This document shows, one piece after another, positions 1 through 64,000 of a stretch of 64,000 nucleotides of DNA. The notes beneath the pieces were generated by a model. The model had not been told where the DNA came from. It saw nothing but the letters and a program-made list of their open reading frames with translations, and did not search any database. The stretch's first letter is position 1. Every line of letters begins with the position of its first letter. Where the stretch lies: NCBI GenBank assembly GCA_000146465.1, contig CP001945.1. One strand, given 5' to 3'. A program made the position numbers and the translations under genes.

Positions 1-1016
1 AGGGGATAGGGACTGGATGGAGCACCTCTATTCCGAACTTCAATCCAGTGGATGTGGTAGAGAATATCCGGAGGTTGATCAGAGGCGAAGATCCTGTGGA
101 GATGATTCCCTATTACAGGAATTTTAGAGGGACGATTGAAAAGGTGGGAGAAGGAAAATACCAGGTTTCAGGAATATATGAGGGAGACATGGACCTTGAA
201 ATCTCCGAACTTCCTGTTGGGACATGGACTCTAAATTACAAGGAGTTTTTGGAGTCTCTTGTGCAGGCTGGAGTTGTAAAGGACTTCAAGGAATACCATA
301 CAGAAAAGACAGTAAGCTTTTCGGTCAAGCTTTCAAAGAGCATCAGCAACCTAAAGCTAAGCACAACCATCACCATCAACAACATGGTTTGCTTTGATGA
401 AAACCTTGGAATTAAGAAGTATTCGACGCCTCAGGAGATTCTGAAGGAATTCTATGATGTTAGACTTAGATATTATTCAATAAGGAAGGAAAACATGTTG
501 AAGGTAATGAAAGAAGAGTTGGTGAAGTTGGAAAATAAGGTTAGGTTTATAAAAGAGGTTTCAACGGGTGAGCTTGTAATTAGCAGAAGGAGAAAAGGGG
601 AAGTTATATTTGATCTTGAGTCGAGAAGATATGCAAGAGTTGACGATTATGAATATCTTCTGAGCATGTCAATATTAAGTCTTACTGTAGAGAGGATTGA
701 GAAATTAAACAACGAACATGCAAAGAAGCTTGAGGAATATAACAAACTGGAAAGTAAAACTCCCAAAGAACTGTGGTTGGATGACTTAGAGGTCTTTGAA
801 AGAGAGTATCTGAAGATTGTTGAGAGAGAAACTAAAGAATATGATGACGAGCTAAATGGATGTGTTCGAAAGAAAGGGAAAAAGCCAAAGTCTCGAAAAG
901 AAACCACTTACAGGCCAAAGAAGGCAAAAAAGCCCAAATCCCCCCAAGTAACGGAGAACTCCAGTGACGACAATTCCTTAGAGGAAAAACCTTGGAAGAA
1001 GTACAGCCTCATATAA
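1..1016 (+). CDS. TOP2: DNA topoisomerase II, C-terminal portion (5' end lies outside the window). The reading frame is open from position 3. The ORF track begins at 48 only because it translated an alternative start codon.
   Basis: Translation from the window edge reads GIGTGWSTSIPNF...IPYYRNFRGTIEKV...ELPVGTWT...YHTEKTVSF, matching the conserved Top2 C-gate region (GAEGIGTGW...LPSYKNFKGTI...ELPVRTWTQ...YHTDTTVKF). It is followed by a lysine-rich, acidic C-terminal tail. Confidence 0.8.
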   Translation, partial: GIGTGWSTSIPNFNPVDVVENIRRLIRGEDPVEMIPYYRNFRGTIEKVGEGKYQVSGIYEGDMDLEISELPVGTWTLNYKEFLESLVQAGVVKDFKEYHTEKTVSFSVKLSKSISNLKLSTTITINNMVCFDENLGIKKYSTPQEILKEFYDVRLRYYSIRKENMLKVMKEELVKLENKVRFIKEVSTGELVISRRRKGEVIFDLESRRYARVDDYEYLLSMSILSLTVERIEKLNNEHAKKLEEYNKLESKTPKELWLDDLEVFEREYLKIVERETKEYDDELNGCVRKKGKKPKSRKETTYRPKKAKKPKSPQVTENSSDDNSLEEKPWKKYSLI

Positions 1017-1100
1017 ATTCTGAATGAATCACATCTTAAGTCTCATCTTCTGTGGTAGTTTACTGTGACTCTTAAGAAAATTGAGATCGAGTAAATTTTA

Positions 1101-1616
1101 TTATTCTTTGCGTGCCTTTCTATACATTGCATCTATCTTCTTTTGGTACTCAATAGAGGCCGATTTCTCTTTCATAACCTTGTGGTACGCGGACATCTTG
1201 CTTTCCTTACGAATTGTCTTTCTCAAAGTCTTTGATTTCCTCTTGGCAAAATCAGCTAATTTTGGCTTTAGACTCTTGAATACCACCGGCTCGTCTTGGG
1301 GTAGAGGCAGTACTCTTTCTTCTCCTTGAATTCCAAATGCTTCAAAAACTCCAGGGTTCCTTTCAAACATCCCAGCATAACGTCTATAAAGATCCTTGTC
1401 ATTTTCAAACAGATAGTTTTTTACTTCGTTCAAGTAAATCGGTTTGGTCTTGGCCGAAACAAATATCTCTATTAGTTCTATGATCTTGGGATGAGGAGCT
1501 TTTTCTAAAGTTCCACCTACTAGAGTTCCGACTATGTCCTTGTACTCCTTCTCTCTTATTTGGAGGCCTTTGTATCGTCTTATAATTGCATCTATGTCGT
1601 TCTGTAGGATACTCAT
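1101..1616 (-). CDS. Hypothetical small basic protein of 171 aa with a lysine- and arginine-rich C-terminal tail. It may be a ribosomal or nucleic-acid-binding protein, but no family could be assigned.
   Basis: Intact ORF in the dense gene context. The C-terminus KRKSKTLRKTIRKESK...YRKARKE is strongly basic. No diagnostic motif was recognised. Confidence 0.35.
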   Translation of the reverse strand: MSILQNDIDAIIRRYKGLQIREKEYKDIVGTLVGGTLEKAPHPKIIELIEIFVSAKTKPIYLNEVKNYLFENDKDLYRRYAGMFERNPGVFEAFGIQGEERVLPLPQDEPVVFKSLKPKLADFAKRKSKTLRKTIRKESKMSAYHKVMKEKSASIEYQKKIDAMYRKARKE

Positions 1617-1678
1617 ATAAACCCCTCCAATCCGAACTTTTATTATTCCCCTTCCGAACCAAAGCCCTGAGCACAGAT

Positions 1679-2881
1679 ATGGTTGATAAAATGGATAAGA
1701 GATCGATCAGAAAGCTATACTTAAGGAAAGACCCAAAAGATCCCTATTTTCGTTCTTCTCTCACTAGACTTGTGGCCATAGGAAACCCATACCTAACCTT
1801 CATACTCCATGCTATGTTCCGAGATGTTCTTCCAGGAATACCATGCCCGGCGCCGTTTGGTATTCTCATGAAGAGCGGAAAGACAATCAGCTATATAGTC
1901 AGGCGTCTTATGGGAAGGAAGGTGGTATTGGAGGCCAAGAGCGAGTCGGAGGAACTTTACAGCAACAAATGGAACGAAAGTGACTATGCCGATATTATGA
2001 AATTTCTTTTGAATATCGAAAGGACAAATAAGAGGTTGCTGTTTGTTGATCAGCCTTTTATCCGGAACGTGATATCGAAAATATCGGAAGCAGAAAAGGC
2101 AAGAATCATTAGATTCCTAGAGGTCTCTCCTCTTTCTATATCAATAATGAGAACAATAAGAACTGAGAATCTAACAGACACCCATCTGGCAGTCATCAAC
2201 CTTCTGAAGGCCAAGACCATGCCATATGAAGAAGGATTTAGATATGTTCATGAATCCAACGTGGATTTTAAGCTTTTGAAGAGAACATTCTTGAAGTCCA
2301 CCTTTTCACAGATACAGAAATACTTTCACATTCTGGTGGACTTTTTCCCAGAAATGATGTTTGGAATAAGAAAGCCTTACAGTAATAGAATGCAAATATT
2401 TGCAGACCCTCTTTCGATACCGCTCAAGCCGAGGTTATTATGTGTTTATATCCCTGCATGCATATACTTTATAAGAAGGAAATCCAAATCTCTAAGCCTT
2501 GTAAAGAACCTGGATGTCCTGATTAAGACTATTTACATCGAAAAGATCCTTTCTGTTTCCCCTAGGAGGTACCTTTTAAAGAAAGTGATACATCAGCTGA
2601 TTCTTGACACACCTATTCTTGTAAAAGTTATTGTAATGAGGAGATTTCCCCCAAACCTCATTAAGAAGATGGTCGAGTATATCCCATCCTTTCACCTTGC
2701 ATACGAGTTGTCTCTCAAGATTCTTTCCAATGATCCTTCGGATAGCTTCTATGAGGAGCTGGTTGAAGAATTACTTAAAAAGTATCCGACCAAGAGTAAT
2801 GTCAAAAGATTCCAAGCCTGCTCTCATTTATTTAGCAACTCTCTTCTGGAGAGACTAAAGTATCTTACCGAGACAGTCTAA
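1679..2881 (+). CDS. Hypothetical protein. The probable start is the internal Met MVDKMDKRS; the ORF track begins earlier, at 1586, on an alternative start codon.
   Basis: Long open frame of about 400 aa after the first ATG, with no recognisable domain. The segment upstream of 1679 would overlap the neighbouring minus-strand gene and is probably non-coding. Confidence 0.4.
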   Translation: MVDKMDKRSIRKLYLRKDPKDPYFRSSLTRLVAIGNPYLTFILHAMFRDVLPGIPCPAPFGILMKSGKTISYIVRRLMGRKVVLEAKSESEELYSNKWNESDYADIMKFLLNIERTNKRLLFVDQPFIRNVISKISEAEKARIIRFLEVSPLSISIMRTIRTENLTDTHLAVINLLKAKTMPYEEGFRYVHESNVDFKLLKRTFLKSTFSQIQKYFHILVDFFPEMMFGIRKPYSNRMQIFADPLSIPLKPRLLCVYIPACIYFIRRKSKSLSLVKNLDVLIKTIYIEKILSVSPRRYLLKKVIHQLILDTPILVKVIVMRRFPPNLIKKMVEYIPSFHLAYELSLKILSNDPSDSFYEELVEELLKKYPTKSNVKRFQACSHLFSNSLLERLKYLTETV

Positions 2882-3127
2882 AAAGTGAGATTGGTAGAAT
2901 CTCCAGTGTTTTATTTGTTATCCCAGGTATAAAGCTTGTAATTTCCGTCAGAATCCCCAGAGAAGCCTGAATACCATTCTAGATGTTTTAACTTTCTGTT
3001 TTTATGAATGAAAGAGACCTGTATTTTACATTAGTCTCTTAAGAAGAAATTGTCCCCACTAGCTGCTTTTCCATATCTCCAAGTAGTTGTACTTTACTTA
3101 GAGAAAAGAATTACATGGAAAATATAA

Positions 3128-4309
3128 TTAAAAACCATTCTTTATATCAAACAGGTCTAGAATAACACATATAGTTATAAGGAATCCCGTAGAAAGAAGA
3201 TCAGAAATCGATGAAATAAGTGGAAGTGCCAAGACTCCTGTGTCTTCTTCTTTCTTATCTAAATACTCAACAAGGAGGGAAATCCCACTCAGCAAAATTG
3301 TAACCTGGAAAACAAAAGATATTATAAACAATACACAGAACTCACGTGAGTATAGAATCCCCATTAGTGCTGCCATTCCAAGATAGCATAGAGACATGAG
3401 TATGGAAGCTAATACCAATGTTATATATGACTTTCTACTGTTATGAATTGTCCGATTATTGATCGATGTAAATATCCTGTGAAGATAAATGAATGCTATT
3501 GATACAGACATTCCACCAAACACAGGAAACGACGGCGCAAGAACTGGGAATCTAGTGGAAAATGTCTCAAGTACGTATCCACTAGCAGTACTAATTCCAT
3601 ATGTTGCAAGAAGAACCTCCACCGGCTGAAGAGGAATTCTCTTTTTACTGACTAGTACAAAGCAGAGACACAAAGGCATCAAGGAGATTGAGAGGAAAAT
3701 GTATGAAAGACAGGATGACGGGGAGGAGTCCCTAAACCATTTGGTAAAGTATACCAAAGACCTTACATTCGTGTAATCTCCAAAAGATGATATGGTAGGG
3801 AGAATGATATTGTCTGGATTGATGTCCATAAATTTTGACAGCTCTATAGATATTACAAGCAGTATAATGAACAAGATCGAAGTCAATATGCACGATACAA
3901 GTGCACCTGCAAGTATGGAAAGTCCTAGTCCTTCGCTCAATCCTCCTGATAAAATGCCTCCTGCCATCCCTATTAGTCCTATTACAAGTCCTATTGCTAC
4001 AGACTGTGCCAAAACCATGCTAGAGTTGTCAAAGACATATCTGAAGTACCTCCTATATATGAACAAAGGAGATTGACTCATCGACGAAAGATACATCGCA
4101 AATGTTAGTTCTATGTTGCCCTTGAATGCCAAAATGCAGTTTGCTTCGAGAATCACAGGGACGCCTGCTAAGCGGGGATCATCGGTGGCATCTATCAGTA
4201 CGGATCCCATGAGGATCAAGCCACTCAGCGATATAAGTAATCCTGGAATTGATTGTATTAGCAGGGAGGAATCATACAGTGACATATTGAACAAGTCCCC
4301 AAACATCAA
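3128..4309 (-). CDS. Polytopic membrane protein with about 10 transmembrane segments. It is possibly an MgtE/SLC41-like divalent cation transporter.
   Basis: Repeated hydrophobic helices throughout. Two internally repeated segments, DPRLAGVPVILEANCILAFKGNIELTFAMYLSS and LAPSFPVFGGMSVSIAFIYLHR, loosely resemble the duplicated MgtE-domain motif P..(G)GNL..(A)SR(I)ST.LH. The family assignment is weak. Confidence 0.4.
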   Translation of the reverse strand: MMFGDLFNMSLYDSSLLIQSIPGLLISLSGLILMGSVLIDATDDPRLAGVPVILEANCILAFKGNIELTFAMYLSSMSQSPLFIYRRYFRYVFDNSSMVLAQSVAIGLVIGLIGMAGGILSGGLSEGLGLSILAGALVSCILTSILFIILLVISIELSKFMDINPDNIILPTISSFGDYTNVRSLVYFTKWFRDSSPSSCLSYIFLSISLMPLCLCFVLVSKKRIPLQPVEVLLATYGISTASGYVLETFSTRFPVLAPSFPVFGGMSVSIAFIYLHRIFTSINNRTIHNSRKSYITLVLASILMSLCYLGMAALMGILYSREFCVLFIISFVFQVTILLSGISLLVEYLDKKEEDTGVLALPLISSISDLLSTGFLITICVILDLFDIKNGF

Positions 4310-4595
4310 TTCGGGCCTCTGAGTTTGTTAAGAAGAAAAAGTTTCGCAAGCACCAATAATGCTTTATGGAAGGGTCCAACGCTCCATTCCATGGGGTTTC
4401 AAATGCTTTGAAATCATTGATGGACGTGATGAAAGAAAGTAGGAGAATCCTATGAAGAGTGGAGAGGAAACCCTTGTTTCATTTTCAAACATAAGGAGGC
4501 CTTGTGTTCGTAGGACCTGGAATTTCAACAGGCTTGTGGAATTTCTTTTAGGTTGAAACCTTTTGAAAACAACACCCATATAATCAATCCAGAGC

Positions 4596-5330
4596 ATGGA
4601 AAAATCAAATGCGAGCTTTAATTTCGACAAAATACCGAAGTTCATAATGAAGCTCTATAAGGCCACCAATAACGAGAAGTACAAAGGAATCTCCTGGACA
4701 CCCGATGGGCTTAAGATTCACATATATGACCGAGACGTGTTTGTTAAGGAGACACTTCCCCTCATATCGAAGACAAGGGAGTTTGGAACGTTTGTCCGGA
4801 TGTTGAACAGTTACGGGTTTGTTAAGTCCAAGGACATTGAAGAGGAGGACATATATTACAATAAGAACTTCAGAAAGGGAAGAGAGGACCTGCTGGGGTT
4901 TGATGATACACTCCGAATGATTAAAAGGAAGAAGTCCAATGATATTCGAATGAGAATTGGAGATGGATCTTTGAAGGACGTAGTGGAGTATTTATACGTA
5001 CAAAACCAGGAGTTATATACAGAATTGTCTGCTTGCAAGGAGCGCATAGAGAGGCAGGAGAGAGCCCTCAATGGTCTTATAGAAATTCTTTCAAGGGTCT
5101 TTAGAACAAATTCCCAGGACTTCGGGGCTCGGATTAAACCCAATGCTCATAATCTCCACGACGAAATGGACCTTTTTCTTGGAGAGCTTTCAGGGCCTCT
5201 CAAAGAAGGGTATGAGCCGCCTTCTCCTGATGTGCAAGGGAAAGGCATCCCTGAACTGTCCTTTAAGCCAGGAGAAAATTTTCAAGTAGATTCCGACTCT
5301 AAGAACGACAGGTATGATGCTTTCTTCTAG
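4596..5330 (+). CDS. Heat-shock-factor-type DNA-binding-domain transcription factor.
   Basis: The N-terminus FIMKLYKATNNEKYKGISWTPDGLKIHIYDRDVFVKETLPLISKTREFGTFVRMLNSYGFVKS...IYYNKNFRKGREDLL matches the HSF winged-helix consensus (FL.KL...W...G.sF.v.d...F...vLP.yFKh.nfsSFVRQLN.YGF.KV....F.hp.F.RGq..LL). A coiled-coil region follows. Confidence 0.8.
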   Translation: MEKSNASFNFDKIPKFIMKLYKATNNEKYKGISWTPDGLKIHIYDRDVFVKETLPLISKTREFGTFVRMLNSYGFVKSKDIEEEDIYYNKNFRKGREDLLGFDDTLRMIKRKKSNDIRMRIGDGSLKDVVEYLYVQNQELYTELSACKERIERQERALNGLIEILSRVFRTNSQDFGARIKPNAHNLHDEMDLFLGELSGPLKEGYEPPSPDVQGKGIPELSFKPGENFQVDSDSKNDRYDAFF

Positions 5331-5366
5331 ACATTTGTTTCGAGTAGGTTATAGCCTTTCTCATAG

Positions 5367-7769
5367 ATGGCTATGGGTGGAGAGAACATATTAGAAATAA
5401 AGATGATGTGTAATCAACCTGTCAATTTTCTTCATTTTGCACTGAAACGATTATCCTTAATGGAGATTAGAAAGAGAAGTAGGATTGTTCGTGCGCTGGT
5501 AGCCTTGCTTGCCTTGACATCTGGAGCTGTTACTATCATTGCCTCTATAGCTAAGCTGCAAAACTACATCAAGTTCTCGCCTGAAAACGACGGTCGGTTG
5601 GATGAATTTGGTTTCCACCGATCATCTCTTGAGGTCTCAGTCGAAGAATTTGGATGTATCTCTCTCAGATTTTCAGACATAAAGGAAGACTATTTTAGCA
5701 TAGGCGAGAAAGAGGGACGAGAAGAGAAAGAGAGACTGTATCTTGAGTTTATTATAAACACTCTAGGCCAAATCTCTCTTCAAAAAGACGATGAAGGAAT
5801 ATCTGAGAAAAAAGATCTATCTAGAGAGAAAGAGAACTTGCGGATCTTAGTTTGTGAGATCAGATACAATATCTGTAAAAACTCGAAGCTTGCAGGTATC
5901 AAGGGAAAGACAAGCTCGGATCCCTCTTCAGTAGCGCTAAGGAGGTTTTTGGGACTTGATAGGAACTTCCTTAGCCACTGTGATCTTGAGACAGAGGAGA
6001 CGAAAAAGATGTTAAAGGTTATTCAGGGACACTGGCCTTTCCGTTTAGAAGATGTGGAATGCAAGGTTTTTGGAAAGACTCTTCCATTGAAAGGCTATGT
6101 GGCATCTATCCTTGCTAACTATCTCCTTGAGTGCAAAATAGAAAAGCAGAAGAGGATGGCAAGAGATGCAAACATTCTCATGAGAATTGAAACCAGTGGA
6201 GAGGTGGAAAACACTAAGCCAAGCGAATTTGTGATACTGAATGATGGGGAGTGTATGAGCCCGGAAACATACATGAATATTGTACGAGAAATTCTCTTTC
6301 TTGCCAAATACAAAAATATCATTTCTAGCCTGAGTGAAGCAAAAGAGAATCCCCTGTGTGCTGACGAGTTATGGTTTCTTCTACAGAAATGTAAGAACAG
6401 CTTTAATAGGAATTTGTCTTATAAGTTCGACCGAATTCTTGATAGTAAGCCTCGGGGTAATCTGGAGGCTGAAAACGGCCAGAATTGTAAGGTTGATAAT
6501 TCCCTAGCAGGTTTTCTTGGGGTATCTGAGGACTTTCGAGATGGGGAACTAAGACAGATAAAGGAAAAAGACATATCTATTCTTGAACACTACCAGAATT
6601 TTCTCTCCGAGATGGTTGATGAGAAGGTCTATTATCACATTCTAGACGCAAAAAAAGCCATTAAAGTAAAGGATTATATGGCAGTCCTACTACTCAGGAA
6701 CTATAAGGACAAAATATACAAGCTGGCTGGGGAAATTGAGAAAAAGAATGTTTCTTTGGTGAAGATAAACGGCAGATCTATTGAGATGAGGCGCTATCTG
6801 TGGTTTTTGGTTAGACTTATGCACAGAGCCGAATCTTTAAGTAACAGTGCTTCCAACAAAGAACTCAGCAATGGATTAAGAAAGTTAAGAGAGAACTTTA
6901 TACTTTACATCGAACTGTTGATACACGGTAGAAGGATAGATCATCTCGACCCTCCTTCCCGAGCAGTGCTTAGGCTTTTGGGAAAAGGAGAGATAGAAAG
7001 CATTAATACAGAAGATATAGAGCCTGAGCACAGTTATATATTTGAAAATGAGGAACTATGTATTTCTAGCAGAAATAATGTCTTTTCTACAAAGTGTAAT
7101 TTGAATGGAACTGAGGTATCTCTTGGGAGTTATGCCGTGAGTGTGATTTCGAAATATCTCAAGGAGTATGGTAAATACAACAAAGAAAAAGAGGATTCAG
7201 ACTCTAATGTTTTCAGGAATGTGAATGAAGCACTCTCCATAAGATACGAGGACGGTAGACCTGTGGGAACGGAATACTTTGTTATGGTAAGAAGTATGTT
7301 TAGAAAGGCGTTTTGCTATGAGTTGGAACATCTTTTGAGAAAGGCAATATTTGACGATGAGCCTGGATCTAGTATAATCAAGTACTATCTGGATTGGAAG
7401 ATAAGAAATATTGATGAGTTTTTCCTGAAGGCCTTTCGAATCACAATGAACATCTTTGACCAAGGTGGAAAGAGAGTTCCCTCTCATGCTGCCAGCATGA
7501 TCGAAAGGATTTTGGGGAATGATGTTTTCTTTATGGGAAATATTCGTCCAAAGCCGAAAGATGAGAAATTATTCAAGTCGATTTTGTTCCGATTTCCTCG
7601 AAAGTACAAGAAAATTGAATGTTATTTTGGGAATAAGAAATTCCGACTAGTTAATCTTGTTGGCAAGGCGATTGTGGAGTATCTTCGATCCGATCCCGAT
7701 GGACATGAGGGCCTCTCTCTTGAGCTTGAGAGGAGCTTGGTGCCGGAGACGGCATCCTATGAAGAATGA
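5367..7769 (+). CDS. Hypothetical 800-aa protein with an N-terminal signal-anchor or transmembrane segment. It is an orphan.
   Basis: Long intact ORF with a hydrophobic N-terminal segment (IVRALVALLALTSGAVTIIASIA). The rest is a charged, helical-looking sequence without a recognisable domain. Confidence 0.5.
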   Translation: MAMGGENILEIKMMCNQPVNFLHFALKRLSLMEIRKRSRIVRALVALLALTSGAVTIIASIAKLQNYIKFSPENDGRLDEFGFHRSSLEVSVEEFGCISLRFSDIKEDYFSIGEKEGREEKERLYLEFIINTLGQISLQKDDEGISEKKDLSREKENLRILVCEIRYNICKNSKLAGIKGKTSSDPSSVALRRFLGLDRNFLSHCDLETEETKKMLKVIQGHWPFRLEDVECKVFGKTLPLKGYVASILANYLLECKIEKQKRMARDANILMRIETSGEVENTKPSEFVILNDGECMSPETYMNIVREILFLAKYKNIISSLSEAKENPLCADELWFLLQKCKNSFNRNLSYKFDRILDSKPRGNLEAENGQNCKVDNSLAGFLGVSEDFRDGELRQIKEKDISILEHYQNFLSEMVDEKVYYHILDAKKAIKVKDYMAVLLLRNYKDKIYKLAGEIEKKNVSLVKINGRSIEMRRYLWFLVRLMHRAESLSNSASNKELSNGLRKLRENFILYIELLIHGRRIDHLDPPSRAVLRLLGKGEIESINTEDIEPEHSYIFENEELCISSRNNVFSTKCNLNGTEVSLGSYAVSVISKYLKEYGKYNKEKEDSDSNVFRNVNEALSIRYEDGRPVGTEYFVMVRSMFRKAFCYELEHLLRKAIFDDEPGSSIIKYYLDWKIRNIDEFFLKAFRITMNIFDQGGKRVPSHAASMIERILGNDVFFMGNIRPKPKDEKLFKSILFRFPRKYKKIECYFGNKKFRLVNLVGKAIVEYLRSDPDGHEGLSLELERSLVPETASYEE

Positions 7770-7779
7770 CAAGGTACTC

Positions 7780-8055
7780 ATGCAGGCTCATATGCATAAA
7801 AACCTCAACCCCAAAGTTTTTATGGGGATTGAAAGAAGAAGGTTCTATCAGAAACTCACGGTGTTTATAGTCCTTATGTTTGTATCGCCGATAGCAGTCC
7901 ATGTGATTGGAAAATGGTTTGAATCCAATCCTCCGGCGATCTCGTTTATATCATTATTCTTAGTCTTGGGATCGATGGGGGCAATATGCAAGCTCGTGAT
8001 CGACAGGGAGCAAGAGAAAAGGAATAGAAGAGAAAGAAAAATTAAAGTCAAATAA
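7780..8055 (+). CDS. Possible small two-TM membrane protein of about 91 aa.
   Basis: The tail of ORF 7657..8055 extends beyond the stop of the preceding gene and encodes two hydrophobic helices followed by a basic tail (REQEKRNRRERKIKVK). There is no homology evidence, so it could be a chance ORF. Confidence 0.2.
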   Translation: MQAHMHKNLNPKVFMGIERRRFYQKLTVFIVLMFVSPIAVHVIGKWFESNPPAISFISLFLVLGSMGAICKLVIDREQEKRNRRERKIKVK

Positions 8056-8166
8056 ATTCTACCAGGAGTCTTGTTTCCATGACTATAGGGTTTTAAGCCA
8101 TACACCTAGGTTTTCGATTTAAATTTGTTTATTTCTGTCTTTTTTAGATCTGCAAGAACACCCCAA

Positions 8167-8949
8167 ATGAGTGAGGCCTCAGTGATAGTTCACCCATTGG
8201 TGCTACTTTCTGCAGTCGACCACTACAAAAGAAAAGGGACCAAGAGAGTCGTTGGGATACTACTTGGGAGTGACGATGGAGAAGTTCACATTACGGAAAG
8301 CTTTGCTTGCATATTTGAGGAGGACGAGGATGGATGGTTTATAGACACTTCATACATAAGAAGTATGTTTGATCTGTTCTACAAAGTTAACCACAAGCTC
8401 AAAATAATAGGATGGTACCACACAGGACCAAAGATGTATGGGGATGACCTGGACATAACAAGGTCTCTGTCAAACTTTGTCGAAAATCCATTTCTTGCCA
8501 TCATCAATGTCCATCTTGGAGAAAATGATCTTCCAGTCCAGACATTCAGGTTAGACGAACAGGACGAATTTGTACATGTCGGATGCAGCATAGAAGCCGA
8601 AGAGGCTGAAGAGGTGGGAGTTGAGCATCTGATCAGGGACATCAGAGAGGAGGCAAGTGGGTCGATTGCATCCAGGATCAATGGAATAAAGGAGTCGCTA
8701 TTGGTTTACAAGGGGGTTCTTTCGGAGATAAGATCCTATCTTGAAGACGTGATAAGCAAGGACATCCATCCAAATCAGGAAATAATTGATCTCTGCCAGG
8801 AGATCATCAACTCAATTCCGAAGCTGGAGAAGCCTCTTGATGAGAACCTTTCCGACTGCTATGTTTCTGTGCTTGCAAAGACTGTGATTGCATTGAATGA
8901 TTTGAGAAGGAATAGACTTGAGAATGGAATCGAGATGGGTACGCCATAA
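8167..8949 (+). CDS. RPN8: 26S proteasome regulatory subunit Rpn8 (MPN domain).
   Basis: The sequence VIVHPLVLLSAVDHYKR...KRVVGILLG...IIGWYHTGP...AEEAEEVGVEHLIRDI matches Rpn8/PSMD7 (VVVHPLVLLSVVDHFNR...KRVVGVLLG...IVGWYHTGP...AEEAEEVGVEHLLRDI). Start is taken at the internal Met MSEASV. Confidence 0.8.
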   Translation: MSEASVIVHPLVLLSAVDHYKRKGTKRVVGILLGSDDGEVHITESFACIFEEDEDGWFIDTSYIRSMFDLFYKVNHKLKIIGWYHTGPKMYGDDLDITRSLSNFVENPFLAIINVHLGENDLPVQTFRLDEQDEFVHVGCSIEAEEAEEVGVEHLIRDIREEASGSIASRINGIKESLLVYKGVLSEIRSYLEDVISKDIHPNQEIIDLCQEIINSIPKLEKPLDENLSDCYVSVLAKTVIALNDLRRNRLENGIEMGTP

Positions 8950-9035
8950 CTTTAATAAAACGTGTCACATTTCTGGCAGAAATGTCTTCAAATCGGGCTA
9001 GGTTTTTTTGTAAATTTTTCTTTGGGGTATGCAGC

Positions 9036-10106
9036 ATGGAGATTAGCCACATTGTTTTTCTGGATAATGGGGATACAAGCAAAGTTAACCAACAGGTGGT
9101 GTGTGGTAAGTATCTTGTATTCAACTCTCCTTGGGATGATTCTCAAGCAGACACTAAAATAAAAAGAGATGGAAGAACATTGGACATAGAGTCTAAAGAG
9201 ATAATCCTCAAGGTTGCCAGTGGAAAAATTGTTTACTTGGAGACTGTTTATCCTGTAAGTACCGGTGTTGAGTTTGTGGAGCTTATATCCCCACCCAATC
9301 CATATGATTTCTTTCTCCTGAGAAAGCACTTTCTTTCCAAGCTAACAGGAGTATGTCCCAGACCAATGGAGAAGGAAGTAACATATCCAAAGAAGAGGAG
9401 AATAGGATGTTTTATCATGCCGGTAATTCTGTGTATACTAAGAAAGCCTTTGGAGTATTTCCTTGTCAATATTCCTAGTCGCATCGTCGACTATATAATG
9501 AACTCCTCAGTCGAGGAAAAGCAAATCATAACGATAAAGACAACCTTGGGCGCCTATGTAAAATTCTTCACCACCATCCAGAGTCTATTTTTGAGGTTGG
9601 GGTTTCCAGTAGTATTTATTGATGGAATTTATATGATTCCAACAGCAGCTTGTTTATCAATATTTTCTCGCCTAGGTCTCTTCTTAGCAAAGCTGCTGGT
9701 AGAGTCCATTCATCTACTAAACAACAGTAGCTACAATCCCTTAAAAAAGCGGAGAGACTCAGTTGTCCTTAACACAGACCAAATATTCATGTCTGTACTG
9801 ATTTTCTCATTTCTTCTTTTGATCACATTCAATGTTGTGCATTTCTATGTTCTTTATATCTTTATGAACCTATGTCTAATAGCCTTGACAACTTTTAGCG
9901 ATTTTATAGATTTCGTGCTAATAGACATCTCGAAATTCCATACATACACTCTTTCAACAGATCACACCAAACACCGCCAAATCAAGCTCAAATACACCAA
10001 GGTCTCTATCTACCACAAAATCAAATTTGCAATTCAAGCAAGTCTTCTCTCTTCAAAGACGCTCAAAGACACTGTTCTAGCTAAATATCTGCTTGAAATA
10101 AAGTAG
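9036..10106 (+). CDS. Hypothetical multi-pass membrane protein.
   Basis: ORF 8982..10106 has several hydrophobic helices in its C-terminal half and no recognised domain. Start is taken at the Met MEISHIV. Confidence 0.4.
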   Translation: MEISHIVFLDNGDTSKVNQQVVCGKYLVFNSPWDDSQADTKIKRDGRTLDIESKEIILKVASGKIVYLETVYPVSTGVEFVELISPPNPYDFFLLRKHFLSKLTGVCPRPMEKEVTYPKKRRIGCFIMPVILCILRKPLEYFLVNIPSRIVDYIMNSSVEEKQIITIKTTLGAYVKFFTTIQSLFLRLGFPVVFIDGIYMIPTAACLSIFSRLGLFLAKLLVESIHLLNNSSYNPLKKRRDSVVLNTDQIFMSVLIFSFLLLITFNVVHFYVLYIFMNLCLIALTTFSDFIDFVLIDISKFHTYTLSTDHTKHRQIKLKYTKVSIYHKIKFAIQASLLSSKTLKDTVLAKYLLEIK

Positions 10107-10161
10107 TCCTTTTTCATATTTCTCCATTCCAAGATATCCGAAATCAAAAATAAAGCTTTTA

Positions 10162-12057
10162 TTATGGAACAAATATTCTTTGTTGCATCTTCTCCCCATC
10201 TTTCCTGCAGTGTATTGCCTTTAAGATTTCGTCGTCCGATACTTTTCCCGCTAGAGAGGCATAGAACGACTCAAAATCTCCTTCTGAAATCGATATCAAA
10301 AGGCCCAGATTCAGGAGGTGAGTAAGCTTCTGGACCGCCTCTGCGCTCCCAAAGTTCTTGGCAAATTCCAGGACCCTAGAAACATACTCTACCATGTTTC
10401 TTGACTGTTGCTCATCAAATGTAAGGTGCAATATTCTACTGTATAAAGCAGAATAGAGATCACAAAGAATTCTGTTTATCAGGATCTTGGAGTTTTCTCC
10501 TCTTATCGACATTTCAGATGCCTCACTAATTTCCTTCTCTATAACTTCCAGAACTCTTTCACATCCCTCCAGATTCACAAAATTCTCCTGTTTGACTCGG
10601 ACTCCGATTCTCATGGCACATGTTTCTATTTGATCCTCAAATGCATCCTTGAGCTTCTTATTGATCTTATTTCTGAAGACCCCAAGCTTCTGGAATTTAT
10701 CTCCAAAGTATTTCCTTGTCACCAAGTAAATGAATTGAAGCAACTTTATCACTTCAAACTTGCTTTGCATCGAATCATAAACGCTAGTAACAAATCCATT
10801 AATCTTCCAGGAGAAAAAGTCTATAAGCTCATCTTCCTCTTCCTCGTTGTAGAACTTGTTACATCTCTCCAGGGCAAAGTTTATGGTGTTAAGGAGCTGC
10901 TTATACATGAAGATGTTACTGGAATCGTTCCCAACTTCCTCTCCAAGAATGATGTACTTGGTGTTGCAAGGCTTCCGAAGAACAAGAATTTCATAGATCT
11001 GGTCGAAAAAGGCTTTCTCCTTATCAACAGCAATTCTGGTATACTGCGAAATAAGATCTTCGGTGGCATGAGATTCATCGAAATCTGGGTCTATTGTCTC
11101 GATGAACGATCCGAGAATCTGAAGATTCCGGTGGCAACTTTCAAGCCCTAGAAGAAACGTGCAGGGACTTGTTCCCTTGAGATAGTCGCCCAATGCTGTA
11201 GAAATAATGTCGTCATATACCTTCTTGTGTATCATCTTATATACATCCTTTGTATTTACAAAGATATCCCCAAGATCCCTGAACTTGTCGTCATATGCAT
11301 CTCTAATCTTGCTTATCAACTCCACAAACGTGCTATGCTCAACTGCGTGGAAGTCAAGGTCTATGATCTTTTCTTCCTTGTTCTCCATTCTAACCGGCTC
11401 CTTAAACAGGTCCAAGGAATATATGTAGGAATGAACGAGAAAACTTTCCTTTCCCATTTCAAGTAATGAGTTATATGCGGACCTCATCATTGTCTTGTTG
11501 TTCTGCTTATTTCCTATTTCAAACACATCAAGCATCTTGTCTTCCATTGCCTTATTGTATTCTCGGAGCTTCTCGCAGTCTTCGGTCACCTTTGAGATGC
11601 TATACAAAAGAAAACATAGAAATCTCCAGTCCTCCTCGCTATCACTTGAGATAAGACTGTCAATCACATTGAAATTCCCCTTCTCAACCTCCATCAGATA
11701 CTTTACGGCTTTTTCCATTCTTTTGAGATGGTTGATCTTCTTGTTTTTTTCTAGCACGTCTCTTGACGGCCCAAGCGGCTCCAGAACTATCTGGCCTATC
11801 TCTTTGCTCAGATCGTCAATCTTGTCAAGCTTCAGTCCCTCCTGGACGGTACGAAGCTTTGTGTTGAGCTTTTCCCTCTTGAAAAACAAACCCTCTCTTA
11901 TGTTCTCAAGGTCTCCAACAAGCTCTACAAGATTGGTATGTGTCTGAAAAACATTGTCTTCTTTGATATCAACAGATTCCTCAACAAGACTTGTCAGATT
12001 GAATGACCCAGCTCTCAACTGGCTTACATGGACGCTTTTCATCAGGGGAGACAACAA
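10162..12057 (-). CDS. Hypothetical 631-aa all-helical protein. It is possibly a vesicle-tethering complex subunit (exocyst, COG or GARP-like), but this is unproven.
   Basis: Long intact ORF with an N-terminal coiled-coil-like region followed by helical-bundle-like sequence. No catalytic motifs were found. Confidence 0.45.
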   Translation of the reverse strand: MLSPLMKSVHVSQLRAGSFNLTSLVEESVDIKEDNVFQTHTNLVELVGDLENIREGLFFKREKLNTKLRTVQEGLKLDKIDDLSKEIGQIVLEPLGPSRDVLEKNKKINHLKRMEKAVKYLMEVEKGNFNVIDSLISSDSEEDWRFLCFLLYSISKVTEDCEKLREYNKAMEDKMLDVFEIGNKQNNKTMMRSAYNSLLEMGKESFLVHSYIYSLDLFKEPVRMENKEEKIIDLDFHAVEHSTFVELISKIRDAYDDKFRDLGDIFVNTKDVYKMIHKKVYDDIISTALGDYLKGTSPCTFLLGLESCHRNLQILGSFIETIDPDFDESHATEDLISQYTRIAVDKEKAFFDQIYEILVLRKPCNTKYIILGEEVGNDSSNIFMYKQLLNTINFALERCNKFYNEEEEDELIDFFSWKINGFVTSVYDSMQSKFEVIKLLQFIYLVTRKYFGDKFQKLGVFRNKINKKLKDAFEDQIETCAMRIGVRVKQENFVNLEGCERVLEVIEKEISEASEMSIRGENSKILINRILCDLYSALYSRILHLTFDEQQSRNMVEYVSRVLEFAKNFGSAEAVQKLTHLLNLGLLISISEGDFESFYASLAGKVSDDEILKAIHCRKDGEKMQQRIFVP

Positions 12058-12142
12058 ATCACGTAATCAAAGAGACCTGAGAGGACCGACCTCGAGTCCC
12101 AAAAGAAAGAAGAGTTAGTTCAAGATAATTTAATGATGGCGA

Positions 12143-12901
12143 TTAGAAACCATTCCACTCCTCGGTATTCTCTGCAGTTATTCCACCCAAAATCTCTTCT
12201 TTCCCAACGTTAAGAACCGTATTTGTTGTTTCAAGGAGCTGCTCTTCAATAAGCTGCTCAAGCTCGACACTGTCTCTAAAGAGGAAAAGCTCGACTTCCT
12301 TCATGTCTCGAGCAAGTTCCGCCCCGGTCTTCATGTAACTGATTAGTCTGGATAAGATAAAAAACCCGGCAGCAATAGCAGATGGCGACCTGTTGTTCAT
12401 GGGGATGGCAATGTCTACTCCCACCAGAGAGTTGTCTGCATTGACAAATGCAATGGTTGGAAGATTGCAGTATTGTGATTCCAAAATCGCCTGCTTATCG
12501 GCATATGTATCGGAAACAATCAGAATCCTCGGGTCATACATTCTTCTAACTTCCGAGTTTGTAAACGATCCGGGAATAAACCTTCCGGTTATTGGTGTTG
12601 CACCGACAGCCTCGCAGAACTTGACAACGGGCTTTCTTCCGAATGTCTTTGTAGATACCACGGCAATGCTAGAGGGATGCTTTATTCCACAAAAGGCCCG
12701 AGCTGCAATGATGAGTTTCTCCCACATTGCATTGATGTCAATAATACTAATCTTATCATGAGGCCTTGTGCCGTAAAGGTATCTAGCAAAGTTCTTGTTT
12801 GCGGAGGTTCCTCCAAGATGTGCCTGGCTAAGTATAAGCAACTTAACAAACTCCTCTGGAATTTTGATACTATCCGAGATTCTGGTGTTATCTTGCGGCA
12901 T
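12143..12901 (-). CDS. RPSA: 40S ribosomal protein SA (uS2, p40).
   Basis: The sequence LLILSQAHLGGTSANKNFARYLYG...DGIyIIDInamWEKLIIAARAF...ATPITGRFIPGSFTN...PTIAFVNADNSLVGVDIAIPMNN matches RPSA ([23 protein letters not shown]...ATPIAGRFTPGTFTN...[23 protein letters not shown]). The probable start is the second Met MPQDN; the ORF track extends to 12934. An AAAAATTT..ACCC motif lies between the two Mets. Confidence 0.9.
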   Translation of the reverse strand: MPQDNTRISDSIKIPEEFVKLLILSQAHLGGTSANKNFARYLYGTRPHDKISIIDINAMWEKLIIAARAFCGIKHPSSIAVVSTKTFGRKPVVKFCEAVGATPITGRFIPGSFTNSEVRRMYDPRILIVSDTYADKQAILESQYCNLPTIAFVNADNSLVGVDIAIPMNNRSPSAIAAGFFILSRLISYMKTGAELARDMKEVELFLFRDSVELEQLIEEQLLETTNTVLNVGKEEILGGITAENTEEWNGF

Positions 12902-13091
12902 TTCAAGGGTACAAATTTTTTCAGGATTATGCATTTAGCACGGAGCAAAGTAGAAACAGAAGCCCAGGGATTATTAGGAAGGAATTCTCTTTTCATGTGA
13001 TGTATTCCAACCTTCTTTTACAAAAAATTCCTGTAAGATATTGGGGCCAGATTGCAGGTGTTGAAATCAATTCTTTTAGGACGAATTTATA

Positions 13092-13206
13092 GCCCCCGTA
13101 GCTCAGTCGGTTAGAGCGTGGTACTTATATGCTGGAAAGCTGTGCAATACTTGGTTTATACTGCTAAGATATGCCAAGGCCGCGGGTTCGAGTCCCGCTG
13201 GGGGCA
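13092..13206 (+). tRNA. tRNA-Ile (anticodon UAU) containing a 41-nt intron at the canonical 37/38 position, 13130..13170.
   Basis: Manual fold as follows. The acceptor stem GCCCCCG pairs with TGGGGGC, with one G-U pair. The D-arm is GCTC-AGTCGGTTA-GAGC. The anticodon stem TGGTA pairs with TGCCA. The anticodon loop is CT-TAT-A, interrupted by the intron. The T-arm is GCGGG-TTCGAGT-CCCGC (B-box GGTTCGAGTCC). The discriminator is A and no CCA is encoded. Confidence 0.8.
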
Positions 13207-13258
13207 GTTCTTTTCTTCTAATATTCTATAGTTTCTTTTAATTCCTTTGGCTTTCTTC

Positions 13259-14110
13259 CTAGAAGTAGATTCCTACCTTCCTGAACTCCAACAGAAGAGC
13301 AAGGAAGTCGTCAATGCTCATCTTGGCAGCCCGAGCCCCGTCAAGCTCTGCCCTGGACAAAACCTTTTCAAACACTTCCTCTGGCGTGGTGTTTTCAAAG
13401 CTAGGGTTTCCTTTTACCTTGCTGACCAAAGACGAATTCCTAAAGTTGGCCTTGAGAGTCTTGTTTTTTCTAAGAAAGCATATCTTCAGAAATCTGTCAA
13501 ACTCCTCGAGGTCTATTGGGGGCCTGGGAATCCGAGGCTCTATCCTTACAAAACTCGACTCGATCTTTGGTGGAGGCACAAAGCTGTTCTTGGACACCTT
13601 TAGAACATGATCCACCTGTGCAAGCATCTGTGCTCCAACAGATAGCCTACAGTACTCTGAACTTCCAGGCTTTGCCACCAGCCTGTCTGAAAACTCCCTC
13701 TGGAACATTATGAATGCACATTTGAAGTCATATTTTAGAAGCTTGAACATAAACGGGCTGCTGATTTGATATGGCAAGTTACTGATGCAAAGATCAAAAT
13801 GGGGGAAGTCATGCTTCAATGCATCCCCTACAAACAACTGGAACTTCTGAGCCATTCCAGGAGTGCCGTTAACTTTCTTTGCCAGCTCAGCTGCCAGCCT
13901 AGGGTCAATTTCATAGCATATCACCTTCTTTGCCTTCTGAAGTAACTTCATTGTCAAGTTTCCCGTCCCTCCCCCTATTTCTAGCACCGTGTCCGTTGGC
14001 TTAATCTTTGCCCTCTCTATTATTGTGTCGATTACTCCCATGTTCTTCAGTATATGCTGTCCATGCTGTTTATTGAACTTTGGATTTACCATTTGAACAC
14101 ACCCCACCAT
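13259..14110 (-). CDS. DIM1: 18S rRNA (adenine-N6,N6)-dimethyltransferase Dim1 (KsgA family).
   Basis: The sequence FNKQHGQHILKN...LEIGGGTGNLTMKLL...ISNLPYQISSP...FQREFSDRL...YCRLS matches Dim1 (FNTDLGQHILKN...LEVGPGTGNLT...ISNTPYQISSP...FQREFALRL..YCRLS). Start is taken at an internal Met so the CDS does not overlap the upstream gene; the ORF track extends to 14158. Confidence 0.85.
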   Translation of the reverse strand: MVGCVQMVNPKFNKQHGQHILKNMGVIDTIIERAKIKPTDTVLEIGGGTGNLTMKLLQKAKKVICYEIDPRLAAELAKKVNGTPGMAQKFQLFVGDALKHDFPHFDLCISNLPYQISSPFMFKLLKYDFKCAFIMFQREFSDRLVAKPGSSEYCRLSVGAQMLAQVDHVLKVSKNSFVPPPKIESSFVRIEPRIPRPPIDLEEFDRFLKICFLRKNKTLKANFRNSSLVSKVKGNPSFENTTPEEVFEKVLSRAELDGARAAKMSIDDFLALLLEFRKVGIYF

Positions 14111-14138
14111 GCATAAAAATTTAACATTGTAGATGGAT

Positions 14139-14945
14139 TTAATCGCTGAGGTCTCCAAAGAAAACCCCCGATGGCGTTAGAACATACAAAGACTTTTCCC
14201 CACGGACAACCCAGCTTGCGTCTCTTGGGACTTCCACAGAGACTTCTCCAAAAAGATCTGTCACCATTCCACCAAATGCTATAAGATTGTCCCCGACAAC
14301 CCTAGAGCTTCCAATGTCTTTCTTGAAGAGGATCTTTGCTCTACAAGTATCGTACTTCAAAAGTAGATCTCCACTGGTTACAATGTACAAATATCCCTCG
14401 CGAGGTACTAACAGCTTTACAGTGTCAAAGACCTTCAGCACCAGAGAGGAATCTTTGTAGACATGCCCAAGGGGTGTGGCATGAAATATAGAATCTCCAC
14501 TGACCCAGAAGTCCTGAATAATTGAGTATCCATCTTTTTCTCTGCATATACTTTGATTCTTGAAGTACTTGATGTCCTCAAATGCCGACCCATACAGAAC
14601 CCCATCCCCTCCAAGAAAATGCATTCGTGTTCTGCCCATTATTACCTTTTTGACGCCTCTCCTCATCTCAGGTAAATTGACCACAACCTCCCTAGAAATT
14701 GCATCAAAAACAATAATCTTCGATGTTTTGAACACAAGATATATGTAATGCTCGTAGATCCCCATCTTCAATATGTCTCCATAGAATGTATACTCCTCGC
14801 CCGAGGATAAAGCAATCAATGTGCTTCTGTTCGTCAGGCAAAATACATTTCCATCATACACCACAAATTCCTTACAGTCTGATATTCCCCTTATTAGCCT
14901 GAAAGAAACATTAGGAACCTCTGCAAAGAGCTTTATACCTTCCAT
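14139..14945 (-). CDS. Hypothetical 268-aa beta-rich protein, possibly propeller-like.
   Basis: Intact ORF between Dim1 and the ABC transporter. Its composition is rich in beta-strand-forming residues (V, Y, I, G). No recognised motif. Confidence 0.45.
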   Translation of the reverse strand: MEGIKLFAEVPNVSFRLIRGISDCKEFVVYDGNVFCLTNRSTLIALSSGEEYTFYGDILKMGIYEHYIYLVFKTSKIIVFDAISREVVVNLPEMRRGVKKVIMGRTRMHFLGGDGVLYGSAFEDIKYFKNQSICREKDGYSIIQDFWVSGDSIFHATPLGHVYKDSSLVLKVFDTVKLLVPREGYLYIVTSGDLLLKYDTCRAKILFKKDIGSSRVVGDNLIAFGGMVTDLFGEVSVEVPRDASWVVRGEKSLYVLTPSGVFFGDLSD

Positions 14946-15040
14946 CCAAACTCACCTTCTTTTGGGGTAGTTCAAAACAATTCTTGAGGGCCGTCCAGTG
15001 GGAAAAAATCATGATGGTAGAGCGTCATTATATTTTATTT

Positions 15041-16708
15041 TCAACTAAACAATACTCCGTCTGAGAAATGATACACCTTGTCGAACTTATTTAACAGGTC
15101 CGAATTCCGCATTATCATTATAATAGTTTTGTCCGAGAGGTTCTTCATAATCATGTCAACTAATCTATTCTCAGACTCTTTATCCATGTGAGAAGTCACC
15201 TGGTCAAATATATATATAGATGCATCTTTGACAACTGTCCTCATCATACTGACCTTTTGTTTCTGTCCCCCACTCAGTCTGTTACCTCCATTTCCAACAA
15301 GGGTTTGATACCCTCCATCAAGGTTTTTAAATACCCCATCCAGCTCATACCTTTTACAGAATTCCACAATCTCCTCATCGCTCAAACGTGAGTTCCCATC
15401 CCTTATGTTGCCAATGACAGATTTGTTAAACAGCTGCGATTCTTGAGGCGAGTACGCTATCATCTTACGGAGCCCCTCTTTGCTCAAACCATTGAGCTCC
15501 ATACCGTCGATTTGAATGCTCCCAGAATAGTCAAGAAACCCAAGCAGAGCTCTAGCAAAAGAAGTCTTCCCCCCTCCGTTGTCTCCAGATATACCTATCT
15601 TCTCCCCCTTTCTTATGCACATGCTCACATTCCTTATCAGCTTCTTGCCTTCTATCGATATCTCCAACCCCTCAATTTTTATCTCTCTTTCTAAGTTCTC
15701 CTTGTAGTACCCGATTTCCTGTATGTCCTCCCTACTCGGCTCGCTTCTATTCTGTGCTATGTTTGTAAGATTCAATAGAATCATTCCAAAGCTGTTGCTT
15801 ATGTCGACACAATACATTCGAAGCTGGTTACTTAGTGAGAATATCAAGGTATAGTCTCGAAAGCCAATATTCTTCGTATCTCCATTTGAAAATCGAACAG
15901 TCATTATAAACATTGCTATGACAAACATATTCTCTCCAATAAAGTTTCCAACCTGCAACCAGCTCCAATATATCTTGGCATATTTTGTTTGGCCCTTCAT
16001 ACATTTGTACAGCTCGTTTGCCTCTAGCTCTTCGTTATTGTATGATTTTATAATGTCATAATTCAATATGCTGTTGTAGATTTTCCTATTCGACAGGTCA
16101 ATCTCCTTGTTCATCTTCAGTCTGATGATGTTTCGATAGTGGTTTAAGACGATGACACATACTCCATAGACAATCACAACTCCTGCCATGAGCAACCCAT
16201 AGCGATTCTCAATCCCACTTCGGATTTTAATCACCGTTATCAGTACACAGAACAGACTCATTATAAAGCACTTTATAATCGATTCCAAGACATCTCGTAG
16301 AGACAAGACCTTCCTATTCATGAATGAAATCATGTCTCCCACCCCTATCTTTTTGAAATCTAAAAACGACATGGATATATGCTCCCTATACAGATCTATA
16401 ATGTAGTCTCTACATATAGTTTCTATGTAGCTAGACATCACAAACAGAGAAACAAATCCAAACACATAGGAAGAAAGAGCTACTGCTAAATATACCTTGA
16501 TTTTTCCGTTCACAGCCTCTGTCTCATCAGCCTTCTCCTGGATTTCATTCAGAATTTCTGTAATGAATATTTCTCCATATCCTGCTACTAGTAATATTGC
16601 AATCACAGGAAGAATAATGACCCTAACAACCGGAGATCCAAGAATATATTTGAAAAGGATATCCCTTACTGCCGAGAGTTTGCTGGATCTCTTCATAACC
16701 TCTTTCAT
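15041..16708 (-). CDS. ABC half-transporter, ABCB-type, with a transmembrane domain followed by a nucleotide-binding domain.
   Basis: An N-terminal six-helix transmembrane region is followed by Walker A (GDNGGGKTS), the ABC signature (LSGGQKQKV) and Walker B (IYIFDQVTSHMD). Confidence 0.85.
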   Translation of the reverse strand: MKEVMKRSSKLSAVRDILFKYILGSPVVRVIILPVIAILLVAGYGEIFITEILNEIQEKADETEAVNGKIKVYLAVALSSYVFGFVSLFVMSSYIETICRDYIIDLYREHISMSFLDFKKIGVGDMISFMNRKVLSLRDVLESIIKCFIMSLFCVLITVIKIRSGIENRYGLLMAGVVIVYGVCVIVLNHYRNIIRLKMNKEIDLSNRKIYNSILNYDIIKSYNNEELEANELYKCMKGQTKYAKIYWSWLQVGNFIGENMFVIAMFIMTVRFSNGDTKNIGFRDYTLIFSLSNQLRMYCVDISNSFGMILLNLTNIAQNRSEPSREDIQEIGYYKENLEREIKIEGLEISIEGKKLIRNVSMCIRKGEKIGISGDNGGGKTSFARALLGFLDYSGSIQIDGMELNGLSKEGLRKMIAYSPQESQLFNKSVIGNIRDGNSRLSDEEIVEFCKRYELDGVFKNLDGGYQTLVGNGGNRLSGGQKQKVSMMRTVVKDASIYIFDQVTSHMDKESENRLVDMIMKNLSDKTIIMIMRNSDLLNKFDKVYHFSDGVLFS

Positions 16709-16903
16709 TTCTGGGGTAGAATTTTCCTCTCCTTTTCGTCTATTGAGTCTCTAGTAGCTTGGGAGGTCTAAAATCCCATTCGAAATGGATTATTGGGTGA
16801 GCTTCACAAACGCAATGTTTGGATTGGCAGAAAAGGGGTGAAGGGCAGGCTTGAACTTGGAGATGGCCTGTAGTGGTGTTTACAGGATTTTCTGCCCCTT
16901 GGA

Positions 16904-17274
16904 ATGACAGTCGTGCAATACATCCTACTCAGGAGTGACTTGAGCTTTTCAAGAGGCGCAGTAATTGCCCAGGCCTGCCATTCAAGCGTCTATTCCATCG
17001 AAAAATACAGAAACCACCCAGACACAATAGAGTATCTAGAAAACATAGAATCTATGGCAAAGATAATTCTGAAGGTAAGTGGATGGATTAATTTTAGATT
17101 AAGGAAAAGGATGTGGAAGAGATAGCCGGATATCTTACTTCGAAAGGCATAGACCATACTGTTTGGATTGAAGATCCGGAAAGAATACCAACATGCATAT
17201 CTCTCAGGCCGTACAAAAGAAGCCATATACCTGATGTTGTTGATTATTTAGCAAGGTTTGGGCTATTCCGTTGA
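16904..17274 (+). CDS. PTRHD1-like peptidyl-tRNA hydrolase-fold protein, encoded in two exons. Exon 1 is 16904..17074, a 23-nt intron spans 17075..17097, and exon 2 is 17098..17274.
   Basis: Exon 1 encodes MTVVQYILLRSDLSFSRGAVIAQACHSSV...YLENIESMAKIILK. Exon 2 encodes IKEKDVEEIAGYLTSKGIDHTVWIEDPERIPTCISLRPYKRSHIPDVVDYLARFGLFR. Together they align along the whole length with PTRHD1 (LVQYVVVRSDL..GAVVAQCCHA...YLRELDSMHKVVLEA...[38 protein letters not shown]). The intron is GTAAGTGGATGGATTAATTTTAG. Without splicing, the ORF stops after 73 aa inside the intron-extended frame. Confidence 0.7.
17075..17097 (+). other. Spliceosomal micro-intron of 23 nt, GTAAGT...TTAATTTTAG.
   Basis: A canonical GTAAGT 5' splice site sits directly after codon 57. 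A TTAAT branch-like motif and the TTTTAG 3' splice site follow. Removal restores the frame into the conserved C-terminal half of the PTRHD1 homologue. Confidence 0.65.
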
Positions 17275-17384
17275 TTACAACCTGAGGAGTCTCCCTTATT
17301 TATCTCCTTAGAGGCTCCTTTTACGATAAAGAAAGGGACATTGGAATGGCTCTATTTTAGGGCAAAAACAAATCCCCTGGAGTA

Positions 17385-19625
17385 ATGAACTCATGTCTCA
17401 AGGATGAATACAGGCGGCAGTTGATGGGAGATTGCAATCAGATGCCTTGCCATAAGGTGTTCTGCAGAGGAGGTCTAAAGGACGAGGTGGTTGAGGCATT
17501 ATCAGAACTGCTTTCAAGGTATGGAGATGTGTTTCTATGCAGAAACATATGCAAAACCATTGATGAAGCTTCTGGAAGAAGCTTAGGAGAAGATGGAGAC
17601 ATAATCCTAGACTTTTTCTTTTGCATAAATGGAATGGGCCCCAAAAGAGGACCTGCTTCGGAAATCAGGACTTGCGAAGATGACGATGGTGCAAGGAAGC
17701 CCCGAACGAAAAACGAAGAAGACAAAGGCGTCTTAAGGCTTGAGGGAGGAATGGAGTCAATGGAATGGGCCAAGAGAAAGTTTAAGAAGAAAGGTGTTCC
17801 TTTGTTCAAAAATAAGACCGGGAATAGATTTGGATGCTTGAAAATCAACGAGATGAAGGATGAGTTTGATGGAGCAGGTCGGCTCGACCACAGTATTTGT
17901 ACTCTTATATCCAGAAAAGAAGAAATCTCAGAGGAGAAAAGATACATTCTTATTGGTGTGCTCCATCTACTTCTCAAGAAGTATGAAAACTCTCTTCATC
18001 TAACTCTTGGAATGATGATTATCAGAATTTATTACTCGATAAGTAGATATGATGATATTGAAGAGATATATTATCCAATATTGTACAAGGTGTTCTGTAA
18101 TATACGTAGTTTGTACAGTGAAATGCTTAAGAAGACTTCGCTCAGTGAAGGCATAGGTTGCGAAGGAGGAAAGATAGACATGAGAGAAGGCCGGGCTATT
18201 TGCCTTTACCTCCCCAGGTTTACAAGGCTTGATCTTTCGATGCTTGTAGACAACATAACTACTACTCTTAATTCTGAGGAGGTGATTGACAGCCGAGAAA
18301 GTAAGAGAGTTGATAATCTCCTAGGAATGCTCCATATGCTATATCTTATAAATGAGGAGTGTGGTTTCCTCAGCTACAAAAAATTCTATCTATCTGCCTT
18401 TTGTTCCCGGATGAACTTCCGTGAGGAATTCAAGCACTTCAGAACAAGGTCGAAGACACCTCTTAATTTTCCCTTTATCCTTCCTGTCCACATCAAGGCA
18501 GAGCTGATTAAGTATGAAAATAACGACAAGATGAAGACATCTTTACAAGATTCCTTTTTTAAGTCTCTATTTGAGGGGCATGTAGATCCATATCTGTTCA
18601 TTACCGTCAATAGAGAAACCGTGTATAGAGATAGCATAGAAATATTCAAGAAGATGAATGTCCTGGATGCTAAGAAGCAGCTTAGAACCACATTCAAAAA
18701 CGAGGAAGGAGTTGACTCCGGAGGAATAAGAAAAGAGTATTTCCAGCTACTGAGCCAGGAAATCAAGGAAGACGAAAGGCTGTTTGAACACACAGAGAAC
18801 CGAATCTGGATCAGGCCCCATAAAGGGGATGAAGAGGAATACGAAGCTATTGGAAGAATAATTGCCATTGCATTTTACAACAACATTGTCTTAAACATTC
18901 CATTTCCAAGCCTATTCTTCAAGAAGCTTCTTGATAGAAAGCCAACCCTCGATGATCTTAGAGAGATATCTTCTGGTATAGCCACATCGCTGAGGAACCT
19001 CAAAAGACTTTCAAAGGATGAAATAAACGGACTAGATCTCCGATTTGTTGCGGAGCATATAGTCGATGGAACTACAAGAATATATCCTCTTGTGAAGAAT
19101 GGAAAAAACATAAAGCTGACATCGGAAAACATGAAACTGTTTATTGAAAAATATATCGAGTTCCATACAGACACTCTTATAAAGCCTCAGTTCGAAGCCA
19201 TTAGGAGAGGATTCTACTCCATAATAGACAGGGACAAAATGGTATACTTGGATCCAAAGGAATTGGAGAAGATAATGATGGGGTCGAATACATTTGACAT
19301 CAAAGCAATAAGATCCACCACCACATACTCCGGATTCCAGGAAGATTCCCCAATCATCACATACTTCTGGGAAATATTCGAGGCTCTGAACAGGAAGAAA
19401 AAGAAAAAGCTTCTTCAGTTCATTACGGGAAACGACAGGATACCTGTCTCCGGCTCTGCATCGCTGAAGCTCATCATAATGAAAAACGGATGCGATACGG
19501 ACAGACTCCCCTCCTCGCAAACATGTTTCAACACACTTCTACTCCCCGAGTATTCATCCAAAAGGAAGTTGGAGAAAAAACTTGAAACTGCACTAGAGCT
19601 CACTGCAGGATTCTTCCTTCTCTGA
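17385..19625 (+). CDS. HECT-domain E3 ubiquitin-protein ligase.
   Basis: The C-terminal HECT lobe reads FTGNDRIPVSGSASLKLII...LPSSQTCFNTLLLPEYSSKRKLEKKLETALELTAGFFLL, with the catalytic Cys embedded in the typical LP.sHTCFN.L.LP.Y.S motif. Confidence 0.85.
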   Translation: MNSCLKDEYRRQLMGDCNQMPCHKVFCRGGLKDEVVEALSELLSRYGDVFLCRNICKTIDEASGRSLGEDGDIILDFFFCINGMGPKRGPASEIRTCEDDDGARKPRTKNEEDKGVLRLEGGMESMEWAKRKFKKKGVPLFKNKTGNRFGCLKINEMKDEFDGAGRLDHSICTLISRKEEISEEKRYILIGVLHLLLKKYENSLHLTLGMMIIRIYYSISRYDDIEEIYYPILYKVFCNIRSLYSEMLKKTSLSEGIGCEGGKIDMREGRAICLYLPRFTRLDLSMLVDNITTTLNSEEVIDSRESKRVDNLLGMLHMLYLINEECGFLSYKKFYLSAFCSRMNFREEFKHFRTRSKTPLNFPFILPVHIKAELIKYENNDKMKTSLQDSFFKSLFEGHVDPYLFITVNRETVYRDSIEIFKKMNVLDAKKQLRTTFKNEEGVDSGGIRKEYFQLLSQEIKEDERLFEHTENRIWIRPHKGDEEEYEAIGRIIAIAFYNNIVLNIPFPSLFFKKLLDRKPTLDDLREISSGIATSLRNLKRLSKDEINGLDLRFVAEHIVDGTTRIYPLVKNGKNIKLTSENMKLFIEKYIEFHTDTLIKPQFEAIRRGFYSIIDRDKMVYLDPKELEKIMMGSNTFDIKAIRSTTTYSGFQEDSPIITYFWEIFEALNRKKKKKLLQFITGNDRIPVSGSASLKLIIMKNGCDTDRLPSSQTCFNTLLLPEYSSKRKLEKKLETALELTAGFFLL

Positions 19626-19640
19626 AAATAAATTATCATA

Positions 19641-20063
19641 TCATCTCCGCTTCCCAAGGAACAAGGTTTCCTCCCCTCCATCACTGCTAAAGTCGAGATT
19701 GATTGCAGGATCAATTGGTCTATGTATCTTTCTACCTGCATATAGATTCTCCTTTATATTCCTTCGAAGCCCACTACACCGGAATTCTTCAAGGAATGCA
19801 GCCTCGTCTTCTCCTAGACTTATTCCAAACCCCTCTTCTTCTTCAACACCTATTCTCGAAACTCCTTTACATTCGTAGAACACTCCACGACGGCCCCCGT
19901 ATAAAGACAAAGTCACCTTGTCGCTTCCCACACTGTACTCATAAAGATGTTTATTATTATTCTCCCATAATTCGCTTCTCTTCGAGATCCTCACAAACAC
20001 CATCTTCGATCCTTTGGTACCAGAATTACTCATCTTCTTGGAGTAAAGGACTTTGTTTTTCAT
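19641..20063 (-). CDS. Hypothetical 140-aa protein.
   Basis: Intact ORF that is convergent with the HECT gene, separated by 15 nt. No recognised motif. Confidence 0.35.
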   Translation of the reverse strand: MKNKVLYSKKMSNSGTKGSKMVFVRISKRSELWENNNKHLYEYSVGSDKVTLSLYGGRRGVFYECKGVSRIGVEEEEGFGISLGEDEAAFLEEFRCSGLRRNIKENLYAGRKIHRPIDPAINLDFSSDGGEETLFLGKRR

Positions 20064-20129
20064 TCTGATTCCAAACTCCTACACCAAAATAAACTTCAAA
20101 TCCATTAAATCGGGATGCAAATCCCTTGG

Positions 20130-20990
20130 TCACTCGTCTGGGGGAACATACTTCTCCACATCCCTTTTTTTCTTTTCCTCTCTTTTTTTCTTTCTTTCTC
20201 TGCTGCTTTCTCTTTCTTCAAAATCAAAGTCTCCATCAACAAAGTATTCCCCAGTCTCCATCTCAATGTCCTCTTTTCTCTTGGGAACATCCAGGGGCAT
20301 ATTTCCACTGGGTCTTCCAACAACTTTCTTCTTTGACTTCTTGTTGCTCTTCTTGATCTTTGGAAGAAAACGGCTCCAATCCTCTCCTTCTTTGCTTTTG
20401 TCTTCTTCCAGCTTTCTTTTTTCAATAAGACTCCTAATCTGATACATCGGATGAATGTTGTTCATACAATCAACAACAATCTTCTTCACCTCTTCAATTC
20501 CCTTGAAACTACCTATAATGCTTACTGTCTTTCCATGAACAAGAACATGGCATTTTGTTAGTATCTGGATAGCTTTCAAAGTCATTTCTTTTGGCCCTAT
20601 CAGCCTATCCCTCCGCTTTTCAAATACCTTTTCTGAGCTTGCCATCTTCTTAATGTCAACCACCTCGCAGAAGTACTCGTCTTCCAACACCTTCATTGCT
20701 TCCTCAATTCCAACTCCCCGGCTCACAAGCTTAACAAAGTTAACCGCCTTAACAAATATAAACGGGTCTCTTGTACTTCTGTTTGTCATTACGTCGATCG
20801 TTCTTTCTCCCATGTCGATCTTACAAGATATCTTCTTCGCCTCTAATGCCTTTTCTATGTATTTCTGTGTCTGTTCAATGTATTTTTCCCTGTACTTCGG
20901 AAACATCACGGTTTCTGAACTCATCTCGGCAAACTCATGCTTGAAGTCGTCCTCACAAAACTTGACTCCATCCTCCATCCAGGGCCCCAA
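20130..20990 (-). CDS. KRR1: KRR1 small-subunit processome component (KH domain).
   Basis: The sequence FPKYREKYIEQ...RDPFIFVKAVNFVKLVSRGVGIEEAMKVLED...KRRDRLIGPKEMTLKAIQILTKCHVLVHGKTVSIIGSFKGIEEVKKIVVDCMNNIHPMYQIRSLIEKR matches KRR1 (FPKYREQYLRE...[59 protein letters not shown]). A K/E-rich tail follows. Confidence 0.85.
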   Translation of the reverse strand: MGPWMEDGVKFCEDDFKHEFAEMSSETVMFPKYREKYIEQTQKYIEKALEAKKISCKIDMGERTIDVMTNRSTRDPFIFVKAVNFVKLVSRGVGIEEAMKVLEDEYFCEVVDIKKMASSEKVFEKRRDRLIGPKEMTLKAIQILTKCHVLVHGKTVSIIGSFKGIEEVKKIVVDCMNNIHPMYQIRSLIEKRKLEEDKSKEGEDWSRFLPKIKKSNKKSKKKVVGRPSGNMPLDVPKRKEDIEMETGEYFVDGDFDFEERESSRERKKKREEKKKRDVEKYVPPDE

Positions 20991-21005
20991 TTCTTAGCTT
21001 TTCAC

Positions 21006-21740
21006 CTATACAAATTTCTGTATCCTCTCCCTCTTCTTTCTTCCAACCACCTCGACAAAGCTATCTTCTACTGTCTTTTCTCCTTGTGACGCCTCCACAC
21101 CCTTCCAAACTCTTCTGGGCCCCCGAACAATACACCTTCTGGGCTCTGGGAGTATCCTAGTCCTCTCAATTCCCACCCTCACCAGCTTTGCAATTTCTTC
21201 CCATAATTTTTTAATGATTTCGCTCTGGAGGTTTAACATCTCATCGATAGATTCGTAGACATTGCACATGTGTTTGTACCACTTTTGAACATCTATATCC
21301 CCCCTTTCCCATGCATCAGGACATAAAAAACCTCCCGTGTATTCATATCCAAAAATATATGAGAAATACATCTTATCTTCGTCGAAATCTTCTCCCTTCC
21401 GGAAGTATCTATGGAAGTAGATGTGTGAGTTCACGTACTCTCTTTTCTGGAATCCAAAAGTAAATAAAATATCTTCGAGATCTCTTCTTTTCATCTTCAC
21501 CATCTTAGAACCGTCCAAGGCATCTGGAACTCCTACTTTTCCGCACACTTCAAATGCTCGTCCATCTTCAACCCATTTCAGCACCTTGTTCCTGTCGTTC
21601 TCGAGTTTCCCATGGATAAATCTTACTACAGATAGATAATAGATGTACTTTTCTCTCCTCCCATCAATATCCTTCCTCATCCAAAAATCCTCAGAAGGGA
21701 TATCAATGTCTATCTTTTCTCCTGAAAACAGAAAATCCAT
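21006..21740 (-). CDS. Divergent HSF-type DNA-binding-domain protein.
   Basis: The segments KVLKWVEDGRAFEVCGK...RRDLEDILFTFGFQKRE...IYFHRYFRKGEDF fit the HSF pattern (W...G..F.v......F....Fvrq.N.yGFrK.....F.hp.F.RG.e) with weaker conservation than the other copies. Confidence 0.5.
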   Translation of the reverse strand: MDFLFSGEKIDIDIPSEDFWMRKDIDGRREKYIYYLSVVRFIHGKLENDRNKVLKWVEDGRAFEVCGKVGVPDALDGSKMVKMKRRDLEDILFTFGFQKREYVNSHIYFHRYFRKGEDFDEDKMYFSYIFGYEYTGGFLCPDAWERGDIDVQKWYKHMCNVYESIDEMLNLQSEIIKKLWEEIAKLVRVGIERTRILPEPRRCIVRGPRRVWKGVEASQGEKTVEDSFVEVVGRKKRERIQKFV

Positions 21741-21755
21741 GTAGCATTTGTAGAT

Positions 21756-22505
21756 TTATTGAAAGTCTTGGACAATATCATTGAACTTATGCCTTTTCAC
21801 CTTCAGGTTCACAGTTATTCCCGAAGTCTTCTTGACTTTCTCCTTCTCCTTTTTCTTCGGAGGGGACTTTTGGGGAACCTTGGGAACCTCCAAATCTCCA
21901 ACCTCATCGAGGAATCCAAACGAGCAGTTTGCATTGTCTTGGAAATATCTCTTTGCCCATTCTAACATCGATTCCTCAAACTCAATCTTGTTACTTGGAT
22001 CGTAATTTATGCTTTTAAATTCATGATACGGCTTCAATGTCTTCATGTGCGAGCACAAAGAAAACAGAGAATCCCGAAGTTTTGAAATCTTTTTCTCGTT
22101 TTCTCTAAGTCTTCCAATCATTTGAGGAACCTCGCTCATCATGATGCGGATGTTCTCATTCATCGAATCGATCTCTTCCTTAGGTATCTCCCTGTCGCTT
22201 TTATGGTTCACCTTGTATATCATACCAAGGAAATTCTTCTTCTGCCTTTGGAAAAATTTGTTATAATACTTCAGTCCAGATCTTCCAATCTTCTTGAATC
22301 CATAGCTCTCCAGAAGCCTTTTAAATTCTTCTATTCCAGTACAAAATCCAAAAAACGGCCCGGTAATAAATCTAAACATCCCGGGGTTCCTTATAACAAT
22401 GCATCGTCCGCTTTTACTCCATTCAATTGCTGTGAAACGAGTACTGTCCACCATCTCATATAGTATCTCTATTTCCTTTTCTACGGACTTTGATTTCCCA
22501 ACCAT
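21756..22505 (-). CDS. HSF-type DNA-binding-domain protein.
   Basis: The sequence AIEWSKSGRCIVIRNPGMFRFITGPFFGFCTGIEEFKRLLESYGFKKI...KYYNKFFQRQKKNFLGMI corresponds to the HSF motifs (WS..G.sF.V.d...F...vLp..F....f.SFvRQLN.YGF.KV ... F.hp.F.rGq..LL.nI). Confidence 0.65.
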   Translation of the reverse strand: MVGKSKSVEKEIEILYEMVDSTRFTAIEWSKSGRCIVIRNPGMFRFITGPFFGFCTGIEEFKRLLESYGFKKIGRSGLKYYNKFFQRQKKNFLGMIYKVNHKSDREIPKEEIDSMNENIRIMMSEVPQMIGRLRENEKKISKLRDSLFSLCSHMKTLKPYHEFKSINYDPSNKIEFEESMLEWAKRYFQDNANCSFGFLDEVGDLEVPKVPQKSPPKKKEKEKVKKTSGITVNLKVKRHKFNDIVQDFQ

Positions 22506-22525
22506 TCTTTCAAGGACTTTTCAGA

Positions 22526-23575
22526 CTAAACATTTTTGGCTTTCCTGGACTTTGAATCTACATACTTCACTCCATCCTTAAAAAGGCGGAAAAGCATCTT
22601 ATACACACTGTTCTGAGACAGCCCACACAGCTCAATTTCAAAACTGCTCGAGATGGTAATCTGGGCTCTCTTCCTGGCCGTCCCATCTCTGGAATCTAGC
22701 CGTCTCGACATCTTCCTTATAAACACTTCAAAGATTATTTTGTATTCCTTGCTTATCTCCAGACTGCAAAGCCTCTCCAGCACTCTAATCGACTTGTCAA
22801 ATCTCCCGTGCTTCATCCATGCCAAGCACACAAGAAACTCATCCCACATGGTCTCTCTCCTTTCTTCAACTCCTAGGATCTTTCCAAGGCGATGCAGAAC
22901 ACCTTGGGAATACCGGTCTCTCTTTTCTAATTCTTCTCCAAGAAACTTCCTTGTAAACTTGAAGTATCGTACAAGACAAGGATACATGGAGGATAGTTCC
23001 ACAAGCTTGGGCAACGCCAGTCTCCCAAAATACTCTTCTGGTGCATTCCTTCGCACATTTTCAAATAGATCCAGATCCCCAACCCCGAAATCCTTTTCAT
23101 AGGCCCTGTACCTTGGAGATTGTAAGATAAGCGCTTGTAGGGCATCCCTGCGATATTTACTCTTTGTCCTGTATACGTGGTAAAATACAATATCGTTGTT
23201 CTTAAAGAATCTCGAAAACACACACACATATCTTACTGCAAGATCACTGATTCTTGGGTCTGTAGAGTAGAACATATGGAGGATGTTTGTGTCCACCTCC
23301 TCCACATGCTTACTAACCTTCTCGAGATACTTCAGTGCTAGGGATTTGGCAATCCGATTCTTTGCATGGAATAACTGCCCCATCTTCCTGATTCCACCCC
23401 TTATGACCTCTTTTTGCGAGGTGGACTTTATGATCCTCTTCAAATTCGACAGACCTACCTCGATATCAGAATAAGAGGAATCTGGAGAAATATCTATCTT
23501 TAGGAGCTTCTTCAAATGTGTGTTCGGCTTCATGAAATGGGTTTTAGAAGAAGGGATTAAATAAGACATTAACAA
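22526..23575 (-). CDS. Hypothetical 349-aa helical protein.
   Basis: Intact ORF lying between the two pairs of HSF-type genes. No recognised motif. Confidence 0.45.
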   Translation of the reverse strand: MLMSYLIPSSKTHFMKPNTHLKKLLKIDISPDSSYSDIEVGLSNLKRIIKSTSQKEVIRGGIRKMGQLFHAKNRIAKSLALKYLEKVSKHVEEVDTNILHMFYSTDPRISDLAVRYVCVFSRFFKNNDIVFYHVYRTKSKYRRDALQALILQSPRYRAYEKDFGVGDLDLFENVRRNAPEEYFGRLALPKLVELSSMYPCLVRYFKFTRKFLGEELEKRDRYSQGVLHRLGKILGVEERRETMWDEFLVCLAWMKHGRFDKSIRVLERLCSLEISKEYKIIFEVFIRKMSRRLDSRDGTARKRAQITISSSFEIELCGLSQNSVYKMLFRLFKDGVKYVDSKSRKAKNV

Positions 23576-23758
23576 ATCGATGCTTTCAGAGTAACTATGA
23601 CAACTGGCATTACAAAATGCTGGTTAGTGCCTCATCATTAAGCATTGTCAGAAGATTCCTCCGCCAAGCTCCCGAGGAAACTGGTACTCGGAGGATATCC
23701 TCTGCTAGGGGCTATGGAAAGACCTATTTAATAAAAGTAATTTTCTCTTGGCAAGCCC

Positions 23759-24247
23759 ATGTCCATAGAGAACAAGCCATTCAGTTTTACATATATTATC
23801 CGTAACTTTCATAGAATAATTTCCAAGGGAAAGGATGGAGCAGCATGGAGTCCTTGCGGGAGAGAAGTTATAATTACAGACTCTGCCAAGTTCCAACGGT
23901 TCCTCGAGAAATTGTCAAGAAAAAAAAAAGGCTCGAAGCTAGACTACCTGAAAAGAAATGGCTTTATTCGGGGAAAGACAATGAACCAGAAATCGGTTTT
24001 CTCCCATCCATGGTTTGTAAGAGGGCAGAAAGATCTCCTGAAGAACTTCACGCTCAAAAACTCCTTCTGTTGGTCACAGGGGATACAGATGGGAAGCCAT
24101 GGAGAACCTGATGACCCACTGGACTCATTGAAGCTAGGGTTGTTTGATTTGGGAAGAACATTGTTCAATCTCCGGAACAGTTGTTTAGATTTGAATTCGC
24201 ATATTCAGCTTCTTTTTAATATGGCTAAGTCTAAATCATGTGAGTAA
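23759..24247 (+). CDS. HSF-type DNA-binding-domain protein, short form of 162 aa.
   Basis: The sequence AAWSPCGREVIITDSAKFQRFLEKL...LDYLKRNGFIRGK...VFSHPWFVRGQKDLLKNFTLKN matches HSF ([25 protein letters not shown]...FVRQLNMYGFRKV...EFQHPCFLRGQEQLLENIKRK). Confidence 0.65.
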   Translation: MSIENKPFSFTYIIRNFHRIISKGKDGAAWSPCGREVIITDSAKFQRFLEKLSRKKKGSKLDYLKRNGFIRGKTMNQKSVFSHPWFVRGQKDLLKNFTLKNSFCWSQGIQMGSHGEPDDPLDSLKLGLFDLGRTLFNLRNSCLDLNSHIQLLFNMAKSKSCE

Positions 24248-24290
24248 CTGGAACAGTGAGTTTTGACGATGGTGGGGGATTTAACCCTTT

Positions 24291-24956
24291 GTGAAGAGTG
24301 AAGGGATGAAAAGCAGAGAGAGGGTTTTGGAGGACATAAGAAACAGATTGAGGACACTGCTGTCGAGCAGGAAGTGCATAGGCATGGAAAGCATAAGAGA
24401 TGACTTTTTTTTTATGATAACAAATCCTAAAATCTTCGACGAGCTAGTGATGGAACCGGTCTTTTCTTGCAATAAATATTGGGAGTTTAAGAGACTAATG
24501 TATCTTTGTGGATATTCGCATATCAATAGATGTATGTTCATGAAGGGAGGAGAAAAGGAAGGCCGAGCCCCTAGTATACTTCTTAAGAGGCCTGAAGAAA
24601 AGGATCTTTTGCGTTTTGAAGAAGCCTTGGAAGATCTGCGGAAAAAGTATTTAGATCTTGAAGAGATTCTGGACGATGTATGGGACAGACTGGATAATAT
24701 AGATGGTGCTCTTGAAAGATCCATGGGAGCAATACGGGATGTATTTAACAAAGGAGCAGAAGTCTCAGGAGTTGATCTCCAAGAAATAAATGGACTTGTT
24801 GATTCACTAATGAAATATGATGAGTCGGAGTCCATGGATACATTCAGCGAGGGAGCAACTCCGGAAGAATCCGATATAGAAGCATTTTCGTCCTCCTCAG
24901 AGGAGGGCCACACAAAGGTGTTGGAAAATAAAGAAAAGAAGATCAGTTTCTTTTAG
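24291..24956 (+). CDS. Hypothetical protein with a possible degenerate HSF-type domain followed by a coiled coil.
   Basis: The segments KYWEFKRLMYLCGYSHI..CMFMKGGEKE weakly resemble the HSF helix-3 and wing region. A heptad-repeat segment (LRFEEALEDLRKKYLDLEEILDDVWDRLDNIDGALE) is followed by an acidic, serine-rich tail. Confidence 0.4.
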   Translation: MKSEGMKSRERVLEDIRNRLRTLLSSRKCIGMESIRDDFFFMITNPKIFDELVMEPVFSCNKYWEFKRLMYLCGYSHINRCMFMKGGEKEGRAPSILLKRPEEKDLLRFEEALEDLRKKYLDLEEILDDVWDRLDNIDGALERSMGAIRDVFNKGAEVSGVDLQEINGLVDSLMKYDESESMDTFSEGATPEESDIEAFSSSSEEGHTKVLENKEKKISFF

Positions 24957-25001
24957 GAAACCTTGGGTAGACTAAAAGCTTTACTTTGGATGGTTTGGGT
25001 A

Positions 25002-25958
25002 TTAAAGATGCTTTTTCTCCCCTGTTTGCTTTTGTGTTTTTGTGTCAAATGCTTCCAGCGCTATAGATCCTAGCACCCCAAGTATTGAGAGGGCTTGTAT
25101 CTTTTTGATCTTGTGGCCAAACACAATTAATGACAAAAGGATCGAAAACATCTTTCTTGTAAGGTTGACTTTAGTAAGGGTTAGAGAACCATGGGATTGT
25201 ATCATTGAGTAGATTACAATCTGGCCAAAGATGTTGAATGTGGAGTACAGAAGAAGATCTGGTGCAACCTCTGGTGTTGCCTTTATGAATGCAATGGAAT
25301 ATCTAAGGTTATCTGTAAGGAGGATTACCGTGAAAGAGATTAGGAATCTGAATAGATTGGTGTAGTACATCATATGAAAGGATGAGGCCTGGAACTTCCT
25401 AAAGATGTGGTCCTGGGTCGAATTGATGATTCCATCGGCAAGAAGACTTGTAGTGAGAACTAAAATTCCAATGAGGCTGAGTCTAGATCCCGAGGAATTC
25501 TTTCCATCGAAGTACGAAAAAGAAAGAACAGATATGGATATCAGACACAAGGAAAAATACTTCCTACGGGTTAGTGTTCTTCTGTATATGAGAAAGTTCA
25601 TCAGGGCAATGGGGAGAAGCTTGCAGGACTTTGCTATTATCAATGTCGGATAGCTAATGTACCTAAGTGAGAGAAACCCTAGTTGGGCAGATATTAGACT
25701 TAGAGACGCTAGATAAGCATAATGGAATAGTATAGCTCTCCCAAGTCCTCCTTCAACTCCTTTGCAACTCATCATCACTCTTCCTATCACAATCCCTCCT
25801 AGACTCTGCAGTACCAATGGAAACAGGACCGATTCGTACCTCCGGCCATGGTATGTTGTAGTTGTTAGCTTTTCTCCATAGATTCCAAACACAAGGAAGA
25901 ATGCATATATCCCTACAACATGAAGCATTAAGCTGACGTGCTTGTTCAGAGATCCCAT
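25002..25958 (-). CDS. Nucleotide-sugar transporter of the UAA / SLC35B-like family.
   Basis: The 318-aa ORF has about 10 transmembrane helices. The composition and length match the SLC35B/UAA family (its N-terminus reads HVVGIYAFFLVFGIYGEKLTT). The call rests on overall pattern rather than a single motif. Confidence 0.6.
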   Translation of the reverse strand: MGSLNKHVSLMLHVVGIYAFFLVFGIYGEKLTTTTYHGRRYESVLFPLVLQSLGGIVIGRVMMSCKGVEGGLGRAILFHYAYLASLSLISAQLGFLSLRYISYPTLIIAKSCKLLPIALMNFLIYRRTLTRRKYFSLCLISISVLSFSYFDGKNSSGSRLSLIGILVLTTSLLADGIINSTQDHIFRKFQASSFHMMYYTNLFRFLISFTVILLTDNLRYSIAFIKATPEVAPDLLLYSTFNIFGQIVIYSMIQSHGSLTLTKVNLTRKMFSILLSLIVFGHKIKKIQALSILGVLGSIALEAFDTKTQKQTGEKKHL

Positions 25959-26019
25959 GGGCTTAAGATCGAATCTTCACAAATCAAAAAGCATTCCATT
26001 AAAATTTGTTTATCTACCC

Positions 26020-26277
26020 ATGGAGTTCAAGGCTTCTTTGAGACTGCCATGCGAGAGCCCTGAGATTGTTGCAACAGCTATACGATGCGAGGATAGCGAT
26101 TGCGACATGCCGGAGGAAACATATTCTCATGAAGATGGGTACTTAGTTGTGAATGTTTCTGCAGCCAAGATAAAAGATCTTTCCAAATCACTCAACTCGT
26201 TGTTGTCAAGGTTCAAGCTGTCTGTCGAAAGCATAGAGATGTGCAAAAAGCTTGGAGGCAGGAAGGAAGTGGGGTAG
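26020..26277 (+). CDS. PCC1: KEOPS/EKC complex subunit Pcc1 (LAGE3 family).
   Basis: From the internal Met, the sequence MEFKASLRLPCESPEIVATAIRC...DGYLVVNVSAAKIKDLSKSLNSLLSRFKLSVESIEMCKKL matches the Pcc1 family pattern (slripFps.r.Ae.A..sL.pD.e......v.l.f.A.d.R.LR.S.nsfLd.l.L....m..F). ORF 25942..26277 carries a spurious N-terminal extension. Confidence 0.55.
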   Translation: MEFKASLRLPCESPEIVATAIRCEDSDCDMPEETYSHEDGYLVVNVSAAKIKDLSKSLNSLLSRFKLSVESIEMCKKLGGRKEVG

Positions 26278-26359
26278 AAGGTCCTATGCAGTATTTCCAA
26301 AATAAATTGAATTTAATATTTTTATGTTCCATGGCAGATGTACTTTCTTTTCTAGGACC

Positions 26360-26887
26360 TCATGATTCCCCGGAAAACAAGGCTTCGAGACGGTTGAGCT
26401 CGTTCTCATCAGCCTCTGTTCTAAACTCGCTATACATGGGAACCTTTTGAAGATCCGCACTTATGCATAGCCTTCCTCCTTTGCAAGTGACAGCAGGGAT
26501 TTTTCGCTCCACGCCAATGAGATCTGTAATTTCCGGACAGTTGCTTGCTAGTATGTAATGGTTTTTGTTCGACTTCCTCATAACTCTTCTCAAACAGCTC
26601 AGTGGATCTCTCACCTCTTTGTGATTACAATGTAATATCTCTAAATACTTTGAAATTCCTCTCTTGTGGTCCTTTCCAATCTCTTTAAGCTTCTTGTAGA
26701 CACACTTAGTTATGAAAAGCTTTGGCTGGGACTTAAACAAGTCGTTTATGTGTCTTAGGCCTAAGAAGTATCTGTTCAGTGCTGAAACGAAGTTACACTC
26801 CACAATAATTTGGTAGGGGATTCTGTATCCAATTTTCGGCAGCAGCTTCACTATTTTTTTACTGTTTCTGTTTATTTTTGCATCCAT
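26360..26887 (-). CDS. UTP23: rRNA-processing PIN-domain protein Utp23 (Fcf1/Utp23 family).
   Basis: The sequence [31 protein letters not shown]...[15 protein letters not shown]...[11 protein letters not shown]...KIPAVTC matches Utp23 (KITRQKHAKKHLGFF..REPYQILLDGTF...TRCVLKELETLGKD...NPHHYFVATQD...KKPGVPLMF). Start is taken at the internal Met MDAKINR. Confidence 0.7.
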
Positions 26888-26924
26888 TGCCTGTGGGTTA
26901 AATTCCTGGAAAAAAAGACCCACA

Positions 26925-28457
26925 ATGGTTAAAAACAATAACGAAGTTGAACTTTCTGAAGAGGACTTCTATGTCCAAAGATCAAGTATGGTGAAAGGGG
27001 AGATGAGCCAAGGAAAAAACATGTATCCCCACAAGTTTGAGGTGACTCACAGCTTTGGGGAGATCCTTAGAAAGATAGGAGAGGTAAAGGAGCAGTTTGT
27101 TGCAGAAGACGTGGTTCAATCTGCAGGAAGGATAATGAGTATCAGGCTCCACTCCCGATTCTGCTTTTTCATAATTTCTTCTTGTGGAGAGAGTATCCAA
27201 CTCGTTGTAGATGCCAAGAAAGAGGGAAGTGAGCAGATAATCAAGTTTCTGAAGAGGGGAGACATTGTTGGGTTTATAGGGAACGTTGGAAGAACAAGGA
27301 CTCTAGAACCCTCTGTGTTCGCCACTGATGTGAAGGTCCTTACTCCATGCCTTAGGACCATTCCGACGGAGCACTTTGGATTGAAGGATCCTGAGACGAT
27401 ATACAGGAGGAGATACATGGATCTTCTCATCAACCGGGAGTCGAAGGAAAGGTTTGAAAAGAGAACACAGATCATCAGGTATATTAGGAGCTTCTTGGAC
27501 TCGCGGGGGTTTCTAGAAGTTGAGACGCCTATGATGAATCTGATTCCTGGAGGAGCAGCAGCAAAGCCTTTTATAACTCATCACAATGAGCTTAACTTGA
27601 ATCTTTACATGAGAGTATCTCCCGAGCTGTACCTGAAGAAGCTTGTTGTCGGGGGCCTTGACAGAGTGTATGAGATAGGAAAGCAGTTTAGAAATGAAGG
27701 AATTGATCTTACCCACAATCCCGAGTTTACATCCTGTGAATTCTACATGGCCTATGGGGACTACAATGATCTTATGAAGATGACTGAAGAGCTTATGAGC
27801 GGAATAGTTCAGGAGATGTTTGGAACAGACACGATAGTTTACAATCCAAGGAAGAGAGGAGAGGAGATCAAGCCGGTGTCTCTATCATTCAAGAGGCCCT
27901 TCCGAGTGATTAGCATAATCGAGGAGCTTAACACTCGTCTTGGGTTAGATCTTAGTGGAGAGACTCTTGATAACGAGGAGACCTTGGAAAAACTTCTTGG
28001 GGTTTGTGAAAAAGAAGGAATCCATGTTGAGAAACCTCGTACACTTACAAGAGTGCTTGACAAGCTTATTGGACATGTGATTGAGCCTCAGTGTGTTAAT
28101 CCGACCTTTATAAAAGATTATCCAATAGCAATGTCTCCCTTGGCTAAGAACCATCGATCAAAGCCTGGCTTGACTGAAAGATTCGAACTTTTTATCAACT
28201 GTAAGGAAGTGTGCAATGCCTATACGGAGCTAAACAACCCTTTTGAACAGAGGGAGAGATTCCTTCAGCAGGCACAGGACATAAATGCTGGAGATGACGA
28301 GGCCATGATGAACGACGAAGACTTTTGCACGGCTCTTGAGTATGGGCTTCCGCCCACTGCCGGATGGGGCCTGGGGATTGACAGATTTGTGATGTATCTG
28401 ACGAATGCAGCTAATATCCGGGATGTTATTTTCTTTCCCACTATGAAGCCTGAATAA
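26925..28457 (+). CDS. KRS1: Lysyl-tRNA synthetase, class II.
   Basis: Near co-linear identity to eukaryotic LysRS, including [104 protein letters not shown] and [14 protein letters not shown]. Confidence 0.95.
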
Positions 28458-28462
28458 ATATT

Positions 28463-30373
28463 TTGCCAGATTTAGGGATGGAAATAATGCGAAGAGGGTT
28501 GGCCCTTACAAAAGTTCTAAACATTCTTATGGCGTTGGGTGGAGCTAAAAAAATAAGACTTGATTCTGGGGATGGAGTCTCTTGCTCGGACTCTGGAGAA
28601 ATCCTGGATGGAATGCTAAACCTAATGGAGATGTATGGGGTGGATGGATATCTTACACTTACTTCGGACGAACACCTAAATGAGTATATAGGAGAGGGAG
28701 ATCAAAGGGTTAGGTTCCTGACGGGGTTTTCTGGATCGAACGGAATGGCTGTAACATGTGCCTATCCTGCTTTGTATACGGATTCGAGGTATTACATTCA
28801 AGCAGCAAACGAGTCGAAGAAGTACAAGCTTAAGAAGATGGAAGAAGACGAGAGAATTGAAGAGTATTTGGAAGCATGCAAATGTAAACAGATTGGAATA
28901 TGCAAGAAGTTCATGAGATCTAAGAGATACGAGGATCTAAAGAAGAGGTTGGAGTCCAAAGGAATATCTTTGAAGCCTATTGATGAGGATCTTGTGGATA
29001 TCTTGTGGAAAGACAAGCCGAAAAGGACATTTAATAAGGTGTATAGTATTGAAGAAGAGAGGATTTCGAAGTACAAAGAGGAGCTTATGGAATTGTGCCA
29101 AGATCCTGAGGACAAGAATATATTAGAAGGGAAAGTCCTTGATAGGGATGTTAGCGTTGTTGGAAGAACATATAAGGAAAAGATAGAAGAGATAAGATCA
29201 TTTCTTGAGGTAGGCCAAACAATGGTCTTTACGGAGCTTGACACAATAGCCTGGATGTTTAATCTCAGAGGATCGGATGTTTCCTACAACCCTGTTTTTT
29301 ACTCTTACGCCCTTTTATCCAAGGATTCAGCAAAGCTATTTACCAATGAAGGGAATATAAAGATGGATGGAGTGGAAGTTTATCCTTACGACGACTTCTC
29401 CAAACATGCAGCAGAGCTCGAGGGTGATATTATTATTTCCGGGGAGTGTAATGCATATATAAAGGATCTGTTCAAGAACGTGCAGTATTGCGACAAGGTG
29501 AGGCTTCTCCAGTCGCAGAAGAGAGAGGTAGAAATCGAAGGATTCCGTTTGTCTTATATGTTTGATGGAATGGCACTTGTAGAGCTATTTGAGTGGATAG
29601 ATCTAAGTCTTGATAAGGGGATATCTGAAAAGAATATCAAAGAGAAGCTGGAAGAGATCAAGAAAAGGTTTTCTGGATATGTCCAGCCCAGCTTTGAATC
29701 AATAGTTGGAGGAGGGCCAAATGGAGCAATTGTTCACCACAAGGCAAGTGATAGGCCTGTATCTCGAGATGAAGTTATCCTTATTGATAGCGGGTCTCAA
29801 TACATGTTTGGAACCACAGACACCACACGGACCTTGCATTTTGGAAATCCAAAAGACGAGGAAAGAAAGAGCTACACCCGTGTTCTCAAAGGACAACTAA
29901 GATCAATGAGGATGAAATTTCCGCTCTCTATGAATGCATCTGTGCTGGATTCAATGTCAAGAATAGACTTGTGGAGCGAGATGCTTGACTACGGGCATGC
30001 TACAGGGCACGGAGTGGGGCACTTTCTGTGTGTTCACGAACATCCCCCAACCATCTCCTTTGGAGGTGAACAGACTCTAAAACCTGGGCAGGTGTTTTCG
30101 ATTGAGCCGGGGTTTTACAAGGAGGGAGAATATGGGATAAGAATTGAAAATCTTGTATATCTGAAAGAAATCAATCAGAAGTTCTACAAGATCCAAAACT
30201 TGACCTTTGTCCCATATCACCTCAAGCTTGTAGATACCGCCATGATGTCCCAGGAAGAGGTAGATCATTTGAACAGAATCTCCGAAGAGATAAGACTCAT
30301 CTTGAAACCCCTCATGAAAGGAAGACCTGGATACAGGTATCTTATGGAAAATACAGAACCTATCAGTAAATAA
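28463..30373 (+). CDS. Xaa-Pro aminopeptidase (aminopeptidase P, M24B family).
   Basis: The M24 pita-bread domain carries the metal ligands in ...ILIDSGSQYMFGTTDTTRT... and HATGHGVGHFLCVHEHP, plus the GQVFSIEPGFY motif. The N-terminal creatinase-like domain is also present. Confidence 0.9.
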   Translation: MPDLGMEIMRRGLALTKVLNILMALGGAKKIRLDSGDGVSCSDSGEILDGMLNLMEMYGVDGYLTLTSDEHLNEYIGEGDQRVRFLTGFSGSNGMAVTCAYPALYTDSRYYIQAANESKKYKLKKMEEDERIEEYLEACKCKQIGICKKFMRSKRYEDLKKRLESKGISLKPIDEDLVDILWKDKPKRTFNKVYSIEEERISKYKEELMELCQDPEDKNILEGKVLDRDVSVVGRTYKEKIEEIRSFLEVGQTMVFTELDTIAWMFNLRGSDVSYNPVFYSYALLSKDSAKLFTNEGNIKMDGVEVYPYDDFSKHAAELEGDIIISGECNAYIKDLFKNVQYCDKVRLLQSQKREVEIEGFRLSYMFDGMALVELFEWIDLSLDKGISEKNIKEKLEEIKKRFSGYVQPSFESIVGGGPNGAIVHHKASDRPVSRDEVILIDSGSQYMFGTTDTTRTLHFGNPKDEERKSYTRVLKGQLRSMRMKFPLSMNASVLDSMSRIDLWSEMLDYGHATGHGVGHFLCVHEHPPTISFGGEQTLKPGQVFSIEPGFYKEGEYGIRIENLVYLKEINQKFYKIQNLTFVPYHLKLVDTAMMSQEEVDHLNRISEEIRLILKPLMKGRPGYRYLMENTEPISK

Positions 30374-30490
30374 AGGCCTCTATACTGTTTTTTGATTGTT
30401 CTCTAAAGATTTATTTAACAATATTGCACTGGCGAACTTCTCCATTCCTTTTGTGAGAAAATACAACAATTAGTTCAGAGATAGCACTAA

Positions 30491-31231
30491 TCAAACATCG
30501 TACTCGGGAGGATCAATCAAGTCGTACAACAGATTGATGTTTCTTTTGCAAAGAGGGCAGGTATCCTTCAAATCTAGCCATTCGTCTATGCACTCTTGAT
30601 GGAAATGATGGCCACACGGGAGGAGCTTCAGCTTGATTCCCGGAATGTAGTTATCAAAGCATATTGCACAATGGTATGTGTCATCGGAAACATCATTTTG
30701 GTCCTTATACATAACCTCCTGGAGCTTTGGCTTCACAAATGTTATGAGGAACAGAAGCAAAACAATGGCCAGGAGAGGGGCAATGAAGGCCACAAATCCA
30801 AGTCCTACAAACACAACCGTCGTATAGTACAGCAATGGATTTGCAACATTACAATTTTCGCATTCTTGAATCCAGTTGAACCCGATGAGGTACCAGAACA
30901 AAAGAAGAGCTTCTATGAAGTTGGAAAACAGGGTTATGTCTGTGTTCTCCCTGTACTCTGGTATTCTACTGATTCTAAAGAATGGGAGGTTTTTCGACAT
31001 GAATATCCCGAACTTGGCTATTGTTATTACCATGTATACAAGCAGAAAAAGTTTTAAGGGAACTTCACACTTTTCGTTTCTCGTAAGAAAGAGTATAATG
31101 AAGCTGGTAACGATCTTGAGGACCTTTAGAAACCCTTCTACAATGATTAATGCCTTCAGAAACTTCAATGCGTTGGTTCTTTCCTGAGCTTGGGAATTTA
31201 TAAAATCCGGCTCGCCATCCCTCACATCCAT
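30491..31231 (-). CDS. Membrane-anchored RING-H2 finger protein, a putative E3 ubiquitin ligase.
   Basis: Several N-terminal transmembrane helices are followed by a C-terminal RING-H2 finger, CAICFDNYIPGIKLKLLPCGHHFHQECIDEWLDLKDTCPLC. Confidence 0.7.
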   Translation of the reverse strand: MDVRDGEPDFINSQAQERTNALKFLKALIIVEGFLKVLKIVTSFIILFLTRNEKCEVPLKLFLLVYMVITIAKFGIFMSKNLPFFRISRIPEYRENTDITLFSNFIEALLLFWYLIGFNWIQECENCNVANPLLYYTTVVFVGLGFVAFIAPLLAIVLLLFLITFVKPKLQEVMYKDQNDVSDDTYHCAICFDNYIPGIKLKLLPCGHHFHQECIDEWLDLKDTCPLCKRNINLLYDLIDPPEYDV

Positions 31232-31360
31232 TCACATCCTTTTTTCTATTTTTCTTTTTATTTTTTTCAAAGGGGCTGTCTGTCTCCATTGGTAAATCCT
31301 AAAACCCTCTGTATAAATGGGAGTCCAGAATGGGAATTTTTCGATTGCTACGGTTCTGGA

Positions 31361-32452
31361 CTAGTGGGATTGCTCAAATCCTCTTTGAAGAGAGAGACAC
31401 CGTGCCTCGAGCTTGTACATGTACTTGGATGGGGATACCTTCCTCACTATCTTTATCATGGCTGGATCTGCCCGAAGACCCACTCTTGAGAAGATGTATT
31501 GAATGACGTCTTCATTGCTTTTGCAGAAGAAATAGCAGTGAACCAACGACTTATTCCCCCAGGCACTAATTTTTTGAAGATAGTCCAAGCTATACTCGGG
31601 TAGATTCAAGAAGAAATGGTCTACTTCTCTTCCTGCCATTTTCTCGAGGAATTCGGCTGCAGGGAGATTGAAGATTTCAATCTTTTTTGGATCGAGCTTA
31701 TTGATCTTAATGGATTTCCTTAAGCATTCAATGGCGTGAGAGTTCAAGTCGTTTGAGTATACTCTGCAGCCCTTCTTAAGTGCTGCCAACGAAACAGGCC
31801 CCACTCCACAGAAGGGATCGCACACCACATCCCCAACCTGGAACTTCTTCACAAGAATCATTCTTTCGCTTTGGAGCTTGGAACACCAATAGACATTTCT
31901 ATAGTCTATGCAAAAGAGAATGTCTCCTTCCCTGTGAATAGTCTCCAGCACAGGATCTCCTCCTATAACCTCCAGATCAAAGGATCGATACTCATTCGAT
32001 ATTTGACCAATCTTTGTTATCACTGTTCTACCTGTTTTATCGTGAACAACTTGTCCAATTACATTCTTATATTTCATCTGCTCCTCATCTAGATTCAAGT
32101 GAATTATGGATCCGACAATTTCAAAGGATGAAGGTGTTTGAACTTCTTTCGGCAATATTCTTTGAAGAGCCTCGCTGTAAGTAAAATATTCATAGCACAA
32201 CTCCAGTTCTATATGGATTAGGACATCTTCCTGGCTCAAAAAGTCTTCGTTGATTAGGACTAGGAGGTCGTGGTCGGTTTCAGTTAGAATCTTGAACGTG
32301 TCATACTTCTTTCTAGTTCGGATTACCGATGGAATGCGAGGAATTTTTCTGATGGATTCCTTGATTTTTTGGATGCAATTCGGAACTTCTTCTTCACTTG
32401 TTCCCAGTGCCTTCAGACAAAGTACTGATCTCACTTCATTCCTAAAATCCAT
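31361..32452 (-). CDS. TRM5: tRNA (guanine37-N1)-methyltransferase Trm5.
   Basis: Met-10+ methyltransferase core: VVCDPFCGVGPVSLAALKKGCRVYSNDLNSHAIECLRKSIKINKL ... FFLNLPE. This matches Trm5 (VVDVFAGVGPFAIP..NCTVFANDLNP ... VMNLPA). Confidence 0.8.
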   Translation of the reverse strand: MDFRNEVRSVLCLKALGTSEEEVPNCIQKIKESIRKIPRIPSVIRTRKKYDTFKILTETDHDLLVLINEDFLSQEDVLIHIELELCYEYFTYSEALQRILPKEVQTPSSFEIVGSIIHLNLDEEQMKYKNVIGQVVHDKTGRTVITKIGQISNEYRSFDLEVIGGDPVLETIHREGDILFCIDYRNVYWCSKLQSERMILVKKFQVGDVVCDPFCGVGPVSLAALKKGCRVYSNDLNSHAIECLRKSIKINKLDPKKIEIFNLPAAEFLEKMAGREVDHFFLNLPEYSLDYLQKISAWGNKSLVHCYFFCKSNEDVIQYIFSRVGLRADPAMIKIVRKVSPSKYMYKLEARCLSLQRGFEQSH

Positions 32453-32533
32453 TTATGAAGGGCTTCTTCTTTTCTGCCATACCACCGAAAACGGAAAGGA
32501 AATCTTATCAAATAGAAACATTTATTGTCTTTT

Positions 32534-33058
32534 TCAGTTTGAACTTTCTTTATCATAAAGATCCAGGGTTATAGCTGCCAGCTCCATTACCTTCTTCTTG
32601 TACTCCTTTTCGTTTTCCCTCAGATGCTGTGCTGCATCCACGTTTGCTGGGCTTTCGCAGTTAGGAGATGTAAGAAGCGTTATTATGCTGAGTATCACGC
32701 TTTCAGGTGTTCTTACCGGAAGCCATCTATCTCCCAGAGATTCGTATCCATACTCATCCTCCCCGGGATTGTGCAATATAGATATGCAAACATTTCCGTT
32801 TTCATCTATATTTGGATGCCACATCTTCGAACAGAAACGAAAACTCGGCGGTGAATCCGGATAGTCGAGGGGGAAGAGCATCCGTCCTTTGAAGATCCCA
32901 TTTTCGTATGGCGTCATCCTAGGCCCGAAGATTAGAATTTCCCACGTGTATATGTCTCCATCGACAAGGCCGACACTGTAATACTCGTTGGGGTTTTCTT
33001 GGATTCTCTTGTAGTCTTTTAAAAGAAGTCCTCTTGAAAAGCCTCCCTTCTTTCCCAT
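32534..33058 (-). CDS. Ubiquitin-conjugating enzyme E2, Ubc7/UBE2G-like with an acidic loop insertion.
   Basis: The UBC fold carries HPNIDENGNVCISILH with the active-site Cys, followed by the UBE2G-type insertion PGEDEYGYESLGDRWLPV. The probable start is the Met MGKKGGFS; the ORF track carries a spurious N-terminal extension up to 33196. Confidence 0.85.
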   Translation of the reverse strand: MGKKGGFSRGLLLKDYKRIQENPNEYYSVGLVDGDIYTWEILIFGPRMTPYENGIFKGRMLFPLDYPDSPPSFRFCSKMWHPNIDENGNVCISILHNPGEDEYGYESLGDRWLPVRTPESVILSIITLLTSPNCESPANVDAAQHLRENEKEYKKKVMELAAITLDLYDKESSN

Positions 33059-33241
33059 ATTGTTTTCTTGGGTTTGAAATCTTAATGGTTTATATATAGT
33101 TTCGAATAGGTAGCAGAAAGCCATTTGGCTCGAAGAACAGATGAAACCTGTCGGCCATGCCAGACAGATGTAAACATCCAGATCAACCATCTGCATTGTT
33201 CAAGAGGCTTTGACAAATATTTTCCAAAATTTTCACCCTGA

Positions 33242-33712
33242 ATGGAGGAAGTAAAGAAGCTGAAGGTCTTTCCAAGACAGACAGGCGTGTATCTCAAGCC
33301 ATACGCAGCAGATGGGGAGCAGCCAGAGAGGAGAGTCAGGGCAGAGGTCTGTGGGTTCAAGGCTCCGGAAACTGCTTACACACGGCAGTACATCGATAAG
33401 AAGTGTCCGTTTACAGGTGATATCAATGTCCGAGGAAGGACTTTCAAGGGAATTGTTAAGAAGATGAAGGCTGAGAAAACCATTGTTGTTGTTGTCAACT
33501 ATGTTCATTACAGCAAGAAGTATAAGAGATATTCAAGAAGACACACCAACTTCTCTGTTCACATGTCTCCTTGCTTTGAAGGAATGATTAATGTGGGAGA
33601 CACTGTTATCTGTGGAGAAACCAGGCCTCTTTCCAAGACAAAGTCGTCGGTGGTCTTGGGATATACCAAGAAAGCTACGCCTGGTTCGTTCAAGCTTCTT
33701 GAAAGCATCTAA
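33242..33712 (+). CDS. RPS11: 40S ribosomal protein S11 (uS17).
   Basis: The sequence [63 protein letters not shown] matches RPS11 ([63 protein letters not shown]). The upstream motif CCAAAATTTTCACCC lies 4 nt before the ATG. Confidence 0.9.
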
Positions 33713-33782
33713 TAAAGCTACGTTATCCTTTAAAAGTATCTGCACCATAGAATTCAAGAACAACACGTCCTTATAAATCCTT

Positions 33783-34154
33783 GTGTCCAAGGGCTTCCCG
33801 ATGAAGCTATTGAACGATTGGGAGAAAGAAGAGATAATCCATAAAAGCAAAATAGTAAATTTCGACTTCCTAGAAAAAAAAGACTTCATCAGCGAGGTTA
33901 AAGACGGATTCTATTATCTCTCCAAGGATATCAAGGCGGTTGAGACCGAACTATGGAAGAAGGCCAACGATGAGTTAGCAGACCACTTAGATATAAAGGA
34001 CATAGATAAAGAGATCAAAAGATTCATATTTCTTCTGAACAGATATAATGAAATCAAAGACATAGGACAGGAACTCATTGGTAGAATAGCCAGCCTAAGA
34101 CAGACCACTGCTCGAGATATTCATGAGGAACTAGGGATGGAGACTGAACTGTAG
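33783..34154 (+). CDS. SWI5: Swi5/Sae3-family recombination mediator, a small coiled-coil protein.
   Basis: The C-terminal motif IFLLNRYNEIKDIGQELIGRIASLRQTTARDIHEELGM matches the Swi5 domain signature (L..YNeiKD.gQ.LiG.iA..rgvt.k.vyeefG). A coiled coil lies upstream. Confidence 0.6.
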   Translation: MSKGFPMKLLNDWEKEEIIHKSKIVNFDFLEKKDFISEVKDGFYYLSKDIKAVETELWKKANDELADHLDIKDIDKEIKRFIFLLNRYNEIKDIGQELIGRIASLRQTTARDIHEELGMETEL

Positions 34155-34174
34155 ATTCTCAGAAGGCATGGAAA

Positions 34175-35083
34175 CTAGTAAATACAGTCTGTGTTTTGGC
34201 TGCCTTCTATTAAAACTATTTCTTCTGGCATCATAATCTTTTCTTTCATAACATCTATTGGATGGTAAGCTAGGCTGTCTTTTCCTCCATCCTTTATGCA
34301 TAAGGATCTTCCTATGTGGCATTTTGTTTCAATACTATATCCAAGAATACTACATGGACTATATGGCTTGTTGCACTCTCCCTTGAACACAACGTCGTTG
34401 CACATTCCAATGTGCACAATATTGTCGTAGGCTCTTCCTATGGTATAGAGTCCAAGGATATTTGCCATGTATGCATCCCCGGGAGAAGAGAAGGCCATTA
34501 CAGGGAGACCATATCGAATTCCTGCCAGGGATGCAATTGTTCCTCCAAGCGAGTGTCCAGTGAGAACCAATCTGCTTTCCGGATATGCTTCTTTCACAGA
34601 GTCAATTATCTTCAAGGCGTCATCAAAATAGCCTATTCTACCAAACTCCATTCTCTTTTCTTCTTCGCATCTTCTGCTTTTGCATATAGAGTACAAGATC
34701 TTGTCCAAAAACTTGTCTTTCTTGGATGTTTTTCCTATTCCCATCCCCATCACAGAAAGTGTTGTTCCTTTGAACGCAATAACTATCTTCTCATCATGTC
34801 TAAAGACCTTTGCTCTTAACCCGTCTCCATCGTATCCAAACCTGGCTTGCACCGTGTCTAGATCATGGCTACTGTATGCATTTGAAGCCATCCAAATGAA
34901 TTCTAAGAGATAAATCCTCTCCAGGAAGTTTAGGGTGTGTTCTTGAAATAAGGCTGTATTTACCTTGGGACTGTTTTCCGCTCCATCTCCGGAAGGATGG
35001 GAAGTATTCCAAATCCTATAGTCCATGTCATATAAAGAGGTTTGTAGAAGATACAAAAGCATTATAAAGAAGCTTACCTCCAA
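34175..35083 (-). CDS. Class-3 lipase of the alpha/beta-hydrolase fold with an N-terminal membrane anchor, possibly Atg15-like.
   Basis: An N-terminal hydrophobic segment precedes a lipase_3 core containing the nucleophile elbow VLTGHSLGGTIASLAG. Confidence 0.65.
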   Translation of the reverse strand: MEVSFFIMLLYLLQTSLYDMDYRIWNTSHPSGDGAENSPKVNTALFQEHTLNFLERIYLLEFIWMASNAYSSHDLDTVQARFGYDGDGLRAKVFRHDEKIVIAFKGTTLSVMGMGIGKTSKKDKFLDKILYSICKSRRCEEEKRMEFGRIGYFDDALKIIDSVKEAYPESRLVLTGHSLGGTIASLAGIRYGLPVMAFSSPGDAYMANILGLYTIGRAYDNIVHIGMCNDVVFKGECNKPYSPCSILGYSIETKCHIGRSLCIKDGGKDSLAYHPIDVMKEKIMMPEEIVLIEGSQNTDCIY

Positions 35084-35122
35084 ACAGTCTTTTGTTTATA
35101 GCTGTTTCATCTCTAACCTCCC

Positions 35123-36040
35123 TTGAAGATTATGGAAAGCGTTTCGCCATGGATCATCCTTTTAGACATTATTGATCTTGCAGTAGGAGCCATCCAGCTA
35201 GGAACACAAAAAAGGATGGATGGAGTCTTGGAAAGATTCATAGTCATAGTAATGCTCAAATGTATGGAGCGAGAGATGCAGAGCAGATCTCCTCTCATAG
35301 GAGCAAGACATTTGATTGCTTGCGACTCCTCCAAACCACTCCTTACAAGAGGATTGGAATGTCTAGGAATTGTTGATTTGCCTAGATACATTTCAGAGAC
35401 CTTAGGCGAGATAAAGAGAGAGCCTGGTGCTTTTGCAGAGATCATGAGTATTTCTCTGGCTTGCTTTGTAGTCCAAGCCTTTCTGTTCAGATCATCTTCC
35501 ACCAACCTGAAGAGAAAAACCTTCCATGTCTTTGCGTTTCTTGTGTTCTACAAAGGACATCGCCTCTCATTTCTACTTAGCGAAGGCTTCTTTCTGATTT
35601 TGGGTCTGTTGTCGCCGTGTAGACATGTCAATTCTCTCCTTACACCTTACCTCAGCAGACACGATAGGGAACACAGTGTATTATCGCATGTCTATCTTTT
35701 GCTGGCTTGCACATACCCAAGGATGTTCATGAGACATAAAGAATATGTTTCGGCACTGATTTCTATATGCTTTCAAGACTCAATGGCCTCAGTTGTTGGA
35801 GAATGGTTTGGGAAGACAGAGAAATCCATACAGGGTGCAATAGGAGGAGTAGTATCCGGAATAGCAATTTATTTTGCTCTTTACAGAAAAGTCGACATGG
35901 TACTGTTCTTCATAGTTGCAGGCATAGTGGAATATCTTATTCCCATCAATGACAACATTGCCATTCCGCTTTCTGCAATTTCATACTCCTGGTTATCGAA
36001 GAAGATTATGAGCAGCATCCCTTCTTGGGCTGTGGTTTGA
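35123..36040 (+). CDS. Polytopic membrane CTP-dependent kinase-like protein, a dolichol kinase Sec59-like candidate.
   Basis: Multiple transmembrane helices are present. The C-terminal motif DSMASVVGEWFGKTEKSIQGAIGGVVSGIA fits the dolichol/phytol-kinase signature (GD..A...G..fGk....K.....G...g). Its 3' end overlaps the Rab11 3' end by 35 nt. Confidence 0.5.
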   Translation: MKIMESVSPWIILLDIIDLAVGAIQLGTQKRMDGVLERFIVIVMLKCMEREMQSRSPLIGARHLIACDSSKPLLTRGLECLGIVDLPRYISETLGEIKREPGAFAEIMSISLACFVVQAFLFRSSSTNLKRKTFHVFAFLVFYKGHRLSFLLSEGFFLILGLLSPCRHVNSLLTPYLSRHDREHSVLSHVYLLLACTYPRMFMRHKEYVSALISICFQDSMASVVGEWFGKTEKSIQGAIGGVVSGIAIYFALYRKVDMVLFFIVAGIVEYLIPINDNIAIPLSAISYSWLSKKIMSSIPSWAVV

Positions 36041-36650
36041 CCTCTTTCAGGTTTTCCTTACTGAACTCAACGCTTTTAAGTTTCCTCTTTCCTATTGAGG
36101 CTTTCTGGGTCTTTACCTTCTTGTGAATCGTCTTAACAAGTTCAAGAAATGCTTCTCGGACATTTTCTCCAGTCAGTGCCGAAGTCTCAAAAAACGACAA
36201 CTCGTTTGTAACTGCTTCATCCTTTCCCTTCTGTGTGTCCACATCTCTGTCGTCCTCTAGATCCTTTTTGTTTCCAATGAGCACAATTGGAATCTCGCTC
36301 GGTGAGAAGTCTCGAAGCTGCTTCAACCACAGACTAGTGGCCTTCTTTAGACTGTCTTTGTTTGTAATGTCGTAGACGATGGCAGCACCAGATGTTCCCC
36401 TATAATATGCCTGAACAATGGCCTGGTATCTCTCTTGCCCAGCTGTGTCCCATATCTGGGCCTTGACAATGTCCTCGCCTATCTTGAAGGTGATTGTACC
36501 AAACTCGACGCCGATTGTTGCCTTTGAATCCTTATGGAACTCGTTTCTTGTCAACTTCGAAAGAAGGTTTGTCTTTCCGACAGCCGAATCTCCTATCAAG
36601 ACTATCTTGAAGAGATAGTCGAAGTTTTCACTCTTTGTGATGCCAGGCAT
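36006..36650 (-). CDS. RAB11: Rab11-family small GTPase.
   Basis: From the internal Met, the sequence [43 protein letters not shown]...[32 protein letters not shown]...LIGNKKDL...KKGCCS is near-identical to Rab11 ([44 protein letters not shown]...[32 protein letters not shown]). The C-terminal CC prenylation motif is present. The ORF track carries a 22-aa spurious N-terminal extension. Confidence 0.9.
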   Translation of the reverse strand: [214 protein letters not shown]

Positions 36651-36735
36651 TCCAAATAAACATATAGGACTTATAAGAGCAGAATATCTAAAACCATATC
36701 CAAAACACTCCATCATCTATCATTCCTAAGGATAA

Positions 36736-39700
36736 ATGGGGAGTTTGTTTGGATCCCCGATGCTCAAGAAGATCCTTCTGAGGGCACTAAACAAGTTTCT
36801 TGGGAACTATGTAGAGAACATAGACAAACATCAGTTTGAGCTTGGAATATTCAAGGGATATGTGTCTGTATCCAACCTGAGAATCAAATCTTCTGTCATT
36901 TCGAGGCTGTTTGAGGGAAGGGTTGTGTCGAACTCGATAGGGACACTGCGAGTTCTTGTGCCTTGGAAGAGCTTTTCTAGAAAACCTATTGAAATATATG
37001 TAAAGGATGTTGACATCAAGCTTGGGAAGGCTGGGTTCTGCTGGTGCTTTCTTGATGAGAAGCTGTGTACAGAGTGTGTTGAGTACGAGAAATATGAGTT
37101 TATGACCAAGCTTGACAAGCTTAGTGTTCTGTCTGATGCTCGAGAGGACAACTCTACGCTTTTTAAGGATCTGATTGCTGGAGATGGATTCAGGGTCTTG
37201 ATTGAGAATGTAAATGTAGAATATGTAAGTGGAGCATCAATTGCTCTTCGGGTGCAGAAAGTGGAGTTCAATAAGAAAACCAAAGGAGAAGTGAAGAACA
37301 TGAAGATCTTCGATGCTGTGGGGATAGAAGTGGTTGGGGCATCGAAGGTTCTAGGCCCATTCGACATCTACAGCAAGATAAAGATGTTACCTAAAGATAT
37401 AAACCCAAGAATTGAAGTATCTCTTAATGACTTTCACGTGGAGGTGAAGCAGCAGATTGCTGAGGAGATTCTTAGGGGGGCCAGAGAATATGCCGAGGAC
37501 AGGGTACGATGGACATTGTTCAGAAGCTATCTAGAATACAGAGAGATACTAAGGACGGCTAGAGAGATGAACCTATGGAAGGACCAGGAAGATCCGGCAA
37601 GCTCGGACAGAAGTGTTGCAATGGAGATATGGAAGAGATTGATAAGACTGCAGAAAAAAGCTATGGAGTCCAAAGGCGTTGTTCTGGAGGAGATACCTGG
37701 GATAATATCAAAGATAAAGGAATACAGGGAAATCTTAGGCCGTTCGGGCCTATCCTTCAAGGAAGTAGAAAGAAAGAAGAGATGTGAAAGGGAGATTTGC
37801 TTGGAACGGTTATTGAAAGTAAAGAGAAGTTTGAGCGAGGTCTCGGAAAAGAAGTCGTGGAAGAACATCCTGTCGTTTATGAAAGAAGAAGCGAACAATA
37901 AAAGAACATCAATGATCATTCCAGCAACATTTAGTGTAGGGGAAGCTACGGTTGTGATTATTGACGAAAAGCACCAAGGATTCAAAATAGTCGTTCCCAA
38001 GACAAGAGTAGGAGTTAAAGATCTACTTTCTCCGTCCAGGCTGGATTTTAAGGGAGACAAATGGAGGCTGTATTTTATTGATGCTAGACTCAACGAACGT
38101 GATCCTCATAGCGAGTTGATTTCTCTTCTATTAGATGTAAGAGGCACGCTTATCCAGGATGGGGCCGGGCTGTATGTAAAGGGAATAGCTAAGGAATGGA
38201 AGGTGCTTGGGTATAGAAGAGAGCTTCCTCACTGCTTCGAAGGCTTTATGAGGTTAGTGAAAAGGTCTTATGTTCCTTCCTATGGATTGGCGGCTCCTAG
38301 AGGGAAAACCCGAGCAGATTTTAAGGTAGATATAGTTTCTATGGAGTCTGATCTGGAGAGATTTGTTAAGATCGAGCCGTCTAGTAGGTATGGGATCGAA
38401 TGTGCAGGGATGGTTCTTTCATATGTAAACGATGAGATCAATACAAAGAGGGCTGCATCACTAACGATATCGTCTTCCTTTGTTTACCGGGTTAATTCTG
38501 TGTCCAAAGAAAGAGAGGCTCTTTCAAACAAGATTGAGACAACGGTTCTGCTTGTTGACAATGTGTTTTATGTGAAGACGTCGATGGTGGATCTCTATGC
38601 ACATGGAGTATATCCTAATGACTTTAGAGGAAACGGAGTAGTGTTTCCTGTTGGTTTTGTTGTCCCAAACTTCGAGGTATGTTCTGATGCAATAAGGATC
38701 AATGGGCCTGACGGAAGAGCAGAACTCCAACGGATCAAGATGTCGGGAAATGGAGGAAGTATATTTGATATGGAGATTTTTAAAGGAAAAGTATTGGACT
38801 CCAATGGAAAGACAATGTGCCGGATTCCCAGGATGAAGATCGAGGCCAGAATTGGAAGGGCTCTTCTTTTGGATGTTGTGTATCTAAAGATATGCGGGAG
38901 AGCTAGAAGGATTGCAAGATTGGCACGGGGAATGACGTGGATGGCAAATGGAGAAGTGTCTACGAAAGTTATTGCAAGAATTAAAAGAATAGAAGGGGAC
39001 ATAAGGTGCAAAGGATCTATCTTAAGAATTATTGTAGATGAGTATTTCCAAGGCCTTGCGAAAAGTGTCCGAGCTGTTTTGAATGAGAGTATTATAAATA
39101 TCGAGAACTTTGAAGCCGGAGAAGAATTTGGATGGAAGTCTGCAGTGCTAACAATAAGAAAGGAGGATCTCAAGAACTTGGATGGATTTGGAAGGATATT
39201 CAAGAAAATAGGAAGTAGGTCGAGTGCCTTCAAAGCCTCTGCTGGAGGTCTGGTGATTAAGCTGCTTAATGGAGGGGAGATAGAAATAGAGAGTCTTCGG
39301 ATTTTCCGAGACGAGGGAGGTATGATTATCTATCCTTTTGAAGTTAAGGTCTTCAACACAGGTGATTCCTCAACCTCAGCAGACAGTAGGAAAAGAGAAG
39401 TGGAGATGTGTATTAGCAAAATTGAGATATCAGATACTAAAGCAACTATTGAGGGAAGTATCAAAGGAGAGATAAATGAGGAAACCCTTATCAAAATAAA
39501 GGATGGGATAAAAGAGATTCCAATCCCATCGGGGGGATCCTTAGAGACGGTTGTCTTACTTGATATATCTCTTAGTATGGTGATATCTGGAAATCCACTG
39601 AAAATAGCATGTCCTTTGACTCTTTGGCAAAAAGCGGATGAATACGAAATCACTTTGCAACAGATAGAGATTGCATCGGGAGACGGACAAAACACAAATC

Positions 39701-42700
39701 TATTTGAAGTCCACGCCAAGGGAGCAGATGGGGTATTAAGACTATCGGTAAGCAAGATGGAAATCCACATTGAACCTTTCAGGCTTGCTTCAATACTTTA
39801 TCCTCTTGTTCACGGGACTGGGGACACGGACTTTGTGAAAAAGGTAGAAGTGGATATAGAAGAGATATTTGCGAAGACCAAAAGCATAGATGGCATAAGA
39901 ATGAGGAATGTCAGATATAGAGATGAACTACTTCTACAGTTTTCTGTTTTAGATGAGCCCGGGAGTAAGGTAGCATACAAAAGAGTGAATGGATCGGAGA
40001 GCTATCTTCTTTCTGTGATCGGAGGAAGTTACGAGTTGAGTTCTTTGGCTGCTCTTGTTTCCTTCTGTTCATCTGAATATATGCAGATATACTCGAAGTT
40101 TGGAATTCAGGTTTCCAGGGCTCGGCTCCATGTGTTGTGTATGGACCTTAAGGTGTTACTAGGCGATGCTCTGTTTGCCCTTCGGATCAATCTTCCTATT
40201 GTATATTTCGATATGGAAGATCTAAACTCCTTTAAAGGAAGGGCTCTTTGCTCACTAGACGTCTATGATTCAAATTCTATGGAATTTATTCCCTTTATTG
40301 AAGAAAATGTGCTTCTAGCAAGGAAATACGGAACCTTCTTGGATGTAAGAACGCTTACAAAATTAAGGATTCTGTATTTGGACGAAATCACAAGCACAAT
40401 CTGGAGTCTCTTTGCATCGGAAGAAACAGGAATAACGATGTTTGGGAAGCCTTTCCGTAACAAAGTTAGCATAAGAAACATCACGGACACAGTGCTATGG
40501 GTCAAGACTAAAAGATATGCTGGGAGAGTCGGGAAAGGACAATTCCACGAGTTTGATGTAGACTATGACGAGCATAGAATTCAAATTGGAAAGGATGAAG
40601 CATGTGCCTTGGTTTATATTGTCAACAGCTGTTCTACCTCCTTTGTTTCTGAAGGGAAGAGTTTTGTTATAGAAGTGACATACGATGGAAAACTAAGGGG
40701 CATAACAATTACACATGTCTTGTCGTTCCTTAATCTCTGTGATATTGAGTTGATGGGGAAGATGGACTACCTTGATGGGTCTGCTTTGGAGCTGCATATG
40801 CTCCCTGAGTTCCACCATACAATTCCACAAGAGAAAGACTTCTTTCTGGAGATAGGCATGCATGGAAAGTATGTTTCTGCCGGAAAGATAAATGTCAGTT
40901 CGGCTCCGAAGGATGCAACCTCCACCTTTGGAATGATATGCAAGCTGGGCTTAGTAGAAATAGGGATCGACACGGTTGTTAGAAATGCAGGGTCTGTTTC
41001 TTGTGTTGTGATAATTCTCTATCCAATTTTTGAAGTGATGAATAGAACAGCATCCGTATTGAACTTAATCCTCTCTGTTGGAAAAGACAATACTCCTGGT
41101 GGGGAAAGTGAAACTCAAAAAAAGAACATTCCGCTTTCGGTCGATAGAGATTGTAAAGAAGACATATATGGGATTAGCTTTTCTGAGCTTCCTCTTCTCT
41201 ATGTGCAGAGTCTTGGAAGTCGAGCTACTGCCAGGGCGTTTGAAAATAAGGCATCCATCGAAATCAACTCCCATTACTCTGGAGAAATAAGAAAGGAGCA
41301 GGCTGAGATAATATCTTTTTTCGGAAGGCATACTCTTGCACATCGGATCAGAATGGTAATATATTCCCCTATGGTGATTATAAACCACCTTGGAAATGAT
41401 ATCTGGATAAATGGAGCCCGGTTTGGGCCAGGACCTTCATGCTCCAACCGGCTGAAGGATATACACAGCTTGGCTGTTGGGGAATATAGTATTGAGGAAT
41501 CCGTGGAGGTCGGAAAGAAGTTTACCAAAGCCTTTATTCTGAAGAAAAGGGGTTTTAAAGGCCACAAGACCTGGAAATCTCATGAAGGCCAGGAATGGTC
41601 CAATGAAGCCATATTTGGAGGATTTGGGCCTAAAACGGGAATACAACCAAGTTGCATCCGTCTTCTACTAGAGTTTGGGGAGGATCAAGGTAGAAGAATA
41701 ATTGAGTGCAAGTACACCTACCTGATTAGAAATCAATCCCAAATGAGACTTCTGGCTGTATCGGAGCATGTATGTTACTATGTGGAACCCCATGAAGAGG
41801 TACCTCTCAATACATCCACAAATGGATTCTATCTGTTCATTGCAGATTCAGTGAATATTAGATCCCCAAGGCTTTCTGGAGTGTTTATTCCATTGGACAT
41901 TAAGATAAGGAAATACTTTAAGCTTCAAGGTTCCGATGCCATTTTGTTCAGCGTGAGCAAAGTCACGGACTCTGGACAGCATGTATTTGGGATAAGAACT
42001 GAAAAATATTGGCCTTATACGATACACAATGGGATAGATGTTGGTCTGAGATTCAGCCAGAAATATGATACTATTGAGCATTATGTGGAAAAGGGATCTG
42101 TTTATAGATATGCGCCAGACAGTCTGATGCTTGATCCAGAGATACTATTGTGCATTGAAGATCAAATAATTCAGGTAAACCTTAACGAGGATCAGGTCTT
42201 ACTTGTTCATGGAATTACAGTGTCCATATCCCAGGGAAGTACTACAAGGGTTGTTCGGGTTTCCAGAGGGGAGATCTCTAGTAGTGAGTGTAGGATTTGT
42301 TTAGGAATAGTAATTGACAGCTTATCTATATCGTTGGTGAATAAGGAAGGGAATGAGGTTTTATGCAGCCATATAGAAGGCCTGGAGATTGGAGCAGAAT
42401 GTATTTCAAGAGAAGCTGGAATTCCAGAGTTGATGGCTCATCCAAAATATGTGGAATTTGTAATTCAAGGAACAGCTGAAAGCATTCAGGTGGATAATCA
42501 GAGCTTATTCTGTGCATTTCCAGTGGTTTTCCATCCTCTTGACAAGTATTTGAGGATAGAAACCGAAAGAAGAAATAGAAAGAAACTTCTTGTATTTGAT
42601 TTTACATTTGGGAGTTCGGCACAGAATGTCTCCGTATCAAATCTGTACTTCAAAACAGAGGCCTTTGCACTGAACATTGAAGAAAACCTGGCCAAGAGCA

Positions 42701-43857
42701 TTAGGGAGATGTTTCTTAGGAAAAAAGAGAGAGAGGTAAAAAGCTACGAAAAAAACCTAAGAATCCAGAATCTAAAGATGGAGAGAATGGGTGCAAAGGT
42801 GAATTTCCTCAAGGATATAGAATCTGGTTTTGTTTCCAATGTTGTGGGATTATTTATCAACAACATAAGTGACTTCTCTTTGGAAATAGATGGGATGAAG
42901 GAAACATGCTTGTATACGACTTTCCAAGAGCTTGAAGATCTTCTGGCTTCTTTCTACTTATCTCAGCTTCAGAAAAATCTCTACAAGGTTCTTACGCACT
43001 TGGACTTTATGGGAAACATAGGAAGTTTCACCGAGTCTGTATCCATAGGAATTAAGGATCTTCTTACCGAGCCTTCCTTGAACTCCAATGTAGCTTGTGG
43101 AATCTTCAAGGGAGGAAAGAGTTTCTTGAAGAACACCATTTATGGTGTTTCTAACACAGTTGGAAAATTCTCTAAAAGCATAGGAACAAGTGCTAAGTTC
43201 ATTGGATGCAGTGCGGATCCTAAACACGAAAAATTCCGCCATTCCTATGCACGTGATATGCATCTTCTTATACCCCGGGCTAGACATTCAAAAGGTCCAA
43301 TGACATCTATACTCAAAGGAACAGGAAATCTTTTTGACTCGATAACGCGTGGAATGGTGGGGATAGCAACTTCTCCTGTGGAAGGAGCCTCAAATGGTGT
43401 TGCTGGTGTTGTGAAGGGATTGGGAAAAGGAGTCCTTGGTGCCTTTGCCGGACCGATCGCAGAAGTTGCCGACCTTGTAACTAATATTTCTGACACCATA
43501 AAGACGTCCATGAATGGAAGAGTCAAAAGGATCCAATATCCAAGGCCCGCAGGATTCCTTGGATGGTACGATGAGGGATTGAGCCAAGGCTTCTATATAT
43601 TTATGTCTATGGCCGGGAAAGTTCATGAAGAAGAAAGGTTTGTGGATGGGACATTTGGGGATTTTAACGGAAGATGCCAGCTGGTTTTGACAACAAGAAG
43701 ACTACTAATATCAGATACTACCACTATTCTTGACGTGTGCTTAGGAAGTATAGTTGTTGAAGGAGACGATCGAAAGTTAAAAATCGGAGAGTTCATCATG
43801 TCCATCGAAAGGCCCTCATTTGTTGCTTCCGTGAAGTCAATAATTGAAAGATGTTGA
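36736..43857 (+). CDS. VPS13: VPS13-family bridge-like lipid-transfer protein, reduced to 2373 aa.
   Basis: The N-terminal chorein-N motif KKILLRALNKFLGNYVENIDKHQFELGIFKGYVSVSNLRIKSSVIS...GTLRVLVPWKSF aligns with VPS13 ([43 protein letters not shown]...GKVTLQIPF). The single uninterrupted ORF is very long. Confidence 0.8.
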   Translation: MGSLFGSPMLKKILLRALNKFLGNYVENIDKHQFELGIFKGYVSVSNLRIKSSVISRLFEGRVVSNSIGTLRVLVPWKSFSRKPIEIYVKDVDIKLGKAGFCWCFLDEKLCTECVEYEKYEFMTKLDKLSVLSDAREDNSTLFKDLIAGDGFRVLIENVNVEYVSGASIALRVQKVEFNKKTKGEVKNMKIFDAVGIEVVGASKVLGPFDIYSKIKMLPKDINPRIEVSLNDFHVEVKQQIAEEILRGAREYAEDRVRWTLFRSYLEYREILRTAREMNLWKDQEDPASSDRSVAMEIWKRLIRLQKKAMESKGVVLEEIPGIISKIKEYREILGRSGLSFKEVERKKRCEREICLERLLKVKRSLSEVSEKKSWKNILSFMKEEANNKRTSMIIPATFSVGEATVVIIDEKHQGFKIVVPKTRVGVKDLLSPSRLDFKGDKWRLYFIDARLNERDPHSELISLLLDVRGTLIQDGAGLYVKGIAKEWKVLGYRRELPHCFEGFMRLVKRSYVPSYGLAAPRGKTRADFKVDIVSMESDLERFVKIEPSSRYGIECAGMVLSYVNDEINTKRAASLTISSSFVYRVNSVSKEREALSNKIETTVLLVDNVFYVKTSMVDLYAHGVYPNDFRGNGVVFPVGFVVPNFEVCSDAIRINGPDGRAELQRIKMSGNGGSIFDMEIFKGKVLDSNGKTMCRIPRMKIEARIGRALLLDVVYLKICGRARRIARLARGMTWMANGEVSTKVIARIKRIEGDIRCKGSILRIIVDEYFQGLAKSVRAVLNESIINIENFEAGEEFGWKSAVLTIRKEDLKNLDGFGRIFKKIGSRSSAFKASAGGLVIKLLNGGEIEIESLRIFRDEGGMIIYPFEVKVFNTGDSSTSADSRKREVEMCISKIEISDTKATIEGSIKGEINEETLIKIKDGIKEIPIPSGGSLETVVLLDISLSMVISGNPLKIACPLTLWQKADEYEITLQQIEIASGDGQNTNLFEVHAKGADGVLRLSVSKMEIHIEPFRLASILYPLVHGTGDTDFVKKVEVDIEEIFAKTKSIDGIRMRNVRYRDELLLQFSVLDEPGSKVAYKRVNGSESYLLSVIGGSYELSSLAALVSFCSSEYMQIYSKFGIQVSRARLHVLCMDLKVLLGDALFALRINLPIVYFDMEDLNSFKGRALCSLDVYDSNSMEFIPFIEENVLLARKYGTFLDVRTLTKLRILYLDEITSTIWSLFASEETGITMFGKPFRNKVSIRNITDTVLWVKTKRYAGRVGKGQFHEFDVDYDEHRIQIGKDEACALVYIVNSCSTSFVSEGKSFVIEVTYDGKLRGITITHVLSFLNLCDIELMGKMDYLDGSALELHMLPEFHHTIPQEKDFFLEIGMHGKYVSAGKINVSSAPKDATSTFGMICKLGLVEIGIDTVVRNAGSVSCVVIILYPIFEVMNRTASVLNLILSVGKDNTPGGESETQKKNIPLSVDRDCKEDIYGISFSELPLLYVQSLGSRATARAFENKASIEINSHYSGEIRKEQAEIISFFGRHTLAHRIRMVIYSPMVIINHLGNDIWINGARFGPGPSCSNRLKDIHSLAVGEYSIEESVEVGKKFTKAFILKKRGFKGHKTWKSHEGQEWSNEAIFGGFGPKTGIQPSCIRLLLEFGEDQGRRIIECKYTYLIRNQSQMRLLAVSEHVCYYVEPHEEVPLNTSTNGFYLFIADSVNIRSPRLSGVFIPLDIKIRKYFKLQGSDAILFSVSKVTDSGQHVFGIRTEKYWPYTIHNGIDVGLRFSQKYDTIEHYVEKGSVYRYAPDSLMLDPEILLCIEDQIIQVNLNEDQVLLVHGITVSISQGSTTRVVRVSRGEISSSECRICLGIVIDSLSISLVNKEGNEVLCSHIEGLEIGAECISREAGIPELMAHPKYVEFVIQGTAESIQVDNQSLFCAFPVVFHPLDKYLRIETERRNRKKLLVFDFTFGSSAQNVSVSNLYFKTEAFALNIEENLAKSIREMFLRKKEREVKSYEKNLRIQNLKMERMGAKVNFLKDIESGFVSNVVGLFINNISDFSLEIDGMKETCLYTTFQELEDLLASFYLSQLQKNLYKVLTHLDFMGNIGSFTESVSIGIKDLLTEPSLNSNVACGIFKGGKSFLKNTIYGVSNTVGKFSKSIGTSAKFIGCSADPKHEKFRHSYARDMHLLIPRARHSKGPMTSILKGTGNLFDSITRGMVGIATSPVEGASNGVAGVVKGLGKGVLGAFAGPIAEVADLVTNISDTIKTSMNGRVKRIQYPRPAGFLGWYDEGLSQGFYIFMSMAGKVHEEERFVDGTFGDFNGRCQLVLTTRRLLISDTTTILDVCLGSIVVEGDDRKLKIGEFIMSIERPSFVASVKSIIERC

Positions 43858-43943
43858 CAGACATCAGATATGCAGTGTAAAAAACCAAAGATCTAATAAA
43901 ATTTTATCATTAATAAATGCATATGGCTCTGCCATGATGTCTT

Positions 43944-44849
43944 CTACAAGAAATAGTCAGGGATTCTGGTGGAGACAAGGGTTTCGATCTTTGTAGGTGA
44001 GGGCTCAAACTGAGTAAAGCTGTATGTTCCATATTCATCCATTTCCATGAGCGTGGCTAAATTCCCACACCTATAGCAGTAATTTGGGGCACTAAATATG
44101 GTGACGCATCCCTTTTCATGGCTCCAATTGAATCCATTCATCACAAGCTGATGTGCCCTGCATATCATCTTCAATCCATTTCTCTCATTAAATGCATCTG
44201 TTATATCCTTTCCAAATGTAAATCCTGCACCTCGAGGAGAAGGCCCCCATCCAAGTTTTTCATCTGGGTCGGACCAGAGGAGATCACACATAGGGCCTTC
44301 GTGTGGAATCTCAACCTTCCTATCGATAGCCTTCAACTGGTCCAGTGTGTCAAACGATGGACTCAATCCCCCATGGCAGCAGAACGTGTCGTTCCCAACA
44401 ACAGCTGCAACAGGCAGGAAATCAAAGAGGTCTGTAAAGTATCTCCACACAAGAGATGTTCCATACTTTCTGACACATTCATCATAGAACCCATACACTT
44501 GAGTTATTTGCCTACTTTCATGGTTTCCCCTAAGTAGCCATACCCTATCAGGATATTTCACCTTTAAACATAGCAAAATGGAGATTGTTTCAACCGAATG
44601 GTATCCTCTATCTACATAGTCTCCCATAAATAAGTAATTTGTATATGGCGGAAGGCCTCCAACCTTGAACAATTCCATAAGATCGTAGAACTGCCCGTGG
44701 ACATCTCCGCATATTGTTACCGGTGCCTTGACACTAACAACATTTTCTTCCTTCATCAACATTTCAGTTGCCTTTTCACACAGGTCCTTTACCTCTGCCT
44801 CCGTTAGTAAATTACATTTGAATAGCTTCTCAAGATAGCTCTCGATCAT
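43944..44849 (-). CDS. Serine/threonine protein phosphatase 2A-family catalytic subunit.
   Basis: Motifs [49 protein letters not shown], the [11 protein letters not shown] region and the C-terminal DYFL are characteristic of the PP2A, PP4 and PP6 catalytic subunits. Confidence 0.9.
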
Positions 44850-45103
44850 TTCTTTCCCCTTCAGGGTCTAAATATTTTTTCTGTTTCATCTTCGCACTTC
44901 GGCCTCCGATGCCTGCTAAGGTTCAAACAGCAACTTTCTCCACATCCACAGAAACCCGGAGGTAGCATCTGAACCATAAGCCATATCAAAGGTAATTCAA
45001 AAATGCAATCCTTTTGCTATGATTGGCTTCATTAATTTAAATTCTGTAAATGACTTTTTAATATTCAACCTTTGCTAAACACACCCTCAGGAACCTGCAT
45101 CGT

Positions 45104-45901
45104 ATGACAAATAGCTCAGCCTTCACTTCAAGCGACAACGAACAATACTCTACAGCAGTAGATAAAATGCATATCAAGCCTTTTTATGAAATACTCTGGT
45201 CTTCCAGTGACAACATCGAGCTTGAGGACTTGGGAAACGACCCTTTTGTGGATAATAGTGTCTTTGATTCGATTGGAATCTCCCACCTAAGACCATCAGG
45301 GAAGGAAGGAAAGTGCAAGGAGAAAGGCATGTGGACGTCTCTGCATGGGGTCCGGAATCAAAACAGAGCCTCCCCTGCACCCGTTGCGGGAAGGCATCTC
45401 ATAGATTTTTGGAAAGACTTCAGCAATGGTGAGGTTTTTTCTCTTCCCACTCTTGGACCTGGAAAAAGTGACAGCATCCAGAGGATTTCCGTTGATGTTG
45501 CTAAACAGGTTGTCGAAGGGATGTATAACATAGATTACTTGGTGATCGATTGCAGATTCCCATACGAGTATCAAGGAGGACACATAAGAAACGCGGTAAA
45601 CATAAGCTCCGCCAGGGAGTTGGGGATCCTCTTTCGGAAGCCTAAGGTTTTAATCTTCCACTGCGAATTCTCATCCATAAGAGCCCCGAAACTTGCTCAG
45701 TATCTTCGGAACATGGACAGGATGAAGAACCCATATCCTCTCCTGACCATTCCTGAGGTGTATGTCATGGAAGGGGGATACAGGAAGTTTTACAGCAAGT
45801 ATCCAAGCCTATGTGATCCAAAAGGATACATAACAATGGGCAGTCTTGGCTATAGAGATCTGTATAAAAAAAACAAATTTAGATCAAATAAACGATACTA
45901 A
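45104..45901 (+). CDS. CDC25: Cdc25-type dual-specificity phosphatase (rhodanese fold), an M-phase inducer.
   Basis: The sequence IDCRFPYEYQGGHIRNAVNI...VLIFHCEFSSIRAPKLAQYLRNMDRMKNPYPLLTIPEVYVMEGGYRKFY matches the Cdc25 catalytic domain ([21 protein letters not shown]...[46 protein letters not shown]), including the active-site CX5R motif HCEFSSIR. Confidence 0.8.
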   Translation: MTNSSAFTSSDNEQYSTAVDKMHIKPFYEILWSSSDNIELEDLGNDPFVDNSVFDSIGISHLRPSGKEGKCKEKGMWTSLHGVRNQNRASPAPVAGRHLIDFWKDFSNGEVFSLPTLGPGKSDSIQRISVDVAKQVVEGMYNIDYLVIDCRFPYEYQGGHIRNAVNISSARELGILFRKPKVLIFHCEFSSIRAPKLAQYLRNMDRMKNPYPLLTIPEVYVMEGGYRKFYSKYPSLCDPKGYITMGSLGYRDLYKKNKFRSNKRY

Positions 45902-46057
45902 TTGCTCATCTTTGTATAAAACTTCCGCAATCCATTGTCCTTAAGAAATAACACAAGCAGAGTTTATTACTGTTTCAACCTTCTCGAACCAATTCTCCTC
46001 TAGAATTCTAAACGTGTTCTCAGAAAACAGATAAAAGAAACATATCTCCAAGGCTAA

Positions 46058-46330
46058 ATGAAAAACTGGATCCTATTAGCTTTGAGAGCATGTAGAGCAA
46101 TATCTCCAGAGCCAGGGACAGCAGTAAACAACGTGCTCGAGAACTGGAGCCTGGATTTCGATGAGTATGTAGAGAAAAATATACAAGCTGGAAGAAATAA
46201 GGAAGGAATTGTTAGGTACTCCAGCAAATGCTCTGGAAACGACTGCAACTCCGAGAAGACAGGATGTGCTGATAACCTTTGCAAAAGTAAGCCAGGGAAG
46301 TTTTCGTATAGATATGATCTTTTAACTTAG
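46058..46330 (+). CDS. Possible small secreted, Cys-containing protein of 90 aa.
   Basis: The only sizeable ORF in the largest noncoding gap of the window (45902..46429). It has a hydrophobic N-terminus (MKNWILLALRACRAIS) and a four-cysteine cluster with C-x4-C / C-x4-C spacing (CSGNDCNSEKTGCADNLC). There is no homology evidence, so it could be a chance ORF. Confidence 0.2.
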   Translation: MKNWILLALRACRAISPEPGTAVNNVLENWSLDFDEYVEKNIQAGRNKEGIVRYSSKCSGNDCNSEKTGCADNLCKSKPGKFSYRYDLLT

Positions 46331-46429
46331 TTTTCTCTCAATAATAACTCCTTATTCTAAAGTCCCATTTGCTGAATTTCACTAACCGCCACCCCAAACT
46401 TCTATAGAGAATTTTAGTAATACCCTCCA

Positions 46430-46894
46430 ATGGAGATCCCGGTGGAAATAGCCAGTAACTTCTGGAAGATAGCCTTCTTTCTTCTGGTTCTTTACGTAGT
46501 TCTAGAGAAGAGACCCAGGATTAGAACCAAAAAGCCTGTCGAGAAAGGAGAATATGGAATGAACATTATAATCAACAAGGATTATAATATGACCAAGGGT
46601 AAAGTTATTTCCCAGATCTGTCATGGGATGGCCTCTGTGATGGAGCATCTGTTTAGAAACAAAGAACTATTTCTTGAATGGAAGAGAAACCAAGAGCCTA
46701 AGATAGTTCTGAAGGCCTCTGGAGGGGAGATTGAGGAGATTATAAGACTGGCCAAAAAGAACGGTGTTTACTACCACAAAATACACGATGCCGGTAGGAC
46801 ACAGGTCCCTTCTGGTGCAAACACGGTACTTATGCTTGGCCCAGCACTGAGATATAAGCTTTTGTCCATTTCTGGCCATTTGAAACTGTATTAG
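46430..46894 (+). CDS. PTH2: Peptidyl-tRNA hydrolase PTH2, with an N-terminal membrane anchor.
   Basis: An N-terminal transmembrane helix precedes KMNIIINKDYNMTKGKVISQICHGMASV...KIVLKASGGEIEEIIRLAKKNGVYYHKIHDAGRTQVPSGANTVLMLGP, which matches the PTH2 core ([24 protein letters not shown]...KVVLKA..EEELLEL...AKSLGL....[21 protein letters not shown]). Confidence 0.8.
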   Translation: MEIPVEIASNFWKIAFFLLVLYVVLEKRPRIRTKKPVEKGEYGMNIIINKDYNMTKGKVISQICHGMASVMEHLFRNKELFLEWKRNQEPKIVLKASGGEIEEIIRLAKKNGVYYHKIHDAGRTQVPSGANTVLMLGPALRYKLLSISGHLKLY

Positions 46895-47086
46895 ACCGCC
46901 TACCCATTCCAACCGTCCAAATCCATGGAACTGTCTTGATATATAATAAGCAAGCTGTGTTCGTTGGTTGGATCAAGGCGGTAATGCTATTTGGGCTACC
47001 CCTTTAATCCTCCAAATGCTAATTAAAAAGACTAAAAATATAATCCGGATCACTTTCTTCTTTATTATTCCCTCCCAAGAGAAGTT

Positions 47087-47611
47087 ATGAATTCTAAAAT
47101 GTTTTTGGTAGTCATTATCTTTTGGATCTTCCAAGTAGTAGAGGTGGGCGTGATCGATGCTCTTGAACATGCTTTTGTTAATGCCAAGGTGTACCAAGTT
47201 CACAATTTTCCAGACATTCTGGGAATGGATTACAACAAGGATATCCGATACATAAACTTTTACGCATTCTTGAGTGGTGTTATATGTACATGGATTTTGG
47301 TGTTTCCGTTGACAATCAAGCTAGTCATCCTTGCTGTCTTCGGCACAGAGGATGATTCTGAGAAGGTTGGAGATTATTTTCTATGGTTCCATTTGGCTTT
47401 ACTACTTCTCCTGACGTTTGCTGATATTTTGATTCTTTGGACCTGTGATCGAGATACACTTCGGGCTCAGGCAACTGATGCCTATGGCCTTTATTATATC
47501 TATAGAAACCATAAACTTTTTTACTTATCACATTTGGTTGCAGAGATTGTTTCTTTGGTGGGAGTTGTATTCTATGGATGTTTGTTCAAAGATATCTACT
47601 TGGCCGGATAG
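47087..47611 (+). CDS. Hypothetical four-TM membrane protein.
   Basis: Intact 174-aa ORF with four hydrophobic helices. No recognised motif. Confidence 0.35.
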   Translation: MNSKMFLVVIIFWIFQVVEVGVIDALEHAFVNAKVYQVHNFPDILGMDYNKDIRYINFYAFLSGVICTWILVFPLTIKLVILAVFGTEDDSEKVGDYFLWFHLALLLLLTFADILILWTCDRDTLRAQATDAYGLYYIYRNHKLFYLSHLVAEIVSLVGVVFYGCLFKDIYLAG

Positions 47612-47656
47612 ATAAACAGAATGGTTTTTAAGTACATGGCCGTGGTTTCATGTTTC

Positions 47657-48241
47657 TTACTTTTCCAGAATTACCATAAAACTTCTTTCGATCTTCTCGG
47701 TTATGCTCCTGTCGGGAGCTGAAACTCCTTTCTTCCTACTGGAAGGAACTACAAAGTACAAATCCCTAATCTTCTCATTGATAAACTTGGGTGTGACAGT
47801 CACTCTTCTTGGAGATATAGGAAAATCTCCTTCTAAAGCCACTACATAATCATCAGACTCCAGCTCCTTGCATCCAGGGGGAAGAGAGCAAATGTGCCCA
47901 TCTCCGCCTATCCCGAGAAGACATACATCGATGTCCGGGAGCTCTGCAGAATACATCTTGGCTGCCTCATCCAAAGGTCTTGAAGTCCATATTCGATGCA
48001 CGTCTGCGTTGGTCTTGCTTATAAATCCTATTGATCCAGTGTAGTTCAAATGGTTTTGGTCTGCTCTCTCATCAGAATAGAATATTCTCCACCCCGAGGT
48101 GTCCATAGTCAGGTATCTTTTGTCCTCAAGGCATTGAAGTAGAGACCCTCCAGAGATCATCAGTGCTAAGCTTCTTCCAGAGTATTCTTTTAAGATTCGA
48201 TATATCTCTGTGCTGAAGTCTTCTGTAAACAAAACATCCAT
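47657..48241 (-). CDS. 6-phosphogluconolactonase of the pentose-phosphate pathway.
   Basis: The motifs LALMISGGSLLQ, WRIFYSDER and DVCLLGIGGDGHICSLPPG match 6PGL (FALGLSGGSL ... FFCDERLVP ... DLLILGVGPDGHTCSLFPD). Start is taken at the internal Met MDVLFTEDF, whose beta-strand aligns with the 6PGL N-terminus. The ORF track extends to 48376 and would then overlap RPL22. Confidence 0.7.
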   Translation of the reverse strand: MDVLFTEDFSTEIYRILKEYSGRSLALMISGGSLLQCLEDKRYLTMDTSGWRIFYSDERADQNHLNYTGSIGFISKTNADVHRIWTSRPLDEAAKMYSAELPDIDVCLLGIGGDGHICSLPPGCKELESDDYVVALEGDFPISPRRVTVTPKFINEKIRDLYFVVPSSRKKGVSAPDRSITEKIERSFMVILEK

Positions 48242-48311
48242 TAGGGGTTTAAGACTAATCGGACAAAGATCTAGAAACAGGATTAATGGCTGTTTAGAAA
48301 AAACCCATATT

Positions 48312-48650
48312 TTATTCTTCCTTACCTTCCTCAACATTAATATACTTGAGTTCAAATCCATCTGGCCCTTGTGCAAAAATCTTGATGAAAGCCCTAAGCT
48401 TCTTCATATGTAGAAACCTTGCTATCTGCCACTTTATTCCCCGCTTTGGTATAAATCCTCCTGTGACATTCACTTCAACAATGTTCCCGCTCACCTCGAT
48501 CTGGAGAAGCTTTTCCTTCTTTCCCATGTGGCATTTGATCTTCTGTTGAAGAAATGCCCCCAGGTCCGAAGGAGAGACGAGACTGTCGGATGCCGGCTTT
48601 GTACAGTCAACAGTAAACTTCCTTGTGGTCTTCTCCGATGCCGTTGCCAT
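48312..48650 (-). CDS. RPL22: 60S ribosomal protein L22e.
   Basis: The sequence KFTVDCTKPASDSLVSPSDLGAFLQQKIKC...IEVSGNIVEVN matches RPL22 ([30 protein letters not shown]...[35 protein letters not shown]). An acidic C-terminus is present. The upstream motif CCAAAATTTTTCACCCC lies 9 nt before the ATG. Confidence 0.85.
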   Translation of the reverse strand: MATASEKTTRKFTVDCTKPASDSLVSPSDLGAFLQQKIKCHMGKKEKLLQIEVSGNIVEVNVTGGFIPKRGIKWQIARFLHMKKLRAFIKIFAQGPDGFELKYINVEEGKEE

Positions 48651-48709
48651 TTGTCTTATTGGGGTGAAAAATTTTGGCTCCAGAAGAACACAAAACTGAG
48701 CTTTGGATT

Positions 48710-49999
48710 TTAGAGGCCTAGCTCAATGGAGTCTCCACCAAAATAGCCTTGCAAAACATCGGGGATGCTAATCCCTCTCTCATTTTGATAGTTTTCCACA
48801 ATGCAGCATAGTGTCCGTTGAATTGCACACATGGTTCCATTCAGTAAATGGACGTAAACCTTGCGGTTGTTCTCCTTGGCAATTCCATACCTGATCTCAA
48901 GCTCTCTCGACTGGTAATCCGTGCAGTTTGAGCAAGAAACCAACTCTCTGTATTTCTCTGCATTCGGGAAATACGCCTCAAGATCGTACTTCATGACTGC
49001 TGCATCATTCAACTCCCCAGATACAATGCTTACAACATTATAACTTATGTCTAATGACTGGTAGAACTCTTCACATATTTTTATCATCTCTTCATGATGT
49101 CTTTCAGACTCCTCAGGGCTGCATATTACAAACTGTTCAATCTTCTCAAACTGATGGACCCGGAATAGCCCTGCATTATCTTTTCCATGGGCTCCAGCTT
49201 CCTTTCTGAAGCAGAGAGACTGCCCACAGAACTTTTTGGGAGTCTCCTGAGGAACAATTCTTTCGTCCATGTACAGTGCTGCGAGAGACTGCTCAGACGT
49301 TGCAACAAGATACAGGTCGTCCTCAACCTTGTAGAGCTGATCGTCAAAATCACTTAGCTGTGATGTCTTTCCCATCACGTCTCTTTTGAGCATCACCGGT
49401 GTTTGGATATAGACATAGCCCTTGTTCTCAAGAAAGTCAATAGCATATCTCGAAAGAGCCTGTGCTAGCCTGGCCATCTTTCCAGATAGATAGTATCCTC
49501 GATGCCCTACCACCTTTGCCCCTGCTTCCGGATGAGTGAAGTCTTTCATTAGCACACAAAAAGGCTTTGGATCTTTCTTTATGCTTCTTCCACTTCTATA
49601 GGACCTTATAATCTCATTGTCCTTTTCGTCATTACTGACCACAACTTTGGGAGAAATAATGTTTCCTATCCCTTTCATCACCTTACTAAGCTCATCTTCG
49701 ATAACCTTTACATCTTCTTTGAGTCTTTTTGCTTCCCCCTGAATGTCTTTCATCTCTTTAACTTTTTCTCCAAGATCTGCATCCTCTTTATTCTTTCCCT
49801 GCTTGTATCCCGACTTTATCTCTCTGTCCAGTTGGTTAACTCGAGTATTGATTTGGTCGAGCCGGAAGTTGGTTTCTATCTTTCTTCTGTCCAATTCATA
49901 GGCCCTTTCAACACCTGTTCCATCTCGAAACCGCTTCTTCTCGCTCTCAACCACCTTTTCACGGCTCTTTTCATCTCTAATTAGACCGATGTCGATCAT
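48710..49999 (-). CDS. SES1: Seryl-tRNA synthetase, class II.
   Basis: From the internal Met MIDIGLIRDEK, an N-terminal coiled-coil arm is followed by a class II core containing FRKEAGAHGKDNAGLFRVHQFEKIEQF. This matches SerRS motif 2/3 (FRSEAGS.GRDTRGIFRVHQFEKIEQF). Confidence 0.9.
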   Translation of the reverse strand: MIDIGLIRDEKSREKVVESEKKRFRDGTGVERAYELDRRKIETNFRLDQINTRVNQLDREIKSGYKQGKNKEDADLGEKVKEMKDIQGEAKRLKEDVKVIEDELSKVMKGIGNIISPKVVVSNDEKDNEIIRSYRSGRSIKKDPKPFCVLMKDFTHPEAGAKVVGHRGYYLSGKMARLAQALSRYAIDFLENKGYVYIQTPVMLKRDVMGKTSQLSDFDDQLYKVEDDLYLVATSEQSLAALYMDERIVPQETPKKFCGQSLCFRKEAGAHGKDNAGLFRVHQFEKIEQFVICSPEESERHHEEMIKICEEFYQSLDISYNVVSIVSGELNDAAVMKYDLEAYFPNAEKYRELVSCSNCTDYQSRELEIRYGIAKENNRKVYVHLLNGTMCAIQRTLCCIVENYQNERGISIPDVLQGYFGGDSIELGL

Positions 50000-50052
50000 T
50001 CCTGGGGATCCATCCAAACATTTTATCGAAGAAAGTAAATCAAAACATCTTT

Positions 50053-53000
50053 TTAATTCTCTTCCCACTCTTCCTCTCGATCCCGGTCTTTCCAGAACTT
50101 CGAAAAATGCCCAACTCTGCAAGATCCATCATAGAATCCCTGAGGAGCCCCTATTCTCCATGTGTATTTCAAGCTGTCATCGTAGAATGGTCTTGCAAAG
50201 TTGTAGTTCCACATCTCGGGAATAAGAAAAACCCCCATGTCTCCAGTCAGCACAAATTCCATCTCTTTCCAACCACATTCCTCTTTTTTCATCACCTTTA
50301 TCCTATCATCGATGAGTATGGCTAGTCCGTCAATTATTTTGTACCTTTCATGCAGGAGATCTACAGTTTGGAGGTTGTTTCCATTCATTACCACTCCAAC
50401 AATATTGGACTCAGGAGTAAATAACGAGGAGTGAATCACAGATAATGACGAAAATTGAGGAACAAGCCCAAAGGAGATCGGATCTCCCCCAACCACCAAT
50501 CCAAAGACTAAGACGTGGGGATCCATTATCTCCATGAACTTCCTGACGAGGTTCAAAGGAATCTTCAGGATTTTTCTTTCATCAACTTGGTCTAAGAATT
50601 CTGTTTTACAGTTTCCTTTCTCCAGCATCTCCAAAATCCATCTTTCAAGATCCCCACTTTTGCTCATTCTGTCCAGTTTCACATATCTGCTTCTCCATCC
50701 ATCACTACCTCCAAAAGACACATGTCCTGGCCTGTTGAACACCATTTTACTATTCTTTATCTCTGTGTCTATAACCTTTCCCTCTTCCTCTCGTCCCAAA
50801 CCCGCTTTAAACCCAAACACTATGTCTCTTATCTCATTCTGAGACAAACTAGAAGGCTCTATTCCATAAATAGTACAGTAACTTTCAACTATGAGATCCT
50901 TCAGCTCAATCTCCTTTTTTATCCATTCAGAGTCACTTATCTCAGGCCATATCTCATTAATTCCAAGATCCTTGACTCTTGTTTCATCAACATCCATTCC
51001 GTGCACCACAAGGAGAAGCCTGCAGAAATTCGTAAACCTGCTTGTTTCACGCCACTTCTCATATAGATTAATGCTTCGAACACATTTTTCTTTTTCGAAC
51101 CCTTTGAGTTTCACCAAATTAGAAAATGGTGGTATTGATAGACATGTTTTCACCGATATAGATGGGTGGTCTATACTAAAGTTCTCCATTGCATCCACCA
51201 TGTCTTCAGAGACAACAACACTTCTCTTCTTAAGCTCCTCACCCATCAAAAATATATCTTGGGCTGCAAGAAACCTTATCTGCCGGATCTTTTTGCTCTC
51301 TCCAGAGTAACTTTTGAAATACAGATTTCCACTTCCAGGATCAAAGATAAACAGCATCTTTTCCTTCTTAAGCAATGCCTTGACGTCAACCAGAAGCCCG
51401 GAGTTAAACATCTCCCCACTGTTATTAACCACCTCAACATCGGAAGTGTACAGCTGAAGTGCCTTCCTAAGCCTCTCCCGAAGCACATGAAGCATCGAAT
51501 TCTCCATCAAGATCTTCTCCATCGAGTCTCTTATCACAGTATTTAGCTCTCCATTCAGATTTCCATATGCACTCCATGTATTGTAACAAAGATCGAGAAC
51601 TATGATAAATCCATTCTGGACCGGATATCGAGTCTGAGGATCTCTAACACACTCAGCAAACCTTACCCTTGCATATTTACGGGAATTCCTTTTGTCATAG
51701 TCTCCCCATCTCAGCTGAACATCAATCCACAATCCATCACATCTCTCTCCATCTCCCTCCGTCTCTTCAGAAATACACATAGGAGACTGAACATAGAAAT
51801 CCCCCGACAGAAGGATGTCTGCACAGCTGCTTCCAAACCTGTAACTTTTCTTCCCGTGTACTTCCAGCCTCTTAGTATCACAGTACTTCTTAAACATATC
51901 ACACAAGTCCTTAACAACACTCTCATGGATTCTCTTCCACAGATGGTTTCGGAATATCTGAACAAACGAAATCTTCAACGTCGGTAGCTTTCCGTGCATA
52001 AACACTCCCGTTTGGTCCAATTGAACCTGATATCCAACATATACATTTCCCCTGTTGATAGTTGGTGACCACCACAAGATGAATCTTCTGTTGGGAACTT
52101 GGCTCAACCCCATCTTCTGGGCGTTTGTCAGACGTCTATACCCTCCAGCAACACTGTCCTCCCAAAACACCTTGCTGAAGCTTCTGAAATACGTCGCCCC
52201 AAACAGCGTGTGGTCTGCAATCCCTTCAAGCCCTCCAAGGACTTTTAAAACATCTGCTGTGAATCCCTCCATACTCCATAGCTTCCCATCATGCCTTGCA
52301 TCTGTAAACCAAAACCATTCGGGATTGCTTGAATATTTCTTAAACATGCTAATAATCCTAAATCCCCTGTCATACAGTAGCCATCTACTTCTTTGAAGAA
52401 GAGTACTCATTCGTGGAATCCCCTTTTCAGGTTCTATCTTTCCACTCCTCCCATACTCCGTCCACACTCTGCTTGACTCAGAAAACTCATCGTCCCATCG
52501 GGATGTATAGTCCAGAATCCCTGGAATGGTCTTATGCTTCTCTTCCTCCATGTCCGAAACATCTTCCTGAAAAAGCCGGACTCCTCCAGCACTTAGCATC
52601 CCTAGTCCTCCCATCTCCTTAGGTGCATAGAACATAACAGGTGGAAACCTCACCGGCATCTTCGAGTTTATTCCTTTCTTCACAACATTCTGTATCATAC
52701 ATTCAGCTTTTCTAAGCCTCTCCTCCAGCCCCTGAGTGTCACAGATGCACTCTCTGTAGTACATTGTAAACGAAAGAATCTGTGTATTCCATCTTGTTGC
52801 CACCTTGAGAAATGTGGCAGATCCACTCGTGTTCACAATATGCATTATATTACTTTCAAACATTTCTACACTCTTGTCACTCACAGCCAAGTTTGCATAC
52901 ATCCCATTCTCAAGCTTCCATGAGCTTCTTTCATGGATCTTCTTTGAAGAAATCATCACATCAATTCCCCCCATCGAGAACTTAACACCTGGGAATATAC

Positions 53001-56000
53001 TACATCCTCGGAATCTGATTCTCCCTAAAGAAGGTAATAGTCTCGTCGCAACCTCGGCATGAACACACTTCTCTAAAAGTTTCAGTCTCTCCCTGCCATT
53101 GCTACTATCAAATTCCTCAGTCTCTTCATCATAAAGATTCCCACAAATCCCATCGAAGTAGTTTCCTCTTCGATCTTTCATCACATCTTCAAACCATTCA
53201 GTTCCCTTTCCATAGTCAGAGAGTAAGGCGCTTTCTTCCTCTTTCTTTAGTTTAAAAAGGATGTAGACATCGTCCATATGCCTAAAGTACAGCTTTATGC
53301 TACTTTTCTCGTCCATGAAAACATCTTCTCCTAAAACACACAGGTCGATGATAAACGAATAAAACTTATATACAAACGCAGAAAGCTGAAATCCTTTGAT
53401 AAACCCAACATGGTTGGTGTACCTCATATCCTTGTAGAAAACTAAGCAGTTGTTTCTGCTTATGATGTAATCCGCCAAAGTAGGGTCCAAAACAAGCTTC
53501 AGCAGCTTCGAAAGGAGGTTGTTATCTATCATCTTCATAATCCCCGAGTATTTTCCCTCGTAAAGTACAACTCTTTCCCCATCTACTCCACTGAATGATG
53601 AAATTTTCTCGCATAAGTCCATCAGGGCCTTTAAGTCCATCTCGTCTCCAGGCTTGATAAACTCAGGGAAGATGTTGAGCCTCTCGGATTCGTAGAACAG
53701 GTATGCACAAAGAAATGCATCCACAAGCCTCTCCATGTACGATACATGGTAGTATTCAATTCCCCCGCTTCCATATCTCTTTAGAGTAACAGAAACCTCT
53801 TTGAACGATCTTTGAGTAAGCAATGACTTTTTTATCTTGAAAATGGTGTCGGCAGAGTCCTCCAGCGCCTTGTCGAAAAACTCGCATTCCTCGGCCGTTG
53901 CATTCTTCTTAAGCCTGTCCACTGCAATGCTCAAGAACTTCTCCTCATTCTTCTCAGGAAACAATATCTTCCCTGTTCCTTTGCTCCTGAAGTATTCCGC
54001 AGAAAGCTTGTAGATAGCAACAGCCTCTGCTGCTTTGAGAAACGGCTGGCTCAAATACTCCGCTTGCTCAGCCATCCGTTCCTTCATATATAGCCTTGTA
54101 ATCTTTCCAAGACGCTTCTTCTCTCCCTTTTTACTCTTCTCTCCCCCGTTAATCGCACTCTCAATATACCATCCAGACCTCAGCCGAACGTATCTGTCTA
54201 TTATCCCCTGCAATTCAAAAAGTTCCTTCTGATGCTTGACTCCTGCCATTTTCCCCTGCTCCTGTATATTCAACACAAAGTTATCTGAAAATGTAACCAC
54301 ACTCTGCTTAGAAGATATCGTTGTATTTCCCTCCCCCTCTTGGAGAGTATCAACCATAGGCCTGATAGCCTCCAGGTTTACAATCGTAGTCTCTGAAGTT
54401 CCTTTCAGGCCCTCTTGCTCAAGAGATAAAGAAGCACTTCTTCTTATTCCTAGTTCCTTGATGTGCTCATGTACAATATGGTAGGGAACATTTGCCTTCC
54501 AACATCTCCACGCTTCACTAAAATGCTGGAGAAGCCTCCTTACTTGTGTCGGATGGAGCACAGACGAAACTTCGGCCATAATCTGCCTCTTTAGTGCAAC
54601 ATCATATCCACTCTCGCTTCGTTGCTTCGATAGAGGCTTTGGATTATAGTCCCTTCCTTCCGCAATCCTTGTAACCAGCCCAGAAATATATCTTCCAAGC
54701 AACGGAATGTGTCCCCGGAACATAAAGCACCACGTCCTCCACTGCTCTCCCCATCCTTTAAATCCTATGTAATCCGAAAGCCTCTTCCATGACTTGCATT
54801 GCTTGATCTGCTTCATAAGCTTATACTTGTACCTGTATATTCCTGTCAGAACCCCAACATTGTTAAGCACATGATCTACATTCGCCATCAGTTCATATCC
54901 GTCAATGTTTCCTTGTCTAAACAGAACGTGGATATCCACAAGATGCTTCACAAGCTTAAGCATTTCTCTTGTTAGATGATAAGATGTTCCGACTCGGGAC
55001 TTCTTTCTTTCTTTTGTCGTCAGTTGCCGAATAGGCTTCAAATTGAAGTTCCAGTCAAGAATGAGATAGCTAAGCTTCTTCCTTCTCAACACTTCGCTAA
55101 GCATCCTGTGCCCTTGATACACCAATTGGAGCCCCGCCTCAACCCAGTCTATCTCTGTCCTTTGGAAATATCTTGTATTTTTCAGCTTCTTAAGAATGTG
55201 GCTAGGAGGCCTCTTCTTTGTCTTCTTCTCTGTGATCCTTGCATAGTTCCTGAGAAGGTTTCGGACCTTGGGACCCTCGTCCGTCCTTTCTCTCAAGCAC
55301 TCCCCTTTCAGCAATGGGATGTCGGCCGGATGTCTTTCCTTTTTTCTCCTGCCATCCTCTCTCTTCTCCCTTCTAAATGGACTTATAGCATCCAAATGAG
55401 TTTTTTCCAAAACTTGTACCCTTGTACTTCTGTTGTAAAGATAAGGATAAGCTATCCTTTCGAGCCCAGGCTCCCTCTCCATTATATTCACATCATTTCC
55501 ACTCCTCTCAGTAACATAAGGCCCATTCTCAAGCTGCACACCTACATGCCTGCTTATCAAGAATGCTTTGCAATTAAACAGATATCCCTCGTCCACATCT
55601 CTAAAGTCTTCCTTCCACTTTATGTTGTCTTGACTCCCAATAGCAGTTGGAACAGGGAGGCCAATTATACTTCCATAGTCCACTACTGGTTCGTCGTCAT
55701 CAAACACAGGGTATCTCAGAACACGTACAAGTCCTCTTTTTCTTTCCTCTGAAGAAAACAACATACTTGCATGGCTCCATCTATTCTTGTACTCTTCTAC
55801 ATCTACTCTCCTCTTCTCTGTGACAAAGGTCACCAGCCCAGAAACATGGTATACAACATCCACATATCTGATCGACTCCCATGGCATTGGCATCGACCTC
55901 ACAAGATTATGAAGTGCATACGGCATGTACCTCATTGCTCCCATGAAGGAAGGATGCATGTCTTTTGATGTCCTTATTATTCTTCGAAGATGTTCTGGCG

Positions 56001-56031
56001 GCATCCTTTCCTTTCTAACACTAGAAGGCAT
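50053..56031 (-). CDS. PRP8: Pre-mRNA-processing-splicing factor 8 (PRP8), reduced to 1992 aa.
   Basis: The N-terminus reads PEHLRRIIRTSKDMHPSFMGAMRYMPYALHNLVRSMPMPWESIRYVDVVYHVSGLVTFV, matching Prp8 (HLRKIIRDHGDM...[42 protein letters not shown]). A single long ORF is co-linear with the Prp8 RT-like, thumb, endonuclease-like, RNase H-like and Jab1/MPN regions. Confidence 0.95.
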   Translation of the reverse strand: MPSSVRKERMPPEHLRRIIRTSKDMHPSFMGAMRYMPYALHNLVRSMPMPWESIRYVDVVYHVSGLVTFVTEKRRVDVEEYKNRWSHASMLFSSEERKRGLVRVLRYPVFDDDEPVVDYGSIIGLPVPTAIGSQDNIKWKEDFRDVDEGYLFNCKAFLISRHVGVQLENGPYVTERSGNDVNIMEREPGLERIAYPYLYNRSTRVQVLEKTHLDAISPFRREKREDGRRKKERHPADIPLLKGECLRERTDEGPKVRNLLRNYARITEKKTKKRPPSHILKKLKNTRYFQRTEIDWVEAGLQLVYQGHRMLSEVLRRKKLSYLILDWNFNLKPIRQLTTKERKKSRVGTSYHLTREMLKLVKHLVDIHVLFRQGNIDGYELMANVDHVLNNVGVLTGIYRYKYKLMKQIKQCKSWKRLSDYIGFKGWGEQWRTWCFMFRGHIPLLGRYISGLVTRIAEGRDYNPKPLSKQRSESGYDVALKRQIMAEVSSVLHPTQVRRLLQHFSEAWRCWKANVPYHIVHEHIKELGIRRSASLSLEQEGLKGTSETTIVNLEAIRPMVDTLQEGEGNTTISSKQSVVTFSDNFVLNIQEQGKMAGVKHQKELFELQGIIDRYVRLRSGWYIESAINGGEKSKKGEKKRLGKITRLYMKERMAEQAEYLSQPFLKAAEAVAIYKLSAEYFRSKGTGKILFPEKNEEKFLSIAVDRLKKNATAEECEFFDKALEDSADTIFKIKKSLLTQRSFKEVSVTLKRYGSGGIEYYHVSYMERLVDAFLCAYLFYESERLNIFPEFIKPGDEMDLKALMDLCEKISSFSGVDGERVVLYEGKYSGIMKMIDNNLLSKLLKLVLDPTLADYIISRNNCLVFYKDMRYTNHVGFIKGFQLSAFVYKFYSFIIDLCVLGEDVFMDEKSSIKLYFRHMDDVYILFKLKKEEESALLSDYGKGTEWFEDVMKDRRGNYFDGICGNLYDEETEEFDSSNGRERLKLLEKCVHAEVATRLLPSLGRIRFRGCSIFPGVKFSMGGIDVMISSKKIHERSSWKLENGMYANLAVSDKSVEMFESNIMHIVNTSGSATFLKVATRWNTQILSFTMYYRECICDTQGLEERLRKAECMIQNVVKKGINSKMPVRFPPVMFYAPKEMGGLGMLSAGGVRLFQEDVSDMEEEKHKTIPGILDYTSRWDDEFSESSRVWTEYGRSGKIEPEKGIPRMSTLLQRSRWLLYDRGFRIISMFKKYSSNPEWFWFTDARHDGKLWSMEGFTADVLKVLGGLEGIADHTLFGATYFRSFSKVFWEDSVAGGYRRLTNAQKMGLSQVPNRRFILWWSPTINRGNVYVGYQVQLDQTGVFMHGKLPTLKISFVQIFRNHLWKRIHESVVKDLCDMFKKYCDTKRLEVHGKKSYRFGSSCADILLSGDFYVQSPMCISEETEGDGERCDGLWIDVQLRWGDYDKRNSRKYARVRFAECVRDPQTRYPVQNGFIIVLDLCYNTWSAYGNLNGELNTVIRDSMEKILMENSMLHVLRERLRKALQLYTSDVEVVNNSGEMFNSGLLVDVKALLKKEKMLFIFDPGSGNLYFKSYSGESKKIRQIRFLAAQDIFLMGEELKKRSVVVSEDMVDAMENFSIDHPSISVKTCLSIPPFSNLVKLKGFEKEKCVRSINLYEKWRETSRFTNFCRLLLVVHGMDVDETRVKDLGINEIWPEISDSEWIKKEIELKDLIVESYCTIYGIEPSSLSQNEIRDIVFGFKAGLGREEEGKVIDTEIKNSKMVFNRPGHVSFGGSDGWRSRYVKLDRMSKSGDLERWILEMLEKGNCKTEFLDQVDERKILKIPLNLVRKFMEIMDPHVLVFGLVVGGDPISFGLVPQFSSLSVIHSSLFTPESNIVGVVMNGNNLQTVDLLHERYKIIDGLAILIDDRIKVMKKEECGWKEMEFVLTGDMGVFLIPEMWNYNFARPFYDDSLKYTWRIGAPQGFYDGSCRVGHFSKFWKDRDREEEWEEN

Positions 56032-56121
56032 CCTAGGGCAAATACTCGATGTCCAAATACTCCCTGCAAAAAGGCATTTGGGATTTTGAATTGGTTCTTC
56101 GTCTTCCCTCAGTAGAGGGGC

Positions 56122-57159
56122 ATGGAGGCCAGGTCATTGTCGACAACAACAGAAAAGCTGGTTGTCTCCAGAGCAATAGATATATATGGAGTAGCAGACG
56201 AGGATTCGGTAACAAAGTACATCACAGCAATGTATGGGTACATCCACCCAAACAGATGGAAGACAATCTACCAGGAGGTGCTTGACACATGTGCAAAACA
56301 TGGATACTCGTCTCCTGTTGATTTCTGTGAGGACCTGAGACTTGATGTTGCAAGGAAGATGTACATGGAGAAGGCATTGCTCTATAACAGGCTTTTGGAG
56401 GGAGAGGAGGTGGAATGGCCTGAACAGCACATGGAACACGACTGGAACATTGGAGACATCGAGAAAATAGATGAGCTTTCCAAAGGGTCTGAGGACATTC
56501 TTGACAAGAGACTCCTGTATCCTACTGTAGACCCGCGAATCATAAAGCAGCATGTGGAGGCCATGAGTAAGTGGCAGAGTAGAGCTGAAGAAAGTCGAAA
56601 TGGAGTAGGCAAGGCCGAGGAAAAGAAAAAAGAGTATGGGATAGAGGACAAAGAAAGAAGAAGATTTTATCATAGAATGTCTAATGAAGAGAAGGAACTT
56701 GACGATTTCTTGGACAGAATAGAAGAAGAACACTACAACATGCCACAAAGTGGTGTTGCCCCAAACAGACTAAGAGAAAAATATCCCATCCTAAAGGCTT
56801 CTCCAATAGGAAGCGGATATCCGGGATTCCGAATGGAAGGATCTGATGTTTCTCTAGAAAACCAGTACAGAGCAGTTGTAAAGAAAATCCTGGGAAAAAC
56901 CATGCATGGGAGTAATGATAGGCAATGGAGACAGGAACTCCGAATTATCGTGCAATATCACATGAGAAGAATAGGAATGGTTAACGAGATTGAAAAGGTG
57001 AATGCATTGATAGACAGTAGCACTATGTCACACACGCTAATGAACATCTTGATGCTTCTCCAGGAGCTGGTCGAAAGGCCAAGAAACCAAGAGCTGGTCC
57101 AGGACTACCTATTTTTCAAAAAGGATATTCTTATGTTTGGTAATTACTACAGAAAATGA
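56122..57159 (+). CDS. Hypothetical 345-aa protein.
   Basis: Intact ORF divergent from PRP8 across a 90-bp spacer. It has a charged, coiled-coil middle region. No recognised motif. Confidence 0.45.
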   Translation: MEARSLSTTTEKLVVSRAIDIYGVADEDSVTKYITAMYGYIHPNRWKTIYQEVLDTCAKHGYSSPVDFCEDLRLDVARKMYMEKALLYNRLLEGEEVEWPEQHMEHDWNIGDIEKIDELSKGSEDILDKRLLYPTVDPRIIKQHVEAMSKWQSRAEESRNGVGKAEEKKKEYGIEDKERRRFYHRMSNEEKELDDFLDRIEEEHYNMPQSGVAPNRLREKYPILKASPIGSGYPGFRMEGSDVSLENQYRAVVKKILGKTMHGSNDRQWRQELRIIVQYHMRRIGMVNEIEKVNALIDSSTMSHTLMNILMLLQELVERPRNQELVQDYLFFKKDILMFGNYYRK

Positions 57160-57233
57160 TCAGCTTTCGTATCCTGGACAGACACTTACCAATTAAAAAT
57201 TCCATTGAAAGCCTAAACTTTATTCGTTGCTTC

Positions 57234-57959
57234 TCATTTGACTATGGTATCCACTATGGCTCTTCTTCGAGCCTCCAAGTCCTGGTCTCCACTGAGGTCA
57301 AACACGCTTTCAATCACAGTCATCTCGACATTGGTCGTTTTCACTCCTGCAACACACATCCAATCATTGATGGCAACCCCTCCCCCAATGCAAGGGCTTC
57401 CTCCATTGACTGTCCCTGCAATCACATTCACCTCGAGAAGCTCACTAAGCTCCTTTTGGCACTCTTGACTCGTGAGGGGATGAACAAGCATTCCTTGGTT
57501 GTTCAATGCACCAAAGGTTCCCACAAGTGGCTCTTGGCCTATATTGTGTCGGTAGACAGGAACCTGTAGAACATCTTTGATAATGTCTTCCGACTCTCCA
57601 TCCAGATCTCCATGTATGATTGCAACATGGTCGTTGCAGAGAACTACATTTCCAAGGGCATTCAGTCTCTCTTCAATCCGCCTCACTACAACATTCTCCG
57701 GCAATGTGTTTCTTATGTGCATAATCTCCTGGTCTGTTATCGTGTGTGGCACAAGTAATCCATGTCTGTTTCCCCTGCATTGCGACCCTACACTTCTAAT
57801 GCTATTGATCGTTGTTTCCACAATCGGGATTGCAACAGTCTCCTGCAGAAACTTGAGTACATTGTTTGACTGACTTCTTCCAACCACACAGTATGTGTTG
57901 GTAAGTGATATGTATGCTCCTATCTCAGAGCTTCCTTCAAAATCTATTCTGTACGACAT
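57234..57959 (-). CDS. TIF6: Eukaryotic translation initiation factor 6 (eIF6).
   Basis: From the internal Met, the sequence [26 protein letters not shown]...[58 protein letters not shown] matches eIF6 (FENSNEIGVFSKLTNTYCLV...[43 protein letters not shown]). An AAAAATT..GGGGCCC motif lies immediately upstream. Confidence 0.9.
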   Translation of the reverse strand: [241 protein letters not shown]

Positions 57960-58021
57960 GGGCCCCTGAGAATTTTTCATTTTCCACTCTCCAGATAACT
58001 TCTTCCAGAGTCTACCTCTTG

Positions 58022-58267
58022 TCAGCTTTCGGCTATACTTTTAATGTTGTTACATCTAATTGTAACCTCCCCAACCATTGCTTCGCTCTCTCCATCCTTC
58101 TCTATGCATTTGTCCAGAAGTATATTGAAGTAGTTGTCCGACGTGACAAGAACCCCTTCATAGACCTGCCCCCACTTTAACGTAACAGAAACATTCTTGT
58201 CTCTTATCCTGTGAAGAAATTGCTTCGGATTCTCCCTGGAAGGCTTTCCGCCATAGGACTCTTCCAT
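58022..58267 (-). CDS. Sm-fold protein, SmF/LSm6-like.
   Basis: The sequence PKQFLHRIRDKNVSVTLKWGQVYEGVLVTSDNYFNILLDKCIE...MVGEVTIRCNNI matches SmF ([43 protein letters not shown]...LGEVLIRCNNV). Confidence 0.75.
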   Translation of the reverse strand: MEESYGGKPSRENPKQFLHRIRDKNVSVTLKWGQVYEGVLVTSDNYFNILLDKCIEKDGESEAMVGEVTIRCNNIKSIAES

Positions 58268-58365
58268 CTTGTAGGGTCCTCAGGGATTTGAATAAACATC
58301 GTACTAGATCCTTACAAAACTCATTTATTAGACAACTTTTCCACAGAGAGTTTAATCAGGAAACA

Positions 58366-58935
58366 TTAGATTCGAGATCCTTTCTTCGGAGCAAACATGG
58401 CTTTGGTTGTATGCAACTTGGCAAGTCCTATGATGACATACATAATCGGAATTGCAAACATAATGTATAGACCATTCCGAATTCTTTTTGCCTCTGCAAT
58501 ATTGTTTTCTTGGATTGTTTTCAGACGTGTATTCGTCCTGTACAAAGACATGAGTTTGGCCTCCAAATCAAGAAACAAATTCTTAATTGCCAGGTTGTCA
58601 TTGTCAACATCTCCAGACGACATGACATCTGTGTATATGCTTATAGAAGCCTTCTCAAACCCATCATTGAAGACTTCAATTCGATAGGCCCCAGGAGTTG
58701 TGTACTTGGCATTAACACTCTCTATAAGCTCTTCCTTGAACTCACTGTCATCGTCAACCTCTCCAGGCTTGATTATCTTGTAGTACACAAGCGCGTCGGA
58801 ATATTGGTTCAACTGGATTGTAAGTTCCACATCCTTGCTATCAAGAATTGCCCAGTACACCTCCTTGTCTCCAGGCCTTAGGATCTTCTGGATCCTAGAA
58901 CACATTGCAAAAGAAACAATCCAGAAGAATAGCAT
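58366..58935 (-). CDS. p24/emp24/gp25L-family cargo receptor (GOLD domain).
   Basis: The architecture is signal peptide, then a GOLD-like beta domain, a coiled coil, and a single transmembrane helix (GLYIMFAIPIMYVIIGLAKLHTTKAMF) with a short basic cytosolic tail. Confidence 0.7.
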   Translation of the reverse strand: MLFFWIVSFAMCSRIQKILRPGDKEVYWAILDSKDVELTIQLNQYSDALVYYKIIKPGEVDDDSEFKEELIESVNAKYTTPGAYRIEVFNDGFEKASISIYTDVMSSGDVDNDNLAIKNLFLDLEAKLMSLYRTNTRLKTIQENNIAEAKRIRNGLYIMFAIPIMYVIIGLAKLHTTKAMFAPKKGSRI

Positions 58936-58997
58936 GGGTTAGGTCTTCTCTTTGCTTTTTCAAACCAAGCCTCTAGTTGGCTAAAACAAAACACCCC

Positions 58998-59552
58998 ATG
59001 GGATCAGGTGCCAGCACAATCCCAGGCGATACAGAAGAAGATGCCAGACAATTCTCCCACTTCCCCTCAAAAGATATCCAGGAATGGTCTTCCTCGTTCA
59101 GATCAGAATATCCTGGCGGGCTTATGACACCGAAGGATTTGGAGGAAATCTTCAGGAGTTTTTTCCCCTTTGGATCTCCCACAAACTTCTCTAGGAGGCT
59201 TTTCGAAACAATCAACATAGGCCAGACCACAGCCATCGATTTTCACGAACTTCTGATTGCATACAGTATACTGATAAAGGGAAGCGACCATGAAAAACTA
59301 CGGTGGATATTTAGGTTTTATGACAAGGACAATGATGGTCTTGTATCTAAGGAAGAAATGGTCGAGGTTGTCCAGTATCTAGCAGATATGACATCGCACA
59401 CCCTCGATGTCTCCATAGATTCAGAAGGAATAGTAGAGGAGATATTCACTTCTGTTGGAGGTTCCAAGAGCTTCCTTACCTTCGAGGACTTCAAGGCACT
59501 TTCAACAAAGAATGAAAAGCTATTTAAGATGCTAACCCCATTCTCCGAATAA
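58998..59552 (+). CDS. N-myristoylated EF-hand calcium sensor of the NCS-1/frequenin/recoverin family.
   Basis: From the Met, MGSGAST forms an N-myristoylation consensus (MG...S). The sequences EWSSSFRSEYPGGLMTPKDLEEIFRSFFPFGSPTNFSRRLFETINIGQTTAIDFHELLIAYS and EKLRWIFRFYDKDNDGLVSKEEMVEVV align with NCS-1 ([62 protein letters not shown]...[27 protein letters not shown]). Confidence 0.8.
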   Translation: MGSGASTIPGDTEEDARQFSHFPSKDIQEWSSSFRSEYPGGLMTPKDLEEIFRSFFPFGSPTNFSRRLFETINIGQTTAIDFHELLIAYSILIKGSDHEKLRWIFRFYDKDNDGLVSKEEMVEVVQYLADMTSHTLDVSIDSEGIVEEIFTSVGGSKSFLTFEDFKALSTKNEKLFKMLTPFSE

Positions 59553-59617
59553 CAGAGAAATAAGACCACCAATCCATTACTAAATATATTATACCAATGC
59601 AATGTGCTTTAATGTAA

Positions 59618-60856
59618 TTATTTCAGTTTGATCTTCTTGGAGTCCTTTGAGTCGTCATAGAAGTCCGGCTTCACCTCGTACTTAAGTTTTTTCACCGGCT
59701 TCTTCTCCGATCTGCTTCTGGCCTCCAAGTCCTTAATTCTTCTCTTGATCGCCTCCTGCATCCTTATGCCAGCCTCGTTCGTTACCTTCTCCCCATAGGA
59801 ATCGATTCTGGCTGCTATTGCAATCTTAGACGCCAAGCTCCTAGCTATCTTTCCTTTATGTTGAGAATCCACTTGTCCTAGGAGAGAACATCCGTAGATC
59901 ATACCATACTTCGGAGTATTTGTCTTTGACTTCAATGCTTGGAACAAGGCTTTCTCTGCCCCCATGATCTGGATCGATGACCCAGGCATCTTAGCAAGAT
60001 TTGAAAGAGACCCTGCTTTGCTTATCATCTTTGCTCCTATCACTTCCCCAATCAGAGACGTTATGTTTGGGGCAAGATCCTCCATCTTCACCCGTATGTA
60101 TTCCACAAGCTCATCTCGGAATTCAAAGCTCTTTAATACGCTTTTTGCATCCTCCAATATATTCAGAACATCCGATGAGTCCATTGCAATCCCCATGCTT
60201 GTCTTTGCAAGACTTACAATCCTTTCCCACTCATCTTTGGCTATTTCCTTGAGCTCTTCCTTCTTCTCCTCAATACTCTCCTTTCTCCCAATCGCCACAA
60301 CAAGTCTTAAATATTTCCTGTTATTGTCTGTCACAGAAGACAGTTCGGGGAAGTGGAACCCATACCATTCCTTGAGTCTCATGCAATGGAGGTTGATGTC
60401 TCTGTCCATATCCTCCAGAAGTGAGACAGACTGAATCACCATGGTGTCAATCTTCTCGGGCACAATCTTAACCTTTTCCATTGATATCTTGTGTGCTATG
60501 CACAGGATCCTTTCCGAATATTCCCTCCCACTCATCCCAAAATACTTGTGGACATTGGATCTTATCAGCCTCTGGACATCATCATTCAAGTATACAACCT
60601 TTCTCAAAAACTTCTTCGATAAAGGCTCCACCAGTTTCTGGTCATCCACAGCCAAGACCTCTTTGTCCTTAACCTCTGCAAGCTTCATAAACCTCTCCAG
60701 ATTGCTCGGAACTTCCCCCTTGATCAGCAGTCCAGAAGACTCTAGTGCTTCGTCAATACTCTCAAATTTGTACGTCTCGACAAGTCGTGGCTCTTCAGAC
60801 AGATCTGTCTTGTCGAAAAGTCCATACCCAACAACAGTCTCCACCAAGTAAATCAT
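59618..60856 (-). CDS. Box C/D snoRNP protein of the Nop56/Nop58 (Nop5) family.
   Basis: The sequences MIYLVETVVGYGLFD, KIDTMVIQSVSLLEDMDRDINLHCMRLKEWYGFHFPEL and AGSLSNLAKMPGSSIQIMGAEKALFQALKSKTNTPKYGMIYGCSLLGQ...GKIARSLASKIAIAARID carry the diagnostic Nop-domain motifs. A C-terminal lysine-rich tail follows. Whether this is Nop56 or Nop58 is not resolved. Confidence 0.85.
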   Translation of the reverse strand: MIYLVETVVGYGLFDKTDLSEEPRLVETYKFESIDEALESSGLLIKGEVPSNLERFMKLAEVKDKEVLAVDDQKLVEPLSKKFLRKVVYLNDDVQRLIRSNVHKYFGMSGREYSERILCIAHKISMEKVKIVPEKIDTMVIQSVSLLEDMDRDINLHCMRLKEWYGFHFPELSSVTDNNRKYLRLVVAIGRKESIEEKKEELKEIAKDEWERIVSLAKTSMGIAMDSSDVLNILEDAKSVLKSFEFRDELVEYIRVKMEDLAPNITSLIGEVIGAKMISKAGSLSNLAKMPGSSIQIMGAEKALFQALKSKTNTPKYGMIYGCSLLGQVDSQHKGKIARSLASKIAIAARIDSYGEKVTNEAGIRMQEAIKRRIKDLEARSRSEKKPVKKLKYEVKPDFYDDSKDSKKIKLK

Positions 60857-60904
60857 TTCAAACGGTCGAAAAAAATAGAAAAAATAGAAATCCATTTCCA
60901 GATC

Positions 60905-61762
60905 TTAAAAAGATTTGTCCATGTCACAGGCTCTGCTATCTGCCTTGATGTCCTCAGGTGGCATGTCTATCTTCTCCATAGAGATGTTTTCCTTCCTAAT
61001 CTTCACTCCGTACTTCAAGCTTCCAAGAGTGTTGACTCGGAGACTTCCGTACCCTCCTATCTTCCTAAGCTCCAGAACCCCATTGTAGTTTGGACAGAAG
61101 CAGCTGAACATGTTCGAGTCAAACATCCCAACCGTATCAAAATACAGGCTTAAGCTTGTGTTTGCCATGAAGAACCCAGGAATCGAAACCATGCATACAT
61201 GGCCATTAGCCCTTACAGCTCTCTTGAGCTCAAAGAGAAACTTTGCCATCTCCTCTTCACCCAGTCCAGAAAGTTTCCAAACAGGAGATCCCAACGAGAA
61301 TATGGCTATCCTCAATTCCTTTTCCTTTCTTGCTATGTCCAGAATGCTTTTCAACGTTGCATCCTCTCCAGAAAGCAAGATTCCTTCGAATCTCCTTTTT
61401 TTCGAGAGGTTGAACTTGAACAAAGGTCTTGCTAGAGATAGCTTGGTGTATCTCCATGCAATTACCATTTTGTCTTCATCCTCCTTCTCGGTAAATGATC
61501 CAGTACCGTATATCTCCACATTCCGGCCTTCCTTCATAACTGCCATCATGTTCTCTTGGTTGGAAGCTCCTTCTGAAAGAAAAACCTTCAGTATTGTCGA
61601 ATGAATCTGAGAATTTTCATCCTCAAGCAAGAGAATGGATGTTCCTCTTGTAAAGCACTCTCCTAGTACTGTGTCAAACCCGGATATTCCTGTAGATAGA
61701 TGTTCTATTCTCTTATATCCTGTGCTTTTTACAAATGACTCCATGCAGGGGCATATTGTCAT
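60905..61762 (-). CDS. ELP4: Elongator complex subunit Elp4 (RecA/KaiC-like, PAXNEB family).
   Basis: The sequences TGISGFDTVLGECFTRGTSILLLED, KMVIAWRYTKL and RIAIFSLGSPVWK correspond to Elp4 ([26 protein letters not shown] ... KMKIAWRYQLL ... RIGIQNLGSPLWG). Confidence 0.6.
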   Translation of the reverse strand: MTICPCMESFVKSTGYKRIEHLSTGISGFDTVLGECFTRGTSILLLEDENSQIHSTILKVFLSEGASNQENMMAVMKEGRNVEIYGTGSFTEKEDEDKMVIAWRYTKLSLARPLFKFNLSKKRRFEGILLSGEDATLKSILDIARKEKELRIAIFSLGSPVWKLSGLGEEEMAKFLFELKRAVRANGHVCMVSIPGFFMANTSLSLYFDTVGMFDSNMFSCFCPNYNGVLELRKIGGYGSLRVNTLGSLKYGVKIRKENISMEKIDMPPEDIKADSRACDMDKSF

Positions 61763-61825
61763 ACTAATCCAACACCCAGGCCTATTGCTTCTGGCTTGTA
61801 TTTCCAGATATATCTTCAATCCTTC

Positions 61826-63250
61826 ATGTGCGGAATACTTCTCTCAGAAGAAGAAAACACTGCATACGAGAGGGTGGCCTCTCTTATAAGAAACAGAGGA
61901 GGAGACTATTACAACAAGGTCTATATCGATGGTATGGTGGCAATCGCCTCGGTTCTTTCGATAAGGGATTCTGTTTGCCAGCCTGTGGAAGGAAACGGGT
62001 ATCTGTTTCTTTACAACGGTGAAATCTATAACAATGAAAGAAGCGACACACTGTCTATCAAAAATATAATAGATAAGGTCTTGTGCGAGAGTGGGAAAGC
62101 AGTTTTGGATGGTAGATGTATAGTAGATAAGATTTATGCAGAAATCAACAGACATGAAAACGAAATGGCAATGATATTGATGATTGGAAGCCATGTGTAC
62201 TTCTTTAAGGACGACATAGGGAGAAGGAGCTTGGGATACACACTGGATCCGTTCTGTGTCTCATCCGTGGAGTATGATGAGGAGATCAACCCCATGGCTA
62301 TATACTCCTACGACAGGTCTACAAGAAAGCTGAGCGAATGGCTAAAAGACAGCCAAATTGTTAAAAGGTACATGACAATGGGAGATGCAATATTAAAGCG
62401 TCTCAGCAACGAGAAGTACTCGAAGAAGTATCGATACTTAGCAAAGCATCTGTCCTTGCAGAATGTAGGAAATCATGAGGCAAAGCTTGAGGATGTCGAT
62501 AGTGCAGTTGAAGAGTTTAACAAGATCTTCAGAAGGTCTATAGAAAGAAGAATTAGTGGTGGAAACATCTGTGTATTCTTTAGTGGGGGAGTGGACTCGA
62601 TGCTTGTGGCTGTTTTCCTCCACTATGCAGCAGATCTTCGCCAGAAGATTTATTTGATAAACACATCGTTTGGGAAATCATGGGACAGAGAGGCTGGGAA
62701 GAAAGGGTTTGAAAGCCTTTGCACAATGTTCAAGGAAAGGTCTTTTGTCTTTGTTGCCAACAACATCGGAGTAGAGGAGGTTAGGGCTGCAAAAGAACAT
62801 ATCTACAGACTGATCCATCCAAAAGACGGACGCATGGATTTCAACATAGGAGCAACATTGTTTTTCTCAGCAAAAGAGTCGAGAAAGTACAGTAGGATTG
62901 CATATTTGGGATCAGGGGCAGATGAAATGTTTGGAGGATACCACAGGTACAGGGGAGAAGGCTTTAGAGAGGAGATGCTCTTTGATCTTTTCACAATCTC
63001 GCACCACAACCTCTGTAGAGATGACAGGGCTGTTTCTGACTGCCAGGTTGAGTGTAGGTTCCCATTTCTGGACTCGGAGTTGGTGGGATATTCCCTGAAG
63101 ATAGGGAATAATGTAGTTGCAATGGATGGAGAAAAGAAGTTTATCTTGAGAGAGACCTTGAGAAGAAACGGACTTGAATGTGTGTCTGGAGTTCCGAAGA
63201 AGGCAATGCAATATGGGAGTGGAATCTTCAAGATGGAAGGGAAGATATAG
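61826..63250 (+). CDS. Asparagine synthetase (glutamine-hydrolysing) family protein, possibly ASNSD1-like.
   Basis: The N-terminal Ntn class-II amidotransferase start is MCGILL, Cys2 being the nucleophile after Met removal. The PP-loop ATP pyrophosphatase motif is SGGVDSMLVAVF. Start is taken at the MCGI Met; the ORF track begins 30 nt upstream. Confidence 0.7.
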   Translation: MCGILLSEEENTAYERVASLIRNRGGDYYNKVYIDGMVAIASVLSIRDSVCQPVEGNGYLFLYNGEIYNNERSDTLSIKNIIDKVLCESGKAVLDGRCIVDKIYAEINRHENEMAMILMIGSHVYFFKDDIGRRSLGYTLDPFCVSSVEYDEEINPMAIYSYDRSTRKLSEWLKDSQIVKRYMTMGDAILKRLSNEKYSKKYRYLAKHLSLQNVGNHEAKLEDVDSAVEEFNKIFRRSIERRISGGNICVFFSGGVDSMLVAVFLHYAADLRQKIYLINTSFGKSWDREAGKKGFESLCTMFKERSFVFVANNIGVEEVRAAKEHIYRLIHPKDGRMDFNIGATLFFSAKESRKYSRIAYLGSGADEMFGGYHRYRGEGFREEMLFDLFTISHHNLCRDDRAVSDCQVECRFPFLDSELVGYSLKIGNNVVAMDGEKKFILRETLRRNGLECVSGVPKKAMQYGSGIFKMEGKI

Positions 63251-63285
63251 AACTTAAGAGAACATCACTTTTATTCAAAGCCAAC

Positions 63286-64000
63286 TTAGCAGGCATTTCT
63301 TGATATTAGCCTTGTCCCTCTGTCAAGCTTGAACCCGCTGTTCTTGAACAGGCCGCAAGAGTAGAAGCTGGATGGAATTGAAAACCCAAAGGAGGAAATT
63401 CTCCTTTCGAACTCATCTAAAGACACAGATTGGGAATGGAAGGCCTTCATCTTCTCATTAAACATCTCTTTCAGAAGGAAAATCAAAACATCTGTGTTGC
63501 TTCTGTTGAAGTACTTTATAAACTTCTTCCTCAGGCTCTTCGACATAGAGTATTTCTGAGCTCCCATGAAAGAGTCGAGGACAACAGAAATGGCTTCGTC
63601 AATATCCTCGGCAGAGACTGCTGTACTCAGTCTCATCTTTGCAAATGCTTCGCTGATCCGGACAATACTCTCAACATGTCTGACAGTCACTGGAAGCCCA
63701 GAAGGCAAGCTCTCCTTACGGAGCTCCAGATACAAGCTTGAGATTTTCTCGATATCAACATCATTGAAGACAGGCACCACATTGGTCCTTGCGTACAGTA
63801 TGTATTTCTTTAGCAAATCCTGGCCCATCATCATCTTTTTGGAATCAAACCCATCGGTCTTCTCTCCTCCTCCATGAGACTCTATGATAAACCTTGCAGT
63901 CTTCTCGTCCTCTCCAGAGTCGATATTATCTTTTGTAACACAGAGAATATCAAACCTCGATATTATAGGGTCGCTCAGATTTACATTCTGCGAGAACGTC
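63286..64000 (-). CDS. MCM2: MCM2 replicative helicase subunit, C-terminal portion. The gene continues past the window end and only its 3' part lies in the window.
   Basis: The minus-strand frame is open to position 64000 and reads [42 protein letters not shown]...[17 protein letters not shown]...[24 protein letters not shown]...[21 protein letters not shown]. This matches MCM2 ([24 protein letters not shown]...LARFVVGSH...VLKKYIIYAKERVHPKL...[23 protein letters not shown]...[21 protein letters not shown]). Confidence 0.8.
   Translation of the reverse strand, partial: [237 protein letters not shown]

Follow-up and report, generated by a model that had tools for sequence, protein, structure and literature searches.

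NCS-1 (frequenin), known from human and rat structures (PDB 1g8i, 5aeq and 9gu6), carries three canonical Ca2+ loops behind a dead first EF-hand, and the Saccharomyces cerevisiae protein Frq1 (PDB 1fpw and 2ju0) is an essential regulatory subunit of the PI 4-kinase Pik1. Regulation of Pik1 is not the sole fungal precedent, since Schizosaccharomyces pombe can live without its Ncs1, a protein with roles in sporulation and in tolerance of Ca2+. Co-expression of Frq1 keeps Pik1 intact, Frq1 acting as a stabilising subunit, and myristoylation of Frq1 is dispensable in yeast, as frq1-G2A complements frq1-delta (PMC8101487). NCS proteins use one groove for many targets, and four residues of the NCS-1 groove that are important in vivo (W30, L89, W103 and V125) contact Pik1 in Frq1 complexes (PMC3765893). 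Other members of the family also have fewer working EF-hands: in recoverin (PDB 1iku and 4m2o), EF2 and EF3 are active and both are needed for the Ca2+-myristoyl switch, and KChIP1 (PDB 2i2r and 1s6c) has fewer active EF-hands than NCS-1, the KChIPs being metazoan Kv4-channel subunits with variable N-termini. Calcineurin B is likewise a myristoylated regulatory subunit with four EF-hands and is without the NCS signatures.

For the Microsporidia, we found no experimental paper on the function of any NCS protein in the literature, nor any paper on microsporidian PI4K, PI4P, NMT, frequenin or NCS, and PMC2078597, PMC3218828, PMC7143254, PMC9332396 and PMC10759460 held nothing usable on these topics. 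The one trace is a transcriptome table for Nosema ceranae, in which the orthologue, a partial model of 61 aa, is listed among the “stage-specific” genes at 20 d.p.i. with an FPKM of 1258; validation in the same study found its “stage-specific” genes expressed at all stages (PMC9409478).

Here, we investigated one NCS-family gene of Encephalitozoon intestinalis ATCC 50506 within a stretch of 64,000 nucleotides of contig CP001945.1 (assembly GCA_000146465.1), which we call the window. An earlier note on this DNA, made from its letters alone, had read the gene as an N-myristoylated calcium sensor of the NCS-1/frequenin type and had likened it to Frq1.

Methods

Family members were sought with phmmer among all PDB sequences, and an exhaustive profile search was made against 1.84 billion representatives. 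The Frq1 reference sequence aligned to PDB 1fpw over all 190 residues (430 bits), and the human NCS-1 and S. pombe Ncs1 references came from the same search output. For the loop test the NCS-1 loops served as the ruler, and a loop passed if it had 12 residues with D at position 1, D/N/S at position 3, D/N/S at position 5 and E/D at position 12. The fold was modelled with AlphaFold2, with 20 microsporidian sequences as input, and the model was compared with PDB structures by Foldseek.

Results

Gene and genomic context

The gene is an uninterrupted ORF from ATG to TAA whose 184-aa product begins MGSGASTIPG (Table 1), exactly as the earlier note had claimed in its coordinates and its probable start, MGSGAST. 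A bacterial-style ORF list starts the frame further upstream, at a TTG (position 58977), a start codon of no relevance to a eukaryotic gene. No earlier ATG lies in frame with this one, which has a G at +4 and stands in the context aaaacaaaacaCCCC followed directly by ATGGGA. Genes of Encephalitozoon cuniculi have a CCC-like start signal and 5'UTRs of <7 nt (PMC2803860). The CCCC run adjoins the ATG as a signal of the Encephalitozoon type and supports position 58998 as the true start and hence Gly2 as the mature N-terminus, and Met-Gly is a credible predicted N-terminus.

Table 1 Features of the NCS-family gene and of its neighbours in the window
Feature	Position	Strand	Remarks
PRP8	50053-56031	-	
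eIF6	57234-57980	-	
LSm protein	58022-58267	-	
Divergent neighbour, deposited as “putative vesicle transport v-SNARE”	58366-58935	-	62 bp from the NCS-family gene
Spacer of 62 bp between the NCS-family gene and the divergent neighbour	58936..58997	.	From the sequence
CCCC run directly 5' of the ATG, after an A-rich stretch	58994..58997	+	From the sequence; motif according to PMC2803860
NCS-family CDS, intron-less and complete	58998..59552	+	184 aa plus TAA; equals the deposited E. intestinalis ATCC 50506 protein
MGSGAST, residues 1-7, N-myristoylation consensus	58998..59018	+	Gly2, small uncharged residue 3, Ser6, no Pro7
EF1 loop, residues 36-47, SEYPGGLMTPKD	59103..59138	+	Degenerate as in all NCS proteins; from the alignment
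FFPFG, residues 55-59, NCS signature segment	59160..59174	+	Lines the N-lobe hydrophobic groove; positions as in NCS-1 and Frq1
EF2 loop, residues 73-84, NIGQTTAIDFHE	59214..59249	+	Non-canonical: Asn at 1, Gly at 3, Thr at 6
EF3 loop, residues 109-120, DKDNDGLVSKEE	59322..59357	+	Only canonical Ca2+ loop (D1, D3, D5, G6, E12)
EF4 loop remnant, residues 154-164, GGSKSFLTFED	59457..59489	+	11 residues, one-residue deletion
Nop56/58-type protein	59618-60895	-	
PAXNEB/Elp4	60905-61762	-	
Asparagine synthase	61826-63250	+	

A chance ORF is ruled out by the deposition of exactly this protein, by its microsporidian orthologues and by matches to Pfam EF-hand models above the cut-offs. The identical protein is listed in NCBI/UniRef as “recoverin-like calcium-binding protein” of E. 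intestinalis ATCC 50506, and database entries for other microsporidian orthologues carry the name “neuronal calcium sensor 1”; neither the gene nor its assignment to this family is new, as both are already public. The exact protein was also found on 5 contigs, and a Logan contig has the same local gene order (eIF6, LSm, a 189-aa gene and the NCS-family gene).

The genes flanking the NCS-family gene are housekeeping genes. For the product of the divergent neighbour, no Pfam or PDB sequence match was found. Its model (pLDDT 75) shows a beta-sandwich with a single long helix after it, and its best fold matches are the p24/TMED GOLD domains 5gu5 and 7rrm_A (E 3e-5 to 4e-5); judged by this model, a p24 cargo receptor would be more likely than the deposited v-SNARE. 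As the genome is so compact, the adjacency of the two genes is no evidence of a common function.

Family membership and predicted fold

Hippocalcin (E 3.5e-27, 98.7 bits) and NCS-1 (E 4.4e-27, 98.3 bits) led the phmmer matches, followed by fly Frq2 (E 5.7e-26), KChIP1 (E 2e-25), S. pombe Ncs1 (E 2.6e-25), yeast Frq1 (E 2.8e-22), recoverin (E ~6e-19), the GCAPs (E ~1e-16), and calcineurin B and calmodulin (E 1e-8 to 1e-7). The AlphaFold2 model (pLDDT 85.8, pTM 0.80) has 10 helices, and its best PDB matches are all structures of NCS-1, frequenin or Frq2 (TM 0.81-0.83, ~30% identity), with 0.82-0.83 for human/rat NCS-1. KChIP1 (TM 0.80), neurocalcin and hippocalcin come next, within a range of TM 0.76-0.83 that includes NCS-1 and Frq2, and recoverin reaches TM 0.73. 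The protein is thus modelled with the compact, two-lobe NCS fold of four EF-hands. Its place in the NCS/recoverin family, which the earlier note had read from the letters, is almost certain given phmmer E-values of 3.5e-27 to 6e-19 for family members and a predicted fold that matches NCS-1; the search with EF-hand models that the note had proposed also gave Pfam EF-hand matches that pass the cut-offs.

We consider it very improbable that the protein lies outside the NCS family, as an EF-hand protein of the calcineurin B type or a generic one resembling calmodulin. Calcineurin B shares the N-myristoylation and the four EF-hands and does match weakly (E ~1e-8), but NCS proteins outscore it by about 60 bits (E 1e-27 vs 1e-8), all top structural matches are NCS proteins, and both FFPFG and the xPxG form of EF1 are NCS-specific signatures. 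Calcineurin B is not the closest match, and one canonical loop stands against the four expected of it, while a generic calmodulin is ruled out on scores.

N-myristoylation signal

The N-terminus passes the myristoylation pattern test (MGxxxS/T). All 17 microsporidia share M1, G2 and S6 with the human, S. cerevisiae and S. pombe proteins, and residues 3-5 and 7-10 vary; invariance amid such freely varying neighbours indicates that selection acts on the signal itself. With a positive pattern, invariant G2 and S6 and a CCC motif that abuts the ATG, the claim of a consensus N-myristoylation signal stands, and the protein is likely to be myristoylated. In the metagenomic models P0018, P0023, P0036 and P0041, upstream extensions bury an internal MG(N/A)xxS, and the starts of these four models were probably mis-called.

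EF-hand loops

EF3 is the only loop that passes the test in all 17 of 17 microsporidian orthologues, whereas EF2, EF3 and EF4 pass in the human, S. cerevisiae and S. pombe proteins. Pfam EF-hand_1 found three stretches in the controls NCS-1 and Frq1 (82-89 bits) and one each in the proteins of E. intestinalis, Vairimorpha necatrix and Edhazardia (29-38 bits); EF3 scored 34 bits over residues 101-125. Among EF2-EF4 we therefore count one canonical loop, rather than the two or three of NCS proteins or the EF2+EF3+EF4 set of Frq1 and NCS-1.

The loops differ in what has become of them. EF1 keeps Pro39 and Gly41 of the CPxG signature and has Tyr in place of Cys (Tyr/Phe across the clade), a variant predicted to have the same consequence as the NCS CPxG, namely that EF1 is unable to bind Ca2+. 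In the EF2 region, where NCS-1 and Frq1 have an EF-hand_1 stretch, no such Pfam stretch was found, and the replacement motif T-I-N-I-[SG] is invariant among the microsporidian orthologues. The acidic/polar ligands at positions 1, 3 and 5 of EF4 are lost, and this loop is non-canonical in every microsporidian orthologue examined. D109, D111, D113, G114 and E120 of EF3 are invariant in the microsporidian orthologues despite an overall divergence of about 50%. On balance, these loop sequences favour EF3 as the only site that binds Ca2+ with high affinity.

Two EF-hand loops had been quoted in the earlier note: DKDNDGLVSKEE is real and canonical (EF3), while KLRW (residues 100-103) lies in the helix entering EF3, and the plural “loops” was overstated. 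As evidence against a calcium sensor, the same note had named a protein in which no loop keeps any Ca2+-coordinating residue; this is not the case here, because EF3 is intact. The retention of EF3 alone, together with the high divergence, tempers both the label “calcium sensor” and the analogy with Frq1.

Target groove

The FFPFG segment is present as described and occupies the same positions as in NCS-1. By alignment mapping, the groove residues W30, F34, F55, F56, F58, L101, W103, Y108 and V125 are kept, as are I152 and F169 (I149 and F165 in the E. intestinalis protein). Conservative changes affect F48 (to L), Y52 (to F), F85 (to L) and L89 (to Y, and to F in other microsporidia), and two positions have turned polar, L97 (to D; D or S) and M155 (to S). 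The NCS-type hydrophobic groove is broadly intact by this mapping and differs in part from the Pik1-binding surface; several of the altered residues line the Pik1 groove of Frq1 (F48L, F85L, L89Y/F, L97D/S and M155S), which speaks against a role of the Frq1 type.

Conservation and subfamily position

Identity to human NCS-1, S. cerevisiae Frq1 and S. pombe Ncs1 amounts to 28-29% in the joint alignment and to 27-29% in its trimmed form, and against human NCS-1 yeast Frq1 scores 252 bits and the E. intestinalis protein 98 bits. What had been called a well-conserved NCS fold is conserved as a fold, but not as a sequence. With NCS-1, its best structural and joint best sequence match, the protein shares the length class, the MGxxxS N-terminus, FFPFG, W30, W103, E120 and the dead EF1. 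It differs from NCS-1 in sequence (29-30% identity), in having EF3 as its sole canonical loop, in lacking three residues of the EF3-EF4 linker and one of the EF4 loop, and in a C-terminal tail without the “..LYDGLV” ending. Frq1, the presumed orthologue on taxonomic grounds, is a weaker match than the animal proteins (E 2.8e-22). The comparison with it that had been suggested bears out a common fold and N-terminal signal for myristoylation, along with most hydrophobic residues of the groove, but not the sequence (27-28% identity), the groove positions named above, or the EF-hands, of which EF2 and EF4 are non-canonical in the E. intestinalis protein. Recoverin belongs to the same family and is more distant (E ~6e-19), and its switch requires an EF2 that is non-canonical here; for the KChIPs, E. 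intestinalis offers no such channel context.

The protein is equally identical (~29%) to hippocalcin and to NCS-1, with equal bit scores. In the profile search, a tier of microsporidian-type sequences at >=150 bits is followed by generic NCS proteins, the best non-microsporidian matches being vertebrate NCS-1 (138 bits), a hippocalcin-like protein (137) and fungal NCS-1 (135). A neighbour-joining tree supports the microsporidian clade with 90% bootstrap and places it adjoining the NCS-1/Frq1 clade, with a joining node of <50%. Orthology to Frq1/NCS-1, as opposed to the hippocalcin/VILIP-type subfamily, is plausible from these comparisons, and Frq1 orthology is the parsimonious reading since fungi have, to our knowledge, a single NCS gene. 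Two metagenomic sequences (P0070 and P0106) combine a canonical EF2 with a degenerate EF4 and a Frq1-like C-terminus; being 29-30% identical to the E. intestinalis protein, they are no closer to it than Frq1 is and were rejected as bridging intermediates.

Among the matches listed, microsporidian orthologues are 45-86% identical and come from at least 10 named genera, including Encephalitozoon, Ordospora, Vairimorpha, Hamiltosporidium, Tubulinosema, Edhazardia, Antonospora, Enteropsectra and Anncaliia, with a core, reaching from FFPFG through EF3, in which conservation is very strong. The retention in a reduced genome on which the earlier note had remarked is confirmed by these genera and was already known from published genome annotation.

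Discussion

The explanation that we consider best, at a confidence close to but short of even, is that of a lipid-anchored NCS protein with EF3 as its one site, which binds a partner in its groove and regulates it, the partner most likely being Pik1. The N-myristoylated protein would be anchored to endomembranes and bind one Ca2+ (or Mg2+) at EF3, and its groove would clamp amphipathic helices of the target, as in Frq1 and NCS-1. By analogy with the presumed fungal orthologue Frq1, the most likely target would be the Golgi type III-beta PI 4-kinase (Pik1), which would be stabilised or activated and would thereby supply PI4P for secretory traffic. Such a protein, its EF2 and EF4 being disabled, would probably be a constitutive or low-cooperativity regulatory subunit more than a steep Ca2+ switch. 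Pik1 itself is a tentative choice of target, proposed by analogy and held with distinctly less than even confidence. The Frq1-Pik1 analogy is a reasonable hypothesis for this protein. E. cuniculi is probably annotated with PI 4-kinase homologues, a point to which we give no weight; within the 64-kb window, the PI-kinase catalytic motif “DRH..N” was absent from all six-frame ORFs of >=100 aa.

A Ca2+-insensitive structural subunit, in which EF3 is permanently filled with metal (Ca2+ or Mg2+), EF2 and EF4 have lost their function and the protein serves as a constitutive myristoylated adaptor or chaperone, seems to us unlikely. The single canonical loop left in the whole phylum is in keeping with it, the invariant EF2 motif TINI[SG] suggests a fixed structural role, and yeast Frq1 sets the example of a subunit that stabilises Pik1 (PMC8101487). 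The invariance of all EF3 ligands, on the other hand, is equally expected of a working sensor site, and structural and regulatory binding at EF3 are inseparable by sequence because both predict invariant ligands. We give a similarly low probability to an NCS Ca2+ sensor whose target is something other than a PI 4-kinase, such as a Ca2+ channel or transporter or a trafficking or germination factor, and whose role would lie in the homeostasis of Ca2+ or in activating spores, as implied by the earlier note's idea of a germination regulator. Such a target would be compatible with the equal subfamily scores for hippocalcin and NCS-1 and the joining node of <50%, with a groove that departs from that of Frq1 at five positions (L89Y/F, L97D, M155S, F48L and F85L) and with the many targets that one groove serves in NCS proteins (PMC3765893). 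The late listing of the fragmentary N. ceranae orthologue (PMC9409478) also fits, but that datum comes from the 61-aa partial model in a study whose “stage-specific” genes are expressed at all stages. No candidate target was identified for such a sensor, and a role in germination is speculation, a matter of pure inference.

Returning to the groove-binding regulator that we prefer, a wider reading concerns the history of the family. The Microsporidia may have converted a Frq1/NCS-1 orthologue into a one-site NCS protein, with a shortened EF4, an EF2 carrying the invariant T-I-N-I-[SG], and an EF3, a myristoylation signal and a groove under strong selection; we regard this as possible yet doubtful. 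If true, it would mean an NCS protein that works with a single Ca2+ site, which could be a locked, constitutive subunit of the Golgi PI 4-kinase or, alternatively, a re-tuned sensor of low cooperativity that relays Ca2+ signals to the biogenesis of polar-tube or secretory membranes or to germination.

As an identification, the finding restates the database annotation of an otherwise ordinary gene. What it adds is that, across the phylum, EF2 and EF4 have degenerated, two of the usual three Ca2+ sites, and this weakens a simple reading as a “calcium sensor”. As one of the conserved core genes still present after extreme reduction of the genome, the gene presumably encodes something indispensable. 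Spore firing in this parasite depends on Ca2+, and candidates for a Ca2+-responsive regulator are very few; a myristoylated NCS protein is among them. If it pairs with a Golgi PI 4-kinase, the two would make up a minimal module for PI4P production and might offer a drug target.

Genomic neighbourhood of the NCS gene

The divergently transcribed neighbour of the NCS-family gene in E. intestinalis gave no sequence match in either Pfam or PDB. Its AF2 model (pLDDT 75) consists of a 7-strand beta-sandwich that is followed by a single long C-terminal helix, and the closest structural matches of this model are the GOLD domains of p24gamma2 and TMED1 (E 3e-5 to 4e-5). The gene probably encodes a cargo receptor of the p24/TMED type and not the SNARE that its deposited name suggests.

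The ORF situated between PRP8 and eIF6 had no Pfam matches even at E<=10, and it is also carried by the Logan contig that reproduces the local gene order, where it is called as a 340-aa gene. The N-terminus of the 2,373-aa ORF resembles, as judged by eye, the N-terminal motif of chorein/VPS13. This ORF also opens with MG, as does the NCS protein.

Coordinates of genes and ORFs discussed in the text
Feature	Sequence	Coordinates	Strand	Length	Remarks
ORF	Window (CP001945.1)	36736-43857	+	2,373 aa	N-terminus MGSLFGSPML...
ORF between PRP8 and eIF6	Window (CP001945.1)	56122-57159	+	345 aa	
Divergent neighbour of the NCS gene	Window (CP001945.1)	58366-58935	-	189 aa	Deposited name: 'putative vesicle transport v-SNARE protein'
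P0070 gene	L002	2078-2647			

Orthologues and metagenomic relatives

The orthologue in Nosema (Vairimorpha) ceranae, AAJ76_1720005146, has been reported as a 'stage-specific' transcript at 20 d.p.i. with an FPKM of 1258 (PMC9409478, Table 3). This partial gene model comprises 61 aa and is therefore truncated, since the full-length orthologue in other assemblies (P0017) has 184 aa. In four of the gene models of orthologues from metagenomes (P0018, P0023, P0036, and P0041), an internal MG(N/A)xxS is preceded by 2-85 additional residues at the N-terminus, and the start codons of these models have probably been mis-called, which would mask the conserved myristoylation signal.

The best-scoring proteins of the NCS-profile search were mostly giant proteins of 1,600-3,000 aa (P0025-P0031 and others), in which NCS-like or EF-hand-pair modules are strung together in long arrays, with 7-14 distinct profile matches per protein. 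Because their scores are sums over repeats, their high rank does not signify close kinship.

Two metagenomic NCS proteins, P0070 and P0106, retain a canonical EF2, have a degenerate EF4, and end in a C-terminus like that of Frq1 (..Y[ND]G[LI]V). The contig encoding P0070 is very compact and without introns, with spacers of 45-100 bp, and a gene for a TPT transporter adjoins the P0070 gene. Neither protein is nearer to the E. intestinalis NCS protein than Frq1 is. P0070 and P0106 may come from early-branching relatives, in which case EF4 may have been lost earlier than EF2.
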